DNA from: a phage
Sequence record: PZ386962.1
Reading direction: 5' to 3' (one strand)
Length of the DNA: 42,716 bases
Every line of letters starts with the position of its first letter. Positions within the stretch are counted from its first letter, which is position 1. Shown one piece after another: positions 1 to 42,716 of this stretch. The notes under the pieces were generated by a model. The model did no database searches. It saw only the letters and a program-made list of their open reading frames with translations, and was not told the origin of the DNA. The position numbers and the translations under genes are program-made.

Positions 1-1737
1 ATGGCAGGAATCGTTCGCGCTCACTACGAGAACAACTTCCCGCTGTTCCTGCATGACTACTTCGCATGGCTGGGCTTTGACCTCACTGAAATGCAGCTCG
101 ACATTGGCCGCTACATGGCCGACAGGACGCTCAAGAACAAGTGCGTCATGGCGCAGCGTGGTGAGGCTAAGTCCACCATCGGTATTGCCCGTGCTCTGTA
201 CGAATTTGTGCAGATGCCGAACGCCACTGTGCTGCTGGTATCCGGTTCGGATGACTATGCTGGCACGCTCTCGCACGCTATTGTGTCTGCCATCATGCAA
301 TGGGACAGACTCGAATGGCTGCGCCCGGAGACTCGCGCTGGCGCACGTACGTCATACACTGACGGCTTCGACGTGCATCACGCGTTCCGTATCCCTGACA
401 AACAGCCCTCTGTAAAAGCGGTCGGTATCTTCGGCCAGTTGCAGGGGAACCACGTATCGCTGTTGATTGCCGATGACGTGGAGACTACCAGTAACGGTAG
501 CTCTCCTGCCAACCGCGCCCGTATCAACACCCTGACCAAAGAGTTCGCGGCTATCGCCAACGATGGTGCAGAGATTCTGTACCTCGGCACCCCGCAGACT
601 CAGGACTCCATCTATAACACGCTCCCGCAGCGTGGCTTCGACGTTCGTATCTGGCCCGGTCGTTTCCCTACGCCGGAAGAAGAAGAACGGTACGGCGGCT
701 GTCTGGCCCCGTGGATTAAGCAGAAGATGGAAGGCCACCCGGAACTGCGTACTGGCTACGGTATCCTTGGGAACCGTGGTGCTCAGACTGACCCTCAGCG
801 TTATTCTGAGGAGAAGCAGCTCCAGAACGAACGAGATTATCAGCAGGCAGGCTTCCAGTTGCAGTTCATGCTGGATACGTCGCTGTCTGATGCGCTCAAA
901 CAAACGTTACATCTAAGAGACTTAATCTTCTTCCACGGCTCTACGCAGTCTGCGCCGGAGGTTCTGCATTGGTCGAACCACCCGCGCCATGCCGCCGAGC
1001 TGCCACTGGATTTCCCACTTGCTCGCGCTCAGCTATTCTTGGCTGCTGACTTCTCGGACACGTATGTACCATTCGAAAATACCTCGGCGTTTCTTGACCC
1101 TGCTGGTGGTGGGTCGGACGAATCAGTTATCATCGCCACAGCTTCTGTCGGCCCGTTTATCCACGTCATTGGTATGCACGTCTACCACGGCGGCCAGACG
1201 GAGGAGAACATCAAGGCAGCGGTAGAGTGGCTGTCTGAGGTCGGCGTTAAGCGGCTGGTCATTGAGGATAACATGGGCCACGGAACCGTGACCAACATGT
1301 ACCGAGGTGAGATTAAGCGGCAGAGCCTGACCATTGGCTGCGAAGGCGTGTACTCGTCCGGCCAGAAAGAGGTGCGTATCATCAACCGCCTCGGCCCAAT
1401 CATGCAGCGCCACCGTGTCGTTGTGCATTGGTGCGTTGTTGAAGAAGACCTGCGGCTGTGTCGGGGAATGAATAACGGTGGTCGCGAGTTCAGCCTGTTC
1501 TGGCAGCTCCAGAACCTGACCCAAGACCGTCAATCAATCCCTCACGATGACCGTATCGAAACCCTATCTGCTGCCGTGTACCTGCACGCTGAGGTGCTAC
1601 AGCAGGACGAACATGAAGAAGCTGCCAAGCGCGAGACTGCTGCTGCACGAGAGTTCCTTGCCAACCCCATGGGTTACGACGACTCGAAGTGGCGCAGCCA
1701 TAAGCCTGTGCGCGGCGTGCGACGGAGACTACGTTAA
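1..1737 (+). CDS. terminase large subunit (T7 gp19-like); N-terminus probably continues from window end
   Basis: 578-aa ORF placed directly after the terS-like ORF at the window end (circular reading); C-terminal RNase H-like nuclease-type segment (FLDPAGGGSDESVIIATASVG); size close to T7 gp19 when the 8 in-frame codons at 42693-42716 are added. Confidence 0.8.
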   Translation: MAGIVRAHYENNFPLFLHDYFAWLGFDLTEMQLDIGRYMADRTLKNKCVMAQRGEAKSTIGIARALYEFVQMPNATVLLVSGSDDYAGTLSHAIVSAIMQWDRLEWLRPETRAGARTSYTDGFDVHHAFRIPDKQPSVKAVGIFGQLQGNHVSLLIADDVETTSNGSSPANRARINTLTKEFAAIANDGAEILYLGTPQTQDSIYNTLPQRGFDVRIWPGRFPTPEEEERYGGCLAPWIKQKMEGHPELRTGYGILGNRGAQTDPQRYSEEKQLQNERDYQQAGFQLQFMLDTSLSDALKQTLHLRDLIFFHGSTQSAPEVLHWSNHPRHAAELPLDFPLARAQLFLAADFSDTYVPFENTSAFLDPAGGGSDESVIIATASVGPFIHVIGMHVYHGGQTEENIKAAVEWLSEVGVKRLVIEDNMGHGTVTNMYRGEIKRQSLTIGCEGVYSSGQKEVRIINRLGPIMQRHRVVVHWCVVEEDLRLCRGMNNGGREFSLFWQLQNLTQDRQSIPHDDRIETLSAAVYLHAEVLQQDEHEEAAKRETAAAREFLANPMGYDDSKWRSHKPVRGVRRRLR

Positions 1738-2405
1738 TGTCCTTGATTTCCATCACTGACCAACAGCGGTATGACATCGGCTACCGCGCCAACATTGCTG
1801 CGAACCTTACGCAGCGTTTCGTGAACAACACGACCACTATCACGGCAGCTCAGGCTGCTGACATCGACACGGCCATCCAGCAGCTCATGACAGCGTTGGA
1901 AGCGGCTGGGTATAGTTCCGTACCGGAAGGCTCAGTAATCGTCGCAGACGGCGCTACAGCGACTGTAGTGAACCAAGACGGCACTGTGTCCAAGTCGGGT
2001 ACGGTTGAGGTCGATGGCTCTACTTATCAGATTCGATTCCCGGTGACTGTCGGTATGAAGTCCAACGGTGACTCAATCTCTGTACAGAACGTGAACGGTG
2101 CCGCTGGCATTACGTCCACTTCCTTCGTGAACGCCAATGGTGTGCTGCTGGCAGCCCGGCTCCCGGCAACGGTGGCCTGCATCTCCAGCGGTAACGGTAT
2201 CCAAATCCGCAACTCTGCGGGTACGGCTATCGCCAACGCCACGTTCACTGTGTCCAACGGGGTAATCTCGTACGGCACCTTCCCTGCAACTATCGCTGCT
2301 GTGGCTAACGCCGCTGCACTACAGGTTCCGGTGACTGGCACTTACACCGACACTGCAACCTTCACTGTCGCTGGTGGCGTTATCACTGGCATCACCCTCT
2401 CTTAA
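1737..2405 (+). CDS. hypothetical protein, Thr/Ala/Gly/Val-rich, probably beta-rich (possible virion-associated protein)
   Basis: 222-aa ORF, ATG overlaps terL stop (TAATG), GGAGA RBS upstream; low-complexity T/A/G/V-rich composition; no recognisable motif. Confidence 0.5.
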   Translation: MSLISITDQQRYDIGYRANIAANLTQRFVNNTTTITAAQAADIDTAIQQLMTALEAAGYSSVPEGSVIVADGATATVVNQDGTVSKSGTVEVDGSTYQIRFPVTVGMKSNGDSISVQNVNGAAGITSTSFVNANGVLLAARLPATVACISSGNGIQIRNSAGTAIANATFTVSNGVISYGTFPATIAAVANAAALQVPVTGTYTDTATFTVAGGVITGITLS

Positions 2406-2416
2406 GGAGAATCTTT

Positions 2417-2611
2417 ATGGCACTTGTTGACTCTACCGCTGCTGAACGTGCGGAGTTCGTGGCAGCCTGTAATATGGCAGCCAAGTATCTGAACGTTTGG
2501 ACGGAAGACTACTTCTTCGACACCACCAACACCGAGCTGGTTGCTTACTATCAGACGTTCGTGACCCGTGTACAAACGGCGCTCACCAACCTCACTAACG
2601 GCGGCGCATAA
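2417..2611 (+). CDS. hypothetical protein
   Basis: 64-aa ORF with strong AAGGAGA RBS 7 nt upstream. Confidence 0.5.
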   Translation: MALVDSTAAERAEFVAACNMAAKYLNVWTEDYFFDTTNTELVAYYQTFVTRVQTALTNLTNGGA

Positions 2612-2621
2612 GGAGTAGAGT

Positions 2622-3110
2622 ATGAAACTGTCTCGGCTAATGGCCGGGGCAGTCCTCTCATTGTCACTGACATTGACGGGCTGCTCCGCAACTAGCGCAC
2701 TGTCTGCTGTAACTTCGGCTGTCTCTCCCAACAAGCCGGAACTCACGGCCCAAGTCGGTGCAGAGAACACGAAGCAAGGTATCGGTGTGACTGCGAAACA
2801 GTCCGACGAAACAAAGGTCGGTGACGTATCAGGTAACGCGAAAGTGGATACCGCTAAACAGGGTTCGAATGGCACTTCCGTCAAGGACGTTACAGGAGGC
2901 TCTGTAAACGCTTCTAAGCAGGGGTCGCAAATGACCCAAGGAAACGTACAGGCTCGCACAGTAATCGTCTCACAGAGCGACCCACGCAGTCTCCTGTGGG
3001 CTTTTGGCATGGGCCTTACATGTATCCTTGGTTTAGTCATGTGGTTTGTACCATCTCCGTGGAAAAGGAAAGTGAAAGATGACGGAAGCAAAGAAGGAGC
3101 CAACTCCTAA
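2622..3110 (+). CDS. unimolecular spanin-like outer-membrane lipoprotein with C-terminal transmembrane segment
   Basis: N-terminal signal peptide with lipobox LTGC (MKLSRLMAGAVLSLSLTLTGC), Ser/Thr/Lys-rich periplasmic region with repeated AKQG/SKQG units, C-terminal hydrophobic helix LLWAFGMGLTCILGLVMWFVP; AAGGAG RBS; lies immediately upstream of the holin candidate and endolysin. Confidence 0.55.
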   Translation: MKLSRLMAGAVLSLSLTLTGCSATSALSAVTSAVSPNKPELTAQVGAENTKQGIGVTAKQSDETKVGDVSGNAKVDTAKQGSNGTSVKDVTGGSVNASKQGSQMTQGNVQARTVIVSQSDPRSLLWAFGMGLTCILGLVMWFVPSPWKRKVKDDGSKEGANS

Positions 3111-3462
3111 CATCCACTCGCGTATGGGTGCAGTGGAGGCTCGTATGCAATCCGTAGAACTTCGACTCGACAAGCACGAGGTACAAATCGCCACTCTTGA
3201 AAAGGGCGATGCTGCAATGCTGGCCAAGCTCGCGGAGAACGATACCCGCTGGCAGACCGTTCAACAGCAGCTCCTTGTGGTTGAGCAAATTCAGGACATT
3301 CAGAAGACTATGAGCCATATCGGTAAGCTCTTTACGGCGGCGGCTCACGCTGTCAAATGGTGTCTCTTAACCGCATCCCTGTGTAGCGGTATCTACTTAG
3401 CGATTAAGGCTGGCGACCTCACGGCTCTCCAGTCCTTTATCACAACGATTATGGGGATGTAA
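3079..3462 (+). CDS. putative holin / lysis membrane protein (single C-terminal TMD)
   Basis: 127-aa ORF between spanin-like gene and endolysin; hydrophilic N-terminal region then one hydrophobic segment (LFTAAAHAVKWCLLTASLCSGIYLAI); start uncertain (internal Met at 3124 possible). Confidence 0.35.
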   Translation: MTEAKKEPTPNIHSRMGAVEARMQSVELRLDKHEVQIATLEKGDAAMLAKLAENDTRWQTVQQQLLVVEQIQDIQKTMSHIGKLFTAAAHAVKWCLLTASLCSGIYLAIKAGDLTALQSFITTIMGM

Positions 3463-3998
3463 TGACTAACTTTGAAATCTGTATGCGGTTCACCGGGCTG
3501 GCAGAAGGCGGTTACGCCAACCTGCCCGGCGACACCGGAGGGGAAACGAATCATGGAATTAGTGACGCTCGTGATGGAAAGCTGGATGGTAGAGCTTGCG
3601 GTGTCCCTACTGGGCTTGGCGGCACTATTTGTGTGCCTATCCGCGACCTCACCAAAGCGCAAGCCGAAGCAATCTATCGACGGGACTACTACAGCCCCAT
3701 CCGAGGTGACGAGCTTCACCCTGCGATTGCATGTGCCGTGTTCGACTACGGCGTTAACTCAGGTGTCTCCCGTGCGGCGAAAGCTCTACAGCGGGTATGC
3801 GGCGTTGCACAAGACGGGGTTATTGGCCCTGCTACCGTGGCAGCAGCCAAACGTCTGGAACCTCGCTCCGCAGCAGCAGCCATCTGTAACCTTCGTATTG
3901 CGTTCCTAAAGGCTTCTACAGCCCCAACAATCGTTCGGTATAGGGATGCCTTGGTAGCTCGTGCAAAACGCTGTAGCGCTTACTGTGCGACGCTGTAG
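3462..3998 (+). CDS. endolysin, GH108-like N-terminal domain with peptidoglycan-binding C-terminal domain
   Basis: EGGY motif near N-terminus (FTGLAEGGYANLPGD) as in GH108 family enzymes; DGxxGxxT-type motif (QDGVIGPATV) as in PG_binding_3 domains; no signal peptide, so holin-dependent. Confidence 0.7.
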   Translation: MTNFEICMRFTGLAEGGYANLPGDTGGETNHGISDARDGKLDGRACGVPTGLGGTICVPIRDLTKAQAEAIYRRDYYSPIRGDELHPAIACAVFDYGVNSGVSRAAKALQRVCGVAQDGVIGPATVAAAKRLEPRSAAAAICNLRIAFLKASTAPTIVRYRDALVARAKRCSAYCATL

Positions 3999-4200
3999 GG
4001 GTATCCGAAAGCTGAGGCAATGAACAGGCCGTGGGTGCAATACCCCGGCTTGAAAATTGACTATTTGTACGTGCCCCTCCCTCGACCCAAATGACCGCGC
4101 GTACCCCCATGACGTGTGCGCGGATTAGCCTCGCGACGTGCGCGATAATTGCTCGCGTGCGCTGCGCGGCGCGTCGAAAGGATTGCCTGCGTTCGGTATA

Positions 4201-4608
4201 GCTCGTGCGTGTCGCGTTTCATCGTCTGCCGTGTGGCGTGCTGTGCGCTGTCCTGCTGGCTGTGCTGTGTGCCTGCTGTGTGGGCTATCGGTGGCGGTGT
4301 GGTGCTGTCCTGTGGGGACGCTCTGCGCTGGCTGTGCGGTGCTGTGCGCTGCGCGTGGTCGTGCGGGTATCTGTCTCTTTTCGTCGTGGTGTGTGGTGCT
4401 GGTGTGTAGCGGTGTGCGGCGTGGTGCTGCCGTCCTGCTGTGTGGTGTGCTGGTCTACTGTCTGCGCCTGCCAGCTCTGCGCGTCGTACTCTGCTACCTG
4501 CTGTTACTGTCCTACTGCCTTCACTGTCTGCCGTCTGTCAGTCCTACGGTCTGCCATCCGTCATCCGTTCGGCGCTCGCTTGTTTCGGCTGCGCCGCGCT
4601 CGCTCTGC
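4201..4608. repeat. A-depleted GT/GC-rich compositional island with degenerate short repeats
   Basis: About 400 bp in which the + strand has only ~16 A by hand count; built from degenerate GCTGTG / CTGTGCGCTG / ACTGTCTGCC units; long ORFs in all three + frames are a composition artefact. Confidence 0.7.
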
Positions 4609-4617
4609 GTATCTAGC

Positions 4618-4635
4618 GATACTATATCACTATAG
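4618..4635 (+). promoter_or_regulatory. T7-like phage promoter core candidate (TCACTATAG) near presumed genome left end
   Basis: GATACTATATCACTATAG: last 9 nt identical to T7 class promoter -8 to +1 (TCACTATAG); reverse complement carries the ATGAAAGTGTCTATAG element also found at 25618. Confidence 0.3.
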
Positions 4636-4651
4636 ACACTTTCATAATTAT

Positions 4652-4672
4652 CTAATGATTACAGTAACTTAT
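4652..4672. repeat. 21-bp direct repeat copy 1 (CTAATGATTACAGTAACTTAT)
   Basis: Exact 21-mer repeated at 4731-4751 within an AT-rich stretch. Confidence 0.85.
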
Positions 4673-4730
4673 AACCTATCTGATAACGGTATTCTATCCA
4701 GTGTTAGGATTATCTAATCAAACTTTAATC

Positions 4731-4751
4731 CTAATGATTACAGTAACTTAT
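4731..4751. repeat. 21-bp direct repeat copy 2 (CTAATGATTACAGTAACTTAT)
   Basis: Exact copy of 4652-4672. Confidence 0.85.
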
Positions 4752-4772
4752 CACTTTTCTTGAAAATAATAC

Positions 4773-4801
4773 TTGCAAAGGTATTCGGTATTTGCTGTAA
4801 T
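4773..4801 (+). promoter_or_regulatory. sigma70-type early promoter candidate 1
   Basis: TTGCAA (-35) - 17 bp - TGcTGTAAT (extended -10). Confidence 0.5.
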
Positions 4802-4878
4802 TCATATCGCCGGACAACACAGCGTCAACGTGTTGGACGGTGTAGGACGGTAACACTGCTCTTTAACAATCTGGTGTG

Positions 4879-4907
4879 TTGACAAGGCAAGCTCACTATG
4901 CTGTAAT
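4879..4907 (+). promoter_or_regulatory. sigma70-type early promoter candidate 2
   Basis: TTGACA - 17 bp - TGcTGTAAT (extended -10 TGn). Confidence 0.6.
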
Positions 4908-5015
4908 GCTTCCACGTCAGCCAGCAAGCTAAACAGTCATTGATAAAGACGTTAAAACACACGTAGGCGAACTGGTACGGTTTAATTAACTCTGAAAGGG
5001 CGCTGATTAAAACGG

Positions 5016-5044
5016 TTGACAGGATGAAATGAGTATGCTGTAAT
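5016..5044 (+). promoter_or_regulatory. sigma70-type early promoter candidate 3
   Basis: TTGACA - 17 bp - TGcTGTAAT. Confidence 0.6.
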
Positions 5045-5095
5045 GCACACCAGATTGACAGGGCAGCAAGCCAGTCAGTCAGAAGTAAAAAGTAG

Positions 5096-5124
5096 TTGAC
5101 ACGCTGAATACGATGTGATGTAAT
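5096..5124 (+). promoter_or_regulatory. sigma70-type early promoter candidate 4
   Basis: TTGACA - 17 bp - TGaTGTAAT. Confidence 0.6.
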
Positions 5125-5556
5125 CAGCACCGAGTTGAAAGGTTGCAAAACAACCTGCTCTGAGTGAACGTAAACAGGCCACGTAGTGTCTCGGCCTCAT
5201 GGGTATCCGGCGCAGCTAGGAACTGGTGAGGGCACCGCCGAAAGGCAATAGGGGTAGCGCCCGGTGCGATGGGAACGGAGAAGCGCGATAGACGCAGCGC
5301 AGTATCAGCACAATCCCAAACGTCTTATAAGGCGCGGAGTGAAGCGGGTAGGTAGGCAAGCTGGTAACGGTGAGCCGGACTGCTGGAGGACTCCTGAGAG
5401 TGGATGCAGACAATATCCACGGCGCGAAATGGGCGGGGCGATTTTTCAGGGTAGTGAATCCGACAAGCCAATCAATGCCAACGAGTGCAGACTGTACGGC
5501 GCGTCACAATGGGTTCACTATCCACCTGAAAATAGCCAACAACTGGAGAAATTAAT

Positions 5557-5946
5557 ATGTACCGTATCTATGCAAGCGCATATCGTCAGGGCAACGCTGA
5601 GTCAGTCAATCTGGCGCTTCATTGCAAGGCACTGCGAACGGTGCAGGACATGTTCGGAGTGGTTCCGGTCACACTGACAGGCAAGTTCGACAATGCGTAT
5701 GAGTTAAGCATGGTCTTCCCTGTCGATGGAATCTACGAAATCCGACAGGCTGTTAAGCTGTTTTGTAAAGCCTTCGAACAGGACTGCATCATGGTAGTGA
5801 CCAAAGACGACGATGCAATCTTCATGGACTCACCGTATCCGGGTAAGCCTGCTGGCAAGCTGGTCAGCAAGACTAACGAGGAAATGGAAGCCGGGCAGCA
5901 TACCGCTTGGACTTACGATGGTGAGCAATTTTGGGTAGTGGAGTAA
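5557..5946 (+). CDS. hypothetical early protein
   Basis: 129-aa ORF, GGAGA RBS 6 nt upstream, first well-supported ORF downstream of the promoter cluster. Confidence 0.6.
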   Translation: MYRIYASAYRQGNAESVNLALHCKALRTVQDMFGVVPVTLTGKFDNAYELSMVFPVDGIYEIRQAVKLFCKAFEQDCIMVVTKDDDAIFMDSPYPGKPAGKLVSKTNEEMEAGQHTAWTYDGEQFWVVE

Positions 5947-6120
5947 GGAGCATGACTATGTTCACTGCACTGTGTGTTATTGCGGCGGCGTGTTGGGTTA
6001 TTGACCAGCGCCTGCCTAAGCGAGCCTGATATGTGGGACTTACTGGTAGCGTTATTCTGGTTCGTCTTTGCAGGCTTGTGGATTTACTGGCTGACTCGTC
6101 CCAAATTATGGTGACTGCCT

Positions 6121-6142
6121 AATGCGTCTTGCGAGGCGCATT
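6121..6142 (+). other. intergenic RNA stem-loop (8-bp stem, TTGCGA loop)
   Basis: AATGCGTC-TTGCGA-GGCGCATT; same loop sequence with different stems recurs at 7075 and 7484. Confidence 0.5.
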
Positions 6143-6178
6143 GTGAAGTAACCAACCAACAACCCGACGAGGTGTATC

Positions 6179-6706
6179 ATGACTACTGTTAAATATACTG
6201 CATTCAAAGACGCTGCCGCTCTGGACAAGGCCATTGAGTCTACCGTCAAGAAGGCGCACTCACTGCGTACCGACATCCAGAACGTTGCTGTCGGCATCAT
6301 CCTGCACGCTTACCATCACGGCGACTACACTCGTGCTGAATCCTTCGTGAATCAGCTCGGTCAGGGTGTCCGTGGCAAGGCGCTGGTAGACTGGTTCGTC
6401 AAGTTCGGCGGCCTGATTATCGGTGAGAACGGCGGGAAACAGGGTTTCATTGGCTGGCAGGGCGCTGAGTATATCAAGGCGAACATTGACACGGCCAAAG
6501 CCACTATGTGGTGGAGCCTGAAACCGGAGCAGACCTTCGAAGGCTTCGACCTGCAAGATGCGCTCGAAAAGCTGATTGCCAAAGCTGAGAAGGCGCTGAA
6601 CAAGGCCAATGAGCTGCGTCACGAAGGCAAGGACGAAGACGCGAACAAGGTAGTGGTGCCGCAGAACGTCCTCGACCTGCTGCGCAAGGCTAAACAGGCT
6701 GCCTAA
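6179..6706 (+). CDS. hypothetical early protein
   Basis: 175-aa ORF with GAGG RBS. Confidence 0.6.
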   Translation: MTTVKYTAFKDAAALDKAIESTVKKAHSLRTDIQNVAVGIILHAYHHGDYTRAESFVNQLGQGVRGKALVDWFVKFGGLIIGENGGKQGFIGWQGAEYIKANIDTAKATMWWSLKPEQTFEGFDLQDALEKLIAKAEKALNKANELRHEGKDEDANKVVVPQNVLDLLRKAKQAA

Positions 6707-6781
6707 GCGGGATTGACTCAAGCCAGTGTCAAGGCGCTGGCTTTATGGCAATTCTGCCCCAACCTATTCGGAGTATTACCC

Positions 6782-7063
6782 ATGACTATCAAAACTGTAA
6801 CTGCATTCGTGACCAAGAAAGCTGGCGAACTGTATGGCTTCGCTGTTTCCCTGAACGAAGGCCAGTACCTGCACCACGTCCGTGAAGAAGGCGAGCCGAC
6901 TGAGGCCGTAGCCATCCTCGAAACGTTGCAGGGTATCCCGCTGCCGCACGAGTTCATCATCATGCTCGCTGAGCAGGACGAAGACGACCTGCGACTGCGC
7001 CACGGTGACGACCTGACGATTGAAGAAATCGGCACGTTCGAAGCAGAAGTAGACGACGAGTAA
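6782..7063 (+). CDS. small acidic early protein
   Basis: 94 aa from internal ATG with GGAG RBS; Asp/Glu-rich acidic C-terminus; preceded by hairpin plus GGCAAT-N4-TGCC box. Confidence 0.55.
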   Translation: MTIKTVTAFVTKKAGELYGFAVSLNEGQYLHHVREEGEPTEAVAILETLQGIPLPHEFIIMLAEQDEDDLRLRHGDDLTIEEIGTFEAEVDDE

Positions 7064-7074
7064 GCGTTGTCCTG

Positions 7075-7096
7075 CTGCATCCTTGCGAGGGTGCAG
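7075..7096 (+). other. intergenic RNA stem-loop (8-bp stem incl. one G-U, TTGCGA loop)
   Basis: CTGCATCC-TTGCGA-GGGTGCAG followed by GGCAATAGTGCC box. Confidence 0.5.
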
Positions 7097-7134
7097 CGTG
7101 GCAATAGTGCCTTACTCAATCCGAGGGTTTTAAT

Positions 7135-7476
7135 ATGAGCATCAAACTTGTAATCCTGACCAACATCGCAGCTTCCGCATTCGGCGCAGACGTACCGGAA
7201 GAAGCGCGTACTGCTGAGTGGGTGGCGTTCACCTCCGACGACGAGGGCTACCTGATTGCAGGCCGCAACCGCGACGGCGACTCTGCCGAGGACATCGTGG
7301 CGCACTTCGACGCTGACGAAGGCTTCGCTGGGTTCGCAGCTTCTGGCCTGCCGCTGGAACTGTTCGGCATGATGAACGGCGTGCCTTTCATCGACCGTGA
7401 GAAGCTGGGCGCAGACGTGTCTGTCACCGAGCTGAAAGTGTACGGCGAAGAAGATGACGTAGACTTCTCTGCGTGA
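7135..7476 (+). CDS. small acidic early protein (possible DNA-mimic-type anti-host protein)
   Basis: 113 aa, about 25 percent Asp+Glu by hand count with few basic residues; GAGGG RBS. Confidence 0.6.
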   Translation: MSIKLVILTNIAASAFGADVPEEARTAEWVAFTSDDEGYLIAGRNRDGDSAEDIVAHFDADEGFAGFAASGLPLELFGMMNGVPFIDREKLGADVSVTELKVYGEEDDVDFSA

Positions 7477-7483
7477 TACCTTA

Positions 7484-7505
7484 CTGCCTCGTTGCGACGG
7501 GGCAG
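7484..7505 (+). other. intergenic RNA stem-loop (8-bp stem, TTGCGA loop)
   Basis: CTGCCTCG-TTGCGA-CGGGGCAG followed by GGCAATCATGCC box. Confidence 0.5.
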
Positions 7506-7541
7506 TGCGGCAATCATGCCCCAATCTACTGAGGATTTATT

Positions 7542-7817
7542 ATGTCCACTATCAATGTGTTTTCCCTGAATAACGGCGGTCTGGCTTTCATCGTTGGCGA
7601 GACTGTTGACAATGCACCTTCACTGGGTGTGCAGCCGAAGCCGGACGCAAGCCATGACGAGGTGATTGGCGAGGTGCGCGAGGCGCTGGAAGACCTCGGC
7701 GGTATGCTGATTGCCATTCAGGGTGGCAAGCTGTCGGTTGAAAAGCTGAATGCACTGGAGCCTCGCTTCATCACCAGCTTTGAAGCTGACAACGTAGACG
7801 CGGCTGACTTCGAGTAA
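7542..7817 (+). CDS. small acidic early protein
   Basis: 91 aa, GAGGA RBS, acidic composition. Confidence 0.6.
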   Translation: MSTINVFSLNNGGLAFIVGETVDNAPSLGVQPKPDASHDEVIGEVREALEDLGGMLIAIQGGKLSVEKLNALEPRFITSFEADNVDAADFE

Positions 7818-7852
7818 GCCGACCACTAACCCACCAGTAACAGGAGAACAAC

Positions 7853-8089
7853 ATGGCTAAGTTTGAACTGGTACGCTTCACCGACCCGAACGATGGTGAA
7901 GTAACCTATGCACAATTCGCTGACGACCGCCAGCAGGTGGCAGTGTACACCAGCAAGACCTTTGCTTTCGAACAGTTCGGTGAGGAACTGCACTTTGACA
8001 GCGTGAGCTACGTGCTGCTGTCCGGTGGTGAGTACGCCGATGCAGTGCAGGCCGCACTGGATGAAGGTGAAGTCATCAAGACTGCGTGA
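7853..8089 (+). CDS. small acidic early protein
   Basis: 78 aa, AGGAGA RBS. Confidence 0.6.
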   Translation: MAKFELVRFTDPNDGEVTYAQFADDRQQVAVYTSKTFAFEQFGEELHFDSVSYVLLSGGEYADAVQAALDEGEVIKTA

Positions 8090-8157
8090 TTTCTGTCAGC
8101 CCATCCATAGCGGTGGGCTGTAGGGCAATCATGCCACAACTAACTGAGGGTTTTACC

Positions 8158-8442
8158 ATGGCTAAAGTAACTGCATACTACTCCGCACAAGAGAAAGACA
8201 TCGTGGCTGTTGTTGGTGACGGCTTCGAAGAAGGCAACTATGCGCTGTGCATTTCCGGCTGCAAAGAAGTACCGAAGCTGAACACGGTTGATGATGCTGT
8301 GGCTGCGCTGCCGTCGCTGCAAGCTGACATCGAACGCATGGGTGAGCTGGCCTTCCTGCTGCACGGTGGTTCGCTGAACGCTACTGCTTCGGTTGACATG
8401 CCTGCCAAGGGCTACGAAGAAGTCGGTAGCTTCGAGGTCTAA
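8158..8442 (+). CDS. small acidic early protein
   Basis: 94 aa from ATG with GAGGG RBS; preceded by stem-loop and GGCAATCATGCC box. Confidence 0.55.
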   Translation: MAKVTAYYSAQEKDIVAVVGDGFEEGNYALCISGCKEVPKLNTVDDAVAALPSLQADIERMGELAFLLHGGSLNATASVDMPAKGYEEVGSFEV

Positions 8443-8444
8443 GC

Positions 8445-8780
8445 ATGGCGTTGCATCCGGTCAAGGTATTCCGTGGGCCTGACATTACGGATGGGCAAGA
8501 CGTGGCGGTACTGCTGTACCGCCTGCCCGATGGTCAGGAAGGGCTGGTCGTCATCGACCAGATTGAAATCTTAGGGCAGCAGATGTTGACGAGTGAGGCG
8601 AGCGACGAGCAAATCATCGAACGCTTCAAGGCGTACGCCGGGCGCAGGCCATTCATCATCGACCTGCTTAACGAGCTGCACTACAGCGCCGCGCCGCTGG
8701 CTATCCAGACGTGGCTCAAGATTCTCACTCCCATCTACGAGGGTGAGATGTATCTGTTTGGTATTGACAACGAGGAATAA
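8445..8780 (+). CDS. hypothetical early protein
   Basis: 111-aa ORF, GAGGT RBS. Confidence 0.55.
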   Translation: MALHPVKVFRGPDITDGQDVAVLLYRLPDGQEGLVVIDQIEILGQQMLTSEASDEQIIERFKAYAGRRPFIIDLLNELHYSAAPLAIQTWLKILTPIYEGEMYLFGIDNEE

Positions 8781-8782
8781 TC

Positions 8783-9028
8783 ATGGGTAAGAAAGTAACT
8801 TTGAAAGTAGTTAAGCGCCGCCCCGGATTCACCGTGGGTACTGAGTACCCGGCAGTGCTGATTGCTGAGGGCGAGAATCTGGTCAAGGCATTCCCTAAGC
8901 TGGCCTCGGTGTACGGCAAGGGCGCTGAGGATGTGGCAGGCTACGAAACTGTAGCCGTACTGGACGAGCGTGGCCATCCGTGTGACTTCTTCACGCAGGG
9001 CTATCACGACTGGTTCGAAATCGTTTAA
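8783..9028 (+). CDS. hypothetical early protein
   Basis: 81-aa ORF, GAGGA RBS. Confidence 0.55.
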   Translation: MGKKVTLKVVKRRPGFTVGTEYPAVLIAEGENLVKAFPKLASVYGKGAEDVAGYETVAVLDERGHPCDFFTQGYHDWFEIV

Positions 9029-9058
9029 CCAACCACCTAACCAAGAGAGGGTAACAAC

Positions 9059-9301
9059 ATGGCACGTTCTATTCTGATTCGCATCATCGGCCACACCGCA
9101 CAGCCGTCCCATTTCTCCGGCGCAGTGCGTGACACTACCATCGGTAAAGAGTACGCCGCTCTGCTGGTTGAAGCTGGCGAAGAAATCCCGGACGGCTGGG
9201 AAACTGACGAGCAAGGCATCGCGTTTGTTGATGACGTGGGTGATGACTGCTTCGCATACAGCTCGGCGCACCTCGGACACACCATCGAAATCGTCGAGTG
9301 A
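9059..9301 (+). CDS. hypothetical early protein
   Basis: 80-aa ORF, AGAGAGGG RBS. Confidence 0.55.
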   Translation: MARSILIRIIGHTAQPSHFSGAVRDTTIGKEYAALLVEAGEEIPDGWETDEQGIAFVDDVGDDCFAYSSAHLGHTIEIVE

Positions 9302-9357
9302 TAAGCTACAGCCTCTGCTTGCGGGGGCTGTGTCATTATCAAACGAGCGAGGTGAGC

Positions 9358-9510
9358 ATGAGCGGCAGCACATACAATGCGCACGCCAACCAGATAAGCT
9401 ACGCAGGGTACTGCGCACTGGGTGGGGCGAGCAACCCGAACCTAATGAGCCGGGCGGTGTATCTCGGCGGTCACTACATGCACCACGAATACTATTTAAT
9501 CAGGGGGTAA
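9358..9510 (+). CDS. hypothetical small protein
   Basis: 50 aa from ATG with GAGGTG RBS; preceded by stem-loop at 9309-9330 with TTGCG-containing loop. Confidence 0.35.
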   Translation: MSGSTYNAHANQISYAGYCALGGASNPNLMSRAVYLGGHYMHHEYYLIRG

Positions 9511-9512
9511 CT

Positions 9513-9797
9513 ATGGTACTGGCATCTGAAAGTATTATCGAACAGGCTGGCGCAATCCGTGAAGCTGAGCATCTGCGTGGGGTAGCCGCAACGCTCGGTC
9601 ACTGTGCTGGCAACGGCGGTCTGCGTGGGCATTCAGTCGGCGGCGTATTTCCCTGCGTGATATTCTCGCGGGGCAACCCACATGAACACCTCGACTGGTG
9701 CTTCCTCGCACCGAACGGCGACGAGTTCGACGGCTTCGTAAGTTATGAAGATGCGTATGCAGCCGCGCAGGTATGGCTGGAACAACGAGAGGTGTGA
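9513..9797 (+). CDS. hypothetical protein
   Basis: 94 aa from ATG with GGGGG RBS; upstream part of the longer listed ORF lacks an RBS and overlaps other genes. Confidence 0.5.
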   Translation: MVLASESIIEQAGAIREAEHLRGVAATLGHCAGNGGLRGHSVGGVFPCVIFSRGNPHEHLDWCFLAPNGDEFDGFVSYEDAYAAAQVWLEQREV

Positions 9798-9799
9798 GT

Positions 9800-10099
9800 A
9801 TGAGTAAGTGGAAAGATAACGTAGCCAAGCTACAGCGTTGGTTGGTCGATGCCTTTGGCGCACCGCCAGCCCCTGTGCATGACGACTCGCCGTTCCAATA
9901 CGTCGAGAAGAAAACGCAGGAGCTTAAGCTGGGTGACTACGTGGTAGCATACGGCGGTTACATCCAGCGCATCGGTGCCGTGGAGTATGACGGCAGCCGA
10001 CTGGTCGTAACCAAGTTAGGGCATGGGCCTGAGCGTGAGTGGCAGGCGTACGAAGATGACGAGTTCACCGTCCGTATTCTGAAAGAGGATAACAAATGA
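9800..10099 (+). CDS. hypothetical protein
   Basis: 99 aa from ATG with GAGGTG RBS. Confidence 0.5.
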   Translation: MSKWKDNVAKLQRWLVDAFGAPPAPVHDDSPFQYVEKKTQELKLGDYVVAYGGYIQRIGAVEYDGSRLVVTKLGHGPEREWQAYEDDEFTVRILKEDNK

Positions 10100-10608
10100 T
10101 TGACTTCAAAACTTTTAACCCGAAGCAGTTGGAAGTGATTAAGCTGCTGGCTGCACACATCGACAGCGAGCCTATGCTCAGTGAGCTGGTAGAGTTCAAG
10201 GGTGGCTACCTGCCGAAGCAAAGTTACATCGGCGCGGTGCGTGCCGGGCGCGAGGGTATGCTGGACATTGTTCCGGCCACTCGTACTGGTGCGCTGCTGG
10301 CACGCAACGTCAGCGTCATCATCGGCATGAACATGCGAGCTGCGCAGGCAGACGGTGACGAGGAGTTGCAGGTCGAGCTGCGTCTGGCTGGTAAGATGGC
10401 AGCGCAGGCTATGTCCTCGGTTGATATTGCTGAGAAGTATCACGACTGGTACATGGCGTGCTCCAATGTGCCGGGGGATATTAGCGAGACGGCGCTGGGT
10501 CTGCTGTTCGTGGGCGAGTTCATTGACACAACGATGCGTACTATCAAGGGCAACGTTGAGCAGATGATTCGTGCAATGCTGGAGTCGAAGAATGCAACGC
10601 GACACTAA
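10096..10608 (+). CDS. hypothetical protein
   Basis: 170-aa ORF, AGAGGA RBS, start overlaps upstream stop. Confidence 0.55.
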   Translation: MIDFKTFNPKQLEVIKLLAAHIDSEPMLSELVEFKGGYLPKQSYIGAVRAGREGMLDIVPATRTGALLARNVSVIIGMNMRAAQADGDEELQVELRLAGKMAAQAMSSVDIAEKYHDWYMACSNVPGDISETALGLLFVGEFIDTTMRTIKGNVEQMIRAMLESKNATRH

Positions 10609-10762
10609 GCTGGCCGTAGTCAAATCACCCACCGGATTATTCTGGTGGGTTGTTAATAAACTCCAGCCGAATAAACCTTTGGCTGTGCGTGACACAAAGT
10701 GGGAAGCCGAGAGTAAACTCGAAGACCTGCAACGCATAGTGCGTAATGTTATTCCGGTGTAG
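10592..10762 (+). CDS. hypothetical small basic protein
   Basis: 56 aa, GGAG RBS, overlaps 3' end of previous gene. Confidence 0.35.
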   Translation: MQRDTKLAVVKSPTGLFWWVVNKLQPNKPLAVRDTKWEAESKLEDLQRIVRNVIPV

Positions 10763-10772
10763 TCATCTACTC

Positions 10773-10797
10773 ATGCCTGTTATTATTTAGCAGGCAT
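10773..10797 (+). other. stem-loop (7-bp stem ATGCCTG/CAGGCAT, AT-rich loop) at early/middle boundary
   Basis: Perfect 7-bp inverted repeat with 11-nt loop; no U-tract; followed immediately by the ATGAAGGTGTCTATA motif. Confidence 0.35.
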
Positions 10798-10835
10798 TAT
10801 GAAGGTGTCTATATTGGCCAACGTGAGGATGAAAT

Positions 10836-11039
10836 ATGTTCCGAGTTATATTGTTGTTCCTGTTCCTCGTTATTATTTGGGGAGCTTTATGGATGGCGCT
10901 GGCAGTGTTCGCACTGATACCAGCCATCGGTGAGTCGGCTACTTCTTCGGTGGGTACGCTGCTCGGTATGCTGGTAGGCTGGGGCTTGATGCACGTAAGC
11001 CTGAGCGTAGGTCAGAGCCGGAGGTGGATTAGATGGTAA
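10836..11039 (+). CDS. small membrane protein (2 predicted TMDs)
   Basis: 67 aa, hydrophobic segments VILLFLFLVIIWGALWMALAVFALIPAI and GTLLGMLVGWGLMHV; GAGGA RBS. Confidence 0.55.
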   Translation: MFRVILLFLFLVIIWGALWMALAVFALIPAIGESATSSVGTLLGMLVGWGLMHVSLSVGQSRRWIRW

Positions 11040-11473
11040 AGCCTAAGTACAAAATCGGTGACGAGATTGTAGGTCACAACGACACTGGCACCCGGTCAGG
11101 TAAGCTGGGTATCATCGCATGGGTTAACCCTGACCGCCGAGCATGGGAGCGCAGTGGTGAGACCCGCTACATCGTGAGCTGGATTGGTGAGCGGCTGAAT
11201 GCACAGCCGGACATCAGCCACTACAAGTCTGATTGGCTGGAGGATAACACCAGTCTGGTCAGCCGCAAGCCAGAAGACCGGGGCCGCTACATGTGCTTGG
11301 TCGAAGGCAGCAATGCACCGCCGAAGGTTGAGCACATCACTGAACTGGATGCGCGGGAAGAAGCTGAGCGTTTGGCTGAGCGCAACGGAGGTACTGTCCG
11401 TGTGCTGCAAGTTGTAGCCAGCGTGAAGATGAAGAAGAAGATTCAGTACATACCAGAGTGGGATAACGAATGA
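11033..11473 (+). CDS. hypothetical protein
   Basis: 146-aa ORF, GGAGG RBS. Confidence 0.55.
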   Translation: MVKPKYKIGDEIVGHNDTGTRSGKLGIIAWVNPDRRAWERSGETRYIVSWIGERLNAQPDISHYKSDWLEDNTSLVSRKPEDRGRYMCLVEGSNAPPKVEHITELDAREEAERLAERNGGTVRVLQVVASVKMKKKIQYIPEWDNE

Positions 11474-12180
11474 TGAAATCAGTGAGCAACGACGAGTGGC
11501 CGGAGCTGGCGAAGCGTCTGCCAGTAGGACAAAAGCGAAGGACGTTTCACAGTTGCTCGCGGTCATTCAGCAAGACCAACTTTGAGTATGGCCGTGCGCC
11601 GGATTACATCTGGTGCAAGTGCCATCGCTGTGGGTACAGCCGCAAGCATGACCTGACCCATGCAGTGTACGTACCGCCAGCCGAGGTGCAGGTGAAGGTG
11701 CCGACTGATGTTGTGCCTATCACTGAGGTGATTGCCAAGCAGCCCCGCCTTCTCCTGCCTGTGCTGGAGCGCGAGAACCTGATGCCGCACCTGTCTATCC
11801 TGACTGCAAGCCCAACGTATGGCAGGCTGTATCTGCCGGACGACACGGGCAGCTACTGTGGTCTGGATTACACCGGGCGGCAGTTCATACCATGGCGCTC
11901 ACCGCACAAGCATAGCTTGGCGATGAAGGTACACCCGCGAGGTGAGGCTGAGACGAATTGCCTGTGGGTATACGGTGAGGTGGACGAGTATCTCCAGCAG
12001 GTACGTGACGGGGGCAACTGTGCTTTCGTGCCGAACGTGGATGACACGACATTGCAGGCACTGGTAAGTGTGACGCTGGCCTATGGCTACAACCTCGTGG
12101 TCATCTGCCACCACCCAAGTGCTCAACGTATCCGCAGGGAACTGCGTGTGGTAGGGCGAGTGCAGATAGTAGGAGAGTGA
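11470..12180 (+). CDS. DNA primase (zinc-binding + TOPRIM-like)
   Basis: Cys/His cluster near N-terminus (CKCHRCGY), acidic TOPRIM-like motifs (VYGEVDE, NVDD); lies where the primase half of T7 gp4 sits, upstream of the helicase. Confidence 0.55.
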   Translation: MMKSVSNDEWPELAKRLPVGQKRRTFHSCSRSFSKTNFEYGRAPDYIWCKCHRCGYSRKHDLTHAVYVPPAEVQVKVPTDVVPITEVIAKQPRLLLPVLERENLMPHLSILTASPTYGRLYLPDDTGSYCGLDYTGRQFIPWRSPHKHSLAMKVHPRGEAETNCLWVYGEVDEYLQQVRDGGNCAFVPNVDDTTLQALVSVTLAYGYNLVVICHHPSAQRIRRELRVVGRVQIVGE

Positions 12181-12181
12181 T

Positions 12182-12610
12182 GTGCTTGAGTGTATTGACC
12201 ACGGCCAGAAGGGTAATGCTAATGGCTACGGATATACCAGCCGCTATGTAGATGGCAAGCGGGTAGTGGTTGGGCTGCACCGCGCAGCTTACTGCGATGC
12301 GCATGGCCTGCCTTACTCTGCAATCAAGGGCAAGGTGGTCATGCACCGTTGTGATAACCCACGCTGTATCAACCCTGACCATCTGGTGTTGGGTACACAG
12401 GGAGACAACATGCAGGACATGATGGGCAAACGCCGACACCACAAGGGTGAGGCAACACCGCACGCCAAGCTGACGAGTGAGCAGGTCGTGCTTATCCGTA
12501 AGCTGTACGCTGAGGGCGGCGTAACCCAACGTGAACTTGCGTTGGAGTTCGGTGTATCCCAAACGAATATCAGTGCCATCGTAAGGGGAGAAACTTTCAG
12601 TGTTGGATAA
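12182..12610 (+). CDS. HNH homing endonuclease (HNH + C-terminal HTH)
   Basis: GTG start with AGGAG RBS; HRCDNPRCINPDHLVLGT HNH core; C-terminal helix-turn-helix-like tail; paralog of 18584-19009. Confidence 0.75.
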   Translation: MLECIDHGQKGNANGYGYTSRYVDGKRVVVGLHRAAYCDAHGLPYSAIKGKVVMHRCDNPRCINPDHLVLGTQGDNMQDMMGKRRHHKGEATPHAKLTSEQVVLIRKLYAEGGVTQRELALEFGVSQTNISAIVRGETFSVG

Positions 12611-13865
12611 ACTGTTGTTAACGGTGATGCGCGAGCGCGGGAAATACAACTCCCTGCGACACGCCATCCCGGAAGATACAATGAGCCAGACCACGGGCTA
12701 TATGCTGCGTGCTTACGGCTCATACTTTGACGCGTTCCCGGACAGTGACTTCATTGACATTGAGACACTGGGTACGCATGTTCGTTTGAAGACAGGCAGC
12801 ACGCCTGAACAGATGGCAGCCTTCGATTCGTTGTGCGCTCAGCTCAAAGAGTACAAGCCAACGAAGGAGCAGAAGGAGGGCATCCTTGACCAGCTCGTAG
12901 AGTTGGACACTGCTGGTCGTGCGAACCTGCTAATGCAACGGTACGATAATGGTGAAGAACTTGATATTATCTATGAGCTTGGCCGTCTGGCTGAGGGCGC
13001 ACGCCGCAGTCGGGGTCAATCATCCGTTACCGATTACGTCGATGACGATGTTGTTGACATTATTAATCGGACTGATGATGACCAAGGCTTTAAGTTCGGT
13101 CTCATGTGCCTGCAAGATAGCGTACGCGTACTGCTTCCCGGCGACTCCGTTGCAATCGCTGCCCGACCTGACAGTGGGAAGACCAGCTTCATCGCGTTTA
13201 ACCTTACGCGAATGGCGGCGACAGCAGCGAAGCTCTATCCGGGCAGACCAATCCTGTGGTTCAACAACGAAGGTCAGGGCATCAACATCATCCCGCGCAT
13301 CTATCAGGCGGCGCTCAACTGTACGCTCCCGGAACTGAAAGAGCTGGGTGAGGACAGAGGCAAGCTGCACGCTGCGTATGCCAAAGCACTGGGTGCGCCA
13401 GCCAATGTGATTCGTGTTAAGGATATGCACGGCGCGACGCTGGCGAAAGCTGAGCAGGTTATCGAAGCGATGAACCCGTGCATCGTGGTGTGGGATATGC
13501 TTGCCAACTTCAAGCTGTCTGTGTCTGACCCGTCAAGCAACAAGGCGAGTCAGGTCGAGCAGCTATGGCAGGAGGTACGTGAGCTGGCAGTGCGCCACAA
13601 CTTTGTGTCGCTGGCTACGGTTCAGGTATCTGCTGATGGTGCCGATGATATGTTCCCGGCACTGGATGCGCTCAAGGATTCCAAGACTGGTATCCAAGGG
13701 GCGACTGATGTTATCGTGATGCTCGGCAGTGTGGATGACCCATCACTGGCGGCGCGGCGCGGTGTCAGTACGCCGAAGAACAAACGCCAGATTGCTGGGC
13801 GTCCAAGCAACGTGCGGTCGCAGGTACACTTCTTTGCTGACCGCTGCCAATACGAGGATATGTAA
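12600..13865 (+). CDS. DNA helicase (DnaB-like / T7 gp4 helicase-domain-like)
   Basis: Walker A ARPDSGKTSF; size 421 aa; lies between primase and DNA polymerase; GTG start assumed. Confidence 0.7.
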   Translation: MLDKLLLTVMRERGKYNSLRHAIPEDTMSQTTGYMLRAYGSYFDAFPDSDFIDIETLGTHVRLKTGSTPEQMAAFDSLCAQLKEYKPTKEQKEGILDQLVELDTAGRANLLMQRYDNGEELDIIYELGRLAEGARRSRGQSSVTDYVDDDVVDIINRTDDDQGFKFGLMCLQDSVRVLLPGDSVAIAARPDSGKTSFIAFNLTRMAATAAKLYPGRPILWFNNEGQGINIIPRIYQAALNCTLPELKELGEDRGKLHAAYAKALGAPANVIRVKDMHGATLAKAEQVIEAMNPCIVVWDMLANFKLSVSDPSSNKASQVEQLWQEVRELAVRHNFVSLATVQVSADGADDMFPALDALKDSKTGIQGATDVIVMLGSVDDPSLAARRGVSTPKNKRQIAGRPSNVRSQVHFFADRCQYEDM

Positions 13866-14227
13866 TGAGCCATTTGAAGGTAGGTGACCGAGTAGTAAAC
13901 ATTGATGCACGCAGTGTGCATTACGGTGCGAAGGGTACTGTGGTTGACATCAACAACAAGTACGTGAGCATTGACCGCGACGATGGTGCGCGTGGTTCTG
14001 GTATCAGTGGCTCGTGGACTGCACGCCATGCGTCGTGGGCGCTGATTGGTGACGCTCCGCATGTGGCAGCCACGCCTGAACCGGAGGCGACTGCCGAGGA
14101 CTGGAGCTACGCTGAGGCTGAGCGTCTGTACCAAGCAGCGTGCGATGCCATGTCAGTGTACAACCAGTACGTTGAGCGTAAGCCGACGACCAGCTACCTG
14201 CCCGGCAGCGTGCCGAGTAAGTGGTGA
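13865..14227 (+). CDS. hypothetical protein (N-terminal KOW-like segment)
   Basis: 120-aa ORF, start overlaps helicase stop (TAATG). Confidence 0.5.
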   Translation: MSHLKVGDRVVNIDARSVHYGAKGTVVDINNKYVSIDRDDGARGSGISGSWTARHASWALIGDAPHVAATPEPEATAEDWSYAEAERLYQAACDAMSVYNQYVERKPTTSYLPGSVPSKW

Positions 14228-14347
14228 GGGGCCGCAGCTATCGCCGTTGCTCTTGCGGCGGCAGTCTGCTGGCTGAGCAGACCAAGGGCAAGGCCACTGG
14301 CAAGACGCTGGTGATTTACGAATGTGAAAAGTGTGGAGTAAAGCAGT

Positions 14348-14539
14348 ATGGAAGAACGCACGTATCGAGCGGCACCCTTAAACCAACGTGAGCAAGCAAC
14401 CATCCGGGCGCAGTACCGGAAGGGTGATGCGTTCCGTGGTGCCGAGGCGCTGGCCGAACGTTTCAATGTGCCGCCTGCTGATGTGGTGGCAGTGGTGAAC
14501 TTCACTTATCGCAAGGGGAAACAGAAGCATGATAAGTAA
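14348..14539 (+). CDS. hypothetical small basic protein
   Basis: 63 aa, GGAGTA RBS 7 nt upstream. Confidence 0.5.
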   Translation: MEERTYRAAPLNQREQATIRAQYRKGDAFRGAEALAERFNVPPADVVAVVNFTYRKGKQKHDK

Positions 14540-15212
14540 TGCAGAAGTCAAGCGCGTATGGGCAGAGGACATCTGCCGTCTGCTGCAATCACATGAGCTG
14601 AACTTTGTGGTTGCCGGGGGAGGGGCAAGGGATACAGCGCTGGGTGTTGAGCCGAAGGACTATGACATCGTGGTCTTTGGTTGGGGTGGGGATGTAAGCC
14701 GCGTGGTCGGCAGACTCGAATGGTTAGACACCAACCTCGAAGCGTACGCCAAGCAGCACAACCTGCCGTATGAGTACATGCCAAGCTACCACGATGCAGC
14801 CGAGGGCGGCGACTTCGGTTCCCGTCTGTACGGTGTGTTCAAGCTCGGCCCGGTTGACATCATCATCAGTAAGTGTGGCTGCTGGTCACAGGTGCTGAGC
14901 GAGTTCGACTTCAACCTGAACCAGTTCTACTTCCCGTCCAGTATCCCGCGATACTCCGGGCAGTACAGCCGTGACCCCGGTGAGTTCATGGCGTACCCGT
15001 ACGAGCCGAAGCTGACAGCCGAGGACGTGCAGTGGTATCCGGCGCTGGCCAGTCTGGTTGAAAGCTACGACGACCTGCTGACTCTCCGCGTCTGCCGACC
15101 GGATGCCAGCCTGAGTCGTGTGGCCTACATGCTGGAGAAGCACGAGACACACCGCGAGCGCATCGAAGCATACGTCAATCGTATGCCAGACCATTTGGGT
15201 GGCACAGCATAG
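14529..15212 (+). CDS. Pol-beta-superfamily nucleotidyltransferase-like protein
   Basis: GG-x11-DYD signature (VVAGGGARDTALGVEPKDYDIVVF) matching the hG[GS]x9-13Dh[DE]h NTase motif, later VDIII acidic motif; AAGGGGA RBS. Confidence 0.55.
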   Translation: MISNAEVKRVWAEDICRLLQSHELNFVVAGGGARDTALGVEPKDYDIVVFGWGGDVSRVVGRLEWLDTNLEAYAKQHNLPYEYMPSYHDAAEGGDFGSRLYGVFKLGPVDIIISKCGCWSQVLSEFDFNLNQFYFPSSIPRYSGQYSRDPGEFMAYPYEPKLTAEDVQWYPALASLVESYDDLLTLRVCRPDASLSRVAYMLEKHETHRERIEAYVNRMPDHLGGTA

Positions 15213-15222
15213 CGGGGGATGA

Positions 15223-17688
15223 ATGGCAATTAGAGCACAGGTAATCGACGTTGAGACTGAGAACCATGAGTGGTACGGGGAGCTGGCATCGCCGCGCTGC
15301 CCGGATAACTATGTGGTTATGCAGGGCCAGCGTGACTGTGTGCTGACCAAGGATGGCTGGGTATTCTACGAGCGCGAGGAGTATCGGTACAGTTCTCGTG
15401 AGGACTGGTTGCAGAACAAGAGTCTGCACCTGCATCCTGACACGAACATTCTGGTAGCTCACAACGCGCCGTATGAATTGAGCTGGTGGTTCGAGCATTA
15501 CGGTGACGAGTTCATTGCCTTCCTCAAACGAGGTGGCCGTGTATTCTGTACCGCGTATGCTGAGTACCTGCTGACGCATCAGCAATCCCAGTACCCATCC
15601 TTGAACGAGACAGCACCGAAGTATGGTGGTACTCACAAGGTGGATGCAGTCAAGGCAATGTGGGAGTCAGGCTATCTGACCAGCCAGATTGACCCTGAGC
15701 TGTTGAGCGAGTATCTGTCCGGGCCGTCCGGGGATATTGAGAACACGACCAAGCTGTTCGTTGGTCAGTGGGCTGAACTGACAAAGCAGGGCATGTTGCC
15801 GATGGCACTGACCCGCTTCGAAGGTATGCTCATGTGGGCGTACATGATGCACGCTGGTCTGCATGTTGACCGTGAGGTAGCCGAGCGCAACCGTCGCGAG
15901 TTACAGGATGCAATCAGTGGACTGACTGATACCCTACTGAGTTACCTGCCAGCCGACATGCCGAAGGAAGCGCGTGAGCAATTCAAGTTCACGTCAGCTT
16001 ATCACATGAGCGCCTTCGTGTTCGGTGGTGTGATGAAGTACAAGGCGCGAGTCGAGCGCCGGGATGCCGAGGGCAATCTCATTTACGTGAAGGTGGATGC
16101 ACCACTGTTCAAGCGAGGCAAGGACAAGTGGCTCAAGCATACCAGCGAGTGTGAGTGGGATGACGAGACTGGGTTGTGGTATGACCCGGTTGAGAAGGTA
16201 CACCAGACTATCTACACCAGCGGCAAGCACAAGGGCGAGCCGAAGTTTGAGAAGCTGGCTACCGACGAGGTGGATACCAAGTGGGGTGAGGTGCTGTTCC
16301 GTATGCCGGGGCTTCTGCGTGTGCAGGACAAACGAGCGAAGGAGATTGCAGACAACCTCGAATGGGAAGACCCGAAGAAGCCGGGCGAGTATCTCCGGCG
16401 CACAGGTGATTGGGTAGGTAAGCGTAGGCTGGCCGATGGTTCCCCGGTATTCAGTACGGCGGGTGAGGTGCTGGACATTCTGGCAGCTCGTAAGATTCCC
16501 GGCGTGGTGGAGATTGCTGACCGGGCCAAGGCACAGAAAGACCTCGGCACCTACTACCTCAGCGAGACGTTCGATGAAGAAGGTAACGTGACTGGCCAGT
16601 CGGGGATGATGCAGTTCATCCAGCCGGACAGTATCGTACACCACACCATCAACATGACCGCGACCGAGACGACGCGCTTATCTTCGGCGCGACCGAACAG
16701 CCAGAACTTGCCACGTAAAGGTACGAGTAAGGTTAAGCAGATGTTCACCTCCCGCTTTGGTGAAGGTGGCCGCATCGTTGAAGCTGACTACTCGGCACTG
16801 GAAGTGGTGGGGCTGGCCGGGTTCAGTAAGGATAAGAACCTGATTCGTGCATTGCTCGACGGTATCGACATGCACTGTATGCGTCTGTCAGCTCAGCTCA
16901 ACGAGCCATACGAGGACGTGCTTAAGAAGTGCAAGGATGAATCCCATCCCGACCATGCACGATACAGTCAGATGCGTACTGACATTAAGCCGAAGGCGTT
17001 CTCATATCAGTATGGTGCAACAGCGCGAGGTATTGCGTACTCGACTGGTTGCTCTGAGGAAGAAGCTCAAGCGTTCATCGACAACGAGAAGGGTCTGTTC
17101 CCGGAAGTTGAAGAATGGTTCGACTCGGTTATCTTCCCAGCCGTAGAGAAAAGTGGACAGAGCAATGTGTTCAAGGAGCAGGACGAGAACGGAAGATGGC
17201 AGGTGTATCGCCGTGGTCACTTCCGGTCGCCGGGTGGAACTTGTTATTCATTCCGTCAGTACGAGAAATGGAACAAGGCGGCGCGTGCTCACCTGATGGA
17301 ATACAAACCAACTCAGATGCGTAACTATCCCATTCAGGGTGAGACAGCATTTTGGGTACAGGGAATCGGTGGCTTGCTGTTCCGCTGGCTGCTATCGAAT
17401 GACTTCTTTGGTGGGCGTGTGGTTCCCATCAACCAAGTGCATGACGCATTCTATTTCGACATTGCACCTGACTGCCCTCACGAGTTCTTCGTTGGACTCA
17501 AGGCAATCATGGAGAGCATCCCGGAATACTATAACCACGTATGGCCAGAGTATAACCTGACAGTGCCGTTCCCGGCAGAGGTGGAAGCAGGGCCAAGCAT
17601 GTACGAGAAGCACCACGTAGAGACGACAGCCGATGAAGTGCTGGAGTTTAAGAGACAATTCCTGTTGAGTAAGGGTATCGCATTATGA
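15223..17688 (+). CDS. DNA polymerase, family A (T7 gp5-like) with 3'-5' exonuclease domain
   Basis: Exo I DxE (VIDVETE), motif A (EADYSALEV), motif B R-x3-K-x3-F-x2-YG (RTDIKPKAFSYQYG), motif C region (VHDAFYFD); 821 aa. Confidence 0.85.
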   Translation: MAIRAQVIDVETENHEWYGELASPRCPDNYVVMQGQRDCVLTKDGWVFYEREEYRYSSREDWLQNKSLHLHPDTNILVAHNAPYELSWWFEHYGDEFIAFLKRGGRVFCTAYAEYLLTHQQSQYPSLNETAPKYGGTHKVDAVKAMWESGYLTSQIDPELLSEYLSGPSGDIENTTKLFVGQWAELTKQGMLPMALTRFEGMLMWAYMMHAGLHVDREVAERNRRELQDAISGLTDTLLSYLPADMPKEAREQFKFTSAYHMSAFVFGGVMKYKARVERRDAEGNLIYVKVDAPLFKRGKDKWLKHTSECEWDDETGLWYDPVEKVHQTIYTSGKHKGEPKFEKLATDEVDTKWGEVLFRMPGLLRVQDKRAKEIADNLEWEDPKKPGEYLRRTGDWVGKRRLADGSPVFSTAGEVLDILAARKIPGVVEIADRAKAQKDLGTYYLSETFDEEGNVTGQSGMMQFIQPDSIVHHTINMTATETTRLSSARPNSQNLPRKGTSKVKQMFTSRFGEGGRIVEADYSALEVVGLAGFSKDKNLIRALLDGIDMHCMRLSAQLNEPYEDVLKKCKDESHPDHARYSQMRTDIKPKAFSYQYGATARGIAYSTGCSEEEAQAFIDNEKGLFPEVEEWFDSVIFPAVEKSGQSNVFKEQDENGRWQVYRRGHFRSPGGTCYSFRQYEKWNKAARAHLMEYKPTQMRNYPIQGETAFWVQGIGGLLFRWLLSNDFFGGRVVPINQVHDAFYFDIAPDCPHEFFVGLKAIMESIPEYYNHVWPEYNLTVPFPAEVEAGPSMYEKHHVETTADEVLEFKRQFLLSKGIAL

Positions 17689-18584
17689 CCGCATCTGTAT
17701 TGAACCGCATGAACTCCATCGTCGAACAGTATGTTGACGAGGAAGAACTTGACTTTAACGAAGCCACGTCTGGTGGTGGTAAGCTGCTGCCGGAAGGTAA
17801 GGCACTGGCACGTCTGGTTGGCTACATTGAAGTGGGGCCGAGCGTAACCAAGCAGGCACCGGACAAGCCGCCTGTCAATAAGTTCTTCCTCCAGTTCGCG
17901 CTGTGGGGCAAGGCCAAGAACGGCGAGACTTACCACGAAGTTGTCAATGGTAAGATGGTGCCGGGCAAGGTGCGCACGCAGTTCATCGCTGTGAAGAAAG
18001 ACCTCAACAGCAAGTCCGGCGCATACAAACTGTTTAAGCGTATGAACCCGGACAAGACTGCGAAGCACTTCGCGCAGCTTCTGAACCACACCTTCATCGT
18101 TCCGATTATCCACAACGAATCGGGCGAGGGCGAGAACAAGAAGGTGTACGCCAACATCGACCTTGAGAACATCATGCTCGCGGTTGACCCGGTGACTGAC
18201 CAGCCGTACCCGGTGCCGGAGGTTGAGGACGAGACGCTGTTCAAGCTGTTCCTGTGGAACCGTCCGACCAAGGAAGACTGGGAATCCCTGTACATCGAAG
18301 GTAAGAACGACGATGGCAAATCCAAGAACTGGATTCAGGATAAGCTGCTGGAATCTCCAGAGTTCCCCGGCTCTCCGCTTGACCTGCTGCTGAATGGTGC
18401 AGGTGCTGGCTCGGCAATCGCTGAGCTGCCGGAGCTGGGCGACGTAAGCCAGCCGGAGGAAGTGGCTGAGGTTAAGCAGGAAGTGCAGGAGCTGGCGACG
18501 GCTGGTGCGGCTGACAAGTCGGCAGCGTCTAAGCCTGAGCCGGACGTAACTGGTGACGCTGACTTCGGGCTGCCGAGTCTGTAA
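17685..18584 (+). CDS. hypothetical DNA-metabolism-associated protein with acidic C-terminus
   Basis: 299-aa ORF overlapping DNA polymerase stop; acidic C-terminal tail; function not assignable. Confidence 0.5.
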   Translation: MTASVLNRMNSIVEQYVDEEELDFNEATSGGGKLLPEGKALARLVGYIEVGPSVTKQAPDKPPVNKFFLQFALWGKAKNGETYHEVVNGKMVPGKVRTQFIAVKKDLNSKSGAYKLFKRMNPDKTAKHFAQLLNHTFIVPIIHNESGEGENKKVYANIDLENIMLAVDPVTDQPYPVPEVEDETLFKLFLWNRPTKEDWESLYIEGKNDDGKSKNWIQDKLLESPEFPGSPLDLLLNGAGAGSAIAELPELGDVSQPEEVAEVKQEVQELATAGAADKSAASKPEPDVTGDADFGLPSL

Positions 18585-19009
18585 TGGATTGCATAGACCA
18601 CGGTAAACGCGGCAACCACTTTGGCTACGCCACCACCACGAGGACGGTAGGTGGCAAGCGCCGGGCTGGTATCAAGCTGCATCGTCTGGTCTACTGTGAA
18701 GCGCATGGCCTGTCTCTCCTTGACATTGAGGGGCAGGTCGTGCGCCATACCTGCGACAACCCGCGCTGCATTAACCCCGACCACATGGTACTCGGTACTC
18801 ACCAAGACAATGTGGCCGACCGGGTAGCGCGTGGCCGTGGGGCAGTAGGCGTGAGGAATGGCAGAGCCGTACTGTGTCCCGCCGTAGTGGACGCAATCCG
18901 TAGCCGCTATGCGAATGGCGGCATCAAGCAATCTGAGCTGGCTGAGATTTATGGCGTGAGTCAAACGCAGGTCAGCCGCATAGTGAGGGGAGAGTCATGG
19001 GAAAGTTAG
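18584..19009 (+). CDS. HNH homing endonuclease (paralog of 12182-12610)
   Basis: HTCDNPRCINPDHMVLGT core; clearly co-linear with the other HNH protein over its full length. Confidence 0.75.
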   Translation: MDCIDHGKRGNHFGYATTTRTVGGKRRAGIKLHRLVYCEAHGLSLLDIEGQVVRHTCDNPRCINPDHMVLGTHQDNVADRVARGRGAVGVRNGRAVLCPAVVDAIRSRYANGGIKQSELAEIYGVSQTQVSRIVRGESWES

Positions 19010-19971
19010 ACAGGCTACTCGCCAGAGCGGAGGTGGAACCTGACCAGTTTGATGGTTACGTGTCTGGTCGTATTCTGCTGTGTGATGCTGACTCGACAGT
19101 CTACGTTGCGGCAGCAACCACGAAGAACATCGAGACAGCGAAGACGCGGTTCTGTTCCGGGGTGCTGACTGCTAAGTTCCTCGCCAATGCTCAGTCAGTC
19201 CGTATCGAGTTGACCGCTGCGGAGTGTACGAAAGCTGGACGGTACAAGCTGCGTGGGGCCAAGCTGTATCAGGGCAACCGAGACAAAGACCGCAAGCCCG
19301 GTCTGGTCGAGCCGTTGCGTAAGGCGATTGGCCGGAATATGTTCAACGTTCCTGATGGCGAGGATTGGTACGTCCACCTGAACTTCGAGTTCGAGGCAGA
19401 CGACACCTTAATCATGGATGCGTGGACGATTGGCATTAACGATGCAGTAATCTACAGCGCGGATAAAGACCTGCGCTGCTGGCCGGGCAGGTTCCTTGAC
19501 CCGTACGACAACAAGGTACTGGAGCCATGCAAAGGTGTGGGCCGTCTGTGGTGGCATGAGACCAAGAGTGACAAGTCACTGATTGGTCATGGGCCTATCT
19601 TCTTTTGGGCACAGATGCTGATGGGCGACAGCGCCGACAACATCGCAGGTGTCAAGAAGATTGGTAAACAGACAGCTTACGATATGCTGGTCGATTATCA
19701 GGAGACTGATGACGAGTCGGCTGTGGCTGAGTTCGTGCTCCGTGAGTACATGGTGCGCGACCAGAACCCATGGCCAGAAGCAGTGGCGTTGTGGCTGTAC
19801 CGCACGCCGACCTACTCATTCGCAGCCCACCTCAATACGCTGACCTTGAGCAAGGAGCTGCGTGTCTGGCTGCATAAGAAACTGAATGAGGAATGGTATG
19901 CGGAAAGTGACTGGCGCGACCTTGTTGCAGATGCGGAAGAATGCGATGGGCTGTCCTTGCCCACTCTGTAA
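18997..19971 (+). CDS. 5'-3' exonuclease (T7 gp6-like, FEN-type)
   Basis: Acidic motifs in the order expected for T7 gp6-like exonucleases (LLCDADSTVYVAA, ADDTLIMDAW, YSADKDLRCWPG); GAGGGGAGAG RBS. Confidence 0.65.
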   Translation: MGKLDRLLARAEVEPDQFDGYVSGRILLCDADSTVYVAAATTKNIETAKTRFCSGVLTAKFLANAQSVRIELTAAECTKAGRYKLRGAKLYQGNRDKDRKPGLVEPLRKAIGRNMFNVPDGEDWYVHLNFEFEADDTLIMDAWTIGINDAVIYSADKDLRCWPGRFLDPYDNKVLEPCKGVGRLWWHETKSDKSLIGHGPIFFWAQMLMGDSADNIAGVKKIGKQTAYDMLVDYQETDDESAVAEFVLREYMVRDQNPWPEAVALWLYRTPTYSFAAHLNTLTLSKELRVWLHKKLNEEWYAESDWRDLVADAEECDGLSLPTL

Positions 19972-20278
19972 CGAGCCGATGGTAGACCTCAAGCTCATGG
20001 TGGTTGACCATGACCATGTGAGCGGGGAGATTCGCGGTGTCATCTGTCGCTGGTGTAATGCTCAGCTCGGTAAGGTAGAGAACTCTGCGAACCGGGCGAA
20101 GCGCCAGCGTACAGTTGACGACTGGTTGGACAGTGCCATTGAGTGGCGACGTAAGCAACACACTGGTCTGATGTACCCAACGCACAAGACCGAGGCAGAG
20201 AAGAAAGCGGCGATGGCCGACAGACGTAAGAAGGCGGCAGCCGCGAAAGCGCGAGCCTTAATCACTAAGGGGAAATGA
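19946..20278 (+). CDS. endonuclease VII-like Holliday junction resolvase
   Basis: Zinc-binding HNH-like core CPCPLCNEPMVDLKLMVVDHDHVSGEIRGVICRWCN typical of endonuclease VII family; start uncertain (19886, 19931 or 19946). Confidence 0.6.
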   Translation: MGCPCPLCNEPMVDLKLMVVDHDHVSGEIRGVICRWCNAQLGKVENSANRAKRQRTVDDWLDSAIEWRRKQHTGLMYPTHKTEAEKKAAMADRRKKAAAAKARALITKGK

Positions 20279-21402
20279 TGACCAAGTTAACTAATCACCA
20301 ACTCAAAGAAGACATTGCCGAAGGGCTTGGCACCAAGGCCATTGCTGAAAAGCACGACATGACCGAGAGCGCCATTCGATACCGGAAGCGCCAGCTTGCC
20401 AAGAGCGGCTGGAGTCCTGAGCACGACATGACGAAGGAGGTGCCGGAGCCGTACGCGGTGAAGGGTACGTCCACGCTGTACGATAAGGACGGCAACGTTG
20501 TCATGCAGTGGGTGAAGACAGCACTCGACCGTGAGCAGGAGCTGGCGCTGCTGCAAGAAGCTGTCGATGCGATTAGCGAGAGCATCACCCCGGAAGCTGC
20601 CCGACCGTACGCCGGGGGCGCGGCACCTGCCGAGCTGCTGAACCTGTTCGTGCTGACTGACTACCACCTCGGTATGCTGGCATGGGCAGAGGAAACTGGT
20701 GACGACTGGGATATGAAGATTGCGGAAGACCTGCTGGTCAAGTGGTTCTCGGCAGCGATTGCCAGTGCGCCGCCAGCACAGGTTGCCATCTTCGGCCAGC
20801 TCGGTGACTTCCTACACTGGGATGGGCTGGATGCAGTGACACCTTCGAGTGGGCATGTGCTGGATGCAGACACGCGATTCCAGAAGCTGGTGCGTGTGGC
20901 TATCCGGGCGCAGCGCCGCATCATTGGTATGCTGCTGGAGAAGTTCCCGCAGGTTCACGTAGTGTGTGCCGAGGGCAACCACGACATGGCCAGCTCCATC
21001 TGGATGCGTGAGCTGCTGCATGTCCTGTACGCTGACGAGCCGCGTGTCACCGTTGACCGCAGCCCCGACCCGTACTACTGCTATGAGCATGGCGAGACGG
21101 CACTGTTCTTCCACCATGGTCACAAGCGTAAGGCAGAACAACTGGAGACTATACTGGTCGCCAAGTTCCGCGAAGTGTATGGCCGAACCAAACATGCGTA
21201 TGCGCACGTTGGCCACCTGCATCACAAGAAGGTACTGGAGTCTGGTGTCATGGTCGTTGAGCAGCACCGTACGCTGGCAGCGAAGGATGCCTATGCCTCT
21301 CGTGGTGGTTGGCTGAGTGAGCGCAGCGCGAGCGTGATTACTTATCATGCCCGGTACGGTGAGGTCGCACGATTCACGATTAGCCCGGAGATGTTAGAGT
21401 GA
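20275..21402 (+). CDS. calcineurin-like metallophosphoesterase with N-terminal HTH
   Basis: Phosphoesterase motifs GDFLHWDG, EGNHDM, HHGH, GHLHH; N-terminal helix-turn-helix-like segment; AAGGGGA RBS. Confidence 0.6.
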   Translation: MMTKLTNHQLKEDIAEGLGTKAIAEKHDMTESAIRYRKRQLAKSGWSPEHDMTKEVPEPYAVKGTSTLYDKDGNVVMQWVKTALDREQELALLQEAVDAISESITPEAARPYAGGAAPAELLNLFVLTDYHLGMLAWAEETGDDWDMKIAEDLLVKWFSAAIASAPPAQVAIFGQLGDFLHWDGLDAVTPSSGHVLDADTRFQKLVRVAIRAQRRIIGMLLEKFPQVHVVCAEGNHDMASSIWMRELLHVLYADEPRVTVDRSPDPYYCYEHGETALFFHHGHKRKAEQLETILVAKFREVYGRTKHAYAHVGHLHHKKVLESGVMVVEQHRTLAAKDAYASRGGWLSERSASVITYHARYGEVARFTISPEMLE

Positions 21403-21617
21403 CGAGAACACTGTACCAAGAAGATGTGGTGCAGCTCAAAGAGGATGGCCTTTCCATTGAGTGGGAGGCCAACACTCAGGTCGAGCTGTATAAGGATGGC
21501 ACCGTCTGCATATCGCAGGATGGTGAGGAAGTCTGGTTGCCTTGGGCATATGTCCGGGATATTATTTTCGCTCTTGAGGAAGCACACGATGCACATGAAA
21601 GATACCGTAGTCGTTGA
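21399..21617 (+). CDS. hypothetical small acidic protein
   Basis: 72 aa, GTG start with GGAGA RBS. Confidence 0.45.
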   Translation: MTRTLYQEDVVQLKEDGLSIEWEANTQVELYKDGTVCISQDGEEVWLPWAYVRDIIFALEEAHDAHERYRSR

Positions 21618-22092
21618 TTTGGACGGCACGCTGGCTGATGGCCGCTGGCGTTTGCACCTGCTGCCTCCACCGGAGCGTCGGCACCTTGACGAAGCGTGGG
21701 CCGAGTTCAACTTGGCTGGCGCTGACGACCCTGCGTTTCAGGATACGATTGACATTGTGAACGCTCTGGCCCTCACGTATCGCATTGTCATCCTGACTGG
21801 ACGCGGGGCCGTGGCCCGTGAAGTAACAGAGCAGTGGCTCGACGAAGCTGGCGTTGTTTACGACAAGCTAATCATGAGAGAGATTGGTGACTGCCGTAAG
21901 GACACAGAGATGAAGCTATCCGCTCTGGAGGATATTGGTATCGAGAACATCGTGTGTGCTTTCGATGACCTGCCGCACATCGTGGACTTCATGCGAAGCC
22001 TCGGCATCACAGTGTATGAAGTGACCCGGTACGAGGACAACCATGAATACGTCCACGCCAATGCCAAATATGATGGAGACAAAGATGAGTAA
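21589..22092 (+). CDS. HAD-superfamily phosphatase (polynucleotide 3'-phosphatase-like)
   Basis: DxDGT motif right after start (MHMKDTVVVDLDGTLADGRW), later ILTGR and CAFDD motifs; GAGGA RBS 8 nt upstream of ATG at 21589. Confidence 0.6.
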   Translation: MHMKDTVVVDLDGTLADGRWRLHLLPPPERRHLDEAWAEFNLAGADDPAFQDTIDIVNALALTYRIVILTGRGAVAREVTEQWLDEAGVVYDKLIMREIGDCRKDTEMKLSALEDIGIENIVCAFDDLPHIVDFMRSLGITVYEVTRYEDNHEYVHANAKYDGDKDE

Positions 22093-22663
22093 GAAGGGTA
22101 AGCAGTTTATCTTAGACCCGTCCCGTAACTGGGGTACTGGTACGCTACTGAGTGACATCGCAGAGCAGGGTATCATCCTGACGTACGACGAGCCGTACGA
22201 TGTACCGAACGACAGCCGTGACTACTACTCCTGCGTAAAGGACGGCAAGACTCACCTGCTTGTGCTGGAGCCGTACGAGGTGCTGGAGGTGGAGAAGTCG
22301 TTCATCCCGATTGACCCGTATGACCCGGCCAGTGATGTTGAGGTCGCAGTGGTTAAGGCTGCTGGGCCGGGCGGTATGAAGTTCGACGGTGACAAGCCTC
22401 GCATGGCTCTGCTGTTTGACGGCTGCCCGAATGCGCTGGAGGCTGTGGCCAGTGTGCTAACCTTCGGTGCTCAGAAGTACGCAGCTCACTCGTGGCAGAC
22501 TGTGCCGGAAGGTGAGGAACGTTACAAGTCAGCACTGCTTCGGCACCTGACCGCAGTGGGTAAGGGTGAGGAGACTGACCCGGAATCCAATCTGCACCAT
22601 CTGGCGCACGCTGCTTGCAATGCGCTGTTCATTCTGGAACTTGCTTTAAGGAAAACGAAATGA
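22085..22663 (+). CDS. conserved hypothetical protein (KFDGDKPR motif)
   Basis: 193 aa from ATG with GGAGA RBS; function not assignable from sequence. Confidence 0.5.
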   Translation: MSKKGKQFILDPSRNWGTGTLLSDIAEQGIILTYDEPYDVPNDSRDYYSCVKDGKTHLLVLEPYEVLEVEKSFIPIDPYDPASDVEVAVVKAAGPGGMKFDGDKPRMALLFDGCPNALEAVASVLTFGAQKYAAHSWQTVPEGEERYKSALLRHLTAVGKGEETDPESNLHHLAHAACNALFILELALRKTK

Positions 22664-22839
22664 GTGCTTTACTTTATGTGATTGCTTTGTTCTGGTTCGT
22701 GTACTTTACACTGGCCACCCTCAGCGCGTGCAAGTCTTATAACTTGACGCACTACCCGACACGGGCTGGCTCTGCTGGTTTCGTTGTGTGGGTACTGTTG
22801 GCTGTACTGCCAACTTGGTTCATCTGCTATCTGGCGTAG
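22660..22839 (+). CDS. small membrane protein (2 predicted TMDs)
   Basis: 59 aa, hydrophobic segments LLYVIALFWFVYFTLATL and FVVWVLLAVLPTWFICYLA; AAGGA RBS. Confidence 0.5.
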   Translation: MSALLYVIALFWFVYFTLATLSACKSYNLTHYPTRAGSAGFVVWVLLAVLPTWFICYLA

Positions 22840-22847
22840 GGGATTGT

Positions 22848-23153
22848 ATGAGTCGTTATCAGAGAGCTGTCGATGACACAGCGGTAGACAAGAATGTGTG
22901 CGGTGCGTGCCATGGGAGTGGCACCTACCGGGGCATGTTGATTGGTGGGCAGGTAGTCCTGATGGATTGCGAAGCCTGCGGCGGTACGGGTACGAATAAC
23001 AGCACGCTTCAACACGAGGTGCTGGCAGACTTAGGGCAGCGCAACCAAGCGCAGCCCGGTTATGATAAGCCTACCTATGGCGTTGGTATTGTCGAAGAAT
23101 TTCAAGACGATGCGGCTGAGGTTGAGCGGTTAGCTGGACAAATTAAGGAGTAG
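22848..23153 (+). CDS. small zinc-finger protein (CxxCxGxG x2, DnaJ-type-like)
   Basis: CGACHGSGT and CEACGGTGT motifs; GGGG RBS. Confidence 0.5.
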   Translation: MSRYQRAVDDTAVDKNVCGACHGSGTYRGMLIGGQVVLMDCEACGGTGTNNSTLQHEVLADLGQRNQAQPGYDKPTYGVGIVEEFQDDAAEVERLAGQIKE

Positions 23154-23155
23154 TT

Positions 23156-25588
23156 GTGGACTTACTTGCTGAGCAGATTCGACTTGAAGAAGAAGCACGA
23201 GCCAGACACCGCGAGGGCTGGCTGGACAATATCAAAGAAGCCATGGCTAGTGGCCGGGCCGGGTCGGTGCCGTTGCTCCAGCGTATGATGGTAGAGGCGT
23301 ATCCTCTTGTCGAAGCTGCGATGCAAGAAACCCTGAACGAAACGACCCGTGGGTACGGTGCGCAGTACCGGACGTACATGCGTGAGATTGGCACCAAGGC
23401 GTGTGCCTCTCTTGCACTGAGCATGGCGGTGTCCGGTGCTGCGTCGGAGCAGGCGGTGCTGAGTCTGCTTAAGAGTATGGGTAAAGCGCTGATGGCTGAG
23501 GTGGTGTATCTCCGGGCGAAGCAGACCGGGCCACAGCAGGCAGCGTACATGGAGCGCGTGAAGCAGGACGTTAAGAAGTCCCGGTCGAAGTCAGCCAACC
23601 ACGTCTACAACAAAGCGCGTGCGTCGGCGGCGAACGTTGGGGTCGAGATTGATGTGCTGCCGCAGCGTGCTCTGATTACCATTGGCAAGCTGATGATGAA
23701 ATGCGTGGAGCCAACTGGGTTGGTGGCTACGATTCGCGTCGGCGGCAACCAACGTCAGCGCGGTACGGCACACTTCGCACTGCATGAGGATGTGCTGGCT
23801 ACGATGAACGACTGGCTGGACATGCCGCGTGCTGATGGCATGTGCTGCCCACCGTTGATTATCCCACCGAAGCAGATTGCACCGAACGGTCGCAGCGGTA
23901 TGTGGCACTCGGATGGGCAGGCGGCGATGTACCGGGTAATGAGTCGCATGAACCACAAAGGGTATCGTGCATTGAACGTTGACCCGACCCCTGTTATAGA
24001 GCCGTGTATGATGCTCAGCAGCGTTCCGTACCGAATTAACCCAATGGTACTGGAGTTCCTGAGAACGAACCGTACAGGCGTTATGGGGCTGCCTGTGCCG
24101 CCTCGTGAGCCTAAGCTCCCATTCACCATCCCGGCTGGTGTCAGCTTCGCGCAGTACATCAGCAAGTTCCCACCAGAGATGCAGCAGCAGATGGATGCCG
24201 AGGCTCATGAGTACAAGGTTAAGACTCGCTTGTATTACAATGAGTTGCGTAAGTTCACGTCGCAGATGCTGGCGCTGAATGGTGCAGTCAAAGAGGCAGA
24301 GCGCTATGCGCATTATGACCGGGTATACCTCCCGACCTACGCTGATACACGGGGCCGAATTTATTATTCTTCGACCCTTAACCCTCAGTCCATCGACGCA
24401 GTGCGAGCGCTGCTCGAACTTGCTGAACCAGTGGCTCTCGGAAGTGAGGGGTTATTCTGGCTCAAGGTACATGTTGCGAATTGCTTCGGCTACGACGCGA
24501 CAGACTTCGAAGACCGGGCGGCGTGGACGGACAAGACACTCCCCCGACTACGTGAGGCGTGCCGTCTTCCAGAGGCATTTGATTCGTTCTGGTCAGAGGC
24601 CGATAGCCCTATCAGCGCGTGGGCTGCATCTGTTGAACTCATTCGCGCTATCGACTCAGGAAATCCTGCGGCTTATCCCTGCCGAGTGGTTACACAATGG
24701 GACGCTACCTGTTCAGGATTACAGCACCTCAGTGCGATGTTACGAGATGAGGTTGGAGGTGCTGCTGTCAATCTTATCGACAGCGTGGGAAGAAAAGCAG
24801 ACATATATCTCAAGACGGCAGCAGCGGCGATGCAGGCTCTTGAAGAAAGTGAGGCAGCAGCGCCGACGCAAATGGGTACGTGGCTTGTTAGCATCGGCAT
24901 CGTTCGGGCTATGGCCAAGAAGCCAGTGATGACCTACGTGTACGGGGCAACCCGGCATGGTATGGTTGATTACTACTGCCTGTATCTGCGTGAGAACCGG
25001 GTCAAGCTGCCGGACGGCAAGAGCCTGCTGGAGTGTGCGCAGTTCATCGCAGAGTTCATGTGGAACGCTATCCCTCGCGTTGTGCCGAAGGCGGCTGAGC
25101 TGATGGCATGGTTGCAGGCTATCGCAGTTGAGGCGGCAGCCAACGGCGAGTACGTGGAAATCATCGCACCGTCAGGGTTGCGGGTGGTTAACCTGTACCA
25201 AGCCAGTAAGGAGACGATGCTCAACAACATCAACCTCATGGGTATCCACAGCATTAAGCTGCGTGAGTATCTGGACAAGCCGGACAGCCGGAAGTGTGCT
25301 GCTGCGATTGCTCCGAATTTCGTACACGCTATGGATGCCAGCCACATGATGAAGGTGCTGTGGGAGATGTGGAACAACGGGGTGTACATGGTATCCATCC
25401 ATGACTCGTTCGGTGTTGCGGCGGCACATGCTGGTCTGCTGCATAAGGTCATTCGTGAAAAGTTCGTACAGATGTATGAGCAACATGACCCAATTCAACA
25501 GCTTGCGGTAAGATACAATGCTGTTCCACCTGAGCGGGGCAATCTGGACATCCAGCTTGTGAAACAATCAAGCAAGTTTTTCTGCTGA
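23156..25588 (+). CDS. single-subunit DNA-dependent RNA polymerase (T7 RNAP family)
   Basis: Motif A-like DATCSGLQHLSAML, motif B-like KKPVMTYVYGAT, motif C HDSFG; 810 aa; GTG start with AAGGAG RBS; sits directly upstream of the structural genes as in phiKMV-like phages. Confidence 0.9.
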   Translation: MDLLAEQIRLEEEARARHREGWLDNIKEAMASGRAGSVPLLQRMMVEAYPLVEAAMQETLNETTRGYGAQYRTYMREIGTKACASLALSMAVSGAASEQAVLSLLKSMGKALMAEVVYLRAKQTGPQQAAYMERVKQDVKKSRSKSANHVYNKARASAANVGVEIDVLPQRALITIGKLMMKCVEPTGLVATIRVGGNQRQRGTAHFALHEDVLATMNDWLDMPRADGMCCPPLIIPPKQIAPNGRSGMWHSDGQAAMYRVMSRMNHKGYRALNVDPTPVIEPCMMLSSVPYRINPMVLEFLRTNRTGVMGLPVPPREPKLPFTIPAGVSFAQYISKFPPEMQQQMDAEAHEYKVKTRLYYNELRKFTSQMLALNGAVKEAERYAHYDRVYLPTYADTRGRIYYSSTLNPQSIDAVRALLELAEPVALGSEGLFWLKVHVANCFGYDATDFEDRAAWTDKTLPRLREACRLPEAFDSFWSEADSPISAWAASVELIRAIDSGNPAAYPCRVVTQWDATCSGLQHLSAMLRDEVGGAAVNLIDSVGRKADIYLKTAAAAMQALEESEAAAPTQMGTWLVSIGIVRAMAKKPVMTYVYGATRHGMVDYYCLYLRENRVKLPDGKSLLECAQFIAEFMWNAIPRVVPKAAELMAWLQAIAVEAAANGEYVEIIAPSGLRVVNLYQASKETMLNNINLMGIHSIKLREYLDKPDSRKCAAAIAPNFVHAMDASHMMKVLWEMWNNGVYMVSIHDSFGVAAAHAGLLHKVIREKFVQMYEQHDPIQQLAVRYNAVPPERGNLDIQLVKQSSKFFC

Positions 25589-25613
25589 TAAATAGTGATA
25601 TGTATCATTGACT

Positions 25614-25633
25614 TATATGAAAGTGTCTATAGT
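25614..25633 (+). promoter_or_regulatory. candidate phage RNAP promoter upstream of late genes
   Basis: TTATATGAAAGTGTCTATAG: AT-rich upstream part, TATA then G at presumed +1; 22-nt match to reverse complement of 4624-4645; ATGAARGTGTCTA core also at 10799 and 25906. Confidence 0.3.
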
Positions 25634-25699
25634 GATATGTATCACGCTACCGGTAGCCCCGTCAGTGGCGGGGGTTACTGCCACTAAGAGAGGATTGTA

Positions 25700-25891
25700 A
25701 TGGGTAAAGAATCTCCATTAGAAAGAGTATCGTTCACTAAAGCTCAGTTAGCTCTACTGGAAAAACACTTCGGAACTTGGGCGGCAGTAGGTAAGACTGT
25801 AACCCCTGATACCAACCTGCCACTGATTAACAGAGAAGCTGGTAAACAAGATGTTATCGACTTCATCCGTGAACGTGTCATCGGACTGTAG
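25700..25891 (+). CDS. hypothetical protein
   Basis: 63-aa ORF, AGAGAGGA RBS. Confidence 0.55.
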   Translation: MGKESPLERVSFTKAQLALLEKHFGTWAAVGKTVTPDTNLPLINREAGKQDVIDFIRERVIGL

Positions 25892-25905
25892 GGAGAGTTG
25901 TCGGT

Positions 25906-26325
25906 ATGAAAGTGTCTACTATGGGAAATACATCACACACGACAATGCCACTCGACATTCGCCGTGCTGTGGCCGAGGGCATCCAAGCCGAGCGGCCATG
26001 GTCAGACTTATCTCCCGATGTGATTGTTGACAGCATGTACGAGGCCACCGCCTCCGGTTGTGTTGACGTTTACATCACTGACGATGACAACAGCCTCATG
26101 GCCGTTGCACACATCGGCAGGTTATTCGATATTCATGTGGGCGAGATGGTGGTCGTTATGGCCTCATACGTCTGGCCCCCGTACAGAAACCGTGGAGTGA
26201 TGCGTGCCATCCTCCGTGTACTCAAAGACGTGGCCCGTTCAGAGGGTGTGCGTTGGTGCGGTTACTCCCATATGGTGCGGCCTTACGTTCAGGAGTACCG
26301 CTTCATTGATTTGGAGAAACCGTAA
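25906..26325 (+). CDS. hypothetical protein (weak GNAT-like motif)
   Basis: 139-aa ORF, GGGAGAG RBS; RNRGVMRAIL resembles acetyl-CoA binding motif of GNAT enzymes, weak. Confidence 0.5.
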   Translation: MKVSTMGNTSHTTMPLDIRRAVAEGIQAERPWSDLSPDVIVDSMYEATASGCVDVYITDDDNSLMAVAHIGRLFDIHVGEMVVVMASYVWPPYRNRGVMRAILRVLKDVARSEGVRWCGYSHMVRPYVQEYRFIDLEKP

Positions 26326-26585
26326 TGGGTAGCGTAGGCAAAGTATTCAAGGGCATTGGCTCGGTCTTCGGGCTGGGTAGCCAAAAGCCTCAGTACACTA
26401 TCAAGACTGACCCGGCGCAGGTGAAGGCAGAAACGATGCAGGCTAACCTTGCAGCCGACCTCGCTGGTGAGAACACCCCAACCATTCAGGCAGGTGGCCA
26501 AGTAAGCTCGGCCTCTGATACGCTGGGTGGTCGCCGCCGTCGCACCGGAACTGGTGTGGCAAGTAACCTCGGCATTGGGAGCTAA
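26325..26585 (+). CDS. hypothetical virion-associated small protein
   Basis: 86-aa Gly/Ser-rich ORF immediately upstream of portal, ATG overlaps previous stop. Confidence 0.5.
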   Translation: MGSVGKVFKGIGSVFGLGSQKPQYTIKTDPAQVKAETMQANLAADLAGENTPTIQAGGQVSSASDTLGGRRRRTGTGVASNLGIGS

Positions 26586-26587
26586 GC

Positions 26588-28153
26588 ATGACTCAAGACG
26601 CGCAGAACGTCAGCTATGAGTCTCTGTGGCAGAAGTACCGGGATAGCAACGTTGTCACCAAAGCGCGGGAATACAGCCGCTATACACTGGCCAAGCTGGT
26701 GAGCGAGTATGACCGCAGTGACGTGGACGACATGAACCGCCAGCAGATTACTCGTGATTACCAGTCTGTCGGCGCTCTGCTCGTCAACAACCTAGTTGCC
26801 AAACTGGGTGAGTTCCTGTTCCCGGCTTCCGCTCGATTCGTGAAGCTGAAATTAAACAAGGTGTCTGACCAACAGCGGCAGTCTATGTCGCAAGTTAATC
26901 AGGCGCTTATCACTATTGAAAAGGCCATCGTAGACAAAGCCAAAGAGAATGGCGGCTACGCTGACCTGCTCCAAGCAATTGCCCAACAAGCTGTGACCGG
27001 AAACGCCGCGCTGTACCGCGATATGGAAACTGGTTCGTACCGAGTGTACGGATTGGAATCCTTCGTGGTGCAGCGCGACGGTCGTGGCGTTGTGGTGGAT
27101 GCTATCGTGAAGGAGCGCATCCAGTGGGATTCTCTGCCCAAGGACTTTCAGAATGAACTGAACTCCAAAGGCTTCCGCTGCGGTGGGAACAAACGCGTAT
27201 GGCTGTACACTCGTGTGCTCCGCGTCCAGAAGGACAGTGGCACGTACGGCTATGAAATCACGCAGCAGATTGGTAACTACCAAGGTTGCGTCTATACCCC
27301 CGGTAAGGATTACTACCCTGAAAAAGTCTGCCCATGGTTATTCCCAGTGTGGTCTTTGAAGTCTGGCGAGCATTACGGTCGCGGGATTGTCGAAGACCAC
27401 GCTGGGGATTTCGCACGTCTGTCCATGCTGTCTGAGCACTCAGCTCTGTACATGCAGGAAGCGCTGCGCGTGCTGTGGATGCTCACTGGTTCTGGCGGCA
27501 ACGTCGATGACATTGAGAGCGCAGAGACTGGTCAGGTCATTCCACTCCAGAACGGCACATCGCTGTCCGGCTTGGAGGTCGGGGATTACCAGAAAGTTCA
27601 ACAGGCCCGTGACGAAATCAACCAGATTGTGCAGCGACTGGCGCAAGCCTTCATGTACACTGGCGAGTTCCGTGACTCCGAACGTACCACCGCCACCGAA
27701 GTGCAGCAGGTAGCAACCAGCGCCGAACGTGGGCTGGGTGGCCCGTACTCAATGCAGGCTAAGACCCTCCAGATTCCTCTGGCGTACGTCCTGCTCGCGG
27801 AGATTGACGAGTCCACCGTACCTGACATCGTAGGCAATATCCTGTCGCTTCAAGTTGAAGCTGGTCTGGATGCCCTCGGTCGCAGCATTGAAGCAGAGAC
27901 GCTGATTCGTGCGCTCTCTGACTCGCAGGCAGCAATGGTTGCTGTCCAAAATATTAATGGCGTTGCTAACACCATCGACCCACAGAAAGTCCTTGAGGTT
28001 ATCTTCGCATCCAACGGTGTTGCGCTTGACGACTATCGTAAGTCGGCACAAGACTTGGCCCAAGAAGGGCAGGCCATCGACAATGCAGCGCAGGCTGCCG
28101 CAGGCGTTCAGCCGGGCGCGGTCGATGTAGCGCCTAACATCGCACAGATTTAA
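26588..28153 (+). CDS. head-tail connector (portal) protein (T7 gp8-like)
   Basis: 521 aa; first large gene of the structural block, followed by scaffolding and capsid genes as in T7-like phages. Confidence 0.75.
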   Translation: MTQDAQNVSYESLWQKYRDSNVVTKAREYSRYTLAKLVSEYDRSDVDDMNRQQITRDYQSVGALLVNNLVAKLGEFLFPASARFVKLKLNKVSDQQRQSMSQVNQALITIEKAIVDKAKENGGYADLLQAIAQQAVTGNAALYRDMETGSYRVYGLESFVVQRDGRGVVVDAIVKERIQWDSLPKDFQNELNSKGFRCGGNKRVWLYTRVLRVQKDSGTYGYEITQQIGNYQGCVYTPGKDYYPEKVCPWLFPVWSLKSGEHYGRGIVEDHAGDFARLSMLSEHSALYMQEALRVLWMLTGSGGNVDDIESAETGQVIPLQNGTSLSGLEVGDYQKVQQARDEINQIVQRLAQAFMYTGEFRDSERTTATEVQQVATSAERGLGGPYSMQAKTLQIPLAYVLLAEIDESTVPDIVGNILSLQVEAGLDALGRSIEAETLIRALSDSQAAMVAVQNINGVANTIDPQKVLEVIFASNGVALDDYRKSAQDLAQEGQAIDNAAQAAAGVQPGAVDVAPNIAQI

Positions 28154-28163
28154 TGGAGAATAC

Positions 28164-29396
28164 ATGTTTGGTGAATCCCAACCTACTGCCGCACCCGCTC
28201 CCCAAAACGTACCCGCTGGCCCGACCTATGCTCCCTCTGGTCACAGCGGTAATGATTATGGTGGAAGCCCACAGGTGGTACAGAACCCAGCGTTAGGCCG
28301 TCTCGGTACGCCAATCGAGTTACCTCGTGGTGGTGCTACCCCGCAGCCTGCGCAGCCGTTCGGACAGCAGCCGGGCCTGATTCCTTATCAGGAGCAGAAT
28401 CCGTATGCACAGCCCCAACAGGGAAACCCAAGTCCTTACGCACCCGTACCTCAGCAGAACCCGTATGGTGCTCCGCAGCAGACCTCTCCGTTTGCGGCAC
28501 CACCAATTCCGGTTAATGGGTATCAGAATCCGGGCGCAACGCCTCCGGGCCAAGCGGCTCCGGCACAACAGTTCCAACAGCCAGTAGCTCCGCAGCCATA
28601 TGCTTTCGACCCGTATGGTCGTCAGCCGGGCGCACAGCCGCAGGCACAGCAGCCTCAACAGCAGCAGCCGCAGCCATTCCAACAGTTGCAGCAGCAGCCG
28701 GGCCAGCCTCCACAGCAGTTCCAGAATCCCAACCTCACGGCTGAGAAACTGGCTACTCAGGAAGGTGGCTTGACCTCCGAGCAGGTTGCTCAGATTTTCC
28801 CGGACGATACCAGTCGCGCCGTATTCCAAGGCATGGACACCATTGCCCGTGGCCAGAACATCGACCTGCTTGCAGCGTTCGGTTCGGCTTACGAGCGTCG
28901 TGACCCGTCTCTGGTGAACGACCGCTATCTGGCTCAGTTCGACCCACAGACTGTATCAATCCTCAAAGGTCAATTCGGCGCACTGGTTGCGGCTGGTCAG
29001 CAGCGTGACGCTGCAATCGAGCAGCAGGTTTATCAGATGGCTGGTGGCGAGGAGCGATGGGGTCTGGCTGTACAGGCATTCAACACCGCCGCCGACAAAG
29101 GCACGGTCGATGCCGTTGTAGCGGCTGTGAACTCCGGCGACCCTAATCAGGTGCGTCTGGCAGTGAACACCATTCTCCAGTTCGCTGGTTCCGCAGGGAA
29201 TATGATTCAGCGTTCTGGTCAAACTTTGACGCCTAATGGTGGCGGTCAAGCACCTCGTGAGGTTATGACCAACGAGGCATTCCGTCAGCATCTTGGCTGG
29301 CTTGAGCAGGCGCATCCTGTTGGTTCCCCGGAATACAACAAGCATTACGCCGTACTGGTAGAGCAGCGCCGTCAGGCTAAAGCTCAAGGTTACTAA
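28164..29396 (+). CDS. scaffolding protein with long Pro/Gln-rich low-complexity region
   Basis: Lies between portal and major capsid genes; GGAGA RBS; residues about 40-190 are P/Q-rich with NPY/DPYG repeats. Confidence 0.65.
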   Translation: MFGESQPTAAPAPQNVPAGPTYAPSGHSGNDYGGSPQVVQNPALGRLGTPIELPRGGATPQPAQPFGQQPGLIPYQEQNPYAQPQQGNPSPYAPVPQQNPYGAPQQTSPFAAPPIPVNGYQNPGATPPGQAAPAQQFQQPVAPQPYAFDPYGRQPGAQPQAQQPQQQQPQPFQQLQQQPGQPPQQFQNPNLTAEKLATQEGGLTSEQVAQIFPDDTSRAVFQGMDTIARGQNIDLLAAFGSAYERRDPSLVNDRYLAQFDPQTVSILKGQFGALVAAGQQRDAAIEQQVYQMAGGEERWGLAVQAFNTAADKGTVDAVVAAVNSGDPNQVRLAVNTILQFAGSAGNMIQRSGQTLTPNGGGQAPREVMTNEAFRQHLGWLEQAHPVGSPEYNKHYAVLVEQRRQAKAQGY

Positions 29397-29416
29397 TTTC
29401 TTCGTAAGGATTTTCC

Positions 29417-30409
29417 ATGGCTGATAACACCTATACCCCAAATCAGTTCCGTCCACACTGGGGTGGCGCGAACTCTGATAACGACATCCACCTTGAGGTG
29501 TATGACCGTGATGTTCAAACCCAGTTCATCTACAACTCCATCTTCCGTTCCGGTCTGACCAACTTCAAGTCTGTGGCTAACCAGTCCAACACTTGGCGTG
29601 GCGACCGTCTCGGCTCTGTGACTGTTAAGGGTCGTCGCTCTGGCGAGGCGCTGGACAACCAGCCAGTTCGCTCTGAGAAACTGATTGTCACTGTGGATAC
29701 CGTGTCTTACATCCGTATCCCGATTGACTATCAGGACGACTGGACTGCGCCGGACTTCCGCGCTGAGCTGACCCGTAACATGGGTACTGCACAGGCGAAG
29801 GCGTTCGACCAAGCGCACGTCATCCAGCTCCAGAAGTCTGCTGACTTCGTGCCTCCGGCTTCTCTGGCTGGTGCGTTCAACGCAGGTATCAAGGAGCAGG
29901 TCACTCTGACTGGCACCGTGGCATCTGAGGAAGATGATGCGTCTGCGCTGGTACACGGCCACAAGAAAGCTATCGAGGCGTTCATTCGCCGCGATGCTGA
30001 CCTTGGCCGACTGGTTACGCTGATTGACCCGGCGTGGTTCAGCATTCTGCTGGAGCACAAGAAACTGATGAACGTTGAGTTCACTGGTGGTCGTGGTGTC
30101 AACGACTTCGCAATGCGTCGTGTTGCGTATGTCAACGGTATCCGTATCATCGAGAGCAACGCGTTCCCGCAGGCGGCAATCACCGACCACATCCTCGGCC
30201 CTGACTTCAACGTCACCGCCGACGAGATTCAGCGCAAGATGATTATCTTCGACCCGTCTCTGGCTCTGGTCACTGTCGAAGCCCAGCCGCTGTTCAACCG
30301 CGTATGGGATGACGAACGTGAACTGACCAACGTTCTGGATAGCTTCCACATGTACACCGTGGGTCAGCGTCGTCCAGACGTGGTTGCTGTAGTTACCACT
30401 GAGTCCTAA
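29417..30409 (+). CDS. major capsid protein (T7 gp10-like)
   Basis: 330 aa; lies after scaffolding gene; AAGGA RBS; followed by hairpin terminator as for T7 gene 10. Confidence 0.8.
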   Translation: MADNTYTPNQFRPHWGGANSDNDIHLEVYDRDVQTQFIYNSIFRSGLTNFKSVANQSNTWRGDRLGSVTVKGRRSGEALDNQPVRSEKLIVTVDTVSYIRIPIDYQDDWTAPDFRAELTRNMGTAQAKAFDQAHVIQLQKSADFVPPASLAGAFNAGIKEQVTLTGTVASEEDDASALVHGHKKAIEAFIRRDADLGRLVTLIDPAWFSILLEHKKLMNVEFTGGRGVNDFAMRRVAYVNGIRIIESNAFPQAAITDHILGPDFNVTADEIQRKMIIFDPSLALVTVEAQPLFNRVWDDERELTNVLDSFHMYTVGQRRPDVVAVVTTES

Positions 30410-30419
30410 TGGTAAACTC

Positions 30420-30442
30420 GAAGCCCTTCTCTGAGGGGCTTC
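30420..30442 (+). terminator. stem-loop terminator candidate downstream of capsid gene
   Basis: Perfect 7-bp stem GAAGCCC/GGGCTTC with 9-nt loop, followed by TATGATTAT; same placement as T7 T-phi. Confidence 0.5.
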
Positions 30443-30465
30443 TATGATTATCACTGGGAGGTTTT

Positions 30466-31014
30466 ATGACTCTACTCGAAGCAGTCAACATTGTTCTTCG
30501 AGCATTGTCTGAACACACTGTATCATCCACCGAGATTCGAAACCCGTCCGTTACCCTTGCACTTGACAAGATTGGTATCGCACAGGAAGAAGTTCTCACT
30601 GATGGTTGGTGGTTCAACAATATTCGAATCACCATCCCCCGCGAAACGGATGGTCGTGTCAAATACCCCGCCGACGCATTGAGCTTCATCCCTGATGGGT
30701 TTGAGTGTATCGTGCGTGGCGGGTATCTTTACAACGCTAATTCCCAAACCTTTGTTTTTACAGAAGATGTTCCGGGATTGGTGACTTACGATTTAGGCTG
30801 GGATGACCTACCCAGTCCGGTACAACGACTCGTTGCATATCAAGCAGCTATCTCCGCGTACTCGGATGACATGGGTGACAATCCCCCGGCCAGTGTTACT
30901 GGTGGTTATGCCATGGCCCTGCAACAGTGCCAGTCTATCCATACCCGCCAGCGTCGATTCAATGCTCGCCAGCGCAAGAGCTGGTGGCGCTATGAGAGTG
31001 CTCGGAGAGGATAA
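30466..31014 (+). CDS. tail tubular protein A (T7 gp11-like)
   Basis: 182 aa, position after capsid gene, GGGAGG RBS. Confidence 0.7.
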   Translation: MTLLEAVNIVLRALSEHTVSSTEIRNPSVTLALDKIGIAQEEVLTDGWWFNNIRITIPRETDGRVKYPADALSFIPDGFECIVRGGYLYNANSQTFVFTEDVPGLVTYDLGWDDLPSPVQRLVAYQAAISAYSDDMGDNPPASVTGGYAMALQQCQSIHTRQRRFNARQRKSWWRYESARRG

Positions 31015-33458
31015 TGCCAGTATACCAAGGCGCTTATAAATCCATCCTCGGCGGCGTGAGCCAGCAGGTCTATACTGACCGCCAGCTATCGCAGGTTGAG
31101 GAACAGGTCAACATGACCTCTGACACCGTGCGTGGCCTGCGTAAACGCCCCGGCACCCGACTACACCGTACTGTGGATTCCACTAACGCGAACGTCTGGA
31201 GCCTTGGTAACTTCGGCCACCTGCGATTCACTACCACAAACTTAGGTTGGGGCATCACCACGTTCATCGTGAATACGAAGACCGGGTATGTCACCGCCAT
31301 TGTCGAGACGGAGACTGTCCAGTTCATGGGCCAGTCCTCGTACCTCGTCACGAACAACCCCGACGACATCGTGTTCGCTACCGTAGGCAACACCATGTAC
31401 GTTGCCAACTGCTCCAAGCTACCAGTGCTTCTGGAGAACGAGACGCGTATGAATCCGGGTCGCCGGGGTTACTTCTTCGTGCTGGCTGGCGGCTACGGCA
31501 AGCAGTACACCGTTCGCGTTGAGACGAGCGGGGGCGCTGTGTCAGCCTCTTACACTACGCCTAACTCTGGCGATACGGGCGCTTCGGATAAGGCCACACC
31601 AGAGTACATCATTGGTCAGTTGAAGACTCAGCTCGACGCTGCCGTTGGCGGCGCTACCGGGCTGGAGGTTGTGCAGGTGGATGGTGCGTACATGTACCTC
31701 CAGACCACTGCCGCATACACTGACCTGAACGTCTCCACCAACACTGGCTCCAGCTACGCGATTGCCTCGAACACCCACCGTGTTGACCTGACCACCAAGC
31801 TCCCGGCACGTCTGCCGACTCAGGCTGGTGGCTTCATCATGACCGTAGGTGATGACAGCTTCGCACAGTATTTCCAGTGGGATTATGCCAACTCGCGCTG
31901 GGTGGAGAAAGGTGCTTGGGGTTCCCCGACCGGGATTAACCCAAGCACAATGCCGCTGGTGTTCAGCACGACTTCGACCACCAACCAGCACACGTTCGCC
32001 CAAGGCTCATGGCCGGGCCGACTGGCTGGCGACGACAAGACCAACTCAATCCCAGCATTCACTGATGCTGATGGTGTGGGTATCACTGGTCTGGCTTCGT
32101 TCCAAGGTCGCCTGATTGTGTTCTCCGGCCCGTACATTACCATGGGTTCCAGCAACAAGGAAGACAGAACCAACTTCTTCCGTACGACTGTGACGCAGGT
32201 ACTGGACGACGACCGCATTGAGTTCACTGCAACCAGCTTCGCCGGGGCATCGTTCCGGTACGGCATCCCGTTCAACTCTGACCTGATTCTGGCCAGCGAG
32301 GAACACCAAGCCGTTATCCCCGGACGTAACCAAATCCTGACACCGAACAACGCCACCGCTGTGTTGACCTCGACGTACCAGATGGATACGGGTGTAGCGC
32401 CGACTACTTCTGGCCGCAGCCTGTATTACGCGTACCCGCGCTCGAACAGCTCATTCTCCATCAAAGAGATGCTGCCGTCCGGCTACACGGATTTGCAGTA
32501 CGTGAGTCAGGACGTGACCGACCACCTGCCGACCTATCTGGAAGGGGCCAACTCGTACATCTCTGCCAGCACCACGAACAACATCGTTGTGTTTGGCTCA
32601 ACCACTGAGAAGTCCACGCTCTACGTGAACGAGTACCTGTGGTCAGGTGACGAGAAGGTGCTGTCCTCTTGGCATCGCTGGGAGGTGTACGGCACTGTGC
32701 AGGCTGCGTGGTTCGTTCGTGAGGTGCTGGTGCTCTTGGTTGAGCAGCAGGGCCACATGAACCTGCTCACGCTGTCCATGCGAGATTCCCCTGACCCGAC
32801 TGACCCGGCGCGATTCCTCCCGGCCATTGACTACGCCCAGTTGATGACTGTGACGAACCCGGCCACGGACAGCTCGTACATTCAGTTTGCTGCCACTGGC
32901 GAGCAGAAGGCGCTGTGGGACATTATCCAGTACCGCTACCAGACTGAGGGCAACTGGGACTTCATGACGAACGTAGTGCCGTCTGGCAACTACATCGGGG
33001 CTGAGGTCGGGGTTAAGTCCATCGACACCACGAACCGACGCGTGTACCTCCAGCCTTCGTACGGCAGCAGCTCACTGTATGTGGGCCTGCGATTCACTGC
33101 CCTGTTCAGCCCTACGCCTCCGCGTGTGTTCAATCAGGACGGCTCGTACATGGACGTGAACAAGATGATCATCATGCACTACAACTTCACGTTGCGGTAC
33201 ACGAGCCTGTTCAACATCACGGCCAGCGACCGGGGCGCGTACTCGGCACTGAACATCATCAGCAGCCCTATCCGGTACACCAGTAAAGAGCTGGGTCTGG
33301 AGTCTGCGATGTTGGCCAAGCGTGCGCACTTGAAGGTTCGCATGGGTCTTGAAGTGGAGTCCAGCAGCATGGTCGTGGATTCGTCTACGGCAGGCGACCT
33401 GAACATTCAGGGGCTTGGCTACTACATCAAGTTCTACAACAAAGTTCGGAGAATTTAA
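31014..33458 (+). CDS. tail tubular protein B (T7 gp12-like)
   Basis: 814 aa, lies after tail tubular protein A; ATG overlaps upstream stop. Confidence 0.7.
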   Translation: MPVYQGAYKSILGGVSQQVYTDRQLSQVEEQVNMTSDTVRGLRKRPGTRLHRTVDSTNANVWSLGNFGHLRFTTTNLGWGITTFIVNTKTGYVTAIVETETVQFMGQSSYLVTNNPDDIVFATVGNTMYVANCSKLPVLLENETRMNPGRRGYFFVLAGGYGKQYTVRVETSGGAVSASYTTPNSGDTGASDKATPEYIIGQLKTQLDAAVGGATGLEVVQVDGAYMYLQTTAAYTDLNVSTNTGSSYAIASNTHRVDLTTKLPARLPTQAGGFIMTVGDDSFAQYFQWDYANSRWVEKGAWGSPTGINPSTMPLVFSTTSTTNQHTFAQGSWPGRLAGDDKTNSIPAFTDADGVGITGLASFQGRLIVFSGPYITMGSSNKEDRTNFFRTTVTQVLDDDRIEFTATSFAGASFRYGIPFNSDLILASEEHQAVIPGRNQILTPNNATAVLTSTYQMDTGVAPTTSGRSLYYAYPRSNSSFSIKEMLPSGYTDLQYVSQDVTDHLPTYLEGANSYISASTTNNIVVFGSTTEKSTLYVNEYLWSGDEKVLSSWHRWEVYGTVQAAWFVREVLVLLVEQQGHMNLLTLSMRDSPDPTDPARFLPAIDYAQLMTVTNPATDSSYIQFAATGEQKALWDIIQYRYQTEGNWDFMTNVVPSGNYIGAEVGVKSIDTTNRRVYLQPSYGSSSLYVGLRFTALFSPTPPRVFNQDGSYMDVNKMIIMHYNFTLRYTSLFNITASDRGAYSALNIISSPIRYTSKELGLESAMLAKRAHLKVRMGLEVESSSMVVDSSTAGDLNIQGLGYYIKFYNKVRRI

Positions 33459-33459
33459 T

Positions 33460-34200
33460 ATGGGTTGGGCAGCTTTTGCTAAAGCTGGTGCCGACGCTAC
33501 GAACTCCTTCATCACCACCTATGCTCAAGGACGAGCAGAGCGTGCGCAGATGAAGGCGGTTCAGGCAGAGAACGAACGCCTGAACAAGCAAACGTGGCAG
33601 GCAATGGGCCAGCGCATCAACACCGTGAATCTCCAGCGCGGCCTGCTCCGGCAGCAGACTGGCACCGACCTGTACAATATCAACAAGGAAGCTAACCGGG
33701 CATCCGGCGCGAGCATTAACAATGCCGCCGCTGCCGGGATTGAAGGTGCCTCTGTGGACGAGGCGGTCACGGACATCAGCCGCCAGAATCAGGAAAGCCA
33801 AGCGCAGACCCGGTTCAATGAGCAGATTCAGGAGATGAACCTCGACACCAGTATCAACGACATCATCGACACCGCCGTCGCAGCTCAGCGTTATTCGCAG
33901 AAGCCAGCGAGCAACAGCATGATTGTGGGCCGCGCCATTGGCGTGTCTGCTATGCAGTTTGCTTCGAGCCTCGCGCAGACCAGCTTCGACTACATGCCGA
34001 CTGAGGGTGCGAAGGGTACGGGTACACAGAGCGGCAGTGCTGGCGCTACAGCGTCAACGTTCGATAACCTCGGCTCCAGTACAGCGAGTTATGGAACAAC
34101 TAACTGGATGCAGAAGGCTGGGGAATTTAACCCTGTGCCTGCGCAGTATCAATCAAATCGTTACATGGGCTACGGCTCAGGTTCAATCTTTGGGGGCTAA
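33460..34200 (+). CDS. internal virion protein (gp13/gp14-like)
   Basis: 246 aa from ATG with GGAGA RBS; position within internal core protein block. Confidence 0.55.
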   Translation: MGWAAFAKAGADATNSFITTYAQGRAERAQMKAVQAENERLNKQTWQAMGQRINTVNLQRGLLRQQTGTDLYNINKEANRASGASINNAAAAGIEGASVDEAVTDISRQNQESQAQTRFNEQIQEMNLDTSINDIIDTAVAAQRYSQKPASNSMIVGRAIGVSAMQFASSLAQTSFDYMPTEGAKGTGTQSGSAGATASTFDNLGSSTASYGTTNWMQKAGEFNPVPAQYQSNRYMGYGSGSIFGG

Positions 34201-34202
34201 TC

Positions 34203-36899
34203 ATGGCTACTATGCGTGACCAGCGTGGCGCTAACCTTAATGCTGCGCAGCAGGGATTACCAAGTGTGCAGCAGGCGCAGACTCCGTTTAGTCTCGCAGG
34301 CCGCGATACTCGCATCGACACGTTTCCTACCGAGTCCATTCAACGCGTACTGAACATGGCCAGCGCACTTGCTGGCCGTGTCACTGAGCGTGTGAACGAG
34401 GAAGAATACCTCAAGGGGGCTAACGCCGCCGCGAGTGGCAAGGCTGTCGAGGATTTGGATTCGAACTGGCTTACCGCTCAGTTCCAGAAAGCTGGTTACA
34501 ACGACCAGTACAAACGAATGGAAATGGCGAAGGTCGCCTCAGACATCTCGGCTAACATGCCGCAGTATGCGAAGATGGCACCCGACGAGTTCTTGAAGGT
34601 GGTGGACGAGAAGACCACTGGCCTGTTCGAGAACACTGATGGTATGACGCTGAACGGGCGTAAGTCACTGCTGGAGAACCAGCTCACGTTCAGCAACACC
34701 CTTATCCGTACGCAGGCTGCCCAGCATGGTAAGTATCTGGTTGAGCAGCGTGCGGCGATGTACAACACGCAGGGTAACACTCTAGTTACTCTGGCGGCTC
34801 AGGCCAAGGCCACTGGCGATGGCGGCGCGTACGCTAACGCTACGGCAGCAACCATGGCATGGGCCAAGTCTATTCTGGCAGACGACAAGCTGCCACTGGA
34901 GACTCGCCGGACGCAGGTGACTTCCATGATGGGGCTGATGCTCCAGCAGGATTTGCGTACCCCGGTCGAGACTGCTGTGAACTCCGGGCTATTCAACGAG
35001 CTGCCTGCCGACGATTTGGCCAAGCTGCAAGGTCAGATTCGTGAATCCAAATCTCGTACTGAGGTTCAGGATAACATGGGTCTGCTGGCGCAGAAGGGTC
35101 AACTTGATGCGCGTCAGGCAGTATTCGGTGACGTTACGCCGGAACAGTACACGCAGACGCTCCAGCAGATGGTGGACAATAAGCTGATTAGCGCTGGTGG
35201 TTTCAGCTCTGCTATCGAGTCCTTCTACAAGGATTACGCCAAGCAAGCCAAGGCCAGCCAGCTCGGTCAGGCTTACGCCACCGGGAACCAGACGTACATG
35301 CTCCAGCAGGGCGCGAGTGAGCAGGATGGTGCTGACGCATTCATCAAGGCTCGCATGAAGCAACCGGGCGCGACGGCAAGTTCCGTGGCGTTCGACCTGC
35401 TGCAAGTGGGTGCGCAGACTGGCTTCCCTTCTGCGTACAAGTCTGCTGCCAAGTTGATTGAACCATCCCTGTCGAACTTCGGCACCGTGGATGAAATGAA
35501 CCCTGACGCTGCCCGTACCGTAACCGGGCTGATTGACCGTGTAACCGTGGCCGAGAATCAGGGTGACAAGACTGCATGGACTAAGCTCCTGTCCGGTCTG
35601 TCAGAAGAAAACCAAGAGAAGATGGTGTACATGCGCGAGCAGATTAAGGCTGGCCGCACCATCGACCAAGCTGGTCAGGGTTACATCAAGCAGCAGCAGG
35701 ACTACGCTGGCTTGACCCCGGCACAGAAATCTCAAATCCTCACGCAGCGTCAATCTGACGTTAACTCTGTGGTGAATGGGCTGGAGGCTCAGGGCTTCCT
35801 CTCTCGCACTTGGCAGGGTCTGGCTGGTCTGTTCTCAGATACTCAGCAGAACCTGTTCCAAGCACGCGTCGCATCTGGTGACATTACTGCCGCGCAGGAA
35901 ATGTCGGAGGTGTCTGCCGCGTACCGCGAGGAGCTGCAAGCTGTAGTCCTCAAGAACCCGAACGTGACGAAGGATGGTATGGAAGCACTCGCATCTGCGA
36001 AGCTGGCCAACCGTGTCCTGCGCGTCGGTGAAACCACATTCAGCCCCGGCTCTGTGCTTATCGCACCGAGAGGCCAAACTGTTCAGTCTATGCTCGGCTT
36101 GCCTGCTGACGTAGCCCCCGACCGTATCGGTCGCGCTATCGCCGCACTTGACCAGACCAAGGCACCAGAAGGCTTCGAGTCGTCCTACTCGTTTATGCCA
36201 GATGGCTCTCTGAACGTTCAGTTCTTCAACAAGCAAGGTGACGTTTCCCCGAACTCGGTACGCATTCTGCCGCAGCTCGTGCAGGAACGCATCCGTGAAG
36301 ACGACCGTGCAGCAGCCACTGCCAACAACGAAGTGTATGGCGACGGGAAACTCTTTGTTGATAAGACCAGTAACGTGGGTATCCGCGTGAATGGCGTTAA
36401 TACTGCGGGGGTAGACGAGCAGCGTATGCTTGTTGCCCGTGGCAAACTGATTGACTTCGAAGGTATCCGCAGCACCACCTACCGCGACAGCACTGGCGTA
36501 CAGACTAACGGTGTCGGTATCTCCGACCGTAGCCCGTACTTTGCCCAAGGCCAAGCGTCTGGTATGAAAGGCGGTACTGAGTGGTCGCCGCGAACTATCC
36601 ACGATACGTTCGTGCAACACACCAACATGGTAGCCCGGCAGATGCCCGGCACTGCTGCTGCACTGGGGTGGAGTCGTGATAACGATGCCCAGTTCCAGTT
36701 CATGATGCAGATGGGTTATCAGGCAGGTTCAAGCTGGTATCGTACCGATGGTGCGTACAGCAAACTGGCTGATGCAATCCGTGTTGGCGACCAAGAGAAA
36801 GCTGTGCAGGCTCTGGCTGCGACCCCGGCTTATAAGCTGTCGCAGGACGAGCGTAAGCAGTATTACGTCCAAACTCTACTCGCAGGTATGCAGGAATGA
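34203..36899 (+). CDS. internal virion (core) protein B (gp15-like)
   Basis: 898 aa, large mostly alpha-helical-looking protein between tail tube genes and tailspike. Confidence 0.65.
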   Translation: MATMRDQRGANLNAAQQGLPSVQQAQTPFSLAGRDTRIDTFPTESIQRVLNMASALAGRVTERVNEEEYLKGANAAASGKAVEDLDSNWLTAQFQKAGYNDQYKRMEMAKVASDISANMPQYAKMAPDEFLKVVDEKTTGLFENTDGMTLNGRKSLLENQLTFSNTLIRTQAAQHGKYLVEQRAAMYNTQGNTLVTLAAQAKATGDGGAYANATAATMAWAKSILADDKLPLETRRTQVTSMMGLMLQQDLRTPVETAVNSGLFNELPADDLAKLQGQIRESKSRTEVQDNMGLLAQKGQLDARQAVFGDVTPEQYTQTLQQMVDNKLISAGGFSSAIESFYKDYAKQAKASQLGQAYATGNQTYMLQQGASEQDGADAFIKARMKQPGATASSVAFDLLQVGAQTGFPSAYKSAAKLIEPSLSNFGTVDEMNPDAARTVTGLIDRVTVAENQGDKTAWTKLLSGLSEENQEKMVYMREQIKAGRTIDQAGQGYIKQQQDYAGLTPAQKSQILTQRQSDVNSVVNGLEAQGFLSRTWQGLAGLFSDTQQNLFQARVASGDITAAQEMSEVSAAYREELQAVVLKNPNVTKDGMEALASAKLANRVLRVGETTFSPGSVLIAPRGQTVQSMLGLPADVAPDRIGRAIAALDQTKAPEGFESSYSFMPDGSLNVQFFNKQGDVSPNSVRILPQLVQERIREDDRAAATANNEVYGDGKLFVDKTSNVGIRVNGVNTAGVDEQRMLVARGKLIDFEGIRSTTYRDSTGVQTNGVGISDRSPYFAQGQASGMKGGTEWSPRTIHDTFVQHTNMVARQMPGTAAALGWSRDNDAQFQFMMQMGYQAGSSWYRTDGAYSKLADAIRVGDQEKAVQALAATPAYKLSQDERKQYYVQTLLAGMQE

Positions 36900-39800
36900 T
36901 TATCACACAAGAATCGCTCGACAAGTTCATGGCTCCCAAGCAGGGGGCCAACGCTCCCTCGCTGGTTATTCCAGCTCCCGTAAAGACTGCTGACCTCAGC
37001 ACTCCACTGCAAGATGCCACTCGTCAGGGTGCCGTCGAGCAGTTCGACAAGATGCAGGAACTGGAAGCAACTCCGATGGCCACGGCGTTGAGTGCTTCTG
37101 TGAAGAACTGGGACACCACCCAGCTCTTTGATGCCGCGTTCAACAAGCCCACCTTCCAAGCTGACCCGGACTTCAAGCCCAACGAGGCATTGCAGAACGT
37201 ACAGTTCCCGGTGGGTGCAGATGACCGGACGTTCCTGTTCAAATCCAAATCCATGGACGAGTTCAACTGGCGTACCCAGCAGCTCCAAGAGATGCGAGAA
37301 CGTACCCAGTTGGCTCACACTGCGCCAGTGATGAACGCAGTGCTGCAATTCGCTGACCCGCTGTACCTTGCTACTGACCTGCTCTCGATGGGAGCAGGCA
37401 CTGCCCTGAAACTTGGTCGCCTTGGAACCGCTGCCGTAGGCGCGGCGTCCACTGCTACGCTGATGAACACCATCGGTAGCGAGGCTCGCCCAGTATCTCA
37501 GAACGAGATTATCTTTGCGGCTGCCCTGCACGGGGCGGCCACCACTGCATTCTATCGCCCCGCCGCTGCGCCAGCCCGTCGCCTTGATGAGCTGTCGCCA
37601 GAGGAATTTGCGGCTGAGATGCAGCGCCGTAACGGTATTGACCCGAACAACCCGCCGCAGTTTGACCCGAACAACGCCATGTCTCCGCTGGCAATGTCCC
37701 TCGGTGTCGGCCCTCGCGGTGCCACTGTAGTTGACGAAGTACCGGAATCCATTCGGGCTGCGGCTCAGCGTGGACTCGACCTCGCACGCCGTGGTGAGCA
37801 GACCAACCCTAAGCGTCCATTCCTTGAGTGGTCACTGTTCAAGTCGTTCAGTCAGCATTCTGAGGAATCCAGTGCGTTGGCCGGGCGACTGCTGGACGAC
37901 CCACTGAACCCGAACATGACCTCTGCTGCTGCAATCCAGCGCGAGACTCAGGCTCGCTTCGGTGTGCTGCTGAACCAGTATGAAGACACCCTGCGCCATG
38001 CCCTGACCACTGATGGCTGGAGTAACATCCGGCGCTTCCGTGACCCGGTTGGCTATCGCCGGGCGCAGCAGGAGTTCGAAGCTGCTGTTCGTCTTGAGCT
38101 GGACAAGCGCATGATTGACAACAACTTCCGTGGCGCTAACCCGAGTGTGGCCGCTGCCGCCGACCGACTGGGCGAATACTCTCGCGCCGTGGGCCGGGAG
38201 CTGGAACGCAAGGGGATGGTTGAGCCGGGCTTCGTGGAGAAGAACCCGTACTACTACCCTCGCCGGATGAACGTGACCAAGGTTGAGCAGGCTGAGCAGT
38301 TGCTCGGCAAGAAGCCATTCATGAAGCAGATGACGACTGCTGTGCAGCGCGGTATCGGTACTGACCGTCCGACTGCCAACGTCATTGCCCATGCTATGGT
38401 GGAGCGTGCCCGCCGCAAAGGTTACGGTATCGACAACTCCGGTACGATTATCAACAAGGAGGGCCGCGATGAGCTGCTCGAAATCATTGAGAACTCGAAA
38501 GGACTCGACGAGGCTGCCAAGGCCCGTGCTTCCGCACTCCTTCGTGAATCTGGCTCGGACGCTGGCCGACCGTCGATGCTTAAGAGCCGTATCAACATCG
38601 ACATGATGCACCAGCTCGGCCCTAACTTGCAGGTGCGTGACCTGTTCGATGACAGCATCACCAGTATGATGGACAGCTACAACCGCCGCATTACTGGGCG
38701 ACTGGCTCTGCATGAGGCTGGACTGGGTACTGACGCCGAACGCGCTGCTGCTCGTGAGGCTCTGGCCAAATCCATCAAGGATGGTACGGCTCGTCGTCAG
38801 GCGCTGGGGCAGTATGACAACATCATGGCTTATTACCAAGGTGCGCCAGTTGGTGAGGAAATGCCGCAGTTCATGCGTCAGCTCTCTGCACTGACTCAGG
38901 CTACTGGTCTGGCTGCATCTGGTCTGTGGCAGTTGGTGGAATACGGCACGATGATGCAACGTTTCGGGGCAGTCAATACGTTTCGCGCCATGATGCGTAC
39001 AATTCCCGAAGCACGCGCACTATTTAAGCAAATGAGGGTGTCTACTAAGGAAGGTCGTCAGTTGGCACTTGATGCCGAGGAAGCTCTGACTGCGGCGGTT
39101 GCGAGTGATATTCGTATGCGCCCAATCATGCAGCACTATGAAGATATGTTCTCTGCGGATAAGTCACCGTGGGTTATGCGTCTTGAGCACGCCCGTGATG
39201 CTACCATGTTCATCAACATGCAGAAATACATCCACTTCCACCAGACCCGTACCAACGCTGCGCTCGTGATGCAGACTCTGCGTAAGGCTGCCGAAGGTGA
39301 CGCCAAGGCTATTGCCGCGATGAAAACCTATGGTGCCAATGAGCAGCTTCTGAACGACATTCGCAAGCAGGTCGGGCAGCATGGCACCAAGCCAGACGCT
39401 TGGGACGAGGGCGTGTTCAACCGCTCCCGTATTGTCATGATGAATGCCATGGATGACGCCATTGTTCGCGCCCGTGTGGGTGAGCTGCCTGCGTTTGCAG
39501 AGTTCAGCACGCTCGGTAAGTTCCTGTTTACGTTCCGTCGATTCGTAGCGGCTACGCACAACAAGACACTGGTGGGTACGTGGAATCGTGAAGGTGCTCG
39601 CGGAATGGCTACGCTCATGGCGTATCAGTATCCGCTGGCGATGATGGCCACCGCAGCCAACAACGTGATTTCTGGCAAGGCTTTCTCCGACCCGGAAACC
39701 ATGGCACCAAATAAGCTGGCTGGGCAGGCACTGAACTATCTTGGTGCTATCGGCTTTGCCTCCGAGTTCACTGGTGTCCTGACCGGGCAGCAGCGTAGCT

Positions 39801-40006
39801 TCGGTGCGCCGGGCCTGTTGTTCCTCGACCGTGCCTACGGCGTGGCAGGTGCAGCTACCAATGCTGCTGGCGGTGTGTTGACTGGGGATGCTGACCAAGC
39901 CATCTCCGGTGCTCGCAAGGCGGCGGGTAACGTCATCCAAGCAATCCCACTCATCTCCATTGTGCCGGGCGTCCGAGCACTCAACGAAGCAGTTAAGGGT
40001 GAATAA
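36896..40006 (+). CDS. internal virion (core / ejectosome) protein C (gp16-like)
   Basis: 1036 aa, last large gene before tail fiber, ATG overlaps upstream stop. Confidence 0.65.
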   Translation: MIITQESLDKFMAPKQGANAPSLVIPAPVKTADLSTPLQDATRQGAVEQFDKMQELEATPMATALSASVKNWDTTQLFDAAFNKPTFQADPDFKPNEALQNVQFPVGADDRTFLFKSKSMDEFNWRTQQLQEMRERTQLAHTAPVMNAVLQFADPLYLATDLLSMGAGTALKLGRLGTAAVGAASTATLMNTIGSEARPVSQNEIIFAAALHGAATTAFYRPAAAPARRLDELSPEEFAAEMQRRNGIDPNNPPQFDPNNAMSPLAMSLGVGPRGATVVDEVPESIRAAAQRGLDLARRGEQTNPKRPFLEWSLFKSFSQHSEESSALAGRLLDDPLNPNMTSAAAIQRETQARFGVLLNQYEDTLRHALTTDGWSNIRRFRDPVGYRRAQQEFEAAVRLELDKRMIDNNFRGANPSVAAAADRLGEYSRAVGRELERKGMVEPGFVEKNPYYYPRRMNVTKVEQAEQLLGKKPFMKQMTTAVQRGIGTDRPTANVIAHAMVERARRKGYGIDNSGTIINKEGRDELLEIIENSKGLDEAAKARASALLRESGSDAGRPSMLKSRINIDMMHQLGPNLQVRDLFDDSITSMMDSYNRRITGRLALHEAGLGTDAERAAAREALAKSIKDGTARRQALGQYDNIMAYYQGAPVGEEMPQFMRQLSALTQATGLAASGLWQLVEYGTMMQRFGAVNTFRAMMRTIPEARALFKQMRVSTKEGRQLALDAEEALTAAVASDIRMRPIMQHYEDMFSADKSPWVMRLEHARDATMFINMQKYIHFHQTRTNAALVMQTLRKAAEGDAKAIAAMKTYGANEQLLNDIRKQVGQHGTKPDAWDEGVFNRSRIVMMNAMDDAIVRARVGELPAFAEFSTLGKFLFTFRRFVAATHNKTLVGTWNREGARGMATLMAYQYPLAMMATAANNVISGKAFSDPETMAPNKLAGQALNYLGAIGFASEFTGVLTGQQRSFGAPGLLFLDRAYGVAGAATNAAGGVLTGDADQAISGARKAAGNVIQAIPLISIVPGVRALNEAVKGE

Positions 40007-42378
40007 TGGCGAACAGCTATAATACTTACGTGGCGAACGGTTCACAGACCGCATTCCTCGTCACGTTCGAGCAGCGCGTGTTCACTGAGATTCAGGTGTA
40101 CCTCAACTCCGAACTCCAGACGAGCGGATACACCTACAACTCTGTGACCAAACAGATTGTCTTTGACACCGCCCCGCCAATCGGGGTGATTGTCCGACTC
40201 CAACGCTACACCTCCGATATTCTGCTTAACAAGTTCGGTCAGGACGCTGCCTTCACGGGCAGCAACCTCGACGAGAACTTCGAGCAGATTCTGTTTAAGG
40301 CTGAGGAAACTCAGGAGGCATGGCTCGCGCCGCTTGACCGCGCAGTCCGTGTCCCGAACTCCGAAGTCTCCATCAACGCATTACCGAACGTCGCTGGCCG
40401 CCGTAACAAGGCATTGGGCTTTGACAACGCTGGCCAGCCGTTCATGATTCCTCTGGTTGATATTCCTGACTCAGCTCTGGCCATTGCGCTGGCGATGAAT
40501 GACGGCGGTAAGTGGATTGGCACCCTTGGCGGTGGTACGTTCCTCGACCGTCAGGACACTGTGTGTCTGTCAGAGTTCACCAACAACACTGGCTATGCGT
40601 CCATCGCTGCCGCTGTGCAGGCATGTTTCGACTATGCCAAGGCAAACGGTAAGGTTGTGGATGCACGCGGCTGGGAAGGCACTGTGGACTCCACGGTGAC
40701 AATGGATGGTATTGAGGTCGTCGGCGGTACGTGGCACGGTAAGGCAGATATTCGACTGATTGACTCAACGTTCCGCAACTTCAAGGCATCCACTGTGCGT
40801 GTGGCATACTGGGGTGGCAAGGTTCGCATTGCTGACTATGAGTTCACCAGTGCGCCGAGCAACTCCAAAGTTACGTCAATCCTGTTCCAAGGCAACATCG
40901 CCGGGGGCAGCTACGTAATCGAGAACGGTATCCACCGTAACGGCAAGTTCGGTATTCTGCAACAGGGTACTGGTGAGGCTATCACCAACGGCATTATCCG
41001 CAACGTCGCTATGATGGACATGATGGGTGATGGCATTGAGATGAACGTAATCAACAAGCACTATGACGGTGGCCTGCTGATTGAGAACATCTACCTTGAG
41101 AATATCGACGGCACCAACGCACCTATTCCACTGTCCAACTGGGGCATCGGTATCGGTATTGCAGGTCAAGGCCCGTTTGGTTGGGATGCTGCTGAGACTC
41201 AGTACGCGAAGAACGTAACCGTGCGTAACGTCCATGCTCCGCGCGGTGTACGTCAGGTTGTCCACTTCGAAGTTACCCGCGACAGCGTGTGCGAGAACGT
41301 GGTCTGTAACCCTGACCTGTCCGTGTCCACTGGTACTGGCCTGTCTGCTGCTGGCGTAATCACGTACGGCTGCAAACGCATGACCATTGATGGCGTGGTT
41401 GGTGAGCCTATCAACACAGGTGCAACCTCCCCTAACGATATTCGTCTCGTTATGCTGGAGTGGGGTGCTAACCAAGCAGGTGCTGGCGGTACGCCGGGTG
41501 CTGCGTGTCCATCTTTTGACATGACCGTGCGCAACGTGCAGACCCGCACCGGGCGCTTCTATGCAGGTGTCGGCTCCGACGACGATAACACCAACACGTA
41601 CCACCTTGAAAACATTCACTGTTACAAGATGACGCTGTTCGGTGTGGCTACTCTGCTGAACATGACCAACGTTACTGGTGTCGTATTCGACGCAGTTGGT
41701 GATGACTCCAGCGGCGGTACTTCATCCAACGGTGTGTACCCGCGTAAGAAGACGTGCCTGAACATGGTGAACGTGAACTTCTACGGGCCGGGTATGACCG
41801 AGGGTGCGCTGTACAGTAAGGCTCGCTACTCTGACATTAGCACGCTGAACTCCAACGTGCGTGCCATCCCTTACTCTAACATCCAAGGTAACGTTGGCGC
41901 TATCCTGTCTCCAGTGAACCGCATCCTGACGCTGCCAAACAACTTGGCAACGCTGACAGGTGCTGAGTTCCCGACTGGTAAAGAGTTCCCGGAAGGTACT
42001 GTCCTGCTGAAAACTGATGGTTCTGGTGGTAACTTCATCGTCACCCAGTTTGGTGCCTACATCCCTAATGATGGCAACAACTTTAAGGTGCGTGCTGCTG
42101 CTGCTGGCCAGACGTATCTGGAGCAGAACCTGACTCCGGCTGGTACTCAGGCATCCACCTCGTGGCTGTACCATAAACCAATCTCTGCTGGCACCCGGTT
42201 GAACATCCCCGGCGCTGGGCCGAGTGGCGGTACACTGACCGTGACGGTGGTGCGTGCTCCTTATCAGGTGGACAACAACATCGGGAACCCGGTACGCATC
42301 GACATCACCCCGGCCATTGTGACGGCTATCCCTGCTGGGACTCAGCTCGCCGCAACTTATCCGGTGGCTTACATCTAA
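40006..42378 (+). CDS. tail fiber / tailspike protein with probable beta-helix enzymatic domain
   Basis: N-terminal segment resembles the T7 gp17-type tail attachment domain in pattern and placement (MANSYNTYVANGSQTAFLVTFEQ...); central region has repeated NVxVRNV-like strands typical of right-handed parallel beta-helix depolymerases. Confidence 0.7.
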   Translation: MANSYNTYVANGSQTAFLVTFEQRVFTEIQVYLNSELQTSGYTYNSVTKQIVFDTAPPIGVIVRLQRYTSDILLNKFGQDAAFTGSNLDENFEQILFKAEETQEAWLAPLDRAVRVPNSEVSINALPNVAGRRNKALGFDNAGQPFMIPLVDIPDSALAIALAMNDGGKWIGTLGGGTFLDRQDTVCLSEFTNNTGYASIAAAVQACFDYAKANGKVVDARGWEGTVDSTVTMDGIEVVGGTWHGKADIRLIDSTFRNFKASTVRVAYWGGKVRIADYEFTSAPSNSKVTSILFQGNIAGGSYVIENGIHRNGKFGILQQGTGEAITNGIIRNVAMMDMMGDGIEMNVINKHYDGGLLIENIYLENIDGTNAPIPLSNWGIGIGIAGQGPFGWDAAETQYAKNVTVRNVHAPRGVRQVVHFEVTRDSVCENVVCNPDLSVSTGTGLSAAGVITYGCKRMTIDGVVGEPINTGATSPNDIRLVMLEWGANQAGAGGTPGAACPSFDMTVRNVQTRTGRFYAGVGSDDDNTNTYHLENIHCYKMTLFGVATLLNMTNVTGVVFDAVGDDSSGGTSSNGVYPRKKTCLNMVNVNFYGPGMTEGALYSKARYSDISTLNSNVRAIPYSNIQGNVGAILSPVNRILTLPNNLATLTGAEFPTGKEFPEGTVLLKTDGSGGNFIVTQFGAYIPNDGNNFKVRAAAAGQTYLEQNLTPAGTQASTSWLYHKPISAGTRLNIPGAGPSGGTLTVTVVRAPYQVDNNIGNPVRIDITPAIVTAIPAGTQLAATYPVAYI

Positions 42379-42387
42379 GGAGAAACC

Positions 42388-42693
42388 ATGGCATCCGTGA
42401 ACAAGCAGCTCGACGGGCTGCACCGGATGCTGGTGGAGTATCTGTCCGACCGCTTGGCTGACGCTCGTAGGAAAGATGAACATGGTAACATCATCGAACC
42501 TATGGCGGCGGCTGAGCTGTCCGTACTTCGCCAGTTCCTGAAAGACAACGGTATTCAGGCTGATAAAGACCACGCAGATGACCTGCTGGCGCTGCAAGAG
42601 CAACTGAATAACGAAAAGACCGAGGCAGGTCGTAAGGATATTATGACCGCTGCCATTAACTCAATCGCAGAAGATAGCGGGATGATGCACTAA
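42388..42693 (+). CDS. terminase small subunit (T7 gp18-like)
   Basis: 101-aa helical protein directly upstream of terL when the window is read circularly; AAGGAGA RBS. Confidence 0.6.
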   Translation: MASVNKQLDGLHRMLVEYLSDRLADARRKDEHGNIIEPMAAAELSVLRQFLKDNGIQADKDHADDLLALQEQLNNEKTEAGRKDIMTAAINSIAEDSGMMH

Positions 42694-42716
42694 TGGATTT
42701 ACAACGCCGCATGGTG

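Follow-up and report, generated by a model that had tools for sequence, protein, structure and literature searches.

Two HNH genes of the T7 gp2.8/gp7.7 family at replication-gene junctions of a Bonnellvirus genome are probably free-standing homing endonuclease genes

The closest described systems come from several phages. The mob genes of T4, for example mobE, are free-standing HNH genes located between essential, co-transcribed genes (nrdA and nrdB), are polymorphic, and are mobilised together with their flanks (PMC2790892, PMC2988022); in T4, the site cut by the product of a free-standing homing endonuclease gene (HEG) is often hundreds of bp away from where the gene is inserted (PMC2988022). 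The IPA-HNH HEGs of vibriophage ICP1 are enriched at the borders of genetic exchange and beside the genes for DNA polymerase and the replisome, and are associated with the concept of the 'HEG island' (Barth, Dunham and Seed 2023; PMC10448857). The SPO1 enzyme I-HmuI (PDB 1U3E), an HNH nicking enzyme, is encoded by an intron within the DNA polymerase gene. T7 gp2.8 and gp7.7, a non-essential pair, are encoded by small free-standing ORFs between conserved genes of an Autographiviridae genome. To our knowledge, no target site has been published for either T7 protein.

The stretch analysed here (PZ386962.1; 42,716 nucleotides, hereafter the window) is a complete Bonnellvirus genome in circularly permuted form, and its replication region is 96.9% identical to that of Escherichia phage altidsur. 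In a whole-genome BLAST comparison with altidsur, two HNH cassettes were the only insertions of more than 100 nt in the window. An extra segment of 85 nt at 6032-6116 has no second copy elsewhere in the window. The first HNH gene, HNH1, stands between the primase and helicase genes (site 1), and the second, HNH2, stands between a conserved gene downstream of the polymerase gene, found in all relatives, and the exonuclease gene (site 2). The ORFs flanking both HNH genes are intact and match those of the relatives in length, and the primase carries the same annotation (DNA primase) in altidsur, J8-65 and others. The features are listed in the table.

Features of the two HNH loci in the window
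Feature	Position	Strand	Basis
DNA primase gene, 236 aa, left flank of site 1	11470..12180	+	PHROG 8634, E 1.4e-72
HNH1, free-standing HNH_3 + HTH homing-endonuclease gene (probable), 142 aa, GTG start	12182..12610	+	Pfam
418-nt insertion relative to HNH-less relatives	12182..12599	.	junction alignments to 12 genomes with empty site 1
HNH1 predicted catalytic residues	His55 codon 12344-12346; Asn76 codon 12407-12409	+	
Replacement helicase translation-initiation region, from the HNH1 3' end	12585..12602	+	sequence; same junction in L014
DnaB-like replicative helicase gene, 421 aa, GTG start, right flank of site 1	12600..13865	+	Pfam DnaB_C + AAA_25; PHROG 19
DNA polymerase ORF	15223-17688		
Post-polymerase gene, 299 aa, function unassigned, left flank of site 2	17685..18584	+	PHROG 862, E 1.2e-76
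HNH2, free-standing HNH_3 + HTH homing-endonuclease gene (probable), 141 aa	18584..19009	+	Pfam
HNH2 cassette	18585..19041	.	alignments; altidsur BLAST gap 18585-19040
Recoded exonuclease codons 1-15: MGKLDRLLARAEVEP, elsewhere MSRLKRLLHNAEELD	18997..19041	+	alignments, linkage scan
5'-3' exonuclease gene, 324 aa, right flank of site 2	18997..19971	+	Pfam 5_3_exonuc; PHROG 107

A sequence-only reading of this DNA had described an HNH gene with a C-terminal HTH that overlaps the start of the helicase gene and a second, co-linear HNH gene before the exonuclease gene, and these descriptions hold. Both products match HNH_3 (PF13392; 33.4 bits for HNH1 and 35.3 bits for HNH2, against a gathering cut-off of 24.8) and, at residues ~105-138, HTH_3; HNH1 also matches zf-His_Me_endon and the I-PpoI zinc-loop model PF05551 (30.4, cut-off 27), and the two proteins were assigned to PHROG 59 and 6254, 'HNH endonuclease'. 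They align end to end with 53% amino acid identity (E 4e-49), and the blocks CIDHG, CDNPRCINPDH and IVRGE named in that reading are present in both; a tblastn search of the window with the two proteins found no further copies. More than 1,300 phage records contain homologs, and residues C4, H33, H55, C57, D58, C62, H67 and N76 are invariant across 76 homologs. In tblastn searches against T7, both gp7.7 (40% identity over 137 aa, E 1.4e-22, as found for HNH1) and gp2.8 (37% over 124 aa, E 7e-18) are full-length homologs that have the two domains in the same arrangement. The T7 proteins and those of the window share the core HxCDNPxCxNxxHLxxGTxxxN and the C-terminal helix-turn-helix YGVSQxTI, and database records of related phages explicitly name the gp2.8/gp7.7 family. 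By homology and architecture, HNH1 and HNH2 belong to this family. The AF2 model of HNH1 (pLDDT 89) has strands at 52-55 and 68-71, followed by a helix at 73-82, and a three-helix C-terminal domain, and a structure search with the model returned I-HmuI and then I-PpoI as the best PDB matches. A sequence search of the PDB found no homolog of the nuclease half and a weak match of the HTH half to 2lvs (E 3e-4). The domains and the predicted fold thus match those of homing endonucleases.

At site 1, the insertion can be placed alternatively at 12190-12607, since an imperfect 8-nt repeat (GTGCTTGA/GTGTTGGA) lies at its ends; the corresponding gap in the altidsur BLAST alignment spans 12190-12599. 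HNH1 is translated from what is the original SD sequence (GGAGAG) and start (GTG-CTT-GA) of the helicase gene. The 3' end of HNH1 overlaps the helicase start by 11 nt and provides a new SD sequence, GGGGAG, within its RGE codons, followed by a 9-nt spacer and GTG, and helicase codons 2-4 downstream of HNH1 are synonymously recoded (TTG GAT AAA versus CTT GAC AAG). A linkage scan of 11000-14500 identified position 12608 as the sole scored flank variant linked to HNH1, the recoded bases 12603-12605 falling in gap columns and hence being unscored. The sequence-only reading had also anticipated that relatives might carry a fused or an uninterrupted primase-helicase arrangement. The second part was borne out by isolates with an uninterrupted junction, and the first was not: no fused primase-helicase was found among the Bonnellvirus, LIMEzero-like and Cronosvirus loci examined, which have two genes everywhere, with or without an HNH gene, the two lying 1-9 nt apart in the HNH-less loci of all these groups. 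Because both genes are separate also in genomes lacking the HNH gene, HNH1 is not the cause of their separation, and on these alignments the split is older than the HNH1 insertion.

At site 2, the ATG of HNH2 overlaps the TAA of the upstream gene, and the last 13 nt of HNH2 overlap the start of the exonuclease gene. In relatives, the place of the cassette is taken by a spacer of 37 nt that contains a hairpin, or by a 65-aa ORF, together with the usual first 45 nt of the exonuclease gene. In the window, the exonuclease SD sequence, AGGGGAG at 18986-18992, lies inside HNH2. In L015 and L016, HNH2 is accompanied by the same variant of the exonuclease start (MGKLDRLLARVEDEP). The variants linked to HNH2 were limited to the cassette segment, and scans of the primase, helicase, 299-aa and exonuclease genes identified no cassette-linked variants beyond the junctions. 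The recoded exonuclease start is a candidate for either an immunity patch or a co-converted target region. Beside HNH2, at ~18400-18583, the closest relative of the window changes from altidsur-like to mellemsur-like; this change, which extends around HNH2 over ~18400-19900, fits co-conversion but does not prove it. The 65-aa ORF, which occurs in mellemsur, LF82-23, J8-65 and Lidtsur, is unrelated to HNH; we considered that it might be a decayed HNH gene and rejected this, as no likeness was apparent by eye.

The occupancy of the two sites is variable among relatives. Neither cassette is present in any of the 11 fetched Bonnellvirus isolates; the isolates without both genes include altidsur, aldrigsur, mellemsur, megetsur, SS-2025, HHU8, glasur, Kc261, J8-65 and Lidtsur, and LF82-23, though without the two cassettes, has another HNH allele at site 1. 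That site is vacant in no fewer than 17 genomes or contigs, is occupied by HNH1 in the window and in the metagenomic contig L014, and holds diverged alleles of the family in LF82-23 (51%) and L020 (63%). Site 2 is occupied by HNH2 in the window, L015 and L016 and by a 55% allele in L017, the rest being empty or carrying the 65-aa ORF. All four states were found: neither gene (isolates), HNH1 only (L014), HNH2 only (L015) and both (window). The family also uses junctions before the primase and before the polymerase genes (L015, L025, L027). None of 50,697 phage records matched the cassettes at 80% or more, exact junction patterns gave no match in IMG/VR and JGI metagenome contigs, and a helicase-anchored scan of IMG/VR yielded only seven loci, none with HNH1 or HNH2.

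Both cassettes behave like units that are younger than their surroundings and subject to selection. HNH1 of the window and that of L014 are identical at 428 of 429 nt (dS 0; 417 of 418 nt for the insertion), whereas the flanks are only about 88-92% identical, with dS values of 0.43 for primase, 0.51 for helicase and 0.41 for polymerase. By this measure, the HNH1 cassette is far younger than its backbone. The HNH2 genes of L015 and L016, which occupy the same site as in the window, show 93.4% nucleotide and 98% amino acid identity; the cassette exceeds its flanks in similarity only moderately (92.6% versus ~88%), a weaker excess than that of HNH1, and the dS of HNH2 is 0.29 versus 0.50 for helicase. 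Its dN/dS of 0.03 indicates strong purifying selection. The second gene had been called a paralog of the first. This stands at the level of the family; duplication within the window genome was rejected, since HNH1 and HNH2 assort independently and are only 56% identical in nucleotide sequence. Because of this assortment, and because HNH1 is nearer to the site-1 allele of L020 than to HNH2, we regard them as independently acquired family-level paralogs. With close relatives lacking one or both, they appear to be ordinary but recently mobile genome parasites.

We consider it likely that HNH1 and HNH2, acquired independently of each other, are free-standing HEGs of the gp2.8/gp7.7 family that parasitise a Bonnellvirus genome. 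The homing interpretation proposed earlier is thus supported by the presence and absence of the genes at both junctions, by the four states, and by the contrast between HNH1 and its diverged backbone; the genes are intact members of the family with conserved catalytic residues, and the flank recoding is strictly linked to the cassettes. This pattern agrees with that of free-standing HEGs in T4 (PMC2988022, PMC2790892) and with the clustering of HEGs beside replisome genes (PMC10448857). Each gene is an ORF of its own between host genes and interrupts none of them. An intron- or intein-encoded type was rejected: no Rfam family, including group I and group II introns, was found in the window, and the flanking ORFs are intact. 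A terminase-associated HNH gene of the HK97 gp74 packaging type was also rejected, given the position in the replication module, TerS and TerL being elsewhere, and the absence from the closest relatives.

The events that we infer, namely cleavage at target sites, by a nick or a double-strand break, and biased inheritance of the cassettes, might proceed as follows. When a phage with an HNH gene and a relative without it infect the same cell, the HNH protein would use its HTH and N-terminal beta-sheet to bind a specific sequence at or beside the empty junction; for HNH1, this junction would be where the primase gene stops and the helicase gene starts, and for HNH2, the spacer together with the 5' end of the exonuclease gene. 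A beta-beta-alpha-metal site, in which His55 is predicted by analogy to be the general base and Asn76 a metal ligand on a Cys/His zinc scaffold, would nick or cut the DNA; for HNH1 at the empty site 1, the cut would be expected near TGATGTGCTTGACAAGCTG. The recombination functions of the phage would repair the break with the HNH-carrying genome as template, so that the cassette and a short flank are copied into the recipient, and the carrier genome would be protected because the insertion splits or recodes the target. The essential downstream gene may be spared in each case: HNH1 would take the helicase SD sequence and start and give back a new SD sequence and GTG from its last codons, and HNH2, probably translationally coupled to the upstream gene (TAATG), would supply the SD sequence and first 15 codons of the exonuclease gene. 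The linkage scan is the sole basis for placing the predicted targets at the junctions, because T4 free-standing HEGs often cut far from where they are inserted.

Another interpretation, which we think doubtful, is that the cassettes are more than plain HEGs and act as self-stabilising 'start-swap' modules that capture or replace the initiation region of the downstream essential gene, and that together they bracket the helicase-polymerase core as an exchangeable 'HEG island'. Its basis is that the new helicase SD sequence and GTG are encoded in the conserved C-terminal RGE codons of HNH1 and that HNH2 gives the exonuclease gene an SD sequence and a recoded N-terminus of 15 codons, and if it were true, imprecise loss of a cassette would damage expression of an essential gene, a form of addiction. 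A HEG island between HNH1 and HNH2 was rejected, as the 6-kb block between them, which is 98% identical to that of the HNH-less altidsur and ~89% identical to that of the HNH1-carrying L014, does not have an island-like pattern of identity.

Homing by HNH1 and HNH2 has also to be weighed against the view that they are accessory genes carried passively (morons) and reshuffled by homologous or illegitimate recombination of a general kind, with a nuclease that is inactive or otherwise used, for example in degrading host or competitor DNA without copying itself. The genomes are mosaic throughout, and every few hundred bp the window changes in its identity to any single relative; a cassette could therefore in principle be moved by ordinary recombination, and the unrelated 65-aa ORF suggests that site 2 is a general hot spot for gene gain. 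However, the invariant catalytic and zinc-binding residues and the dN/dS of HNH2 argue that a working nuclease is maintained; HNH1 shows no synonymous divergence in backbones at dS 0.4-0.5, and its break points lie no more than ~15-45 nt from the ORF, as would be expected of homing; diverged alleles of the family recur at the same junctions; and the family is related to proven homing endonucleases. We therefore think that passive carriage is unlikely. Domestication, in which selection on the phage keeps the HNH proteins as interference weapons against co-infecting relatives or as accessory factors in replication or recombination, seems to us more improbable still. The purifying selection on HNH2 does equal that on essential replication genes, an intron-encoded HNH protein of PhiPA3 aids competition between co-infecting phages (PMC11620839), and T4 SegB is reported to aid immune evasion (PMC13096335). 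But viable isolates without both genes, 96-97% identical across the region, grow on E. coli K-12, and the genes are therefore dispensable; moreover, a benefit in competition can coexist with homing, and the genes are not beside terminase, unlike the HK97-type packaging HNH proteins. The idea that the two reading frames are there by chance or through faulty assembly, for which only a general caution about mechanically made ORF lists can be cited, has next to no probability given domain matches above curated cut-offs, the homology between the two proteins, independent assemblies with the same cassettes at the same junctions, and the large number of phage records with homologs.

The two genes are further members of a well-known kind, and as such are of modest interest; the general understanding of phage biology is unaltered by them. 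They point to ongoing homing in a little-sampled coliphage genus, with two junctions in all four states and a cassette at dS 0 in backbones at dS ~0.4-0.5, and the flank recoding points to candidate target sites just tens of bases long. A natural two-site system with such short candidate targets makes the specificity of the uncharacterised gp2.8/gp7.7 family directly testable. There is also relevance for annotation and taxonomy, as the cassettes are the sole large insertions relative to the nearest relative.

Compared with the known systems, HNH1 and HNH2 are, like the T7 pair, small free-standing ORFs between conserved genes. The positions differ: the T7 genes lie between genes 2.5 and 3 and before gene 8, and those described here lie at the primase/helicase junction and before the exonuclease gene. 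I-HmuI is only 17-19% identical to HNH1 and HNH2, which are free-standing rather than intron-encoded and which differ from it in having a Cys-rich zinc loop (CDNPRC) that also fits the I-PpoI model. The T4 mob genes belong to another phage family and have no detectable close sequence relationship to HNH1 and HNH2, which are similarly located in short gaps between essential genes; T4 HEGs often cut far off, whereas here the cassette-linked variants are confined to the junction. As with the ICP1 HEGs, HNH2 adjoins a boundary of exchange, the switch from altidsur-like to mellemsur-like sequence, but the ICP1 proteins have a C-terminal AP2 domain where HNH1 and HNH2 have an HTH.

The ORF list bears out every ORF coordinate of the sequence-only reading, including an HNH gene, HNH1, between the primase and helicase genes (site 1) that overlaps the helicase start, and a second, HNH2, between the post-polymerase gene and the exonuclease gene (site 2). 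PHROGs confirmed the primase, DnaB-like helicase and exonuclease as neighbours. Both HNH1 and HNH2 passed the Pfam gathering score for HNH_3, and both carry the C-terminal helix-turn-helix (HTH_3 type) that had been noticed in HNH1. The co-linearity that had been seen by eye extends from end to end (53% identity, E 4e-49), and the two are the only copies of the family in the window. We consider two free-standing homing-endonuclease genes to be the best explanation of these sequences. Across 76 aligned homologs, no variation occurs at residues C4, Y16, H33, H55, C57, D58, C62, P65, H67, G71 and N76. AlphaFold (pLDDT 89) predicts a beta-hairpin at the N terminus, a core of strand, strand and helix around H55-N76, and a C-terminal domain made of three helices; a PDB sequence search matched the HTH half and nothing in the rest of the protein. 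An endonuclease VII (Holliday-junction resolvase type) ORF at 19886-20278, with a possible start at 19886 and thus an 86-nt overlap with the exonuclease gene, lies outside the mobile HNH family and is kept in all relatives, where its annotation is shorter (300-333 nt; 381 nt in J8-65).

Features of the replication module in the window and in fetched relatives or contigs (L numbers)
Feature	Location	Remark
Primase	11470-12180	
HNH1, 142-aa ORF	12182-12610	GTG start one base past primase stop
Helicase	12600-13865	11-nt overlap with HNH1; DnaB-like
DNA polymerase	15223-17688	
Conserved 299-aa gene	17685-18584	
HNH2, 141-aa ORF	18584-19009	ATG overlaps TAA of upstream gene
5'-3' exonuclease	18997-19971	PHROGs agrees
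Hairpin spacer, HNH2-less relatives	L001 7662-7698; L003 7668-7702; L014 14758-14793	
65-aa ORF at site 2	L003 7703-7900; L002 7969-8166; L009 7711-7908; L010 8556-8753	
Further HNH-family genes	L015 1382-1828, 5154-5519; L025 6816-7238; L027 10633-11052	

Region 11000-20500 matched 26 phage records, with Escherichia phage altidsur (Bonnellvirus) the closest (96.9% identity). Collinearity extends over the entire altidsur genome, with a circular permutation of about 6.1 kb (36604-42716 corresponds to altidsur 1-6113, and 1-6014 to 6114-12138), and the window therefore represents a complete Bonnellvirus genome. Its only insertions of more than 100 nt relative to altidsur, 12190-12599 and 18585-19040, are the two HNH cassettes. 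Altidsur and L023, another relative, have an additional 335-343 nt or so (gene altidsur_13) that is missing from the window at about 6701; the window has 85 additional nt at 6032-6116, of which no repeat was found elsewhere in the genome.

Comparison with related genomes revealed presence and absence of the HNH genes at both junctions. Both are missing in altidsur, aldrigsur, mellemsur, megetsur, SS-2025, HHU8, glasur, Kc261, J8-65 and Lidtsur. Public assemblies contributed the single-occupancy states: in contig L014 (40.8 kb), HNH1 lies at the same junction while site 2 is empty; in contig L015 (10.2 kb) it is site 1 that is empty and site 2 that contains HNH2, which L016 carries as well. All four combinations of occupancy thus exist, with the two genes assorting independently of each other. 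The expectation that relatives might show fused or uninterrupted arrangements held in part: uninterrupted junctions were found, whereas no relative has a fused primase-helicase. Judged from these genomes, the split is ancestral in the clade, and hence the HNH gene did not cause it. In tblastn searches of 50,697 phage records with each protein, more than 900 records had homologs and none had one of at least 80% identity; by this measure the two alleles are absent from deposited phages. The homing phenomenon itself is textbook knowledge. The Bonnellvirus description paper makes no mention of HNH or homing genes.

The empty site 1, GGAGAG-TGA-T-GTG-CTT-GAC-AAG-CTG, is near-invariant across relatives and consists of a Shine-Dalgarno (SD) sequence, the primase stop, one base and the helicase start. 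The window matches it through GTGCTTGA, which is now the start of HNH1 (MLECIDHG), and continues on the right as GGGGAG-AAACTTTCA-GTG-TTG-GAT-AAA-CTG. The last HNH1 codons (R-G-E) contain GGGGAG and would therefore supply a new SD for the helicase, whose codons 2-4 are recoded synonymously. The insertion is 418 nt, with an imperfect 8-nt repeat on both sides, and the L014 junctions are identical. The roughly 300 nt 5' of HNH1 (11900-12180) are 88-94% identical to the two closest relatives, against 97-100% around them; this stretch is not L014-like and could be a leftover co-converted flank from the HNH1 donor.

At the empty site 2, a spacer of 36-37 nt holds a conserved hairpin, GGCAC-AGGGAY-GTGCC (GGCCAC...GTGGCC in L014, a compensatory extra base pair), a possible signal for RNA processing or termination. 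In the window (at 18584) this hairpin has been deleted, and the replaced stretch runs from the upstream stop codon through exonuclease codon 15. The exonuclease start is MGKLDRLLARAEVEP as compared with MSRLKRLLHNAEELD in relatives, and identity returns exactly at GACCAGTTTGATGG; the recoded start is common to the window, L015 and L016. In a third state, found in mellemsur, megetsur, LF82-23, J8-65 and Lidtsur, an unrelated 65-aa ORF (MRELEPGEVIVYDEPRDMCMV...) lies between hairpin and exonuclease; site 2 is therefore a hot spot of gene gain in general.

Of the 429 nt of HNH1, one differs in L014 from the window (dS 0), whereas for this pair of genomes dS is 0.43 for primase, 0.51 for helicase and 0.41 for polymerase, and the adjoining 200 nt are 88-92% identical. 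The cassette is so much younger than the backbones that HNH1 must have moved horizontally and recently. A scan of the four flanking genes for positions common to carriers and missing in all non-carriers found them at the two junctions and nowhere else in those genes. Beside HNH2, the nearest relative of the window is no longer altidsur-like but mellemsur-like, from about 18400-18583 through about 19900. Co-conversion would give such a pattern, but in genomes that are mosaic throughout the pattern is no proof of it. One alternative is that such ordinary recombination carries the two as passive accessory genes, which we consider rather unlikely. HNH2 differs between the window and L015 at 28 of 426 nt, three of them non-synonymous; dS (0.29) is below that of helicase (0.50), and dN/dS (0.03) indicates constraint at least as strong as on replication genes (0.05-0.08), so that HNH2 probably encodes a selected, working protein. 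Domestication of the two as competition or replication factors is improbable, and being compatible with homing it is no true alternative. That the ORFs arose by chance or as assembly artefacts is scarcely credible.

Diverged family alleles occupy the primase/helicase junction in LF82-23 (51% identity) and the relative L020 (63%), and the junction before the exonuclease in L017 (55%). Additional members lie immediately 5' of primase and of DNA polymerase (L015, L025, L027), with three HNH genes within the replication module of the 10-kb contig L015; Kc318, PAS7 and a T7-like contig have members after the exonuclease, after the helicase and between the terminase subunits. In LF82-23 (L002), the first 400 nt or so of the helicase downstream of its own, different HNH allele (2067-2470, corresponding to window 12600-13000) are 72-82% identical to the window, with variants common to J8-65 and Lidtsur. 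Identity then rises to 97-100%, a pattern resembling a co-conversion tract brought in with the allele.

If HNH1 and HNH2 are homing endonucleases, the HNH protein would cleave an empty allele during co-infection, and recombinational repair would then spread the cassette. The activity, its target sites, a nick or double-strand break, and biased inheritance are what we infer here; start-codon capture, donation of an initiation region and the recoded patch of 15 codons provide short, testable candidate target sites. Cleavage and recombinational repair during co-infection are established for the T4 seg and mob genes (PMC2988022, PMC2790892), and it is this mechanism that we propose for HNH1 and HNH2. 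Their position adjoining replisome genes agrees with surveys of other phages, in which homing-endonuclease genes were seen beside such genes (PMC10448857). The contrast drawn with T7, where gp4 is one polypeptide and here the ORFs are separate, is accurate as description. T7 gp7.7 (40% identity) and gp2.8 (37%) are homologs over the full length, and HNH1 and HNH2 thus belong to the classic T7 small-HNH family.

Follow-up and report, generated by a model that had tools for sequence, protein, structure and literature searches.

All characterised class II nucleotidyltransferases (NTases; CCA-adding enzymes as well as poly(A) polymerases, Pfam PF01743) act, to our knowledge, on RNA substrates with NTPs. 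A second group of interest is represented by the Gad2 proteins, for which inhibition of the Gabija defence has been demonstrated genetically only for Gad2 of the Bacillus phage SPbetaL7, which is also toxic in B. subtilis, and for a homologue from a Brevibacillus prophage. According to the current model Gabija acts, once RecBCD has been inhibited, at the ends of phage DNA, which fits linear T7-like genomes. A third group comprises the small NTases of the phage family PHROG 1614. Literature searches yielded no biochemical work on a member of this family, overexpression toxicity being the only effect reported: Emajogi gp22, an NTase of the Ghunavirus type, proved toxic in P. putida at the highest induction only, and its authors mentioned Gad2 annotations among gp22 homologues. 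The database labels of the family are in conflict and include "hypothetical", "nucleotidyltransferase", "tRNA nucleotidyltransferase", "poly A polymerase" and "Gad2 family".

One member of PHROG 1614 is encoded in the DNA analysed here, a phage sequence of 42,716 nucleotides (record PZ386962.1; the whole stretch is referred to as the window).

The gene and its family

Every real gene of the window lies on the + strand, and the features relevant to this analysis are collected in Table 1. The ATG of the NTase frame is preceded by the purine-rich AAGGGGAAACAGAAG, and its start overlaps the end of a 63-aa ORF by 11 nt, stop codon of the latter included, an arrangement that suggests translational coupling. 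It is a real gene under purifying selection, with a dN/dS of 0.14 relative to the orthologue of phage LF82-23, and its product matches PHROG 1614 "nucleotidyltransferase" over residues 6-224 (E 1.6e-42, 147 bits). The 227-aa sequence is identical to aldrigsur_22 and altidsur_32 of the Escherichia phages aldrigsur and altidsur (Bonnellvirus), both labelled "hypothetical"; the exact matches in the database are QHR65299.1, QHR65441.1 and QHR68496.1. An earlier note on this DNA had recognised a 227-aa frame with minimal NTase motifs, a description which the PHROG, homologue, dN/dS and profile evidence confirms far beyond chance. The protein is acidic (pI 4.9, net charge -12). A dATP/dGTP pyrophosphohydrolase-like gene lies near the NTase gene. 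No tRNA genes were found in the window, which rules out a role in the maturation of phage-encoded tRNAs.

Table 1. Position of the NTase gene, its motifs and the neighbouring genes discussed in the text
Feature	Position	Strand	Remarks
Upstream 63-aa ORF	14348..14539	+	PHROG 31596
Nucleotidyltransferase ORF	14529..15212	+	227 aa plus stop, ATG to TAG; PHROG 1614 member, small acidic protein
Motif A, residues G30-D46, GGGARDTALGVEPKDYD	14616..14666	+	Class II signature GGxxRD...PKDxD
V109-D110-I111	14853..14861	+	Beta-strand with putative third catalytic carboxylate; D110 in 105/107 members
Motif B-like F126-D127-F128-N129-L130-N131-Q132	14904..14924	+	Counterpart of class II RRDFTINA
Motif-D-like helix R190-K204, RPDASLSRVAYMLEK	15096..15140	+	Includes invariant R197
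Family A DNA polymerase gene	15223..17688	+	ATG at 15223; begins 10 nt 3' of the NTase stop
"DNA repair exonuclease"	20275..21402	+	PHROG 704, E 2e-146; the metallophosphoesterase of the earlier note
PNKP-type HAD 3'-phosphatase domain, stand-alone	21589..22092	+	Pfam PF25109, E 4e-15; PHROG 415

The members of the family are proteins of 150-230 aa and are uniformly acidic (median pI 4.86, 99% below 7). Among 29 close homologues of the NTase 47 columns are invariant, and most PHROG 1614 members match only residues 10-135 and the helix of R197. A profile search recovered 399 clusters at 50% identity from metagenomes. Of about 50,700 phage genomes searched by tblastn, 212 have the family, mostly podoviruses of Pseudomonas, Vibrio and Klebsiella. 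The distribution is patchy and correlated with the host: the gene occurs in 37 of the 46 Pectobacterium Autographiviridae versus 60 of about 500 other Autographiviridae, most of which, T7 included, lack it. The NTase evolves much faster than its neighbours, core replication genes among them, being 88.5% identical in LF82-23 versus 96-99.7% for the neighbouring genes and 40% identical in LIMEzero versus 59-82%.

Active site, fold and relatives

Motif A carries D44 and D46, the predicted metal-binding aspartate pair, and G30, G31, R34, D35, D44 and D46 are invariant in the alignment of 107 family members. The signature pointed out in the earlier note (G31-G32, 11 residues, D44-Y45-D46, then V109-D110-I111) is present, the glycines that are invariant across the family by alignment being G30 and G31. 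The AlphaFold model (pLDDT 89.7) has the NTase fold, with D110 on the strand 109-114. The motif B-like stretch is aligned to "RRDFTINS" of E. coli PcnB, with D127 and N131 conserved (F126 occurs in 101, D127 in 106, N129 in 98, N131 in 103 and Q132 in 90 of the 107 members); the arginines of motif B are missing (S124-E125-F126 is found there) and its A is replaced by Q. The motif-D-like region is modelled as a helix (195-207) with high pLDDT and contains R197 in 107/107 members, S/T194 in 60/107 and K204 in 72/107. In the hhalign alignment S194..R197 is set on the D..R of "EDPVR" of PcnB; of the EDxxR pair only the Arg, R197, is retained, the Asp position being S, T or P in the family and S194 here.

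The features that define Pol-beta NTases are all found, namely the alpha/beta fold, the G-[GS] turn, the DxD pair and, borne by a neighbouring strand, a third carboxylate, and the earlier classification as a Pol-beta-type nucleotidyltransferase is borne out. The two checks proposed for it, conservation of the motif residues in homologues and a structural model with the NTase fold, were passed by the 107-member alignment and by the AlphaFold model, respectively, and the absence of any fused partner domain was also described correctly. When placed among the NTase classes, as had been recommended, the protein falls in class II, at a clear distance from NTases of the cGAS/DncV, MNT and aminoglycoside types. 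The term "minimal NTase" is right as to NTase and too generic otherwise: the protein is a class II (CCA-adding/poly(A) polymerase) head with a single motif-D-like helix.

The class II assignment is based on several comparisons. Searched against solved structures, the family profile retrieves CCA-adding enzymes (E 6e-10) and poly(A) polymerase (E 8e-9); a PDB search with the NTase alone gives noise except for a 22-residue motif A match, and such a search is informative only with the family profile. The family aligns with PcnB at 94.5% probability (hhalign, E 7.5e-8) over 153 columns that reach the motif-D helix, and superposition on CCA-adding and poly(A) enzymes of about 400 aa takes in 136-147 residues of the NTase. 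Class II motif A (GGxVRD, then DxD) is present as GGGARD...PKDYD, R34 and D35 being invariant. Motif D (EDxxR) in its complete form is absent, as are the neck, body and tail of class II enzymes, whose total length is about 370-470 aa, the NTase ending at residue 227. With Pfam PolyA_pol (PF01743) the protein scores 14.6 bits, below the gathering cut-off of 23 and over residues 28-51 only; 49 of the 107 family members reach E <= 0.01 (best, 5.4e-7). NCBIfam gives only sub-threshold motif A matches to pcnB and cca. Its strong acidity and its lack of a body and tail for anchoring tRNA mean that the NTase is neither a canonical CCA-adding enzyme nor a general poly(A) polymerase.

The family is also homologous to the N-terminal NTase domain of verified Gad2 (sequence taken from the bioRxiv version of the Gad2 paper and its supplement), the match being weak but consistent. 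All 120 Gad2 proteins are matched by the NTase-family profile (about 20-30 bits each), and the alignment runs collinearly over Gad2 residues 18-163, a region that takes in the S-x-x-R(-x-x-K) helix; the motif-D-like helix of the NTase aligns there with "SALRxQKY" of Gad2. The hhalign comparison of family and Gad2 gives 74% probability (E 2.8e-5), the reverse profile, built from close full-length Gad2 proteins, matches the small NTases weakly (<= 19 bits), and BLASTP of the single NTase sequence against Gad2 is not significant. Every true Gad2 retrieved has a recorded match to Pfam PF26128 "Gad2", and so have relatives of the NTase that span 32-70% identity to it, namely P0017, P0018, P0020, P0021 and P0023 (62-70%), P0025-27 and P0029 (35-41%), and P0033, whose entry is unmarked and hence has E <= 1e-5. 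The database record of the NTase itself holds no Pfam entry, and PF26128 was not among the models scanned locally. The suggestion of the earlier note that the protein might be an anti-defence enzyme gains support from this assignment of its relatives. The family scores at least as well on class II RNA enzymes (38 bits for PcnB) as on Gad2. Although PHROG 1614 is grouped with Gad2 by Pfam, neither "CCA-adding enzyme" nor "bona fide Gad2" is a justified label for the NTase; what is justified is to call it an NTase of the class II head type whose active site is intact.

Genomic context and possible functions

Annotated phage records and contigs encoding family members were compared for gene order. 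The order NTase, then DNA polymerase recurs in distant podophages, and the longer series helicase, small ORFs, NTase, DNA polymerase is kept in lineages at 32-40% identity. In Drulisvirus the NTase gene directly follows the polymerase gene and in Ghunavirus it precedes the primase/helicase gene, not adjoining the polymerase gene; its position inside the replication module varies by genus. In the published gene-map legend of Pectobacterium Studiervirinae the NTase is listed right after a gp4.5-like anti-toxin-antitoxin gene.

The best explanation, to which we assign a probability of roughly 0.4, is that the NTase is an active, catalytically competent, stand-alone enzyme of class II type with an accessory role in counter-defence. 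The conserved active site, the link to Gad2, the fast divergence, the patchy spread and the shifting position count in its favour. Against it count the missing C-terminal half of Gad2, an active-site signature unlike that of Gad2 and scores on class II RNA enzymes at least as good as those on Gad2, and the conserved place by the DNA polymerase gene could point to a role in replication instead. The enzyme would be made along with the middle (DNA-metabolism) genes; D44, D46 and D110 would hold two Mg2+ ions, the GGxxRD motif, R99, K105 and R197 would bind the NTP, and the NMP would be moved template-free to a hydroxyl group of the acceptor, for which a polynucleotide 3'-OH is the likeliest candidate and a protein side chain a less likely one. 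The NTase may in this way act as an accessory counter-defence or host-takeover enzyme and, by analogy with Gad2, its most likely target would be a Gabija-type nuclease defence acting on replicating linear phage DNA. Within this scheme we infer the donor nucleotide, the acceptor and the targeted defence system; the analysis itself demonstrates the gene, its fold, the conservation of the active site, the placement in the family, the synteny and the rapid evolution.

A more specific proposal, which we regard as doubtful, is that the small acidic enzymes of PHROG 1614 represent the catalytic core of Gad2 in free-standing form and would use their activity to inactivate defences triggered by DNA ends or replication (Gabija, perhaps others), either by capping the 3' ends of phage DNA with nucleotides or by nucleotidylylating the defence nuclease/helicase. 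If true, it would provide the first mechanism for Gad2-type inhibition and imply a widespread anti-Gabija function in T7-like phages of enterobacteria, Pseudomonas and Vibrio. Should the Gad2 link be functional, the 227-aa protein would be a tractable model of the neutralisation of Gabija by a nucleotidyltransferase and a host-range determinant worth following in phage therapy candidates, the family being frequent among podophages of the therapeutic type that infect Klebsiella, Pseudomonas, Vibrio, Pectobacterium and E. coli; if not, the gene encodes an ordinary accessory enzyme.

Three other explanations involve RNA as the substrate or the host as the target. Repair of tRNA 3' ends by a minimal CCA-, CC- or A-adding enzyme, which would restore acceptor ends trimmed or blocked in the course of infection or by a tRNA-targeting defence, is unlikely. 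In its favour, CCA-adding, A-adding and poly(A) enzymes provide the nearest solved structures and top profile matches, motif A is conserved together with the Asp and Asn of motif B and motif D's Arg, almost half of the aligned members match PolyA_pol at the E-value given above, and the family has been named "tRNA/CCA-nucleotidyltransferase" (Evseev et al., 2020). It is opposed by the small size of the protein, without body or tail for the tRNA elbow, by the replacement of the templating Asp of EDxxR and the lack of the RR of motif B, by the net negative charge, by the sub-threshold PolyA_pol score, by the absence of tRNA genes from the phage and by the fact that the E. coli host already has Cca. 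Tailing of host or phage transcripts in the manner of poly(A) polymerase, marking them for 3'-exonucleolytic decay and thereby aiding host shut-off and nucleotide recycling, is very unlikely, because PcnB is a strongly basic enzyme with RNA-binding regions that the acidic family lacks and because a general takeover function would not be expected of a gene so patchily distributed. Still smaller is the chance of a MenT-like toxin that arrests growth by blocking host tRNA acceptor ends with added nucleotides or by modifying another essential host molecule: overexpressed Emajogi gp22 was toxic at the highest induction only, the match to MenT1 is clearly weaker than those to class II enzymes, a PADLOC scan of the NTase and a comparison with toxin families returned no match, and the phage itself needs host translation.

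Two further explanations are drawn from the neighbourhood of the gene. A replication-associated DNA enzyme, a partner of the adjacent polymerase that would extend the 3' ends of the linear phage genome or of replication intermediates with nucleotides, or take part in nucleotide or DNA modification, is improbable, even though the gene order recurs at 32-40% identity, the Drulisvirus gene directly follows the polymerase gene, the two genes are tightly packed here (10-nt gap), the pyrophosphohydrolase-like gene is close by and the BASEL authors speculated, for another podophage group, that the presence of an NTase in the midst of replication genes might be a sign of DNA modification. Most Autographiviridae, including T7, do without the gene, which is therefore not needed for their mode of replication; moreover, it diverges much faster than core replication genes, is apart from the polymerase gene in Ghunavirus, and the characterised class II enzymes all use RNA and NTPs. 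The earlier note had also proposed that the NTase, the HAD phosphatase and the metallophosphoesterase could form a toolkit that heals ends cut by host nucleases, for example anticodon nucleases. The calls for these neighbours were mostly right: the HAD phosphatase stands, with a PNKP-type phosphatase domain, while the metallophosphoesterase is a "DNA repair exonuclease" by PHROG without any Pfam match. Bonnellvirus and LIMEzero do carry all three genes in one module, and in one unrelated phage contig a family member lies 1.4 kb from a full kinase-phosphatase PNK. As a functional unit, however, the toolkit has very little likelihood, and the proposal is not supported. The partners are not consistently linked: Ghunavirus has the NTase without the HAD phosphatase or the exonuclease, the Drulisvirus locus and metagenomic podophages have it without the HAD phosphatase, and the taxon spread differs (1286 phage records for the HAD phosphatase, mostly Klebsiella and Escherichia siphoviruses, versus 212 for the NTase). 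Pfam detects no kinase domain in the HAD protein, the 31 kb examined from the LF82-23 genome have no ligase or RNA ligase among their annotations, and 5-6 kb of replication and recombination genes separate the three genes.

Comparison with known systems

The NTase shares its motifs, small size and acidity, as well as its placement among the replication genes of Autographivirales, with the other members of PHROG 1614 (LIMEzero ORF22, Pectobacterium phage PP47 gp28 and Q19 gp24, Pseudomonas phage WRT gp21 and Emajogi gp22). Unlike the rest of the family, members of the Bonnellvirus clade are extended at the C-terminus (residues 136-227), a region complete only in close relatives.

Class II enzymes are about twice its size and basic, with body and tail, whereas the NTase is acidic and almost neckless; they also have motif B's RR and motif D's acidic pair, both missing here. 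E. coli PcnB (pI 9.7) has an RNA-binding body and C-terminal regions, and the NTase family is without both. The orphan "CCA-adding enzyme head domain" protein of Streptococcus pneumoniae (NP_344798.1, PDB 2la3) is bacterial rather than phage-encoded, and no relationship to the NTase was detected at the sequence level. MenT1 (Rv0078A) and related small NTase toxins are likewise small stand-alone proteins of the Pol-beta fold, and MenT1 is among the structural neighbours of the NTase, with a lower structural score than class II enzymes and no sequence-level match; MenT toxins belong to toxin-antitoxin loci, whereas the NTase is found in a lytic phage context with no antitoxin-like gene adjoining it. 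The T4-type system of Pnkp and RNA ligase combines kinase, phosphatase and ligase, of which only a HAD_PNKP phosphatase domain occurs here, and it is not co-inherited with the NTase.

Gad2 and the NTase family are both phage-borne and acidic (pI about 4.9-5.0), and each has toxic members. Their active sites differ, with GGxITS, Q88/H91 and FDFTVCMG in Gad2 versus GGxxRD, D110 and FDxNxNQ (DxNxN) in the NTase family. Nearly all Gad2 homologues retrieved have 372-474 aa, and their invariant residues extend as far as position 358. The C-terminal half of Gad2 (about 220 of about 400 aa), possibly the portion responsible for recognising Gabija, has no counterpart in the 227-aa NTase.

Gene and genomic setting

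The 42.7-kb window is essentially the complete genome of a T7-like podophage, in which every plausible gene lies on the plus strand and no tRNA gene was found. Over the test region the Escherichia phages altidsur, aldrigsur and mellemsur are 98% identical to it, and LF82-23, a related phage, is assigned to Autographivirales; Autoscriptoviridae; Bonnellvirus. The nucleotidyltransferase (NTase) gene is part of a tightly packed operon, as it overlaps by 11 nt at its start with the stop of an upstream ORF of 63 aa and a 10-nt gap separates its stop from the DNA polymerase start codon. An identical protein is already public as a 'hypothetical protein' (aldrigsur_22 / altidsur_32, exact-sequence match), and a dN/dS of 0.14 against the LF82-23 orthologue indicates a real protein under purifying selection.

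Features of the phage genome considered in this analysis
Feature	Coordinates	Strand	Details
S-adenosylmethionine lyase (SAMase)	5557-5946	+	early region; PF23780, E 1.4e-27
HNH_3 + helix-turn-helix homing endonuclease	12182-12610	+	between primase and helicase genes
NTase ORF	14529-15212	+	ATG to TAG, 227 aa
299-aa protein	17685-18584	+	PHROG 862, E 1e-76; overlaps and directly follows DNA polymerase gene
HNH_3 + helix-turn-helix homing endonuclease	18584-19009	+	between 299-aa gene and 5'-3' exonuclease gene
375-aa protein	20275-21402	+	PHROG 704 'DNA repair exonuclease'
PNKP-type HAD 3'-phosphatase domain, stand-alone	21589-22092	+	PF25109, E 4e-15
206-aa protein	22043-22663	+	C-terminal half PF18909, E 1e-32; PHROG 801

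SAMase is a known type of anti-restriction gene, so that one or more recognised counter-defence genes are present in this phage. The homing-endonuclease genes are paralogues (53% identical) and represent recent mobile insertions, since aldrigsur and altidsur, with a 100% identical NTase, lack both at the corresponding positions. The 206-aa protein (PF18909, 'dATP/dGTP diphosphohydrolase, N-terminal'; PHROG 801, 'dATP/dGTP pyrophosphohydrolase') has no annotated match for its N-terminal ~100 residues, diverges faster than adjoining genes (80-86% identity) and could influence the dNTP pools or point to nucleotide modification. The 299-aa protein, which has no Pfam match, is conserved as far as a Klebsiella phage of Drulisvirus type (33% identity), in which it bears the pharokka-style annotation 'DNA polymerase'.

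Fold, motifs and family

The NTase motifs described in the earlier note are present and conserved, with 47 invariant columns among 19 close homologues; across 107 relatives (down to ~25% identity) G30, G31, R34, D35, D44, D46 and R197 never vary, and conservation is 90% or higher at G39, P42, D110, F126, D127, N129 and N131. An AlphaFold2 model built on the 107-sequence alignment reached a mean pLDDT of 89.7 and a pTM of 0.87 (79.1 for an earlier AlphaFold model from a shallow alignment, which ranked the NTase classes similarly). The placement among NTase classes that the note had left to structure prediction falls on class II, the lineage of CCA-adding enzymes as well as poly(A) polymerases, with TUTases, CD-NTases, MenT1 and alarmone synthetases scoring at most 8.3. 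Searched against the sequences of solved structures, the family profile matched CCA-adding enzymes (E 6e-10) and poly(A) polymerase I (8e-9), and hhalign related it to Escherichia coli PcnB (94.5% probability, E 7.5e-8, 153 columns) and Cca (89%, E 2e-6). The PcnB alignment continues into the phage protein's C-terminal helix, setting S194 and R197 on the D and R of the motif-D sequence EDPVR. On the basis of the fold ranking, profile matches and PcnB alignment, the protein is a class II NTase head plus a single motif-D-like helix.

PHROG 1614 ('nucleotidyltransferase') matches the whole protein (E 1.6e-42). A profile searched exhaustively against 1.84 billion representative proteins recovered 399 clusters, almost all with members of 150-230 aa and matched mainly over residues 10-135, and tblastn located the family in 212 phage genomes. 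Most of the latter are podophages infecting Pseudomonas, Vibrio, Klebsiella and Escherichia, and 'nucleotidyltransferase' is already the annotation of many copies. The same family was labelled putative tRNA/CCA-nucleotidyltransferase, with a tree rooted on LIMEzero ORF22, and occurs in 37 of 46 Pectobacterium Autographiviridae vs. only 60 of ~500 others (Evseev et al., 2020). Databases and papers already contain this gene and its family, together with both of the competing labels.

Genomic behavior and candidate roles

Bonnellvirus and LIMEzero share the order helicase, small ORFs, NTase and family A DNA polymerase with metagenomic podophages whose NTase is only 32-38% identical, whereas in the Drulisvirus-type phage the NTase directly follows the polymerase gene and in Ghunavirus it is flanked by lysozyme and primase/helicase genes. 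It is the fast-evolving gene of its module, diverging far faster than its neighbors: identity to LF82-23 is 88.5% (96-99.7% for the polymerase, helicase, exonuclease and 299-aa protein) and to LIMEzero, where it is ORF22, 40% (59-82% for adjoining genes). A published gene-map legend for Pectobacterium Studiervirinae names the NTase right after a gp4.5-like inhibitor of toxin-antitoxin systems. Emajogi gp22, a homologue in the same position as the Ghunavirus NTase, just upstream of primase/helicase gp23, is cytotoxic in Pseudomonas putida at high induction, and its authors mention Gad2 family annotation on some gp22 homologues. Accessory host-interaction genes typically show such a patchy distribution that follows the host, mobility in position, fast divergence and toxicity; core replication genes typically do not.

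The comparisons show that this small, acidic product of a DNA-metabolism operon, kept by purifying selection, has a two-metal class II active site that is intact. The enzyme would bind NTP and transfer NMP, template-free, to an acceptor hydroxyl. The role that we tentatively rank first (probability about 0.4 for the statement as a whole) is that it may serve counter-defence. Gad2 is the sole relative with a phenotype, which makes Gabija-type systems the best candidate target. Gad2, the second Gabija anti-defence protein, is a 400-aa product of Bacillus phage SPbetaL7, assigned as a nucleotidyltransferase by AlphaFold prediction; it is needed for Gabija resistance and its expression is toxic, and a Brevibacillus homologue alone suffices for blocking Gabija; as of 2026 the mechanism of Gad2 was still given as unknown. 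Gabija is currently thought to be active at phage DNA ends once RecBCD is inhibited, which would fit linear T7-like genomes.

Repair of tRNA 3' ends, in line with the published CCA label, is doubtful, and tailing of RNA in the manner of poly(A) polymerase is quite improbable. Identity with a canonical enzyme of either kind was rejected on size, domains, motifs, charge and tRNA evidence: the protein has about half their length and neither body nor tail domain, its Pfam PolyA_pol score (14.6 bits, threshold 23) covers motif A only, and neither the two arginines of motif B nor the acidic residue of the nucleobase-selecting EDxxR pair is conserved in the family. Its pI is 4.9 (net charge -12), the 107 relatives have a median pI of 4.86 with 99% below 7, and PcnB is basic (9.7); the phage has no tRNA gene to serve, and the host E. 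coli has its own Cca. Such acidity is unexpected for a free-standing RNA- or DNA-binding enzyme. A role at DNA ends or in replication, which the polymerase neighborhood would suggest, is unlikely given the accessory behavior of the gene. Intoxication of the host in the manner of MenT is the least probable reading; MenT1 is among the lower-scoring folds.

The earlier note had proposed that the NTase, HAD phosphatase and a metallophosphoesterase could form an end-healing toolkit. Bonnellvirus and LIMEzero carry the latter two, the second being the 375-aa exonuclease, alongside the NTase, and cooperation of the three genes in this lineage is possible. However, they do not form a conserved unit: both partners are undetectable in the Ghunavirus locus and some metagenomic podophage loci, the phosphatase is missing from the Drulisvirus locus, and 1286 phage genomes, whose range of hosts is a different one, carry homologues of it. 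In the 31 kb of LF82-23 that were examined, annotation shows no RNA ligase; such a toolkit is very unlikely. The HAD protein contains no 5'-kinase domain, and the 'polynucleotide kinase' label of related phages overstates what is encoded. In Klebsiella phage phi1_146033 (Drulisvirus-type; locus L005, 9001-10900) a 'metallo-phosphoesterase' lies two genes downstream of the NTase; tblastn shows no relationship between it and the 375-aa exonuclease, which makes this an independent NTase-phosphoesterase neighborhood.

Comparison with Gad2

PHROG 1614, a widespread family of enzymes, may be a minimal free-standing form of the catalytic domain of Gad2. Precomputed Pfam annotations place PF26128 on several relatives at 35-70% identity, and a genomic-context look-up lists this family, under the name 'Gad2', for a 220-aa relative (P0033) with E <= 1e-5; for the window protein no Pfam match is on record. 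The verified Brevibacillus sequence (Gad2 paper's supplement) retrieved 120 homologues, nearly all of 372-474 aa and all carrying PF26128, 28 of which were aligned (pI about 5.0). The small-NTase profile matches all 120 at ~20-30 bits (PcnB 38, Cca 21), collinearly over Gad2 residues 18-163 including motif A, the FDF motif and the S-x-x-R-x-x-K helix, and profile against profile the two reach 74% probability (E 2.8e-5). Gad2 has a ~220-aa C-terminal half that the window protein lacks, GGxITS in place of the GGxxRD of PHROG 1614, and Q88/H91 at the position of D110. A 'Gad2 family' label is defensible at the superfamily level, while naming the window protein 'a Gad2' is not established; in our reading PHROG 1614 is a distinct clade between class II RNA nucleotidyltransferases and Gad2.

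Follow-up and report, generated by a model that had tools for sequence, protein, structure and literature searches.

The window analysed here, the whole 42,716-nucleotide stretch of record PZ386962.1, is the genome of a Bonnellvirus, a T7-like coliphage. Two of its genes encode a metallophosphoesterase (MPE) with an N-terminal HTH and a HAD-type phosphatase. Both belong to a co-directional, translationally coupled DNA-metabolism block that runs in the order 5'-3' exonuclease, endonuclease VII, HTH-MPE, a 72-aa ORF, HAD phosphatase, NTP-pyrophosphohydrolase-like protein and RNA polymerase (Table 1). Stop and start codons overlap throughout the block, giving it an operon structure. The endonuclease VII gene lies directly upstream of the MPE gene, an adjacency already reported in an earlier sequence-only reading of this DNA, and ATGA is shared between its stop and the MPE start. 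The 72-aa ORF shares GTGA with the MPE stop and 29 nt with the HAD start, while the gene that follows overlaps the HAD stop by ATGAGTAA. The annotation of relatives starts the MPE at the second ATG, at 20278, giving a protein of 374 aa, and the Shine-Dalgarno sequence AAGGGG at 20267-20272 suits this start better. A promoter and terminator scan gave no signal exceeding shuffled controls, and no dNMP kinase gene adjoins the MPE-HAD pair in the window.

Table 1. Features of the MPE-HAD region, in positions of the window.
Feature	Position	Strand	Support or remark
Endonuclease VII gene (context)	19886..20278	+	PF02945 E 4.4e-13; phrog_423 E 8e-31
HTH-MPE gene, 375 aa	20275..21402	+	PHROG 704 full-length member, 'DNA repair exonuclease'
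Three-helix HTH, MPE residues 7-43	20293..20403	+	AF2 model; family Pfam matches
Conserved beta-hairpin and linker helix, MPE residues 46-101, 'SPEHDMT...VKGTSTLYD.DG...QWVK'	20410..20577	+	
MPE catalytic domain, residues 121-375	20635..21399	+	
MPE motifs I; II; III; IV; V	20656-20673; 20803-20826; 20974-20985; 21112-21123; 21211-21222	+	
72-aa ORF between MPE and HAD genes	21399..21617	+	Lineage-restricted
HAD gene, kinase-less Pnkp-type predicted 3'-phosphatase, 167 aa	21589..22092	+	PF25109 (HAD_PNKP) E 4.2e-15; phrog_415 E 2.1e-54; PDB Pnkp matches
HAD residues R72; D105; K109; D126-D127	21802-21804; 21901-21903; 21913-21915; 21964-21969	+	
Context gene 3' of HAD, C-terminal dATP/dGTP diphosphohydrolase N-terminal-type domain	22085..22663	+	PF18909 E 9.5e-33; phrog_801/19680

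Profile searches matched the MPE to PHROG 704 at E 2.1e-146 and the HAD protein to PHROG 415, and dN/dS against related phages was 0.04-0.22. Given these E-values and ratios, the signal of the two genes is not due to chance. GenBank already contains near-identical phage genes under the names "phosphoesterase/DNA repair exonuclease" and "polynucleotide kinase", and nothing here is new, the identity of the genes to deposited, annotated ones being 95-100%. Both proteins are members of large, already annotated phage families, and the finding is real but ordinary.

The catalytic domain of the MPE carries the complete calcineurin-type motif set proposed earlier, as D129-x-H131, G177-D178-x-x-H181, G234-N235-H236-D237, H280-H281-G282-H283 and G313-H314-x-H316. 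All five motifs were invariant in an alignment of 34 homologues of at least 57% identity, and D129, H131, D178, N235, H236, H281 and H316 were invariant in 34 homologues at 35-59% identity. The seven metal ligands are D129, H131, D178, N235, H281 (or H283), H314 and H316, and were invariant or nearly so in two alignments, down to 35% identity. The sequence-only reading had named poor conservation of the motif residues across homologues as the observation that would speak against it; no such loss was seen, and since the motifs are conserved in both homologue sets, this test does not refute it. These motifs and the beta-sandwich MPE fold, which is present, place the protein in the binuclear (calcineurin-like) metallophosphoesterase superfamily. 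Two histidines of the nuclease type, H181 (D178+3) and H236 (N235+1), are also kept in homologues; this pair occurs in non-nuclease diesterases too.

The match to the PHROG 704 profile spans residues 3-374 on positions 2-389 of 390. The Pfam profile PF00149 (Metallophos) gave 15.9 bits against a gathering cutoff of 21.5 and reached E ≤0.01 in just six of the 34 family members; the clade is divergent and not captured by Pfam. Searches of solved MPE structures (PDB chains) with the single sequence or the family profile gave no significant sequence match, neither NCBIfam nor PADLOC gave any match, and a BFVD fold search returned solely uncharacterised family members and automatic labels. Structurally the protein is a generic MPE to which Mre11/SbcD come nearest by a narrow margin; Rv0805 and other class III cyclic-nucleotide phosphodiesterases are also found among the best structural matches. 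The protein had been called large for a T7-like phage nuclease, but its size is not unusual, 370-390 aa being the norm of the family.

The N-terminal HTH, also part of the sequence-only reading, is supported at the level of the family. The AF2 model has helices at residues 7-15, 20-26 and 31-43 with pLDDT of ~90, and family members match Sigma70_r4_2 (1.5e-9), GerE (2.4e-8), HTH_1, HTH_8 and other Pfam HTH profiles, with the window MPE itself below threshold for every one of them. Against PDB sequences, the MPE family profile had its best, marginal match in GerE. These data support a fused HTH as a family feature; it could serve regulation instead of substrate binding. An HTH-less homologue from a Campylobacter phage keeps part of the hairpin and linker region that follows.

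The HAD protein carries the DxDGT nucleophile motif expected from the earlier reading, as D10-L-D12-G-T14 (nt 21616-21630), and has motifs I-IV (DxDxT; S/T; K/R; DD) in D10, D12, T14, T70, R72, K109 and D126-D127. Residues D10, D12, T14, R72, D105, K109, D126 and D127 were invariant in 12 orthologues from three lineages, and T70 is Thr or Ser in homologues. The eight invariant residues align in order to T4 Pnkp D165, D167, T169, R213, D254, K258, D277 and D278. Among solved structures the matches were Pnkp1 (4xrp) and T4 Pnkp (1ltq/5uj0), over residues 197-307 of the former and 161-297 of the latter, and of the 295 positions in the full-length family phrog_505 just 161-291 are covered. No P-loop was found in the 167-aa sequence and no Pnk-type kinase ORF adjoins it. 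Identity as a bifunctional Pnkp was therefore rejected, the N-terminal P-loop 5'-kinase domain being missing. By sequence the HAD protein is T4 Pnkp reduced to its phosphatase half, and hence a predicted 3'-phosphatase; its common label 'polynucleotide kinase', which this partner gene widely carries, is a misnomer because the kinase domain is lacking.

Between the two genes lies the conserved 72-aa ORF, which the sequence-only reading had passed over. Its AF2 model has a pLDDT of just 60. It could be the same as the DUF7244 SH3 protein that follows the MPE in T1-like phages; the two have no sequence similarity, and the ORF gave no DUF7244 Pfam match.

PHROG 704 is found in 1997 of 50,697 phage genome records (~4%), including T1. 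An independent study of Drexlerviridae lists the MPE gene as a persistent core gene, in 508 of 522 genomes, and gives the same order of MPE, HAD and dNMP kinase (PMC13164509). Within 2.5 kb of the MPE homologue, 26 of 81 related loci have a junction-type endonuclease (endonuclease VII, NinG/Rap or an endonuclease VII-like HNH protein) and 18 have NinB; the HTH-less Campylobacter phage member comes directly after a DNA ligase and close to a Holliday-junction resolvase. Junction endonucleases, NinB or DNA ligase adjoin MPE homologues in several phage lineages. The MPE-HAD gene order is conserved across unrelated phages, and the HAD gene lies directly 3' of the MPE gene in all ten related loci that have one. 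A dNMP kinase or NTP-pyrophosphohydrolase-like gene adjoins the pair: genes for MPE, HAD and dNMP kinase (phrog_139) stand side by side in Kagunavirus, where the cassette sits moron-like on the opposite strand within the tail genes, and likewise in further Autographivirales-like contigs and a T1-like Klebsiella phage. The pairing is facultative, since ~70 of the 81 MPE homologue loci have no HAD neighbour and T1 and Rtp carry the two genes at a long distance from each other. Pairwise identities of MPE and HAD correlate (r = 0.82), a relation that shared genome ancestry accounts for and that we take as uninformative. Fold, family membership, conserved catalytic residues and gene order are established by this analysis.

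Genomic context backs both of the candidate roles that had been offered for the pair, DNA-end nuclease and phosphatase or nucleotide-pool enzymes. We favour, at about even confidence, a DNA-processing and nucleotide-salvage block in which an MPE nuclease would be followed by an end-healing 3'-phosphatase; here we infer that the substrates are DNA and 3'-phosphate ends, that the two activities are coupled, and what biological purpose they serve. The MPE would most likely be a Mn2+- or dimetal-dependent DNA phosphodiesterase, that is a nuclease, held on DNA by its HTH and beta-hairpin. It may cut single-stranded, branched or end structures during breakdown of host DNA and in the processing of recombination and replication intermediates. 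MPE nucleases are known to produce mixed 3'-OH and 3'-PO4 ends, and the HAD protein would then strip 3'-phosphates from such DNA ends, oligonucleotides or nucleotides; its products could be extended, ligated, degraded further or passed to the nucleotide-pool enzymes of the neighbouring genes. Our literature search, which included an ApeA paper and a phage transposon-mutagenesis preprint, found no experiments on any PHROG 704 member.

Several other functions would fit parts of these data. Were the substrate RNA, the pair could form a counter-defence in which the MPE would be a 2',3'-cyclic phosphodiesterase and the HAD protein a 3'-phosphatase, together mending tRNAs cut by host anticodon nucleases or HEPN RNases. 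T4 Pnkp and Rnl1 repair cleaved tRNAs, and the MPE domain of Clostridium thermocellum Pnkp and lambda phosphatase are models for the cyclic phosphodiesterase. Among solved structures, the HAD protein is closest to the phosphatase domains of the RNA-repair enzymes Pnkp1 and T4 Pnkp, the moron-like Kagunavirus cassette would suit such a role, and MPE-type domains are documented as 2',3'-cyclic phosphodiesterases in RNA repair (PMC2190708). We nevertheless consider RNA healing very unlikely, as there is no polynucleotide 5'-kinase domain, the adjoining P-loop protein that other phages encode is dNMP kinase and not Pnk, neither the window nor a near-identical relative has an annotated RNA or DNA ligase, and the MPE bears a DNA-type HTH amid DNA recombination genes. 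Removal of the 3'-phosphate would moreover block host RtcB-type ligation. That the enzymes serve only the mononucleotide pool, the MPE as a nucleotidase or dinucleotide (Ap4A-like) hydrolase and the HAD protein as a nucleotide 3'- or 5'-phosphatase, neither acting on polymeric DNA, has in our estimate a low probability: the fused HTH is hard to account for on these terms, the nuclease-type histidines are conserved, the MPE gene recurrently adjoins junction endonucleases, NinB or ligase, and the HAD subfamily is of the polynucleotide-end type (PF25109).

The MPE might instead serve host takeover and counter-defence, as a toxic nuclease that silences defence genes or as a phosphodiesterase of cyclic-nucleotide immune signals, with the HAD protein a mere helper. 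The family is widespread and mobile among unrelated phages, the Rv0805-like enzymes are among its top fold matches, and the MPE gp48 of mycobacteriophage A10ZJ24, which has five motifs, phosphodiesterase activity and causes host DNA damage, is reported to shred host DNA and so silence defence genes (PMC12287305). However, gp48 and other Bxb1-type MPEs are short, with motif I at residue 10, no HTH or hairpin and a different genomic setting, which places gp48 in a different family. The persistence of the window-type gene in the Drexlerviridae core also contrasts with a variable accessory gene (PMC13164509), it lies in middle or DNA-metabolism regions and not in early anti-defence regions, and the PADLOC result gives no support, so that we regard this role as quite unlikely. 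A protein phosphatase like lambda NinI (PP-lambda), or an HTH-based transcription factor timing late expression, would be in keeping with lambdoid-type relatives that carry the gene in a nin-like region, where a Q-like antiterminator and lysis genes follow it directly, and with records that label the MPE 'sigma-70 region 4 domain-containing protein'; we hold this to be highly improbable. Membership of the PPP phosphatases (lambda NinI type; GDxHG, GDxVDRG, GNHE) was rejected because of differing motifs and low fold scores.

The DNA-processing and salvage block may also be read more broadly, in a joint proposal that we offer tentatively and consider rather unlikely as a whole. It would be a portable 'DNA-to-nucleotide' cassette passed among unrelated phages (Autographivirales, Guernseyvirinae and Drexlerviridae), in which an MPE nuclease and a Pnkp-type 3'-phosphatase are joined by a dNMP kinase or an NTP-pyrophosphohydrolase-like enzyme. 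The phosphatase would be a dedicated healer of 3'-phosphate ends from 'ambidextrous' MPE nucleases, the selected function would be robust enough for the unrelated MPE families PHROG 704 and PHROG 221 to be swapped in one slot, and the small beta-rich products of the genes directly following the MPE (the 72-aa ORF here, the DUF7244 SH3 protein in T1-like phages) would be MPE cofactors and not lysis proteins. If the function of PHROG 704 were established, both the substrate of the HTH-MPE and healing by the phosphatase, thousands of phage genes would gain a real role, and the way in which small lytic phages turn host DNA into precursors or process replication intermediates would be explained as well.

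The MPE is not an orthologue of Mre11/SbcD, the comparison suggested by the sequence-only reading. In place of the capping domain of Mre11, SbcD and T4 gp47 it has the N-terminal HTH, just ~190 residues align, at 15-17% identity and with no sequence-level match, and the likeness of fold is generic. Neither the window nor the near-identical annotated genome has an ORF for a Rad50/SbcC/gp46 SMC-like ATPase partner, and membership was rejected on the absence of capping domain and partner. The nuclease-type histidines of Mre11/SbcD (motif II D+3, motif III GNH) do have counterparts in H181 and H236. In the P. putida MPE (PDB 6NVO) their motif positions are taken by His81 (D78+3) and His113 (N112+1), which are essential for DNA cleavage and not for generic diesterase activity (PMC7826289); by analogy with that mutagenesis, H181 and H236 may have the same role. 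The P. putida enzyme, a Mn2+-dependent ssDNA endonuclease, has the same seven metal ligands and likewise stands alone, without capping domain or Rad50-like partner. It leaves 3'-PO4 as well as 3'-OH ends (PMC7826289), which would explain a 3'-phosphatase partner, and the SbcCD paper on 'two chemically distinct nuclease reactions', as referenced there, is a precedent for 3'-PO4 ends. Assignment to its clade was rejected, as there is no sequence relatedness (E 1.4 over 20 residues, not significant) and no Lhr operon: the P. putida MPE has no HTH and lies in an Lhr-helicase repair operon, whereas the phage has no Lhr helicase.

The HAD protein shares its DxDxT, R, D, K and DD residues with the phosphatase domains of T4 Pnkp (PseT) and Capnocytophaga Pnkp1. 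In KP34-like Klebsiella podophages the syntenic slot of the MPE is taken by an unrelated family, the 'metallo-phosphoesterase' phrog_221; in phage vB_Kpn1-P3, with the order exo, endo VII, MPE, HAD, dNMP kinase, RNAP, the MPE is of this kind. With a BLASTP E of 2.4 between phrog_221 and the window MPE, this is an apparent non-orthologous replacement. The closest known system is PHROG 704 itself, also labelled 'phosphoesterase', whose name 'DNA repair exonuclease' is an annotation drawn from fold similarity alone. Its members T1 gp16, J8-65 gp23, LIMEzero gp27 and Kagunavirus L_8 have the same architecture of HTH, hairpin and MPE domain in ~375 aa, the protein of Escherichia phage mellemsur is 99.5% identical to the window MPE, and the window MPE differs from the family in nothing substantive.

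The 375-aa metallophosphoesterase (MPE) and the 167-aa HAD phosphatase proposed in the sequence-only reading are genuine and were read correctly, and they are ordinary; ORF calling recovered both at the lengths claimed. They are encoded in a complete Bonnellvirus genome of 42.7 kb (Autographivirales; Autoscriptoviridae; Stentvirinae) that has all of its genes on the + strand; the stretch holding the two genes shares 96% DNA identity with Escherichia phage LF82-23 and 93-96% with several coliphages from Danish wastewater (megetsur, mellemsur, aldrigsur and others). Consecutive genes of the block that holds them overlap at start and stop codons (ATGA, GTGA, a 29-nt overlap and ATGAGTAA), and a promoter and terminator scan gave no signal exceeding shuffled controls, so that the block looks like one translationally coupled operon. 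Purifying selection acts on all five block genes, with dN/dS of 0.04-0.22 against related phages in comparisons with estimable dS; the exception is a single, poorly aligned outlier of 1.67 for the dGTP_diPhyd_N gene against the related locus L009.

Table. Genes of the polymerase-to-polymerase block and further genes of the window discussed in the text
Feature	Coordinates	Strand	Position
HNH-plus-HTH homing endonuclease	12182-12610	+	
120-aa protein	13865-14227	+	3' of helicase gene
'Nucleotidyltransferase', 227 aa	14529-15212	+	immediately 5' of DNA polymerase
DNA polymerase	15223-17688	+	first gene of block
phrog_862 protein		+	between DNA polymerase and HNH homing endonuclease
HNH homing endonuclease (HNH-plus-HTH)	18584-19009	+	between phrog_862 gene and 5'-3' exonuclease
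5'-3' exonuclease	18997-19971	+	
Endonuclease VII	19886-20278	+	directly upstream of MPE
375-aa MPE	20275-21402	+	
72-aa ORF	21399-21617	+	between MPE and HAD genes
167-aa HAD protein	21589-22092	+	
Protein with dGTP_diPhyd_N domain	22085-22663	+	directly downstream of HAD
Small zinc-finger 'Q-like' protein	22788-23153	+	just before RNA polymerase
RNA polymerase	23156-25588	+	last gene of block

The two homing endonucleases are paralogous (53% mutual identity), and the one within the block is a recent insertion, since its site is empty in LF82-23, aldrigsur and J8-65. The 'anti-termination Q-like' gene encodes DnaJ-type CxxCxGxG zinc-finger repeats (weak Pfam match, 7.7e-4) and owes its label to a 60-residue PHROG match. 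The 'nucleotidyltransferase' matches phrog_1614 (E 2e-42) and has no Pfam match, and the 120-aa protein has a weak match to an Xrn1 SH3-like domain (E 5.6e-5, under the gathering score). In the dGTP_diPhyd_N protein the domain is C-terminal (PF18909, E 1e-32) and the N-terminal half is uncharacterised; its public labels conflict ('putative phosphodiesterase', 'hypothetical' and PHROG names including 'endolysin; inhibits RNA polymerase').

The family assignments of the MPE and the HAD protein are close to certain. The MPE, for which the second of two neighbouring ATGs (20278) is the start chosen in relatives and has the better Shine-Dalgarno spacing, belongs to PHROG 704 ('DNA repair exonuclease'), which it matches over its full length (E 2e-146); Pfam Metallophos is sub-threshold (15.9 bits, cutoff 21.5), and there was no match among NCBIfam, PADLOC or PDB sequences. 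PHROG 704 is a very common phage family, with matches to >4900 proteins (90% clustering; 4901 cluster representatives at 50% identity) and members in 1997 of 50,697 phage genome records, including T1 (gp16), Rtp, Klebsiella T1-like phages, Jersey-like and Kagunavirus siphoviruses, and Vibrio and Campylobacter phages. The calcineurin-type motifs TD129xH131, GD178xxH181xDG, GN235H236D237, HH281GH283 and GH314xH316 are invariant in 34/34 homologues at ≥57% identity, and D129, H131, D178, N235, H236, H281 and H316 remain so across 34 homologues at 35-59%. Loss of the catalytic motif residues among homologues, which would have counted against the earlier reading, is thus not seen in either alignment. 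Around motif I, a 77-92-nt stretch (window 20654-20748) shares 83-87% nucleotide identity with MPE genes of Kagunavirus and other siphoviruses, the proteins overall being just ~54% identical.

An AlphaFold2 model of the MPE (pLDDT 79.6, pTM 0.71) places N-terminal helices at residues 7-15, 20-26 and 31-43, a conserved beta-hairpin at 61-83, a linker helix, and an MPE sandwich that starts at residue 121 and takes up the rest of the protein. The N-terminal HTH noted earlier holds up as a family feature, with members matching Sigma70_r4_2, GerE, HTH_1, HTH_8, HTH_23 and others; against PDB sequences, the best match of the family profile is GerE, at a marginal E of 0.07. Orthology to Mre11/SbcD was rejected, as the protein is without a capping domain and the whole genome without a Rad50/SbcC-like gene. 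The family also conserves two non-ligand histidines, H181 (motif II Asp +3) and H236 (following the motif III Asn). In a Pseudomonas putida MPE, the residues at the same motif positions, His81 (D78+3) and His113 (N112+1), are needed for DNA cleavage and dispensable for generic diester hydrolysis (PMC7826289). This correspondence favours a nuclease reading of the window MPE, though nucleases are not alone in having such histidines.

The HAD protein matches Pfam HAD_PNKP (E 4e-15) and PHROG 415 (E 2e-54), whose 218-position profile is phosphatase-only though named 'polynucleotide kinase'; both P-loop and kinase half are absent from the protein. Among solved structures, significant matches are confined to the phosphatase domains of Capnocytophaga Pnkp1 and T4 Pnkp. 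Residues D10, D12, T14, R72, D105, K109 and D126/D127 align to T4 D165, D167, T169, R213, D254, K258 and D277/D278, which mutagenesis by the Shuman laboratory reportedly found essential for 3'-phosphatase activity, and none of them varies among 12 orthologues drawn from three phage lineages. Phage records with a homologue number 1066, and Pap of phage P1 is one of these homologues.

The two genes are paired in some phages. The HAD gene was found at 10/81 related viral loci, immediately downstream of the MPE in all 10. In Kagunavirus, an unrelated siphovirus group, the orthologues (54% and 48% identity for MPE and HAD) sit in a four-gene cassette of a 108-aa hypothetical protein, MPE, HAD and dNMP kinase (phrog_139; Escherichia phage L AB-2017, 4224-6785), which lies inside the tail-gene cluster on the opposite strand and looks like an inserted moron. 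The order MPE, HAD, dNMP kinase recurs ahead of the lysis genes in T1-like Klebsiella phage vB_Kpn_F13; other Autographivirales-like contigs have this order too. Across Drexlerviridae, the 'DNA repair exonuclease' is persistent (508/522 genomes), and what comes next is either a stand-alone SH3 (DUF7244) gene or the pair of 'polynucleotide kinase' and dNMP kinase (2026 study; PMC13164509). In Klebsiella podophage vB_Kpn1-P3 (PP848845.1, 2527-4578) the syntenic block reads exonuclease, endonuclease VII, MPE, HAD, dNMP kinase, RNAP; there HAD and kinase are orthologous and the MPE belongs to the unrelated family phrog_221 (BLASTP against the window MPE, E 2.4), an apparent non-orthologous replacement. 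No other observation argues as strongly for selection of 'MPE plus this phosphatase' as a functional unit. The pairing is facultative, since the HAD gene is absent from ~70/81 MPE loci, and T1 and Rtp carry the two genes at widely separated positions. The triad of MPE, phosphatase and kinase may constitute a portable salvage cassette.

The 72-aa ORF between the two genes, missing from the earlier reading, has a GTGA overlap upstream and the 29-nt overlap downstream, a dN/dS of ~0.2 and just 7 close homologues among 5.8 billion proteins. AF2 (pLDDT 60) models it as six short strands with a helix at the C-terminus, and Pfam gives a weak SH3-like match (IN_DBD_C, 9e-5). In T1-like phages the DUF7244 SH3 gene directly after the MPE orthologue is ascribed to lysis; no sequence similarity was found between its product and the 72-aa ORF. 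The parallel position of the latter, distant from any lysis gene, hints that small proteins encoded after the MPE belong with it rather than with lysis.

Neighbouring genes bear on what the enzymes might do. At 26/81 loci a junction-type endonuclease (endonuclease VII, NinG/Rap or an endonuclease VII-like HNH protein) is encoded no more than 2.5 kb from the MPE; NinB occurs at 18/81 and a Q-like antiterminator immediately downstream at 14/81. In Campylobacter phage F356 a PHROG 704 member that lacks the HTH is encoded after DNA ligase and near a Holliday-junction resolvase. Neighbours of nucleotide type, namely a dNMP kinase, dGTP_diPhyd_N or DUF6378 protein, are present at 55/81 loci, DUF6378 proteins at 29/81. 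That MPE and HAD are purely mononucleotide enzymes seems unlikely to us, and we regard an MPE role in counter-defence, through host takeover or signal degradation, as similarly improbable. RNA end-healing by the pair is a still more doubtful proposition, as both the kinase and the ligase are absent, and a protein phosphatase or regulator role for the MPE is very improbable.

The analysis shows family, fold, catalytic residues and gene order; substrates, coupling and purpose we infer as follows. HTH and hairpin would hold the MPE on DNA, where it would act as a dimetal phosphodiesterase alongside the 5'-3' exonuclease and endonuclease VII. We liken this to T7, whose gp6 and gp3 have a part in breaking down host DNA as well as in processing recombination and replication intermediates. 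Either orientation of cleavage is open to stand-alone MPE nucleases and to SbcCD, and the ends they leave can carry 3'-PO4 (PMC7826289). The role of the Pnkp-type phosphatase would be to turn such ends back into 3'-OH, or to clear away oligonucleotides and nucleotides that carry a 3'-phosphate, leaving products fit for extension, ligation, degradation or salvage. The gene after HAD, a dNMP kinase elsewhere and an NTP-pyrophosphohydrolase-like protein here, would serve the nucleotide pool. We give this combination of DNA-bound nuclease, 3'-end-healing phosphatase and nucleotide-pool gene about an even chance of being correct.

The gene content of the block is not new. Annotated counterparts with 99.5% (mellemsur) and 100% (altidsur) identity to the window proteins are already deposited, both families are already in PHROG, and the gene order is already noted in Drexlerviridae. 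We found no experiments on PHROG 704 in the searchable literature; the sole characterised phage MPE found, mycobacteriophage gp48, differs from the window MPE in being short, HTH-less and of another family.

Follow-up and report, generated by a model that had tools for sequence, protein, structure and literature searches.

The 111 bp that separate the RNA polymerase gene of a phage from its late genes are crowded with repeats and palindromes, and the question is whether these elements serve a DNA-binding protein, a promoter or the RNA made from the region. The whole stretch of DNA that was analysed (42,716 nucleotides, record PZ386962.1) is referred to here as the window. Within it, the gap at 25589-25699 reads TAAATAGTGATATGTATCA TTGACTTAT ATGAAAGTGTCT ATAGTGATATGTATCAC GCTACCGGTAGC CCCGTCAGTGGCGGGG GTTACTGCCACTAAGAGAGGATTGTA and is followed by an ATG. 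A preliminary description had located this region between the polymerase gene and the late genes, in agreement with the polymerase ORF, which ends at 25588 (its TGA stop codon occupies 25586-25588), and with the first late gene (63 aa), which begins at 25700. It had also reported two copies of a 14-bp palindrome, GTGATATGTATCA at 25595-25607 and GTGATATGTATCAC at 25632-25645, a perfect 12-bp palindrome, GCTACCGGTAGC, at 25646-25657, and a CCCCG-N7-CGGGG hairpin at 25657-25673, all of which we found at those positions. The inverted variant that it had noticed near 4620-4633 is likewise present, the minus strand from 4630 to 4616 reading GTGATATAGTATCGC and directly following an exact match to the promoter core described below. 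In full, the direct repeat comprises 16 nt, ATAGTGATATGTATCA, present without a mismatch at 25592-25607 and again, 37 bp further on, at 25629-25644, and it contains the 14-bp palindrome.

Single palindromes of this size are unremarkable. Perfect palindromes of the form 6-N(0-4)-6 number 33 in the window versus 58 +/- 7 in shuffled sequences, and are therefore under-represented genome-wide; the gap showed no clustering of palindromes in excess of the shuffles. Exact 16-mers repeated within 100 bp occur at only two places in the 42.7-kb window, and the repeat in the gap is one of them. The significance of the region thus lies in the exact repeat, in a promoter core that is present in multiple copies and in conservation among relatives.

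The window is a Bonnellvirus, a J8-65-like podophage of the phiKMV type. Over the stretch around the first late promoter (P3, see below), its closest relatives are the Escherichia phages aldrigsur and altidsur (98% identity), followed by about a dozen further phages, all Bonnellvirus, at 84-93% identity. Conservation was assessed in an alignment of 15 relatives, to which LIMEzero and the metagenomic relative L023 were added. The latter was the one useful new relative obtained from a metagenome scan, the rest being distant polymerases of about 33% identity, and a scan of IMG/VR yielded only three genomes, which were near-identical or already known. The gene that precedes the gap is the following.

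23156..25588, plus strand: single-subunit (T7-type) RNA polymerase gene, 810 aa; an ORF, annotated as RNA polymerase in relatives.

The product aligned with T7 RNA polymerase structures over residues 6-781 (E=1e-57) and is about 25% identical to the T7 polymerase, so that the window encodes a single-subunit polymerase cognate to promoters of this class. Outside the genus, the polymerase of Pantoea phage LIMEzero is the nearest, with 70% identity, and all others are at about 34% or less. A small ORF with a zinc-finger-like product ('Q-like') lies at 22788-23153, just upstream of the polymerase gene.

The sequence between the two repeats had been described as promoter-like, and our analysis bears this out: the 111-bp gap holds P3, the first late promoter for the phage's own T7-type polymerase. 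The promoter core is ATGAAAG-NNN-CT-N5-G, and a search of the window with ATGAA[A/G]G-NNN-CT identified four perfect matches (three identical, with P2 differing at one base) and one copy with a single mismatch. The five promoters are listed below.

4616..4645, minus strand: P1, leftward paralogue of P3 (core 4645->4634, inferred start 4628), carrying the 6-3-6 dyad GTGATA-TAG-TATCGC (4630->4616).
10799..10816, plus strand: P2, ahead of the DNA-metabolism genes; core match, and LIMEzero has an annotated promoter at the homologous place.
25617..25634, plus strand: P3, late promoter ATGAAAGTGTCTATAGT (-17 to -1) with inferred start G25634 (+1); multi-copy core and positional homology.
25906..25923, plus strand: P4, 289 bp 3' of P3 and overlapping the start codon of a GNAT gene; core match.
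39032..39049, plus strand: P5, a promoter of the same type inside the gene for a 1036-aa internal virion protein.

The motif recurs, far beyond chance, at positions that are conserved in relatives. Five homologous promoter places were identified in the window, megetsur, glasur, Kc261, J8-65 and Lidtsur, and also in LIMEzero, which has its own version of the core; the two gaps in this layout are J8-65, which lacks a P5 match, and glasur, whose P1 is truncated at the end of the record. Positional counterparts of P1 are present in megetsur, Kc261, J8-65, Lidtsur and LIMEzero. The triplet at positions 8-10 is TGT, TGA, CTA or TAA, giving GTGTCT in the window and megetsur, GTGACT in glasur, GCTACT in Kc261 and GTAACT in J8-65 and Lidtsur. 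Within a genome this triplet is identical across the intergenic copies, and the copies embedded in coding sequence of J8-65 and Lidtsur depart slightly from it. The specificity loop of the polymerase (aligned to T7 N748-Q758) changes in parallel with the triplet (NNINLMGIHS, NNINLMGIHG, -HLHLMGVHQ, -GIKLMGVHA and -GLNLMGVHG), that is, promoter specificity positions and loop co-vary. The identification of the promoters is supported by the concerted change of the triplet, by the parallel change of the loop and by a five-promoter layout that agrees with the mapped promoters in LUZ19 and KP34 and with those annotated in LIMEzero.

In LUZ19, ONT-cappable-seq placed the promoters P007 and P008 directly 3' of the polymerase gene, with one further promoter in the structural region and one antisense early promoter (PMC10914365), and the strong KP34 promoter S1, mapped by 5'-RACE and in vitro transcription, starts 6 nt after the polymerase gene (PMC6834552). 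The LIMEzero record (NC_015585) lists 'putative phage specific promoters' at the places of P2 and P3, one of them at 20330-20349. The window resembles all three in having a single-subunit polymerase promoter of about 18 nt right after the polymerase gene and few such promoters per genome, and it matches the phiKMV-type layout in having a second copy a few hundred bp further on, one copy in the structural region and one antisense early copy, P1 being the equivalent of the LUZ19 antisense promoter P001. It differs from them in that the core is specific to Bonnellvirus and is predicted from sequence, and in that the subclade of the window has about 25 additional nt, including an exact copy of the start-site sequence, between the stop codon and the promoter, which LUZ19, KP34 and LIMEzero do not have. 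The five-promoter set of Bonnellvirus is not annotated in the records that we examined (J8-65, Lidtsur, glasur, Kc261 and megetsur), which list coding genes and, for J8-65, terminal repeats.

Two other promoter types were considered and rejected. A conserved TTGACT at 25608-25613 resembles a sigma-70 -35 box, but no acceptable -10 element lies 16-18 bp from it; the best candidate available, TATAGT, is only 14 bp away, and a promoter scan was negative. The 'hairpin promoter' motif proposed for KP34-like phages (PMC4411677) is not a usable precedent for a hairpin at the start site, as it did not support transcription by the KP34 polymerase, the true promoter being a different sequence.

To judge from promoter sequences, G25634 is the most likely start of transcription from P3, and G25632 is the alternative. 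With the A of ATGAAAG taken as position 1, 26 of the 28 promoter instances have a G at position 18, and positions 16 and 17 are variable. The LIMEzero promoters share this 18-nt geometry, with ATGAAGGCAAGCACTAA followed by G (ATGAAGG..CACTAA, then G), and in LIMEzero P3 the G at position 18 is the only G within reach. The glasur core has AAGTGAC at -13 to -7, which matches, in the same register, the AGGTGAC of the SP6 promoter. The assignment of +1 to G25634 thus follows from the G at position 18, in a register common to LIMEzero and SP6. The SP6 promoter reads ATTTAGGTGACACTATAG and the T7 promoter TAATACGACTCACTATAG; the Bonnellvirus promoters are like them in the geometry from -17 to +1, the G start, the AT-rich sequence from -4 to -1 and the specificity positions at about -8 to -10 that are read by the loop, and unlike them in the initially transcribed sequence, which is GATAT... 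rather than GGGAGA or GAAGAG. Bonnellvirus, for which annotation is otherwise limited to coding genes, thereby gains a full set of five promoters for its own polymerase, together with a likely start base and a clear case of co-variation between promoter and specificity loop, which is of use both for annotation and for the construction of orthogonal expression systems.

With +1 at G25634, the two copies of the repeat take the following places.

25592..25607, plus strand: upstream copy of the 16-mer ATAGTGATATGTATCA, -42 to -27, with the imperfect palindrome GTGATA-TG-TATCAt inside it.
25629..25645, plus strand: downstream 16-mer (25629-25644) and perfect 6-2-6 palindrome GTGATATGTATCAC (25632-25645), forming the start-site and initially transcribed region.

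The downstream palindrome therefore spans -2 to +12, which upholds the earlier suggestion that the second palindrome overlaps the transcription start, and the upstream palindrome covers -39 to -26. Because the downstream dyad extends 5' of the inferred start, RNA initiated at the promoter cannot form the dyad hairpin, and such a hairpin does not explain why a dyad was retained across lineages. A 5'-terminal hairpin of the late mRNA, which we had entertained, would fit a start at G25632; the register of the 28 promoters and LIMEzero gives G25634, and this removes the hairpin.

P3 is followed by a 66-nt leader of the late mRNA, the features of which are these.

25646..25657, plus strand: 12-bp palindrome GCTACCGGTAGC, +13 to +24 of the late transcript; invariant in 12 of 12 relatives from the window, glasur and Kc261 clades.
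25657..25685, plus strand: two mutually exclusive GC-rich leader hairpins (predicted folds).
25687..25702, plus strand: translation start of the first late gene, with its Shine-Dalgarno sequence (AGAGAGGA) and ATG; the gene (63 aa, 25700-25891) is annotated in relatives.

The first of the GC-rich hairpins, CCCCGUC-AGU-GGCGGGG, has a 7-bp stem (25657-25673) and a predicted energy of -10.9 kcal/mol, and the second, AGUGGCGG-N6-CUGCCACU (25664-25685), has one of -13.2 kcal/mol. The stems are invariant across 12 phages of three clades, only loop positions being variable, and in J8-65, Lidtsur and LIMEzero the region of GCTACCGGTAGC and the GC-rich hairpins is replaced by unrelated sequence. No covariation was found in the leader among the 12 relatives aligned; the stems never vary, so that covariation neither supports nor contradicts the folds. 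As an isolated RNA hairpin the 12-bp palindrome, GCUACCGGUAGC, is weak (-1.3 kcal/mol), and in the minimum-energy fold the GCTACCGGTAGC segment pairs with the ribosome-binding and start-codon region. The predicted ensemble of the leader likewise has the GG of the Shine-Dalgarno sequence and the AUG mostly paired with the segment from +15 to +28. Hairpins formed by the two 14-nt palindromes are also weak (-2.5 and -1.2 kcal/mol), and the first 12-14 nt of RNA started at 25634 are predicted to be unpaired. A search of Rfam gave no family at gathering score, the one chance match being a human lncRNA model (20.5 bits vs 60).

These predictions bear on the earlier proposal of a structured 5' UTR, of which one part stands and one does not: hairpins are present in the leader and a role for its GC-rich part is plausible, with stems that show no covariation, but the 14-bp palindrome does not provide a stable 5'-terminal hairpin. 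The leader would fold into one of the two strong alternative hairpins and partly cover the ribosome-binding site of the first late gene, and the GC-rich sequence, to judge from the predicted folds, probably determines how stable that message is and how well it is translated. In T7, the leader of the phi10 (gene 10) transcript has a 5'-terminal stem-loop that stabilises the mRNA. The order of a late promoter, a structured and highly conserved leader and a Shine-Dalgarno sequence is shared with phi10; unlike phi10, the strong hairpins of P3 begin at about +24, and with +1 at 25634 the late mRNA is predicted to lack a 5'-terminal stabilising stem-loop of the phi10 or ompA type.

Strong GC-rich hairpins at +24 to +52 could also be read as terminators, which would end or attenuate read-through from the polymerase gene or stop P3 transcripts early in the leader and produce a short RNA. 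Premature termination in 5' UTRs yielding short RNAs has been reported for several phages, with two candidates in LUZ19; in addition, a hairpin abuts P2, and LIMEzero has an annotated terminator at the homologous place. No hairpin of the gap is followed by a T run, however, the hairpins of the 14-bp palindromes are very weak, and a scan of 25589-25699 for intrinsic terminators (a GC-rich stem with a T run) found none. We consider termination within the gap extremely unlikely.

In the window, glasur and Kc261 clades the downstream palindrome retains its arms GTGATA and TATCAC, and the centre varies, being TG, GA or, in glasur, GA with a 1-nt deletion. At the same position the J8-65 clade has a different dyad, TCTGG-TATAC-CCAGA, and L023 has ACTGG-TATAC-CCAGT, in which the outer pair differs from that of J8-65 in a compensating manner. 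The start-site dyad of Lidtsur is GGTATACC and that of LIMEzero is GATAT-AG-ATATC. The window-type, J8-65, L023, Lidtsur and LIMEzero dyads are all centred at about +5 to +6.5. Start-site sequences of this kind are AT-rich, alternating (GATAT, TATA) and partly self-complementary, so that the apparent conservation of symmetry is inflated. P1 and P3 are alike from about -35 to +20, which identifies them as paralogous cassettes. We infer that P3 has its start site and initially transcribed sequence in the downstream palindrome, which it shares with its paralogue P1.

The preliminary description had offered a different interpretation, namely that the paired palindromes are a site for a dimeric DNA-binding protein. 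Stated more fully, the palindromes at -39 to -26 and -2 to +12 and the related one at P1 would bind a dimeric protein of the phage or the host, and its binding would block initiation by the phage polymerase or set its timing. The related dyads number three and lie at two promoters, the P3 pair flanks the promoter, with the downstream member lying over the start, and the half-sites GTGATA and TATCAC are conserved around a variable centre, all of which would be expected of operators. A dimer site would also be compatible with the symmetric double change that separates J8-65 from L023, the core GTGA-N6-TCAC resembles the half-site arrangement of CRP, and the 'Q-like' zinc-finger-like protein encoded 5' of the polymerase gene might, by its sequence, be a weak candidate for the binder. 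The half-sites do not have a fixed spacing, however. They are separated by 2 bp at P3 and in the upstream copy, by 3 bp at P1, by 2 bp at P1 of Kc261 and by 1 bp at P3 of glasur (or in a 5-3-5 arrangement), and a rigid dimer would not tolerate arms 1, 2 or 3 bp apart; this pattern fits variation in the length of a hairpin loop better. Most of the genus, and LIMEzero, have no upstream site; in J8-65, Lidtsur and LIMEzero, P1 and P3 have no dyad in common; and in J8-65 and Lidtsur the sequence of the palindrome is wholly different and its position kept. Moreover, the centres of the two P3 palindromes are 37 bp, or about 3.5 helical turns, apart and hence on opposite faces of the helix, the right arm of the P1 dyad creates a T:G position that only RNA, with a U.G pair, would accommodate, and we know of no regulator of this kind for T7-type late promoters. 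On this evidence a dimeric operator is very unlikely, and the proposal of a protein site is not supported. A CRP-like site (GTGA-N6-TCAC) was also considered as a candidate in its own right and rejected, its spacing being broken in glasur and the site being absent from J8-65, Lidtsur and LIMEzero.

The upstream copy has a much narrower distribution. It is confined to the subclade of the window, about a dozen records, and is invariant in the nine members aligned (9/9). In glasur, Kc261, usur, J8-65 and Lidtsur the upstream element is diverged and non-palindromic, and in LIMEzero, which has neither the upstream copy nor the spacer, the promoter begins 2 nt after the stop codon. Within the nine-phage subclade there are one, four and two variable columns in the bins 25577-25613, 25614-25650 and 25651-25687, respectively, and about 7.5 variable columns per 37 bp in the flanking coding bins. 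When all 12 aligned phages are taken, that is, with glasur, Kc261 and usur, the bin 25577-25613 is the most variable, with 21 columns. We infer that constraint has preserved the upstream copy, a duplicate specific to this subclade; alternatively, the gap could vary so little because the module spread recently by recombination. The copy would have arisen in one Bonnellvirus subclade by duplication or gene conversion of the start-site block. The state of the centre of the downstream copy is at odds with relatedness, ROV85 and RZ4 (86%) having TG as the window does and megetsur (93%) having GA, and this distribution suggests, from the sequences, gene conversion between the copies or mosaic exchange.

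At the level of RNA, the 5' arm of a predicted long-range stem is added to the features.

25595..25610, plus strand: 5' arm of a long-range stem that is present in read-through RNA only and pairs with 25630-25645 (predicted fold).

The minimum-energy fold of read-through RNA joins the two copies in a stem of 16 bp, including two tandem central G.U pairs (TG/TG), and a 4-bp extension; the stem has -18.2 kcal/mol, versus -3.7 kcal/mol for both local hairpins together. The read-through segment gave z scores of -3.2 to -3.8 in the window, megetsur, LF82-23 and ROV85, of -0.3 to -1.4 in glasur, Kc261 and L023, and of +0.8 in Lidtsur; J8-65, at -2.8, forms another fold that does not include the 16-bp stem. 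Glasur, Kc261, J8-65, Lidtsur and LIMEzero all lack the 16-bp stem. Pairing that is conserved or compensated in relatives, as would be expected of an RNase III site, was not found, the stem being confined to the subclade of the window. The arms of the stem are invariant, so that covariation cannot be scored, and the stem is a necessary consequence of duplicating a palindrome and is thus not independent evidence of function. The predicted duplex of 16 bp plus 4 bp in read-through RNA is shorter than the classic 20-22 bp (approximately) of RNase III.

The most likely interpretation is that the pair of palindromes acts in RNA and not as a protein operator. Read-through transcripts from the polymerase gene would carry both copies and form a duplex around the promoter sequence, and transcripts started at P3 would carry only the 3' arm; because both arms are present only in read-through RNA, the stem would mark that RNA specifically. 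The duplex might then be a T7-like site for double-strand-specific processing, or it might stabilise the 3' end of the polymerase message. As far as the predicted fold goes, the read-through stem may be a processing or stability element. The explanation that we favour for the region as a whole, in which we have slightly more than even confidence, combines the points made so far: the gap is P3 with its leader, the downstream palindrome is the start-site block, the upstream palindrome is a copy of it in one subclade, and the pair acts in RNA. A more ambitious proposal is that promoters of this polymerase lineage include, as a functional and conserved component, a dyad centred about 5-6 bp 3' of the start, retained in the window clade, the J8-65 clade, Lidtsur and LIMEzero although the sequences are unrelated, and that the second copy creates a read-through duplex that directs processing or decay, thereby uncoupling expression of the polymerase gene from that of the late genes; this we regard as distinctly unlikely.

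Alternatively, only the promoter and the leader might be functional, the upstream 16-mer being a neutral by-product of gene conversion and the dyad at the start being incidental to an AT-rich, easily melted region. Several observations are as expected if this were true. The pentanucleotide TGTAT is already common to the upstream elements of the outgroups (Kc261 GGTACTGTATTC, glasur AGCATTGTATTCC) and the start-site block and would have provided the microhomology for conversion; the identity of the copies is a contiguous 16 nt that includes ATA, which the stem does not need; the conflict between the TG/GA state of the downstream copy and relatedness is what repeated conversion or mosaic exchange predicts; most of the genus and LIMEzero do without an upstream copy; and single palindromes of this size are common by chance. 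A neutral copy is harder to reconcile with the absence of any variable column across it in nine phages, against some 7.5 per 37 bp in the neighbouring coding DNA, with the avoidance of palindromes elsewhere in the genome (33 vs 58 +/- 7), and with dyads that occur at the same position in four sequence-unrelated versions, including one with a compensating double change. We take the neutral alternative seriously and nevertheless think it unlikely.

Returning to our preferred explanation, in which the duplicated block acts in RNA, the block is a small lineage-specific twist on a known kind of element, and it constitutes a small natural experiment. If the duplex is processed, the phage could treat read-through copies of the late message differently from those initiated at the promoter; if it is not, the region amounts to an ordinary late promoter followed by a structured leader. 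A likeness is found in T7, in which, according to the map of Dunn and Studier, the RNase III site R1.1 reportedly lies just after gene 1 and is interleaved with the promoters phi1.1A and phi1.1B. By analogy with R1.1, double-stranded RNA would form in the window only in transcripts that leave the polymerase gene, next to or around promoters directly downstream. The T7 R sites are typically bulged, two-part hairpins; the predicted structure here is, unlike them, a near-perfect 16-bp duplex that derives from a palindrome repeat and belongs to one subclade only.

The leaders that follow P3, the first late promoter for the phage's own T7-type RNA polymerase, lie at the following positions in other clades:

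J8-65 (L009/L015), 19630-19690, late leader
L023, a metagenomic relative, 880-950, late leader
LIMEzero (L037), 20333-20385, late leader

These leaders are all rich in hairpins, although their sequences are unrelated from clade to clade. In L023, for example, the hairpins are GTAACT-CTCAGT-AGTTAC and GTAGT-GGAGAA-ACTAC, the latter carrying a Shine-Dalgarno sequence in its loop. Because each clade possesses an unrelated and yet hairpin-rich leader, the sequence comparison suggests that structure in the late leader is a general requirement, and that the sequence itself is free to vary. Perfect inverted repeats of the form 6-N(0-4)-6 occur 33 times in the window as a whole, fewer than the 58 +/- 7 seen in dinucleotide-preserving shuffles, a deficit consistent with avoidance of palindromes as restriction sites. 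This scarcity makes the conserved, perfect 12-bp palindrome at 25646-25657 in the P3 leader somewhat more notable.

Two further copies of the phage promoter are embedded in coding sequence:

25906-25923, plus strand, P4, at the start codon of a GNAT acetyltransferase gene (MKVST)
39032-39049, plus strand, P5, in frame within a 1036-aa internal virion protein (..QMRVSTKEG..)

Both genes are read in the same frame relative to the promoter motif. In the relative Kc261, the specificity triplet, which changes together among the copies of one genome, has shifted from GTGTCT to GCTACT, and Val-Ser is thereby recoded as Ala-Thr in both the acetyltransferase and the internal virion protein. Thus, promoter evolution forces residue changes in two unrelated proteins.

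One copy points leftward:

4645 to 4628 (within 4616-4751), minus strand, P1

P1 is directed toward the genome end, with no genes ahead of it, and corresponds to P001, an antisense promoter that has been mapped in LUZ19 (PMC10914365). It may stop read-around on concatemers or, alternatively, prime replication. On one side of P1 there is a zone rich in G and T (about 4060-4600) that presumably represents the terminal-repeat region, and on the other an AT-rich stretch that holds two exact copies of the 21-mer CTAATGATTACAGTAACTTAT (4652-4672 and 4731-4751, 79 bp apart), the only close exact repeat in the genome besides that at P3. Farther along, at about 4880-5130, three candidate sigma-70-like early promoters were read by eye, with the common appearance of TTGACA, about 17 nt and then gcTGTAATgc; the first early gene, downstream of them, is a SAM-hydrolase-like ORF starting at about 5264.

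Two other elements adjoin P2 and the polymerase gene, respectively:

10774-10796, 9-bp hairpin AUGCCUGUU..AGCAGGCAU, ending two bases short of P2
22788-23153, small ORF directly 5' of the polymerase gene

No T run is present 3' of the hairpin stem, whereas in LIMEzero a factor-independent terminator is annotated at the homologous spot, just before its own P2. The ORF matches the PHROG 'anti-termination protein Q-like' (E=1e-13) and, weakly and below threshold, a zinc-finger (DnaJ CXXCXGXG) domain; its product is possibly a nucleic-acid-binding regulator encoded beside the polymerase gene.

Follow-up and report, generated by a model that had tools for sequence, protein, structure and literature searches.

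A probable scaffold gene flanked by portal and capsid genes

The window analyzed here, PZ386962.1 at its full length of 42,716 nucleotides, is a complete Bonnellvirus genome with 99% DNA identity to Escherichia phage altidsur. Bonnellvirus is a genus of coliphages, phiKMV-like podophages of enterobacteria. A phage RNA polymerase gene (23156-25588) is followed by genes for the portal, the scaffold, the major capsid protein, tail tubes A and B, and internal virion proteins. The open reading frame (ORF) at 28164..29396 occupies the slot of a phiKMV-type scaffold, with the portal gene before it and the major capsid gene after it, in an Autographivirales genome that encodes its own RNA polymerase:

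26588..28153, + strand: portal (head-tail connector) gene, directly upstream of the scaffold gene (PF12236, E = 4e-49; phrog_449, E = 2e-138)
28155..28158, + strand: Shine-Dalgarno sequence GGAG, read from the sequence, 5 nt before the ATG at 28164
28164..29396, + strand: head scaffolding protein coding sequence, 410 amino acids plus stop (phrog_36307, residues 1-410, E = 2e-214)
29417..30409, + strand: major capsid protein gene, directly downstream of the scaffold gene (phrog_267, E = 6e-80; weak PF21703 match)

The 410-amino-acid product matched phrog_36307 ("head scaffolding protein") over its full length and shared 99.8% amino acid identity with altidsur QHR65315.1, annotated "scaffolding protein." The phrog_1018 profile matched the whole protein with an E value of 8e-14 and the C-terminal half alone with an E value of 3.5e-24. 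By BLASTP, residues 148-322 of phiKMV gp31 were 29% identical to the helical domain described below (E = 4e-16); BLAST and tblastn similarity to the scaffolds of the phiKMV group spanned residues 228-410 only. These matches agree with the first-pass annotation, made from the letters of the window, which had called the gene a scaffold. The scaffold role in this family is read from gene position and from a weak similarity to T7 gp9. We conclude that ORF 28164..29396 probably encodes a phiKMV-type procapsid scaffold, as gene position and family match suggest.

The gene is already annotated as a scaffold in near-identical GenBank genomes and goes unmentioned in published Bonnellvirus papers. Several Bonnellvirus records label the orthologue "hypothetical protein" or begin it at an internal Met (RZ4). 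We considered two internal starts and rejected both: the Met annotated in RZ4 (residue about 135), a candidate start for a short isoform, is present in ROV85, RZ4, and Kc261 only, and Met224 lacks a Shine-Dalgarno sequence at a workable distance.

A Pro/Gln-rich tail with almost no charge precedes a helical domain

We divided the protein into a tail of three segments and a helical domain (percentages of invariant columns are for 14 Bonnellvirus orthologues):

28164..28343, + strand: tail segment 1 (residues 1-60), G/S/P/A-rich; 85% invariant columns, dN/dS 0.08-0.33
28275-28325, + strand: invariant motif VVQNPALGRLGTPIELP (residues 38-54), within tail segment 1
28344..28565, + strand: tail segment 2 (residues 61-134), P/Q-rich; 68% invariant columns, dN/dS 0.2-0.47, pLDDT 30-40
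28566..28733, + strand: tail segment 3 (residues 135-190), a variable Q/P tract that carries every in-frame indel; invariant columns, 32%, with 13 gap columns
28734..29393, + strand: helical scaffold domain (residues 191-410), with AlphaFold2 helices at residues 205-345 and 370-407; dN/dS 0.05-0.09

Positions 28284-28734, corresponding to residues 41-191, had been singled out in the first-pass annotation as a Pro/Gln-rich region of roughly 150 residues, and both peptides quoted there are present. Within residues 41-190, Q accounts for 26%, P for 25%, A for 11%, and G for 9%, and charged residues are scarce (3 acidic, 3 basic); the background in the phage proteome is 4.4% P and 5.0% Q. The richest 150-residue stretch of the scaffold is 51% P+Q, against 18% for the runner-up among the other ORFs of the window. 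Over residues 1-200, Q makes up 22%, N makes up 5%, and the charged fraction is 0.04.

AlphaFold2 assigned pLDDT values of <50 to residues 1-38 and 48-202, with a short helix at residues 42-47, and values of 70-88 to the helical half; both sets of values come from one 18-sequence alignment, and low pLDDT serves as a proxy for disorder. Thus, the N-terminal half is probably disordered, as first proposed. The Pro/Gln tract itself was placed correctly, but the low-complexity part predicted to be disordered extends further than first described, from residue 1 to about residue 202 (nucleotides 28164 to about 28769). The protein ends in a basic helix, EQRRQAKAQGY. Foldseek searches of BFVD returned fold matches to Autographivirales scaffolds only, and the PDB gave no Foldseek match at an E value of <1 and no sequence match for either the family profile or T7 gp9. 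We conclude that tail residues 1 to about 200 are nearly uncharged, Pro/Gln-rich, and predicted to be disordered and that residues about 203-410 constitute the helical domain conserved among phiKMV-type scaffolds, a plan in which a predicted all-helical C-terminal domain follows a Pro-rich low-complexity tail.

Conserved motifs and regularly spaced aromatic residues in the tail

In frame +1, the tail has a dN/dS of 0.1-0.35, the mark of purifying selection. Residues V39, N41, P42, A43, L44, G45, and P54 were invariant in 18 sequences with identity down to 50%; NPALG and NPY hold throughout this set. In some distant family tails the counterpart of NPALG is NPMLS, and NPMLS-like motifs occurred in 15 of 140 such tails (1.6 expected). 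Two further motifs, GFxVPP and PG[FWYM]V, are likewise strongly over-represented there. Synonymous divergence is also reduced at the 5′ end of the gene, where the junction at 28104-28250 is 91 to 98% identical between species, so nucleotide- or mRNA-level constraint could account for part of the conservation of residues 1-30. We rejected a Pro/Gln-specific cause for the low dS in residues 1-60; conservation of gene 5′ ends and junctions is general and is also found at the start of the capsid gene.

In segment 2, P-Y/F motifs recur about 10 residues apart (NPYAQP, SPYAPVP, QNPYGAP, SPFAAPP, and NGYQNP), accompanied by PPGQAAP. Segment 3 retains a PYAFDPYG/NPAYxFNPYG motif at residues 144-152. 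The first 190 residues hold 16 aromatic residues, and the number per tail is steady at 13 to 17 across orthologues; positions 81, 92, 101, 110, 120, 146, 148, and 151 are aromatic in 89 to 100% of them. We conclude that the conserved short linear motifs of the tail are NPALG...LP near the N terminus and about 8 core aromatic residues, mostly in P-Y/F.

The first-pass annotation had described these motifs as NPY/DPYG repeats. P-[Y/F] dipeptides are indeed in excess (9 seen, 3.7 expected; P = 0.003), and aromatic spacing is fairly even, at about 10 residues (gap coefficient of variation, 0.52 for residues 61-190 and 0.85 in shuffles; P of about 0.025), which is modest support. True repeats were not found: NPY occurs twice and DPYG once in the tail, and self-alignment gave no significant internal duplication of the protein (best score, 76; shuffled, 67 ± 9; P = 0.18). 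Slippage-prone DNA repeats, a suspected source of length variation, did not materialize either. Tandem Repeats Finder reported a single 15-nt × 2.3 array in the tail DNA, the direct repeats in the region are short and weak, and length variation is limited to in-frame changes of 1 to 3 codons within residues 135-190. The GenBank records of forsur and usur mark a repeat_region of about 50 nt within segment 3.

The tail belongs to a family of Pro-rich scaffold tails

Bonnellvirus scaffolds (altidsur QHR65315.1, J8-65 AIM40535.1, Lidtsur QBZ71544.1, and others) are 75 to 99.8% identical in amino acid sequence over their full length. They share the tail, its motifs, and the gene position and differ by indels of 1 to 3 codons and by two allelic types of residues about 135-160. 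Segment 3 has a mosaic identity profile. Pantoea phage LIMEzero gp39 and metagenomic relatives P0007 to P0018 are 50 to 70% identical and have P/Q-rich tails of 155 to 190 amino acids carrying NPALG, NPY, SPF/YAAPP, PPGQAAP, and NPAYQFNPYG, as in the Bonnellvirus scaffold. These tails are richer still in Gln (up to 37%) and nearly without charge; LIMEzero gp39 lacks the first approximately 30 residues.

A survey of the wider family, with the helical C-terminal domain as the query against a representative library, yielded 169 relatives. The tails of 159 representative relatives have a median length of 75 amino acids and are 20% P, so a Pro-rich, low-charge tail is general among phiKMV-type scaffolds, and the initial impression that the tail is unusual for its kind was mistaken. 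phiKMV gp31 itself combines a homologous helical domain and the same gene slot with a Pro-rich, low-charge N terminus rich in P, A, Q, and V. The putative scaffold of Ar-KM, a phiKMV-like phage, is gp36, which likewise gave low-confidence AlphaFold models; mass spectrometry detected it, but it was not seen in cryo-electron microscopy maps (bioRxiv 10.64898/2026.05.18.726046).

Three features set the Bonnellvirus/LIMEzero clade apart. Tail length is 155 to 191 amino acids, against 25 to 131 elsewhere in the family; phiKMV-type tails favor P/A/V over P/Q; and their aromatic content has a median of 1.9%, against 8% here, with P-Y/F depleted rather than enriched. We conclude that phiKMV-type scaffolds had a Pro-rich tail ancestrally. 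The NPALG/NPMLS motif, common to shorter distant tails, points to expansion of this ancestral tail in the Bonnellvirus/LIMEzero clade, by about 2.5-fold and with enrichment in Gln and Tyr/Phe.

We conclude that the Pro/Gln-rich region genuinely belongs to the Bonnellvirus scaffold, as a conserved and probably disordered N-terminal tail. It is largely ordinary, since such tails are normal for the family and the J8-65 orthologue already appears in a published table of proteins with prion-like domains (Tetz & Tetz 2017, PMC5694896). What is distinctive is the length of the tail, its near absence of charge, its 13 to 17 conserved aromatic residues, and its invariant NPALG. The over-represented motifs NPxLS, GFxVPP, and PG[FWYM]V, with the Bonnellvirus/LIMEzero clade as an extreme, highly conserved, aromatic-rich expansion, give a comparative picture that may help researchers of capsid assembly.

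Possible functions of the tail

The reading that we favor, and consider reasonably probable, is that the protein is a procapsid scaffold in which the helical domain is joined to a disordered tail. Within the assembling procapsid, this tail would be a flexible arm that makes multivalent, sequence-specific contacts. The helical domain and basic C-terminal helix would do the classical scaffold job of self-association and coat binding. NPALG would probably dock on a conserved partner from the phage itself: the portal, the inner surface of the coat, or internal core proteins. The evenly spaced aromatic "stickers" may let tails cohere weakly with one another or with the coat and so concentrate subunits. 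At DNA packaging, the tail, being unfolded and unprocessed, would ease exit of the scaffold through capsid pores. Judging from composition and motifs, multivalent tethering or condensation by the tail, as first suggested, is plausible.

The tail could instead be a prion-like, "sticker-and-spacer" domain that undergoes homotypic phase separation, its condensates concentrating coat, and perhaps portal and core, to nucleate procapsids. Composition speaks for this: the tails of the clade are P/Q/G/N-rich with a charged fraction of 0.005 to 0.05, and their aromatic residues, conserved in number, are spread fairly evenly through a polar, uncharged, predicted-disordered sequence, although the statistics are modest. 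PLAAC log-likelihood ratios (LLR) are 32.4 for the J8-65 orthologue (84% identity), 40.1 for a LIMEzero protein that is probably the scaffold, and 33 to 37 for several Acinetobacter podophage scaffolds (Tetz & Tetz 2017, Suppl. Table 1, PMC5694896). However, Pro at 22 to 25% would disfavor amyloid or prion conversion, and most family tails are short and aromatic-poor yet presumably build capsids. Moreover, beyond composition, conservation peaks in specific motifs (NPALG...LP, SPFAAPP, and PPGQAAP), a pattern more in keeping with heterotypic docking. We regard homotypic phase separation as fairly unlikely.

We also considered a passive entropic spacer or filler, acting by excluded volume, host-protein exclusion, or capsid exit with no sequence-specific contacts. 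Segment 3 resembles a drifting spacer in its variable sequence and length, so part of the tail may lack a sequence-specific role; family tails elsewhere are diverse in both respects, and the T7 tail is chemically different, being acidic. In contrast, residues 1-134 are conserved like many folded domains (68 to 85% invariant; dN/dS, 0.1-0.4), invariant motifs persist down to 50% overall identity, and very distant tails share short motifs far above shuffle expectation. For the tail as a whole, a purely passive role seems quite improbable to us.

A broader reading would have the expanded tail, by the conserved number and spacing of its Tyr/Phe residues in an uncharged P/Q matrix, drive scaffold condensation. 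In this podophage clade, procapsids would then nucleate through a condensate that recruits coat and portal by NPALG-type motifs, with the tails of each lineage tuning an unrecognized assembly step of Autographivirales. We offer this as a long shot; if it is true, the acidic tails of T7, the P/A tails of phiKMV, and the P/Q/Y tails here would be tunings of one general disordered-tail step. As phages of E. coli K-12, altidsur, J8-65, and the phage analyzed here offer a cheap, concrete genetic handle on the function of disordered scaffold regions.

Origin and reading frame of the tail

The first-pass annotation had raised the possibility that a scaffold domain is fused to another module, which would come from a host or another phage protein. 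A GenBank note on J8-65 likens only the "C-terminal half" to LIMEzero gp39, and the similarity to the phiKMV group found by BLAST and tblastn is, as noted above, C-terminal. However, LIMEzero-type proteins align along the tail and carry its motifs, all family members have some N-terminal tail (with an NPxLS motif in some), and the tail alone matched only the scaffold's own PHROG. Pfam returned no match to the Bonnellvirus scaffold, whole or in either half, at E values up to 10; Pro and Gln codon usage in the tail is that of the rest of the genome; and a blastn search of 5,426 E. coli genomes gave no match for a host origin. NPALG/NPMLS, shared with distant tails, likewise speaks against a foreign module, which we consider very unlikely.

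It is scarcely credible that the tail is an artefact, whether of a frameshift, of a sequencing error, or of a gene overlapping it in another frame or strand: an antisense ORF (28320..28829, 169 amino acids) and ORFs of 57 to 60 amino acids in the other + frames do overlap it, but 14 of 14 independently sequenced genomes keep frame +1 open from the first residue, with all indels multiples of 3 and dN/dS far below 1. Across the 14 orthologues, frame +1 alone stays open throughout, each other frame having 2 to 15 stops. We therefore rejected an overlapping or antisense gene; the antisense open stretch differs in length between genomes, its Leu/Arg-rich product is the expected mirror of CAG/CCG codons, and the genes of Bonnellvirus phages all lie on one strand (PMC8402661).

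Comparison with other scaffolds and low-complexity proteins

T7 gp9 occupies the same slot between portal and capsid genes and has the same plan of a low-complexity N-terminal tail and a helical domain. The view that T7-type scaffolds are compact does not hold for T7 gp9, in which the Pfam domain covers residues 123-305 and residues 1-122 form an acidic low-complexity tail outside it. The Bonnellvirus scaffold lacks the strongly acidic composition of T7 gp9 (pI, 5.14 against 4.31; D+E, 6.8% against 21.8%). Pfam, PF05396 included, matched neither the Bonnellvirus scaffold nor any of 103 family relatives, whereas T7 gp9 itself matched PF05396 with an E value of 7e-76. Local similarity lies around FQxM..IA and AGGxER[W/F]: phrog_1052 (T7 gp9) gave a weak match over 57 residues (E = 7e-5), and hhalign aligned the FQxM and AGGxERW/F motifs with probabilities of only 15% and 4%, so homology between the scaffold and T7 gp9 is not established. 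Foldseek gave a weak match to the phi15 "capsid assembly protein" (E = 0.013). Scaffolds of Autographivirales appear to share a plan of disordered tail plus helical domain.

P22 gp8 is a general functional model for the Bonnellvirus scaffold. Its coat binding maps to an element at the C terminus, portal binding and self-association map to other regions, and sizeable stretches stay flexible or disordered within the procapsid (PMC12005531; bioRxiv 10.1101/539965). P22 gp8 differs in being largely helical, with no P/Q-rich tail, and we detected no sequence or fold similarity between the two proteins.

For the tail, a looser parallel lies outside phages. The alpha-carboxysome protein CsoS2 and FUS-type low-complexity domains are disordered polypeptides whose recurring short motifs or regularly placed aromatic residues mediate weak multivalent binding during shell assembly or condensation. 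They are unrelated to the scaffold in sequence and system, and by analogy they may provide a working model for how its tail acts.

Genomic setting of the scaffold gene

The window is a complete phiKMV-like podophage genome (42.7 kb, 55.7% GC, genes on the + strand) that encodes a terminase, a DNA polymerase, and an RNA polymerase in the late position, followed in order by the portal, scaffold, major capsid protein, tail tubes A and B, three internal virion proteins, a colanidase-type tailspike, and the small terminase. This whole genome is permuted, opening with the ATG for the large terminase (1-1737) and closing with the small terminase gene (42388-42716). A BLAST comparison of the first and last 1.5 kb found no terminal direct repeat within the window. 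The relevant genes are as follows.

25906-26325, 139-aa protein just upstream of the portal gene; phrog_3986, in the position of phiKMV ORF28
26325-26585, 86-aa "virion structural protein" just upstream of the portal gene; phrog_35536, in the position of phiKMV ORF29
28164..29396, + strand, scaffold ORF of 410 aa, starting 5 nt past GGAG and 10 nt past the portal stop codon, and enclosing the flagged interval 28284-28734
40006-42378, tailspike, whose residues 4-104 form a T7-like N-terminal adaptor, joined to a colanic-acid-degradation domain (phrog_6117, E 1e-229)

The scaffold gene, usually annotated "scaffolding protein" in Bonnellvirus records, shares 99.3% DNA and 99.8% protein identity with that of Escherichia phage altidsur, and 77-95% DNA identity with those of 19 other Bonnellvirus records. 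Nucleotide identity between species peaks at 91-100% in 28104-28250 (the portal/scaffold junction and the first ~90 nt of scaffold) and in 29413-29590 (the capsid gene start), and dS in scaffold codons 1-60 is 2 to 5 times below that in codons 191-410; these may reflect conserved promoters, ribosome-binding sites, mRNA structure, or strong codon selection where highly expressed genes begin.

phiKMV ORF28 is labeled a GNAT N-acetyltransferase in RefSeq, and ORF29 is a "virion structural protein" directly upstream of the portal gene. The 86-aa protein might be a counterpart of gp34, the small ejectosome-assembly factor of the phiKMV-like phage Ar-KM. In make-up, the tailspike fits earlier mentions of colanidase tailspikes in bonnellviruses.

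Composition and predicted disorder of the N-terminal tail

The first-pass annotation described a Pro/Gln-rich region of ~150 residues in the scaffold. Gln and Pro do make up 26% and 25% of residues 41-190, which include six charged residues, and the peptides quoted are present in the ORF; the low-complexity tract is wider, however, running from residue 1 to ~200. The maximum P+Q content of any 150-residue window is 51% in scaffold and 18% in any other ORF of the genome (proteome background, 4.4% P and 5.0% Q). The motifs reported as "NPY/DPYG repeats" do occur (NPY twice, DPYG once), but "repeats" is too strong a word: DNA repeat finders gave no support for true repeats, and a protein self-alignment test supported no internal repeats (P=0.18). 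What is in excess is the P-[Y/F] dipeptide (9 versus 3.7 expected; P=0.003), and the aromatic residues of the tail are fairly evenly spaced, ~10 residues apart (P about 0.025).

The expectation of disorder was supported by AlphaFold2 run on an 18-sequence alignment, which gave pLDDT values below 50 at residues 1-38 and 48-202. Helices were predicted at residues 205-345 and 370-407 with pLDDT values of 70-88; since these came from the same alignment, it serves as an internal control for the low values in the tail.

Conservation and possible function of the tail

Conservation, measured as the percentage of invariant columns among 14 orthologues, divides the tail into three zones.

Residues 1-60, G/S/P-rich, containing VVQNPALGRLGTPIELP; 85% invariant
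Residues 61-134, P/Q-rich, containing NPYAQP, SPYAPVP, QNPYGAP, SPFAAPP, NGYQNP, and PPGQAAP; 68% invariant
Residues 135-190, Q/P tract with every indel and two allelic forms; 32% invariant

Pairwise dN/dS was 0.1-0.35 for the tail versus 0.05-0.09 for the C-terminal half. Pantoea phage LIMEzero and metagenomic relatives (50-70% identity) have a tail of 155-190 aa with the same motifs; eight core aromatic positions are 89-100% conserved and are also kept by these relatives. Across Bonnellvirus and LIMEzero-type relatives, aromatic residues number 13-17 per tail, and charged residues account for a fraction of 0.005-0.05. We conclude that scaffold has two parts and that purifying selection acts on the half predicted to be disordered, in which short motifs are conserved.

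The canonical scaffold functions would fall to the helical domain and the basic helix at the C-terminus, with the tail acting as a flexible multivalent arm whose regularly spaced aromatic residues could make weak cohesive contacts. Pure condensate-driven nucleation by the tail is a possible alternative. A passive spacer fits only residues 135-190. Within that zone, the allelic versions in Bonnellvirus at 28566-28640 (residues ~135-160) are FQQPVAPQPYAFDPYGRQP and PGLAPNNPAYGFNPYGQQP, and their similarity pattern across genomes departs from that of the rest of the gene; forsur and J8-65 have a nucleotide identity of 57-68% there and 86-98% just upstream. This suggests recombination breakpoints within the scaffold gene.

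The polyproline motifs APP (28494-28502, residues 111-113) and TPPG (28539-28550, residues 126-129) are kept in all 14 Bonnellvirus orthologues. APP and PPG are of the kind that stalls ribosomes without EF-P, and scaffold synthesis might depend on host EF-P.

The tail in the context of the phiKMV-type scaffold family

Homology to phiKMV gp31 (E 4e-16) lies in the C-terminal domain, which has 169 relatives among 1.84 billion cluster representatives. In the 159 with at least 20 residues before the helical domain, the tail has a median length of 75 aa and consists of 20% Pro, 10% Gln, 6% acidic, and 2% aromatic residues; in phiKMV gp31, the first ~140 residues are rich in P/A/Q/V. Members of this family thus normally carry a Pro-rich tail of low charge. 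Two very long proteins (P0082, 2861 aa; P0087, 1002 aa), each with 6-9 short stretches matching the helical domain (E about 1e-7), are probably repetitive and Ala/Gln-rich and not relatives.

Three short motifs were strongly over-represented relative to shuffles in the 140 distant tails from the representative library (P0019-P0165), which come from phiKMV-type scaffolds of many hosts: GFxVPP-like (36 tails; 3.0 expected), PG[FWYM]V (30; 0.7 expected), and NPMLS-like (15; 1.6 expected). These resemble conserved docking motifs; no earlier description of them turned up in the literature searched. The invariant NPALG of scaffold looks like a local version of NPMLS; because motifs of this class recur in scaffolds whose phages infect widely differing hosts, NPALG is probably a docking site for a phage partner that is itself conserved. 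The likeness also favors expansion of an ancestral tail over the addition of a foreign module. A search with the tail alone matched only scaffold's own PHROG, with no match in Pfam or in E. coli DNA. The proposed fusion with another module is thus essentially excluded.

The tail is genuine coding sequence

An origin in a frameshift or sequencing error is essentially excluded by the low dN/dS and by three further observations: frame +1 is open throughout in 14 of 14 independently sequenced orthologues (other frames have 2-15 stops each), orthologue lengths (406-411 aa) differ only by whole codons, and Pro and Gln codon usage is that of the rest of the genome.

An antisense ORF overlapping the tract (28320-28829, minus strand, 169 aa) is not a gene: its Leu/Arg content mirrors the CAG/CCG codons, the stretch that is open ranges from 91 to 143 aa across genomes, and all phage genes lie on the opposite strand.

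Annotation of the gene is inconsistent. The CDS of Cronobacter phage RZ4 (L008, 703-1536) is annotated from an internal Met near residue 135, and that of P0014 (a 305-aa JGI call) from a different one. In ROV85, Kc261, and RZ4 the product is labeled "hypothetical protein," yet all three have an uninterrupted frame of 409-411 codons.

Comparison with known scaffolds

The label "T7-type" fits the gene order and general plan, since T7 gp9 is encoded at the same place in the genome, but sequence does not establish it. The phrog_1052 (T7 gp9) match to the helical domain is weak and short (E 7e-5, 57 residues only), hhalign gave 4-15% probability with FQxM..IA and AGGxER[W/F] motifs aligned, and PF05396 matched neither scaffold nor 103 relatives; similarity to gp9 is thus marginal. 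Nor is T7 gp9 simply compact, acidic, and helical, as T7-type scaffolds had been described: the Pfam domain of gp9 spans just residues 123-305, and residues 1-122 are an acidic low-complexity tail. The proteins differ in charge (gp9, pI 4.3 and 22% D+E; scaffold, pI 5.1 and 7% D+E).

P22 scaffolds are partly disordered inside procapsids, with separate segments binding coat and portal (bioRxiv 10.1101/539965, PMC12005531). The putative Ar-KM scaffold, gp36, has low-confidence AlphaFold models and was seen by mass spectrometry in a purified preparation but could not be seen in the cryo-EM maps (2026 preprint, bioRxiv 10.64898/2026.05.18.726046). The Bonnellvirus papers examined in full text do not discuss scaffold. 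Several of these proteins already appear in a PLAAC survey of whole proteomes (Tetz & Tetz 2017, PMC5694896, Suppl. Table 1): "Scaffolding protein" A0A088F6K0 of J8-65, with an LLR of 32.4, a protein of LIMEzero that is probably its scaffold (LLR 40.1), and scaffolds from several Acinetobacter podophages (LLR 33-37).

The tail is thus a real, well-conserved feature of a known gene in a known phage genus, and scaffold offers an accessible model for probing what disordered scaffold tails do. In kind, the tail is typical of its family, and the published survey had already flagged it. Only in degree does it stand out, through its length, Gln and aromatic content, and conservation: outside the Bonnellvirus/LIMEzero clade, tails reach 131 aa at most, just 1 of 140 attains an aromatic content of 8%, and P-Y/F shows depletion, not enrichment.

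Follow-up and report, generated by a model that had tools for sequence, protein, structure and literature searches.

Described colanic acid-degrading phage proteins

Phage proteins that attack colanic acid have been described more than once. The recombinant enzyme of phage NST1 hydrolysed colanic acid to its repeat units, which took the polymer from 8.71 MDa down to 107 kDa (PMC9143390). On mucoid E. coli, phage J8-65 formed halos that expanded, and it reduced high-molecular-weight colanic acid (PMC4179555). A further case is gp150 of the myovirus Phi92, one of several spikes of that phage, whose crystal structure is available (PDB 6E0V/6E0W) and for which hydrolysis of the glucose–fucose linkage of colanic acid is reported in PMC13450770, citing Xu et al. 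2025. Tailspike colanidases are also encoded by Bonnellviruses, phiKMV/T7-like podophages of E. coli and related Enterobacteriaceae.

The protein considered here, encoded near the end of a 42,716-nucleotide stretch of phage DNA (the window), is very probably a tailspike of the latter kind, that is, the single Bonnellvirus tailspike, in which a gp17-type adaptor carries a β-helix glycoside hydrolase cleaving colanic acid. As such, it is an already described, ordinary protein, and nothing about it challenges current understanding. Others have shown hydrolysis of colanic acid and halo formation, and have solved a crystal structure, on relatives of this protein, while the window protein itself is known from its sequence, its domain homologies and its predicted fold.

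The tailspike gene and its genome context

The window is a Bonnellvirus genome, complete and circularly permuted, which shares about 97% identity with phage altidsur (MN850568), a value given for the first 25 kb. Its gene order is that of altidsur—portal, scaffold, capsid, tail tube A/B, internal virion proteins, tailspike and TerS/TerL—and a phage RNA polymerase gene lies at 23156..25588. The genes around the tailspike are as follows.

36896..40006, + strand: upstream neighbour, large internal virion protein (gp16-like, 1036 aa), from the ORF and the altidsur and LF82-23 annotations (internal head/virion protein)
40006..42378, + strand: complete tailspike colanidase gene, 790 aa plus stop codon, from the ORF, the identity to altidsur and NST1, and PHROG 6117
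42388..42693, + strand: downstream neighbour, small terminase subunit TerS (101 aa), from the ORF and the altidsur annotation
42693..42716 plus 1..1737, + strand: TerL, spanning the window ends, from the altidsur annotation; the joined 1761-nt ORF is free of stops

The tailspike gene thus sits directly 3′ of a gp16-like internal virion protein gene in an Autographiviridae genome, in the same position between internal virion proteins and TerS/TerL as the tailspike colanidases of altidsur, aldrigsur and J8-65. The preliminary description had delimited this gene correctly: the ORF listing of the window holds a single ORF with exactly these ends, starting with ATG and encoding 790 aa, and all of the short motifs then quoted are present in its product (TVRNV at aa 405 and aa 507, VCENVVCN at aa 428 and NMTNVTGVVFDAV at aa 552). 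The start codon shares one base with the stop codon of the upstream gene (TAATG), and AAGGGTGA forms a Shine-Dalgarno-like stretch immediately 5′ of it. PHROG 6117 matches the protein with E=1e-229, spanning aa 91-790. Both this match and the one to PDB 6E0V (E=5e-64) lie well outside what chance would give. Of the codons that differ from the NST1 gene (88% nt identity), 205 do so synonymously and 43 non-synonymously, and the tailspike is a real gene on which purifying selection acts. A second fibre or spike gene was not found across the complete genome, and the tailspike is the predicted sole receptor-binding protein of the phage.

Domain organisation

The protein can be divided into an adaptor, a neck, an enzymatic body with a highly conserved core, and a C-terminal domain.

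40006..40326, + strand: T7 gp17-type N-terminal tail-attachment (adaptor) domain, aa 1-107, from Pfam PF03906, profile search, hhalign and tblastn
40327..40530, + strand: linker or neck between adaptor and enzyme, aa 108-175, from the onset of homology, a drop in identity and low pLDDT (<50)
40531..41967, + strand: right-handed parallel β-helix, the enzymatic body, aa 176-654
40951..41271, + strand: most conserved core within the body, putative active-site region, aa 316-422, from homologue alignments
41968..42375, + strand: C-terminal domain, aa 655-790, opening with the conserved FPTGKEF motif and aligned by HMMER with 6E0V up to the last residue

A T7-type particle-attachment domain of roughly 130 aa had been proposed for the N-terminus. 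The homology is real, yet weaker than this implied, and the conserved part covers aa 2-107. When aa 1-170 were compared with the N-terminus of T7 gp17 by pairwise BLASTP, nothing significant was returned (E=7.4), so that membership of the family rests on profile methods. Measured against the Pfam gathering threshold of 25.2 bits, PF03906 scored just under the cut-off with the whole 790-aa protein (24.2 bits, match at aa 2-104) and over it when residues 1-160 were scanned alone (27.8 bits). It was matched by 8/8 aligned homologous N-termini, with a best E-value of 7e-29. An adaptor profile recovered T7 gp17 (7boz) with E=1.7e-14 and the podophage tail-structure fibres 5js4, 8vbx, 8es4 and 8dsp with E from 3e-28 to 2e-15; hhalign of the adaptor against T7 gp17 gave 97.4%, and tblastn with the adaptor matched tail fibres of many Autographiviridae. 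In T7, the gp17 gene likewise follows directly on that of a gp16-like internal virion protein, and the two proteins are homologous over their first ~107 residues. Past the adaptor the two differ, gp17 continuing into a coiled-coil shaft and a tip domain and the window protein into an enzymatic β-helix spike.

The body was modelled with AlphaFold2 (monomer, 24-sequence alignment), which predicted a β-helix with confidence, the N-terminal 176 residues of the model being unreliable (pLDDT <50). The predicted right-handed parallel β-helix can be superposed on the solved colanidase 6E0V, and by sequence the protein matches this gp150 structure with E=5e-64 over aa 162-790. A Pfam scan of the whole protein gave no match for the body; the Pfam set used appears to lack PF27800, a family that homologues of the tailspike carry in precomputed annotations. 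The β-helix depolymerase body read from short repeated strand motifs in the preliminary description is hence borne out, as structure prediction and comparison to known depolymerase tailspikes, the two computational checks it had proposed, yielded a β-helix fold and matches to all of NST1, altidsur and gp150. At the other end, the C-terminal domain can be aligned with the Ig-like domain at the C-terminus of gp150, where Pfam PF20745 (TSP_Ig-like) matches; no Pfam match was obtained in the tailspike C-terminal domain, and a Pfam scan at E<=1 found neither an intramolecular (auto-cleaving) chaperone nor a peptidase domain at the C-terminus.

The most conserved core contains the motifs ILQQ, GDGIEMNV, NWGIGIGIAG and RQVVHFE, and all motifs of the colanidase signature (ILQQ, GD[GA]IE.NV, NWGIG.G.AG and RQ..H.E) are found in the tailspike. 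Three carboxylates within it (D342, E345 and E422) do not vary among 24 homologues, nor when Phi92 gp150 and E. coli WcaM are added to the alignment, and by this conservation they probably form the acid/base catalytic centre.

Colanic acid as the substrate

The closest characterised relative is the colanic acid-degrading protein of NST1 (HM214492 / ADI49571; Firozi et al. 2010), deposited as a gene alone, to which the tailspike is 95% identical in amino acid sequence over all 790 residues, free of gaps. The two are of equal length and colinear, N-terminal adaptor included, and differ by 43 amino-acid substitutions scattered along the protein. Identity to the altidsur protein annotated as ‘tailspike colanidase’ is higher still, at about 98-99.5% aa. 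Bonnellvirus-type records, 17 in number and mostly annotated as colanidase, are 80-97% identical to the gene at the nucleotide level, and the tailspike gene of J8-65 (NC_025445) is 80% identical to it. Phi92 gp150 is more distant (about 27-31% identical) and has a different N-terminal attachment region without a PF03906 match. Homology to the characterised colanic acid hydrolases NST1 and gp150 is full-length over the enzyme.

Since the genome is that of a Bonnellvirus and the tailspike its sole predicted receptor-binding protein, the predicted substrate is colanic acid and not a Klebsiella K-capsule or LPS. The depolymerase activity envisaged in the preliminary description is upheld by the homology to colanidases (95% to NST1), while the capsule or LPS then named as its substrate is not.

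Bonnellvirus-type alleles are at least 87% identical up to about aa 210 and 40-60% thereafter, and homology to colanidases with other N-termini begins at about aa 150-180, which puts the module-exchange junction in the neck or just beyond it, at about aa 150-210. On a smaller scale, 40 of the 82 nucleotide differences from the altidsur gene fall within the first 200 nt, in the adaptor domain; there, glasur and forsur are nearer to the window (95.7%, against 93.3% aa for altidsur). These adaptor-region differences suggest a small recombination patch.

Host range and a related polysaccharide

A capsulated host such as Klebsiella had been suggested for this phage. This suggestion finds no support because E. 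coli K-12, Enterobacter, Kosakonia and Cronobacter were the isolation hosts of the close relatives. Bodies homologous to this one in Klebsiella phages share about 29% identity with it. None of 19 near-identical DNA matches (0/19) comes from a Klebsiella phage; a Klebsiella host was rejected, and the close Klebsiella-phage relatives that would mark a Klebsiella capsule depolymerase were not found.

A subtler reading retains the colanidase fold and lets the enzyme act on another colanic acid-like polysaccharide, be it the K108 capsule of Klebsiella or an exopolysaccharide of Enterobacter or Kosakonia, with a host other than E. coli. Phages of Klebsiella, Cronobacter, Enterobacter, Kosakonia and Salmonella do carry homologous bodies, the records at 80-83% nt identity have Enterobacter, Cronobacter and Kosakonia hosts, and a ‘colanidase-like’ class of Klebsiella depolymerases exists, the K108 capsule being similar to colanic acid (PMC13385381). 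We nonetheless regard this reading as highly improbable: the tailspike is 95% identical to an enzyme proven on E. coli colanic acid and 98-99.5% identical to that of altidsur, a phage isolated on E. coli K-12, the Klebsiella homologues reach only ~29%, and the spread of hosts is already explained because colanic acid is common to many Enterobacteriaceae. One feature of the relatives counts against the main reading: as their isolation host is the non-mucoid E. coli K-12 MG1655, infection may not strictly depend on abundant colanic acid.

Hydrolase rather than lyase or binding protein

Colanic acid has a backbone of glucose-fucose-fucose, and its uronic acid is located in the side chain. This arrangement bears on the proposal that the tailspike is a polysaccharide lyase acting by β-elimination, like many β-helix capsule depolymerases, instead of a hydrolase. 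The top fold neighbours do include lyases and epimerases (AlgE4, K1 lyase, K5 lyase and PL6 alginate lyases), and glucuronic acid is part of colanic acid, just not of the backbone. Published work describes the NST1 enzyme as a hydrolase whose product is intact repeat units, and gp150 is reported to hydrolyse the Glc-Fuc bond. Moreover, the invariant carboxylates D342, E345 and E422 appear to resemble those of the P22, Sf6 and HK620 endoglycosidases, and the invariant residues do not seem to match the Lys/Arg plus Ca2+ sites typical of lyases. On the combined strength of the backbone, the hydrolase reports for gp150 and NST1 and the carboxylates, lyase chemistry was rejected, and we give it a very slim chance.

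E. coli K-12 makes no O-antigen. In a third alternative, the tailspike would only bind, or would be specific for O-antigen/LPS, like those of P22, HK620 and Sf6, and colanic acid would play no part in infection. Its probability is practically negligible. Foldseek does rank the O-antigen tailspikes of HK620, Sf6, P22 and CBA120 after 6E0V, and the relatives plate on non-mucoid K-12. However, that very host lacks the O-antigen, the likeness is confined to the fold (8-14% identity, E 1e-7 or weaker; 8-11% identity for the O-antigen endoglycosidase tailspikes of P22, Sf6 and HK620), and a PDB search gave no sequence match to the latter three. This alternative and a non-enzymatic fibre are also contradicted by J8-65, which measurably reduces colanic acid and forms halos, and by putative catalytic motifs that are invariant across homologues.

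Proposed mode of action

For the colanic acid hydrolase favoured here, the following course of events can be envisaged. The N-terminal ~107 residues would dock the spike, presumably a homotrimer, onto the tail, and the β-helix hydrolase would bind colanic acid (M-antigen slime) and cut its backbone into repeat-unit oligosaccharides, with D342, E345 and E422 in the best-conserved rungs acting as the putative acid/base centre. The virion could then bore its way through the exopolysaccharide as far as the outer membrane, and the enzyme, whether free or borne on the virion, would give rise to halos on mucoid lawns.

A host relative of the catalytic core

The catalytic core of the colanidase is clearly homologous to a host protein, WcaM (b2043), encoded by the last gene of the colanic acid cluster. 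WcaM is 32% identical to the tailspike over about 250 aa (E=2e-18) and has the catalytic-core motifs in common with it; hhalign of WcaM against the colanidase gave 99.4%, its single PDB sequence match is gp150 (E=6e-24), and it matches PHROG 6117 with E=7e-52. In contrast to the spike, this 464-aa protein has neither a virion adaptor nor the C-terminal domain and begins with an SRRTFL twin-arginine motif (only a weak match to Pfam TAT_signal). Another host protein, WceF of Pantoea stewartii, is also encoded in an EPS cluster and has been proven to be a glycosidase resembling tailspikes (PMC7949094).

We tentatively entertain, at somewhat less than even chances, that the phage colanidases and WcaM make up one enzyme family with a shared active site (D342/E345/E422; GD.IE.NV / NWGIGIG / RQ..H.E). 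If so, WcaM would be the cell's own colanic acid glycosidase, serving chain-length control or release as WceF does for stewartan, and a module would have been exchanged between phage spikes and a host gene. No published link between WcaM and phage colanidases was found in the literature, which was covered incompletely.

Implications

Recognising a known colanidase as the receptor-binding protein fixes the likely primary receptor of this phage, colanic acid, and with it the likely hosts, namely E. coli and other colanic acid-producing Enterobacteriaceae. As to applications, the title of the 2010 paper by Firozi et al. reportedly refers to freeing plasmid preparations of colanic acid. Colanidases are also applied in colanic acid production (PMC9143390), and colanidase strips mucoid, phage-resistant E. 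coli, thereby opening access to other phages, with synergy seen with T7 (PMC4179555). Finally, the clear homology to WcaM points to a function, one that can be tested, for an E. coli gene that has long lacked an assignment.

The tailspike gene and its genome

The tailspike gene is borne out as a single ORF at exactly the position previously proposed, its start codon sharing one base with the stop codon of an upstream 1036-aa gene (TAATG) and being preceded by the Shine-Dalgarno-like AAGGGTGA.

Main features of the window
40006..42378, + strand: tailspike ORF, single, ATG start, 790 aa
42693..42716 joined to 1..1737: TerL, 1761-nt ORF without interruption across the window ends
Tailspike aa 1-107: conserved adaptor
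Tailspike aa 108-175: poorly conserved neck

All three motifs quoted in the preliminary description are found as well, namely TVRNV (aa 405 and 507), VCENVVCN (aa 428) and NMTNVTGVVFDAV (aa 552). As TerL reads through the joined ends, the window represents a whole phage genome in circularly permuted form; it belongs to the genus Bonnellvirus and shares about 97% identity with Escherichia phage altidsur. Over its first 25 kb, identity reaches 96.8% with altidsur (Autographiviridae, genus Bonnellvirus; isolation host E. coli K-12 MG1655) and 96.2% with aldrigsur, and the gene order is that of altidsur: RNA polymerase, portal, scaffold, capsid, tail tube A/B, three internal virion proteins, tailspike and TerS. 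Since no second fibre or spike gene is present in the window, the tailspike is its sole receptor-binding protein.

The altidsur record (MN850568) appears, from coordinates only, to be cut inside the gene of an 898-aa internal virion protein, which is intact in the window (34203-36899) and annotated in altidsur merely as a C-terminal fragment (24..296). At 39797-42197, the same record carries two minus-strand 'hypothetical' CDSs where this plus-strand gene would be expected.

A colanidase of known family

The protein is already known: GenBank records annotate it, biochemical characterisation exists at 95% identity, and a structure has been solved at the family level. At the DNA level, the gene has 17 full-length matches (80-97% identity), the majority of them labelled 'tailspike colanidase' or 'colanic acid degradation'. 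The protein shares 98% identity with the altidsur spike and aligns without gaps over all 790 residues with the colanic-acid-degrading protein of phage NST1 (HM214492; 95% identity). Codons that differ between the window and NST1 genes comprise 205 synonymous and 43 non-synonymous changes, and purifying selection acts on the gene. Residues 91-790 are matched by PHROG 6117 ('colanic acid degradation'; E=1e-229), and the PDB sequence match of the body (aa 162-790; E=5e-64) is Phi92 gp150, entered there under the name 'colanidase tailspike' (6E0V/6E0W). PHROG 6117 is placed in the category 'moron, auxiliary metabolic gene and host takeover', despite the family being a structural tailspike.

The NST1 enzyme, expressed from HM214492 and purified, hydrolyses colanic acid to repeat units, which takes the mean mass of 8.71 MDa down to about 107 kDa (PMC9143390). 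J8-65, the Bonnellvirus type species, has the same spike; it forms expanding halos on mucoid E. coli, lowers colanic acid of high molecular weight and aids T7 in gaining access to its receptor (PMC4179555). Olsen et al. (PMC7552041) have described nine bonnellviruses from Denmark with their 'tailspike colanidase', and Phi92 gp150 reportedly hydrolyses the glucose-fucose linkage of colanic acid (Xu et al. 2025, as cited in PMC13450770). The capsule- or LPS-degrading activity proposed earlier stands as that of a polysaccharide-degrading enzyme, and its predicted substrate is narrowed to colanic acid by the 95% identity to the NST1 enzyme.

An AlphaFold2 model built with a 24-sequence alignment is of high confidence between about aa 190 and 560, where the strands form a regular pattern, and of moderate confidence in the C-terminal part; aa 1-176 are unusable. 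Foldseek against the PDB places 6e0v_A on top (E=1.2e-36), followed by the HK620, Sf6, CBA120, Det7 and P22 tailspikes, AlgE4 and GH87, so that the modelled fold is the anticipated beta-helix rather than a different one.

Among 24 aligned homologues, the invariant non-glycine residues include D342, E345 and E422, which lie within the motifs ILQQ, GDGIEMNV, NWGIGIGIAG and RQVVHFE, and the three stay invariant when gp150 is added. The endoglycosidases of P22, Sf6 and HK620 have carboxylate pairs; by analogy, D342, E345 and E422 probably serve as the acid/base centre of a glycoside hydrolase. A lyase mechanism is unlikely, as the colanic acid backbone contains no uronic acid and the characterised relatives are hydrolases.

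The N-terminal adaptor

Over the whole protein, the T7 tail fibre N-terminal domain (PF03906) scores 24.2 bits at aa 2-104, slightly below its cut-off of 25.2 bits, and pairwise BLASTP finds no match to the T7 gp17 N-terminus. Residues 1-160 alone score 27.8 bits. By tblastn, the same domain also opens the tail fibres of LIMEzero, LIMElight, P-SSP7 ('T7-like tail fiber'), podophages of Pelagibacter and Synechococcus, Acibel007 and other phages. A profile built from eight homologous N-termini matches T7 gp17 from solved tail complexes (7boz; E=1.7e-14) as well as phiAB6, gp47 (8vbx), HRP29 gp44 (8es4) and other docked fibres (E=3e-28 to 2e-15), and hhalign aligns it with T7 gp17 aa 1-170 at 97.4% probability. 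Together, the scan of aa 1-160, tblastn, the profile and hhalign establish, at the sequence level, that the N-terminus belongs to the T7 gp17-type PF03906 family. The T7-type adaptor put forward earlier is therefore upheld as a domain, its conserved part spanning aa 1-107 rather than about 130 aa, and the general architecture of adaptor plus beta-helix depolymerase body is correct, given the PF03906-type N-terminus and the fold match to 6E0V.

Host

The nearest relatives derive from E. coli K-12 MG1655, E. coli LF82, Enterobacter, Kosakonia cowanii and Cronobacter; none of them is a Klebsiella-derived phage, and Klebsiella-phage homologues of the body share about 29% identity. Klebsiella phages do have a 'colanidase-like' class of depolymerases, and capsule K108 is similar to colanic acid (PMC13385381), which is a distant parallel and no evidence on the window phage. 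Judging from the nearest relatives, the likely hosts are E. coli and related Enterobacteriaceae rather than Klebsiella, as had been considered.

A modular and variable locus

The colanidase body is found in 255 phage records, its carriers including Bonnellvirus, Phapecoctavirus, Justusliebigvirus (phi92), 121Q-like jumbo phages, Skarprettervirus and Sortsnevirus as well as Salmonella, Cronobacter, Enterobacter and Klebsiella phages. In metagenomic homologues (P0008-P0021), it is fused to PF09008 (P22 head-binding) or to PF18668 with or without PF26208. Sliding identity locates the junction of exchange near aa 150-210. Such an adaptor-plus-enzyme mosaic is standard for tailspikes, and the locus is the variable host-range cassette of the genus Bonnellvirus.

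At least three unrelated virion adaptors occur on the same body: T7-type PF03906 (window), PF09008, and PF18668 with or without PF26208, the last belonging to large myoviruses. Phages with about 90% identical backbones carry different spikes at this locus; other alleles (P0005-P0007) retain at least 87% identity through the adaptor to about aa 210 and 40-60% beyond. Even within the adaptor, the spike of Escherichia phage HHU8 has an identity of only 41%.

L006 2995-5325: 'tail fiber' of Escherichia phage HHU8

Within the adaptor, the first 200 nt (window 40006-40205) hold 40 of the 82 nucleotide differences from the altidsur gene, and the protein of this stretch is nearer to glasur and forsur (95.7% aa) than to altidsur (93.3% aa); over the body, identity to altidsur rises to 99.5%. 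Such a pattern suggests a small patch of recombination inside the adaptor.

Likeness to host WcaM

To our knowledge, WcaM, encoded by the gene that ends the host's colanic-acid cluster, is without an assigned role.

L004 6503-7897: wcaM of E. coli K-12 (b2043)

An NCBIfam scan unexpectedly matched tailspike aa 304-464 (window 40915-41397) to WcaM (E=2e-19, far below the equivalog cut-off). BLASTP aligns about 250 aa with E. coli K-12 WcaM at 32% identity (E=2e-18), and hhalign gives 99.4% probability over 275 columns (E=9e-22). Conversely, gp150 is the sole PDB sequence match of WcaM (E=6e-24), and PHROG 6117 matches its aa 86-459 (E=7e-52). Like the tailspike, WcaM keeps D342, E345 and E422 together with all four motifs. 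In sequence, homology between the colanidase catalytic core and WcaM is clear, and the N-terminus of WcaM bears an SRRTFL twin-arginine motif. In our literature search, which was not exhaustive, no paper was found tying WcaM to colanidases or hydrolase activity. A precedent exists in Pantoea WceF, a Tat-exported, tailspike-like glycosidase of the stewartan cluster (PMC7949094). This analogy and the shared core suggest that WcaM may serve the cell as its own glycosidase for colanic acid, the part that WceF plays for stewartan.
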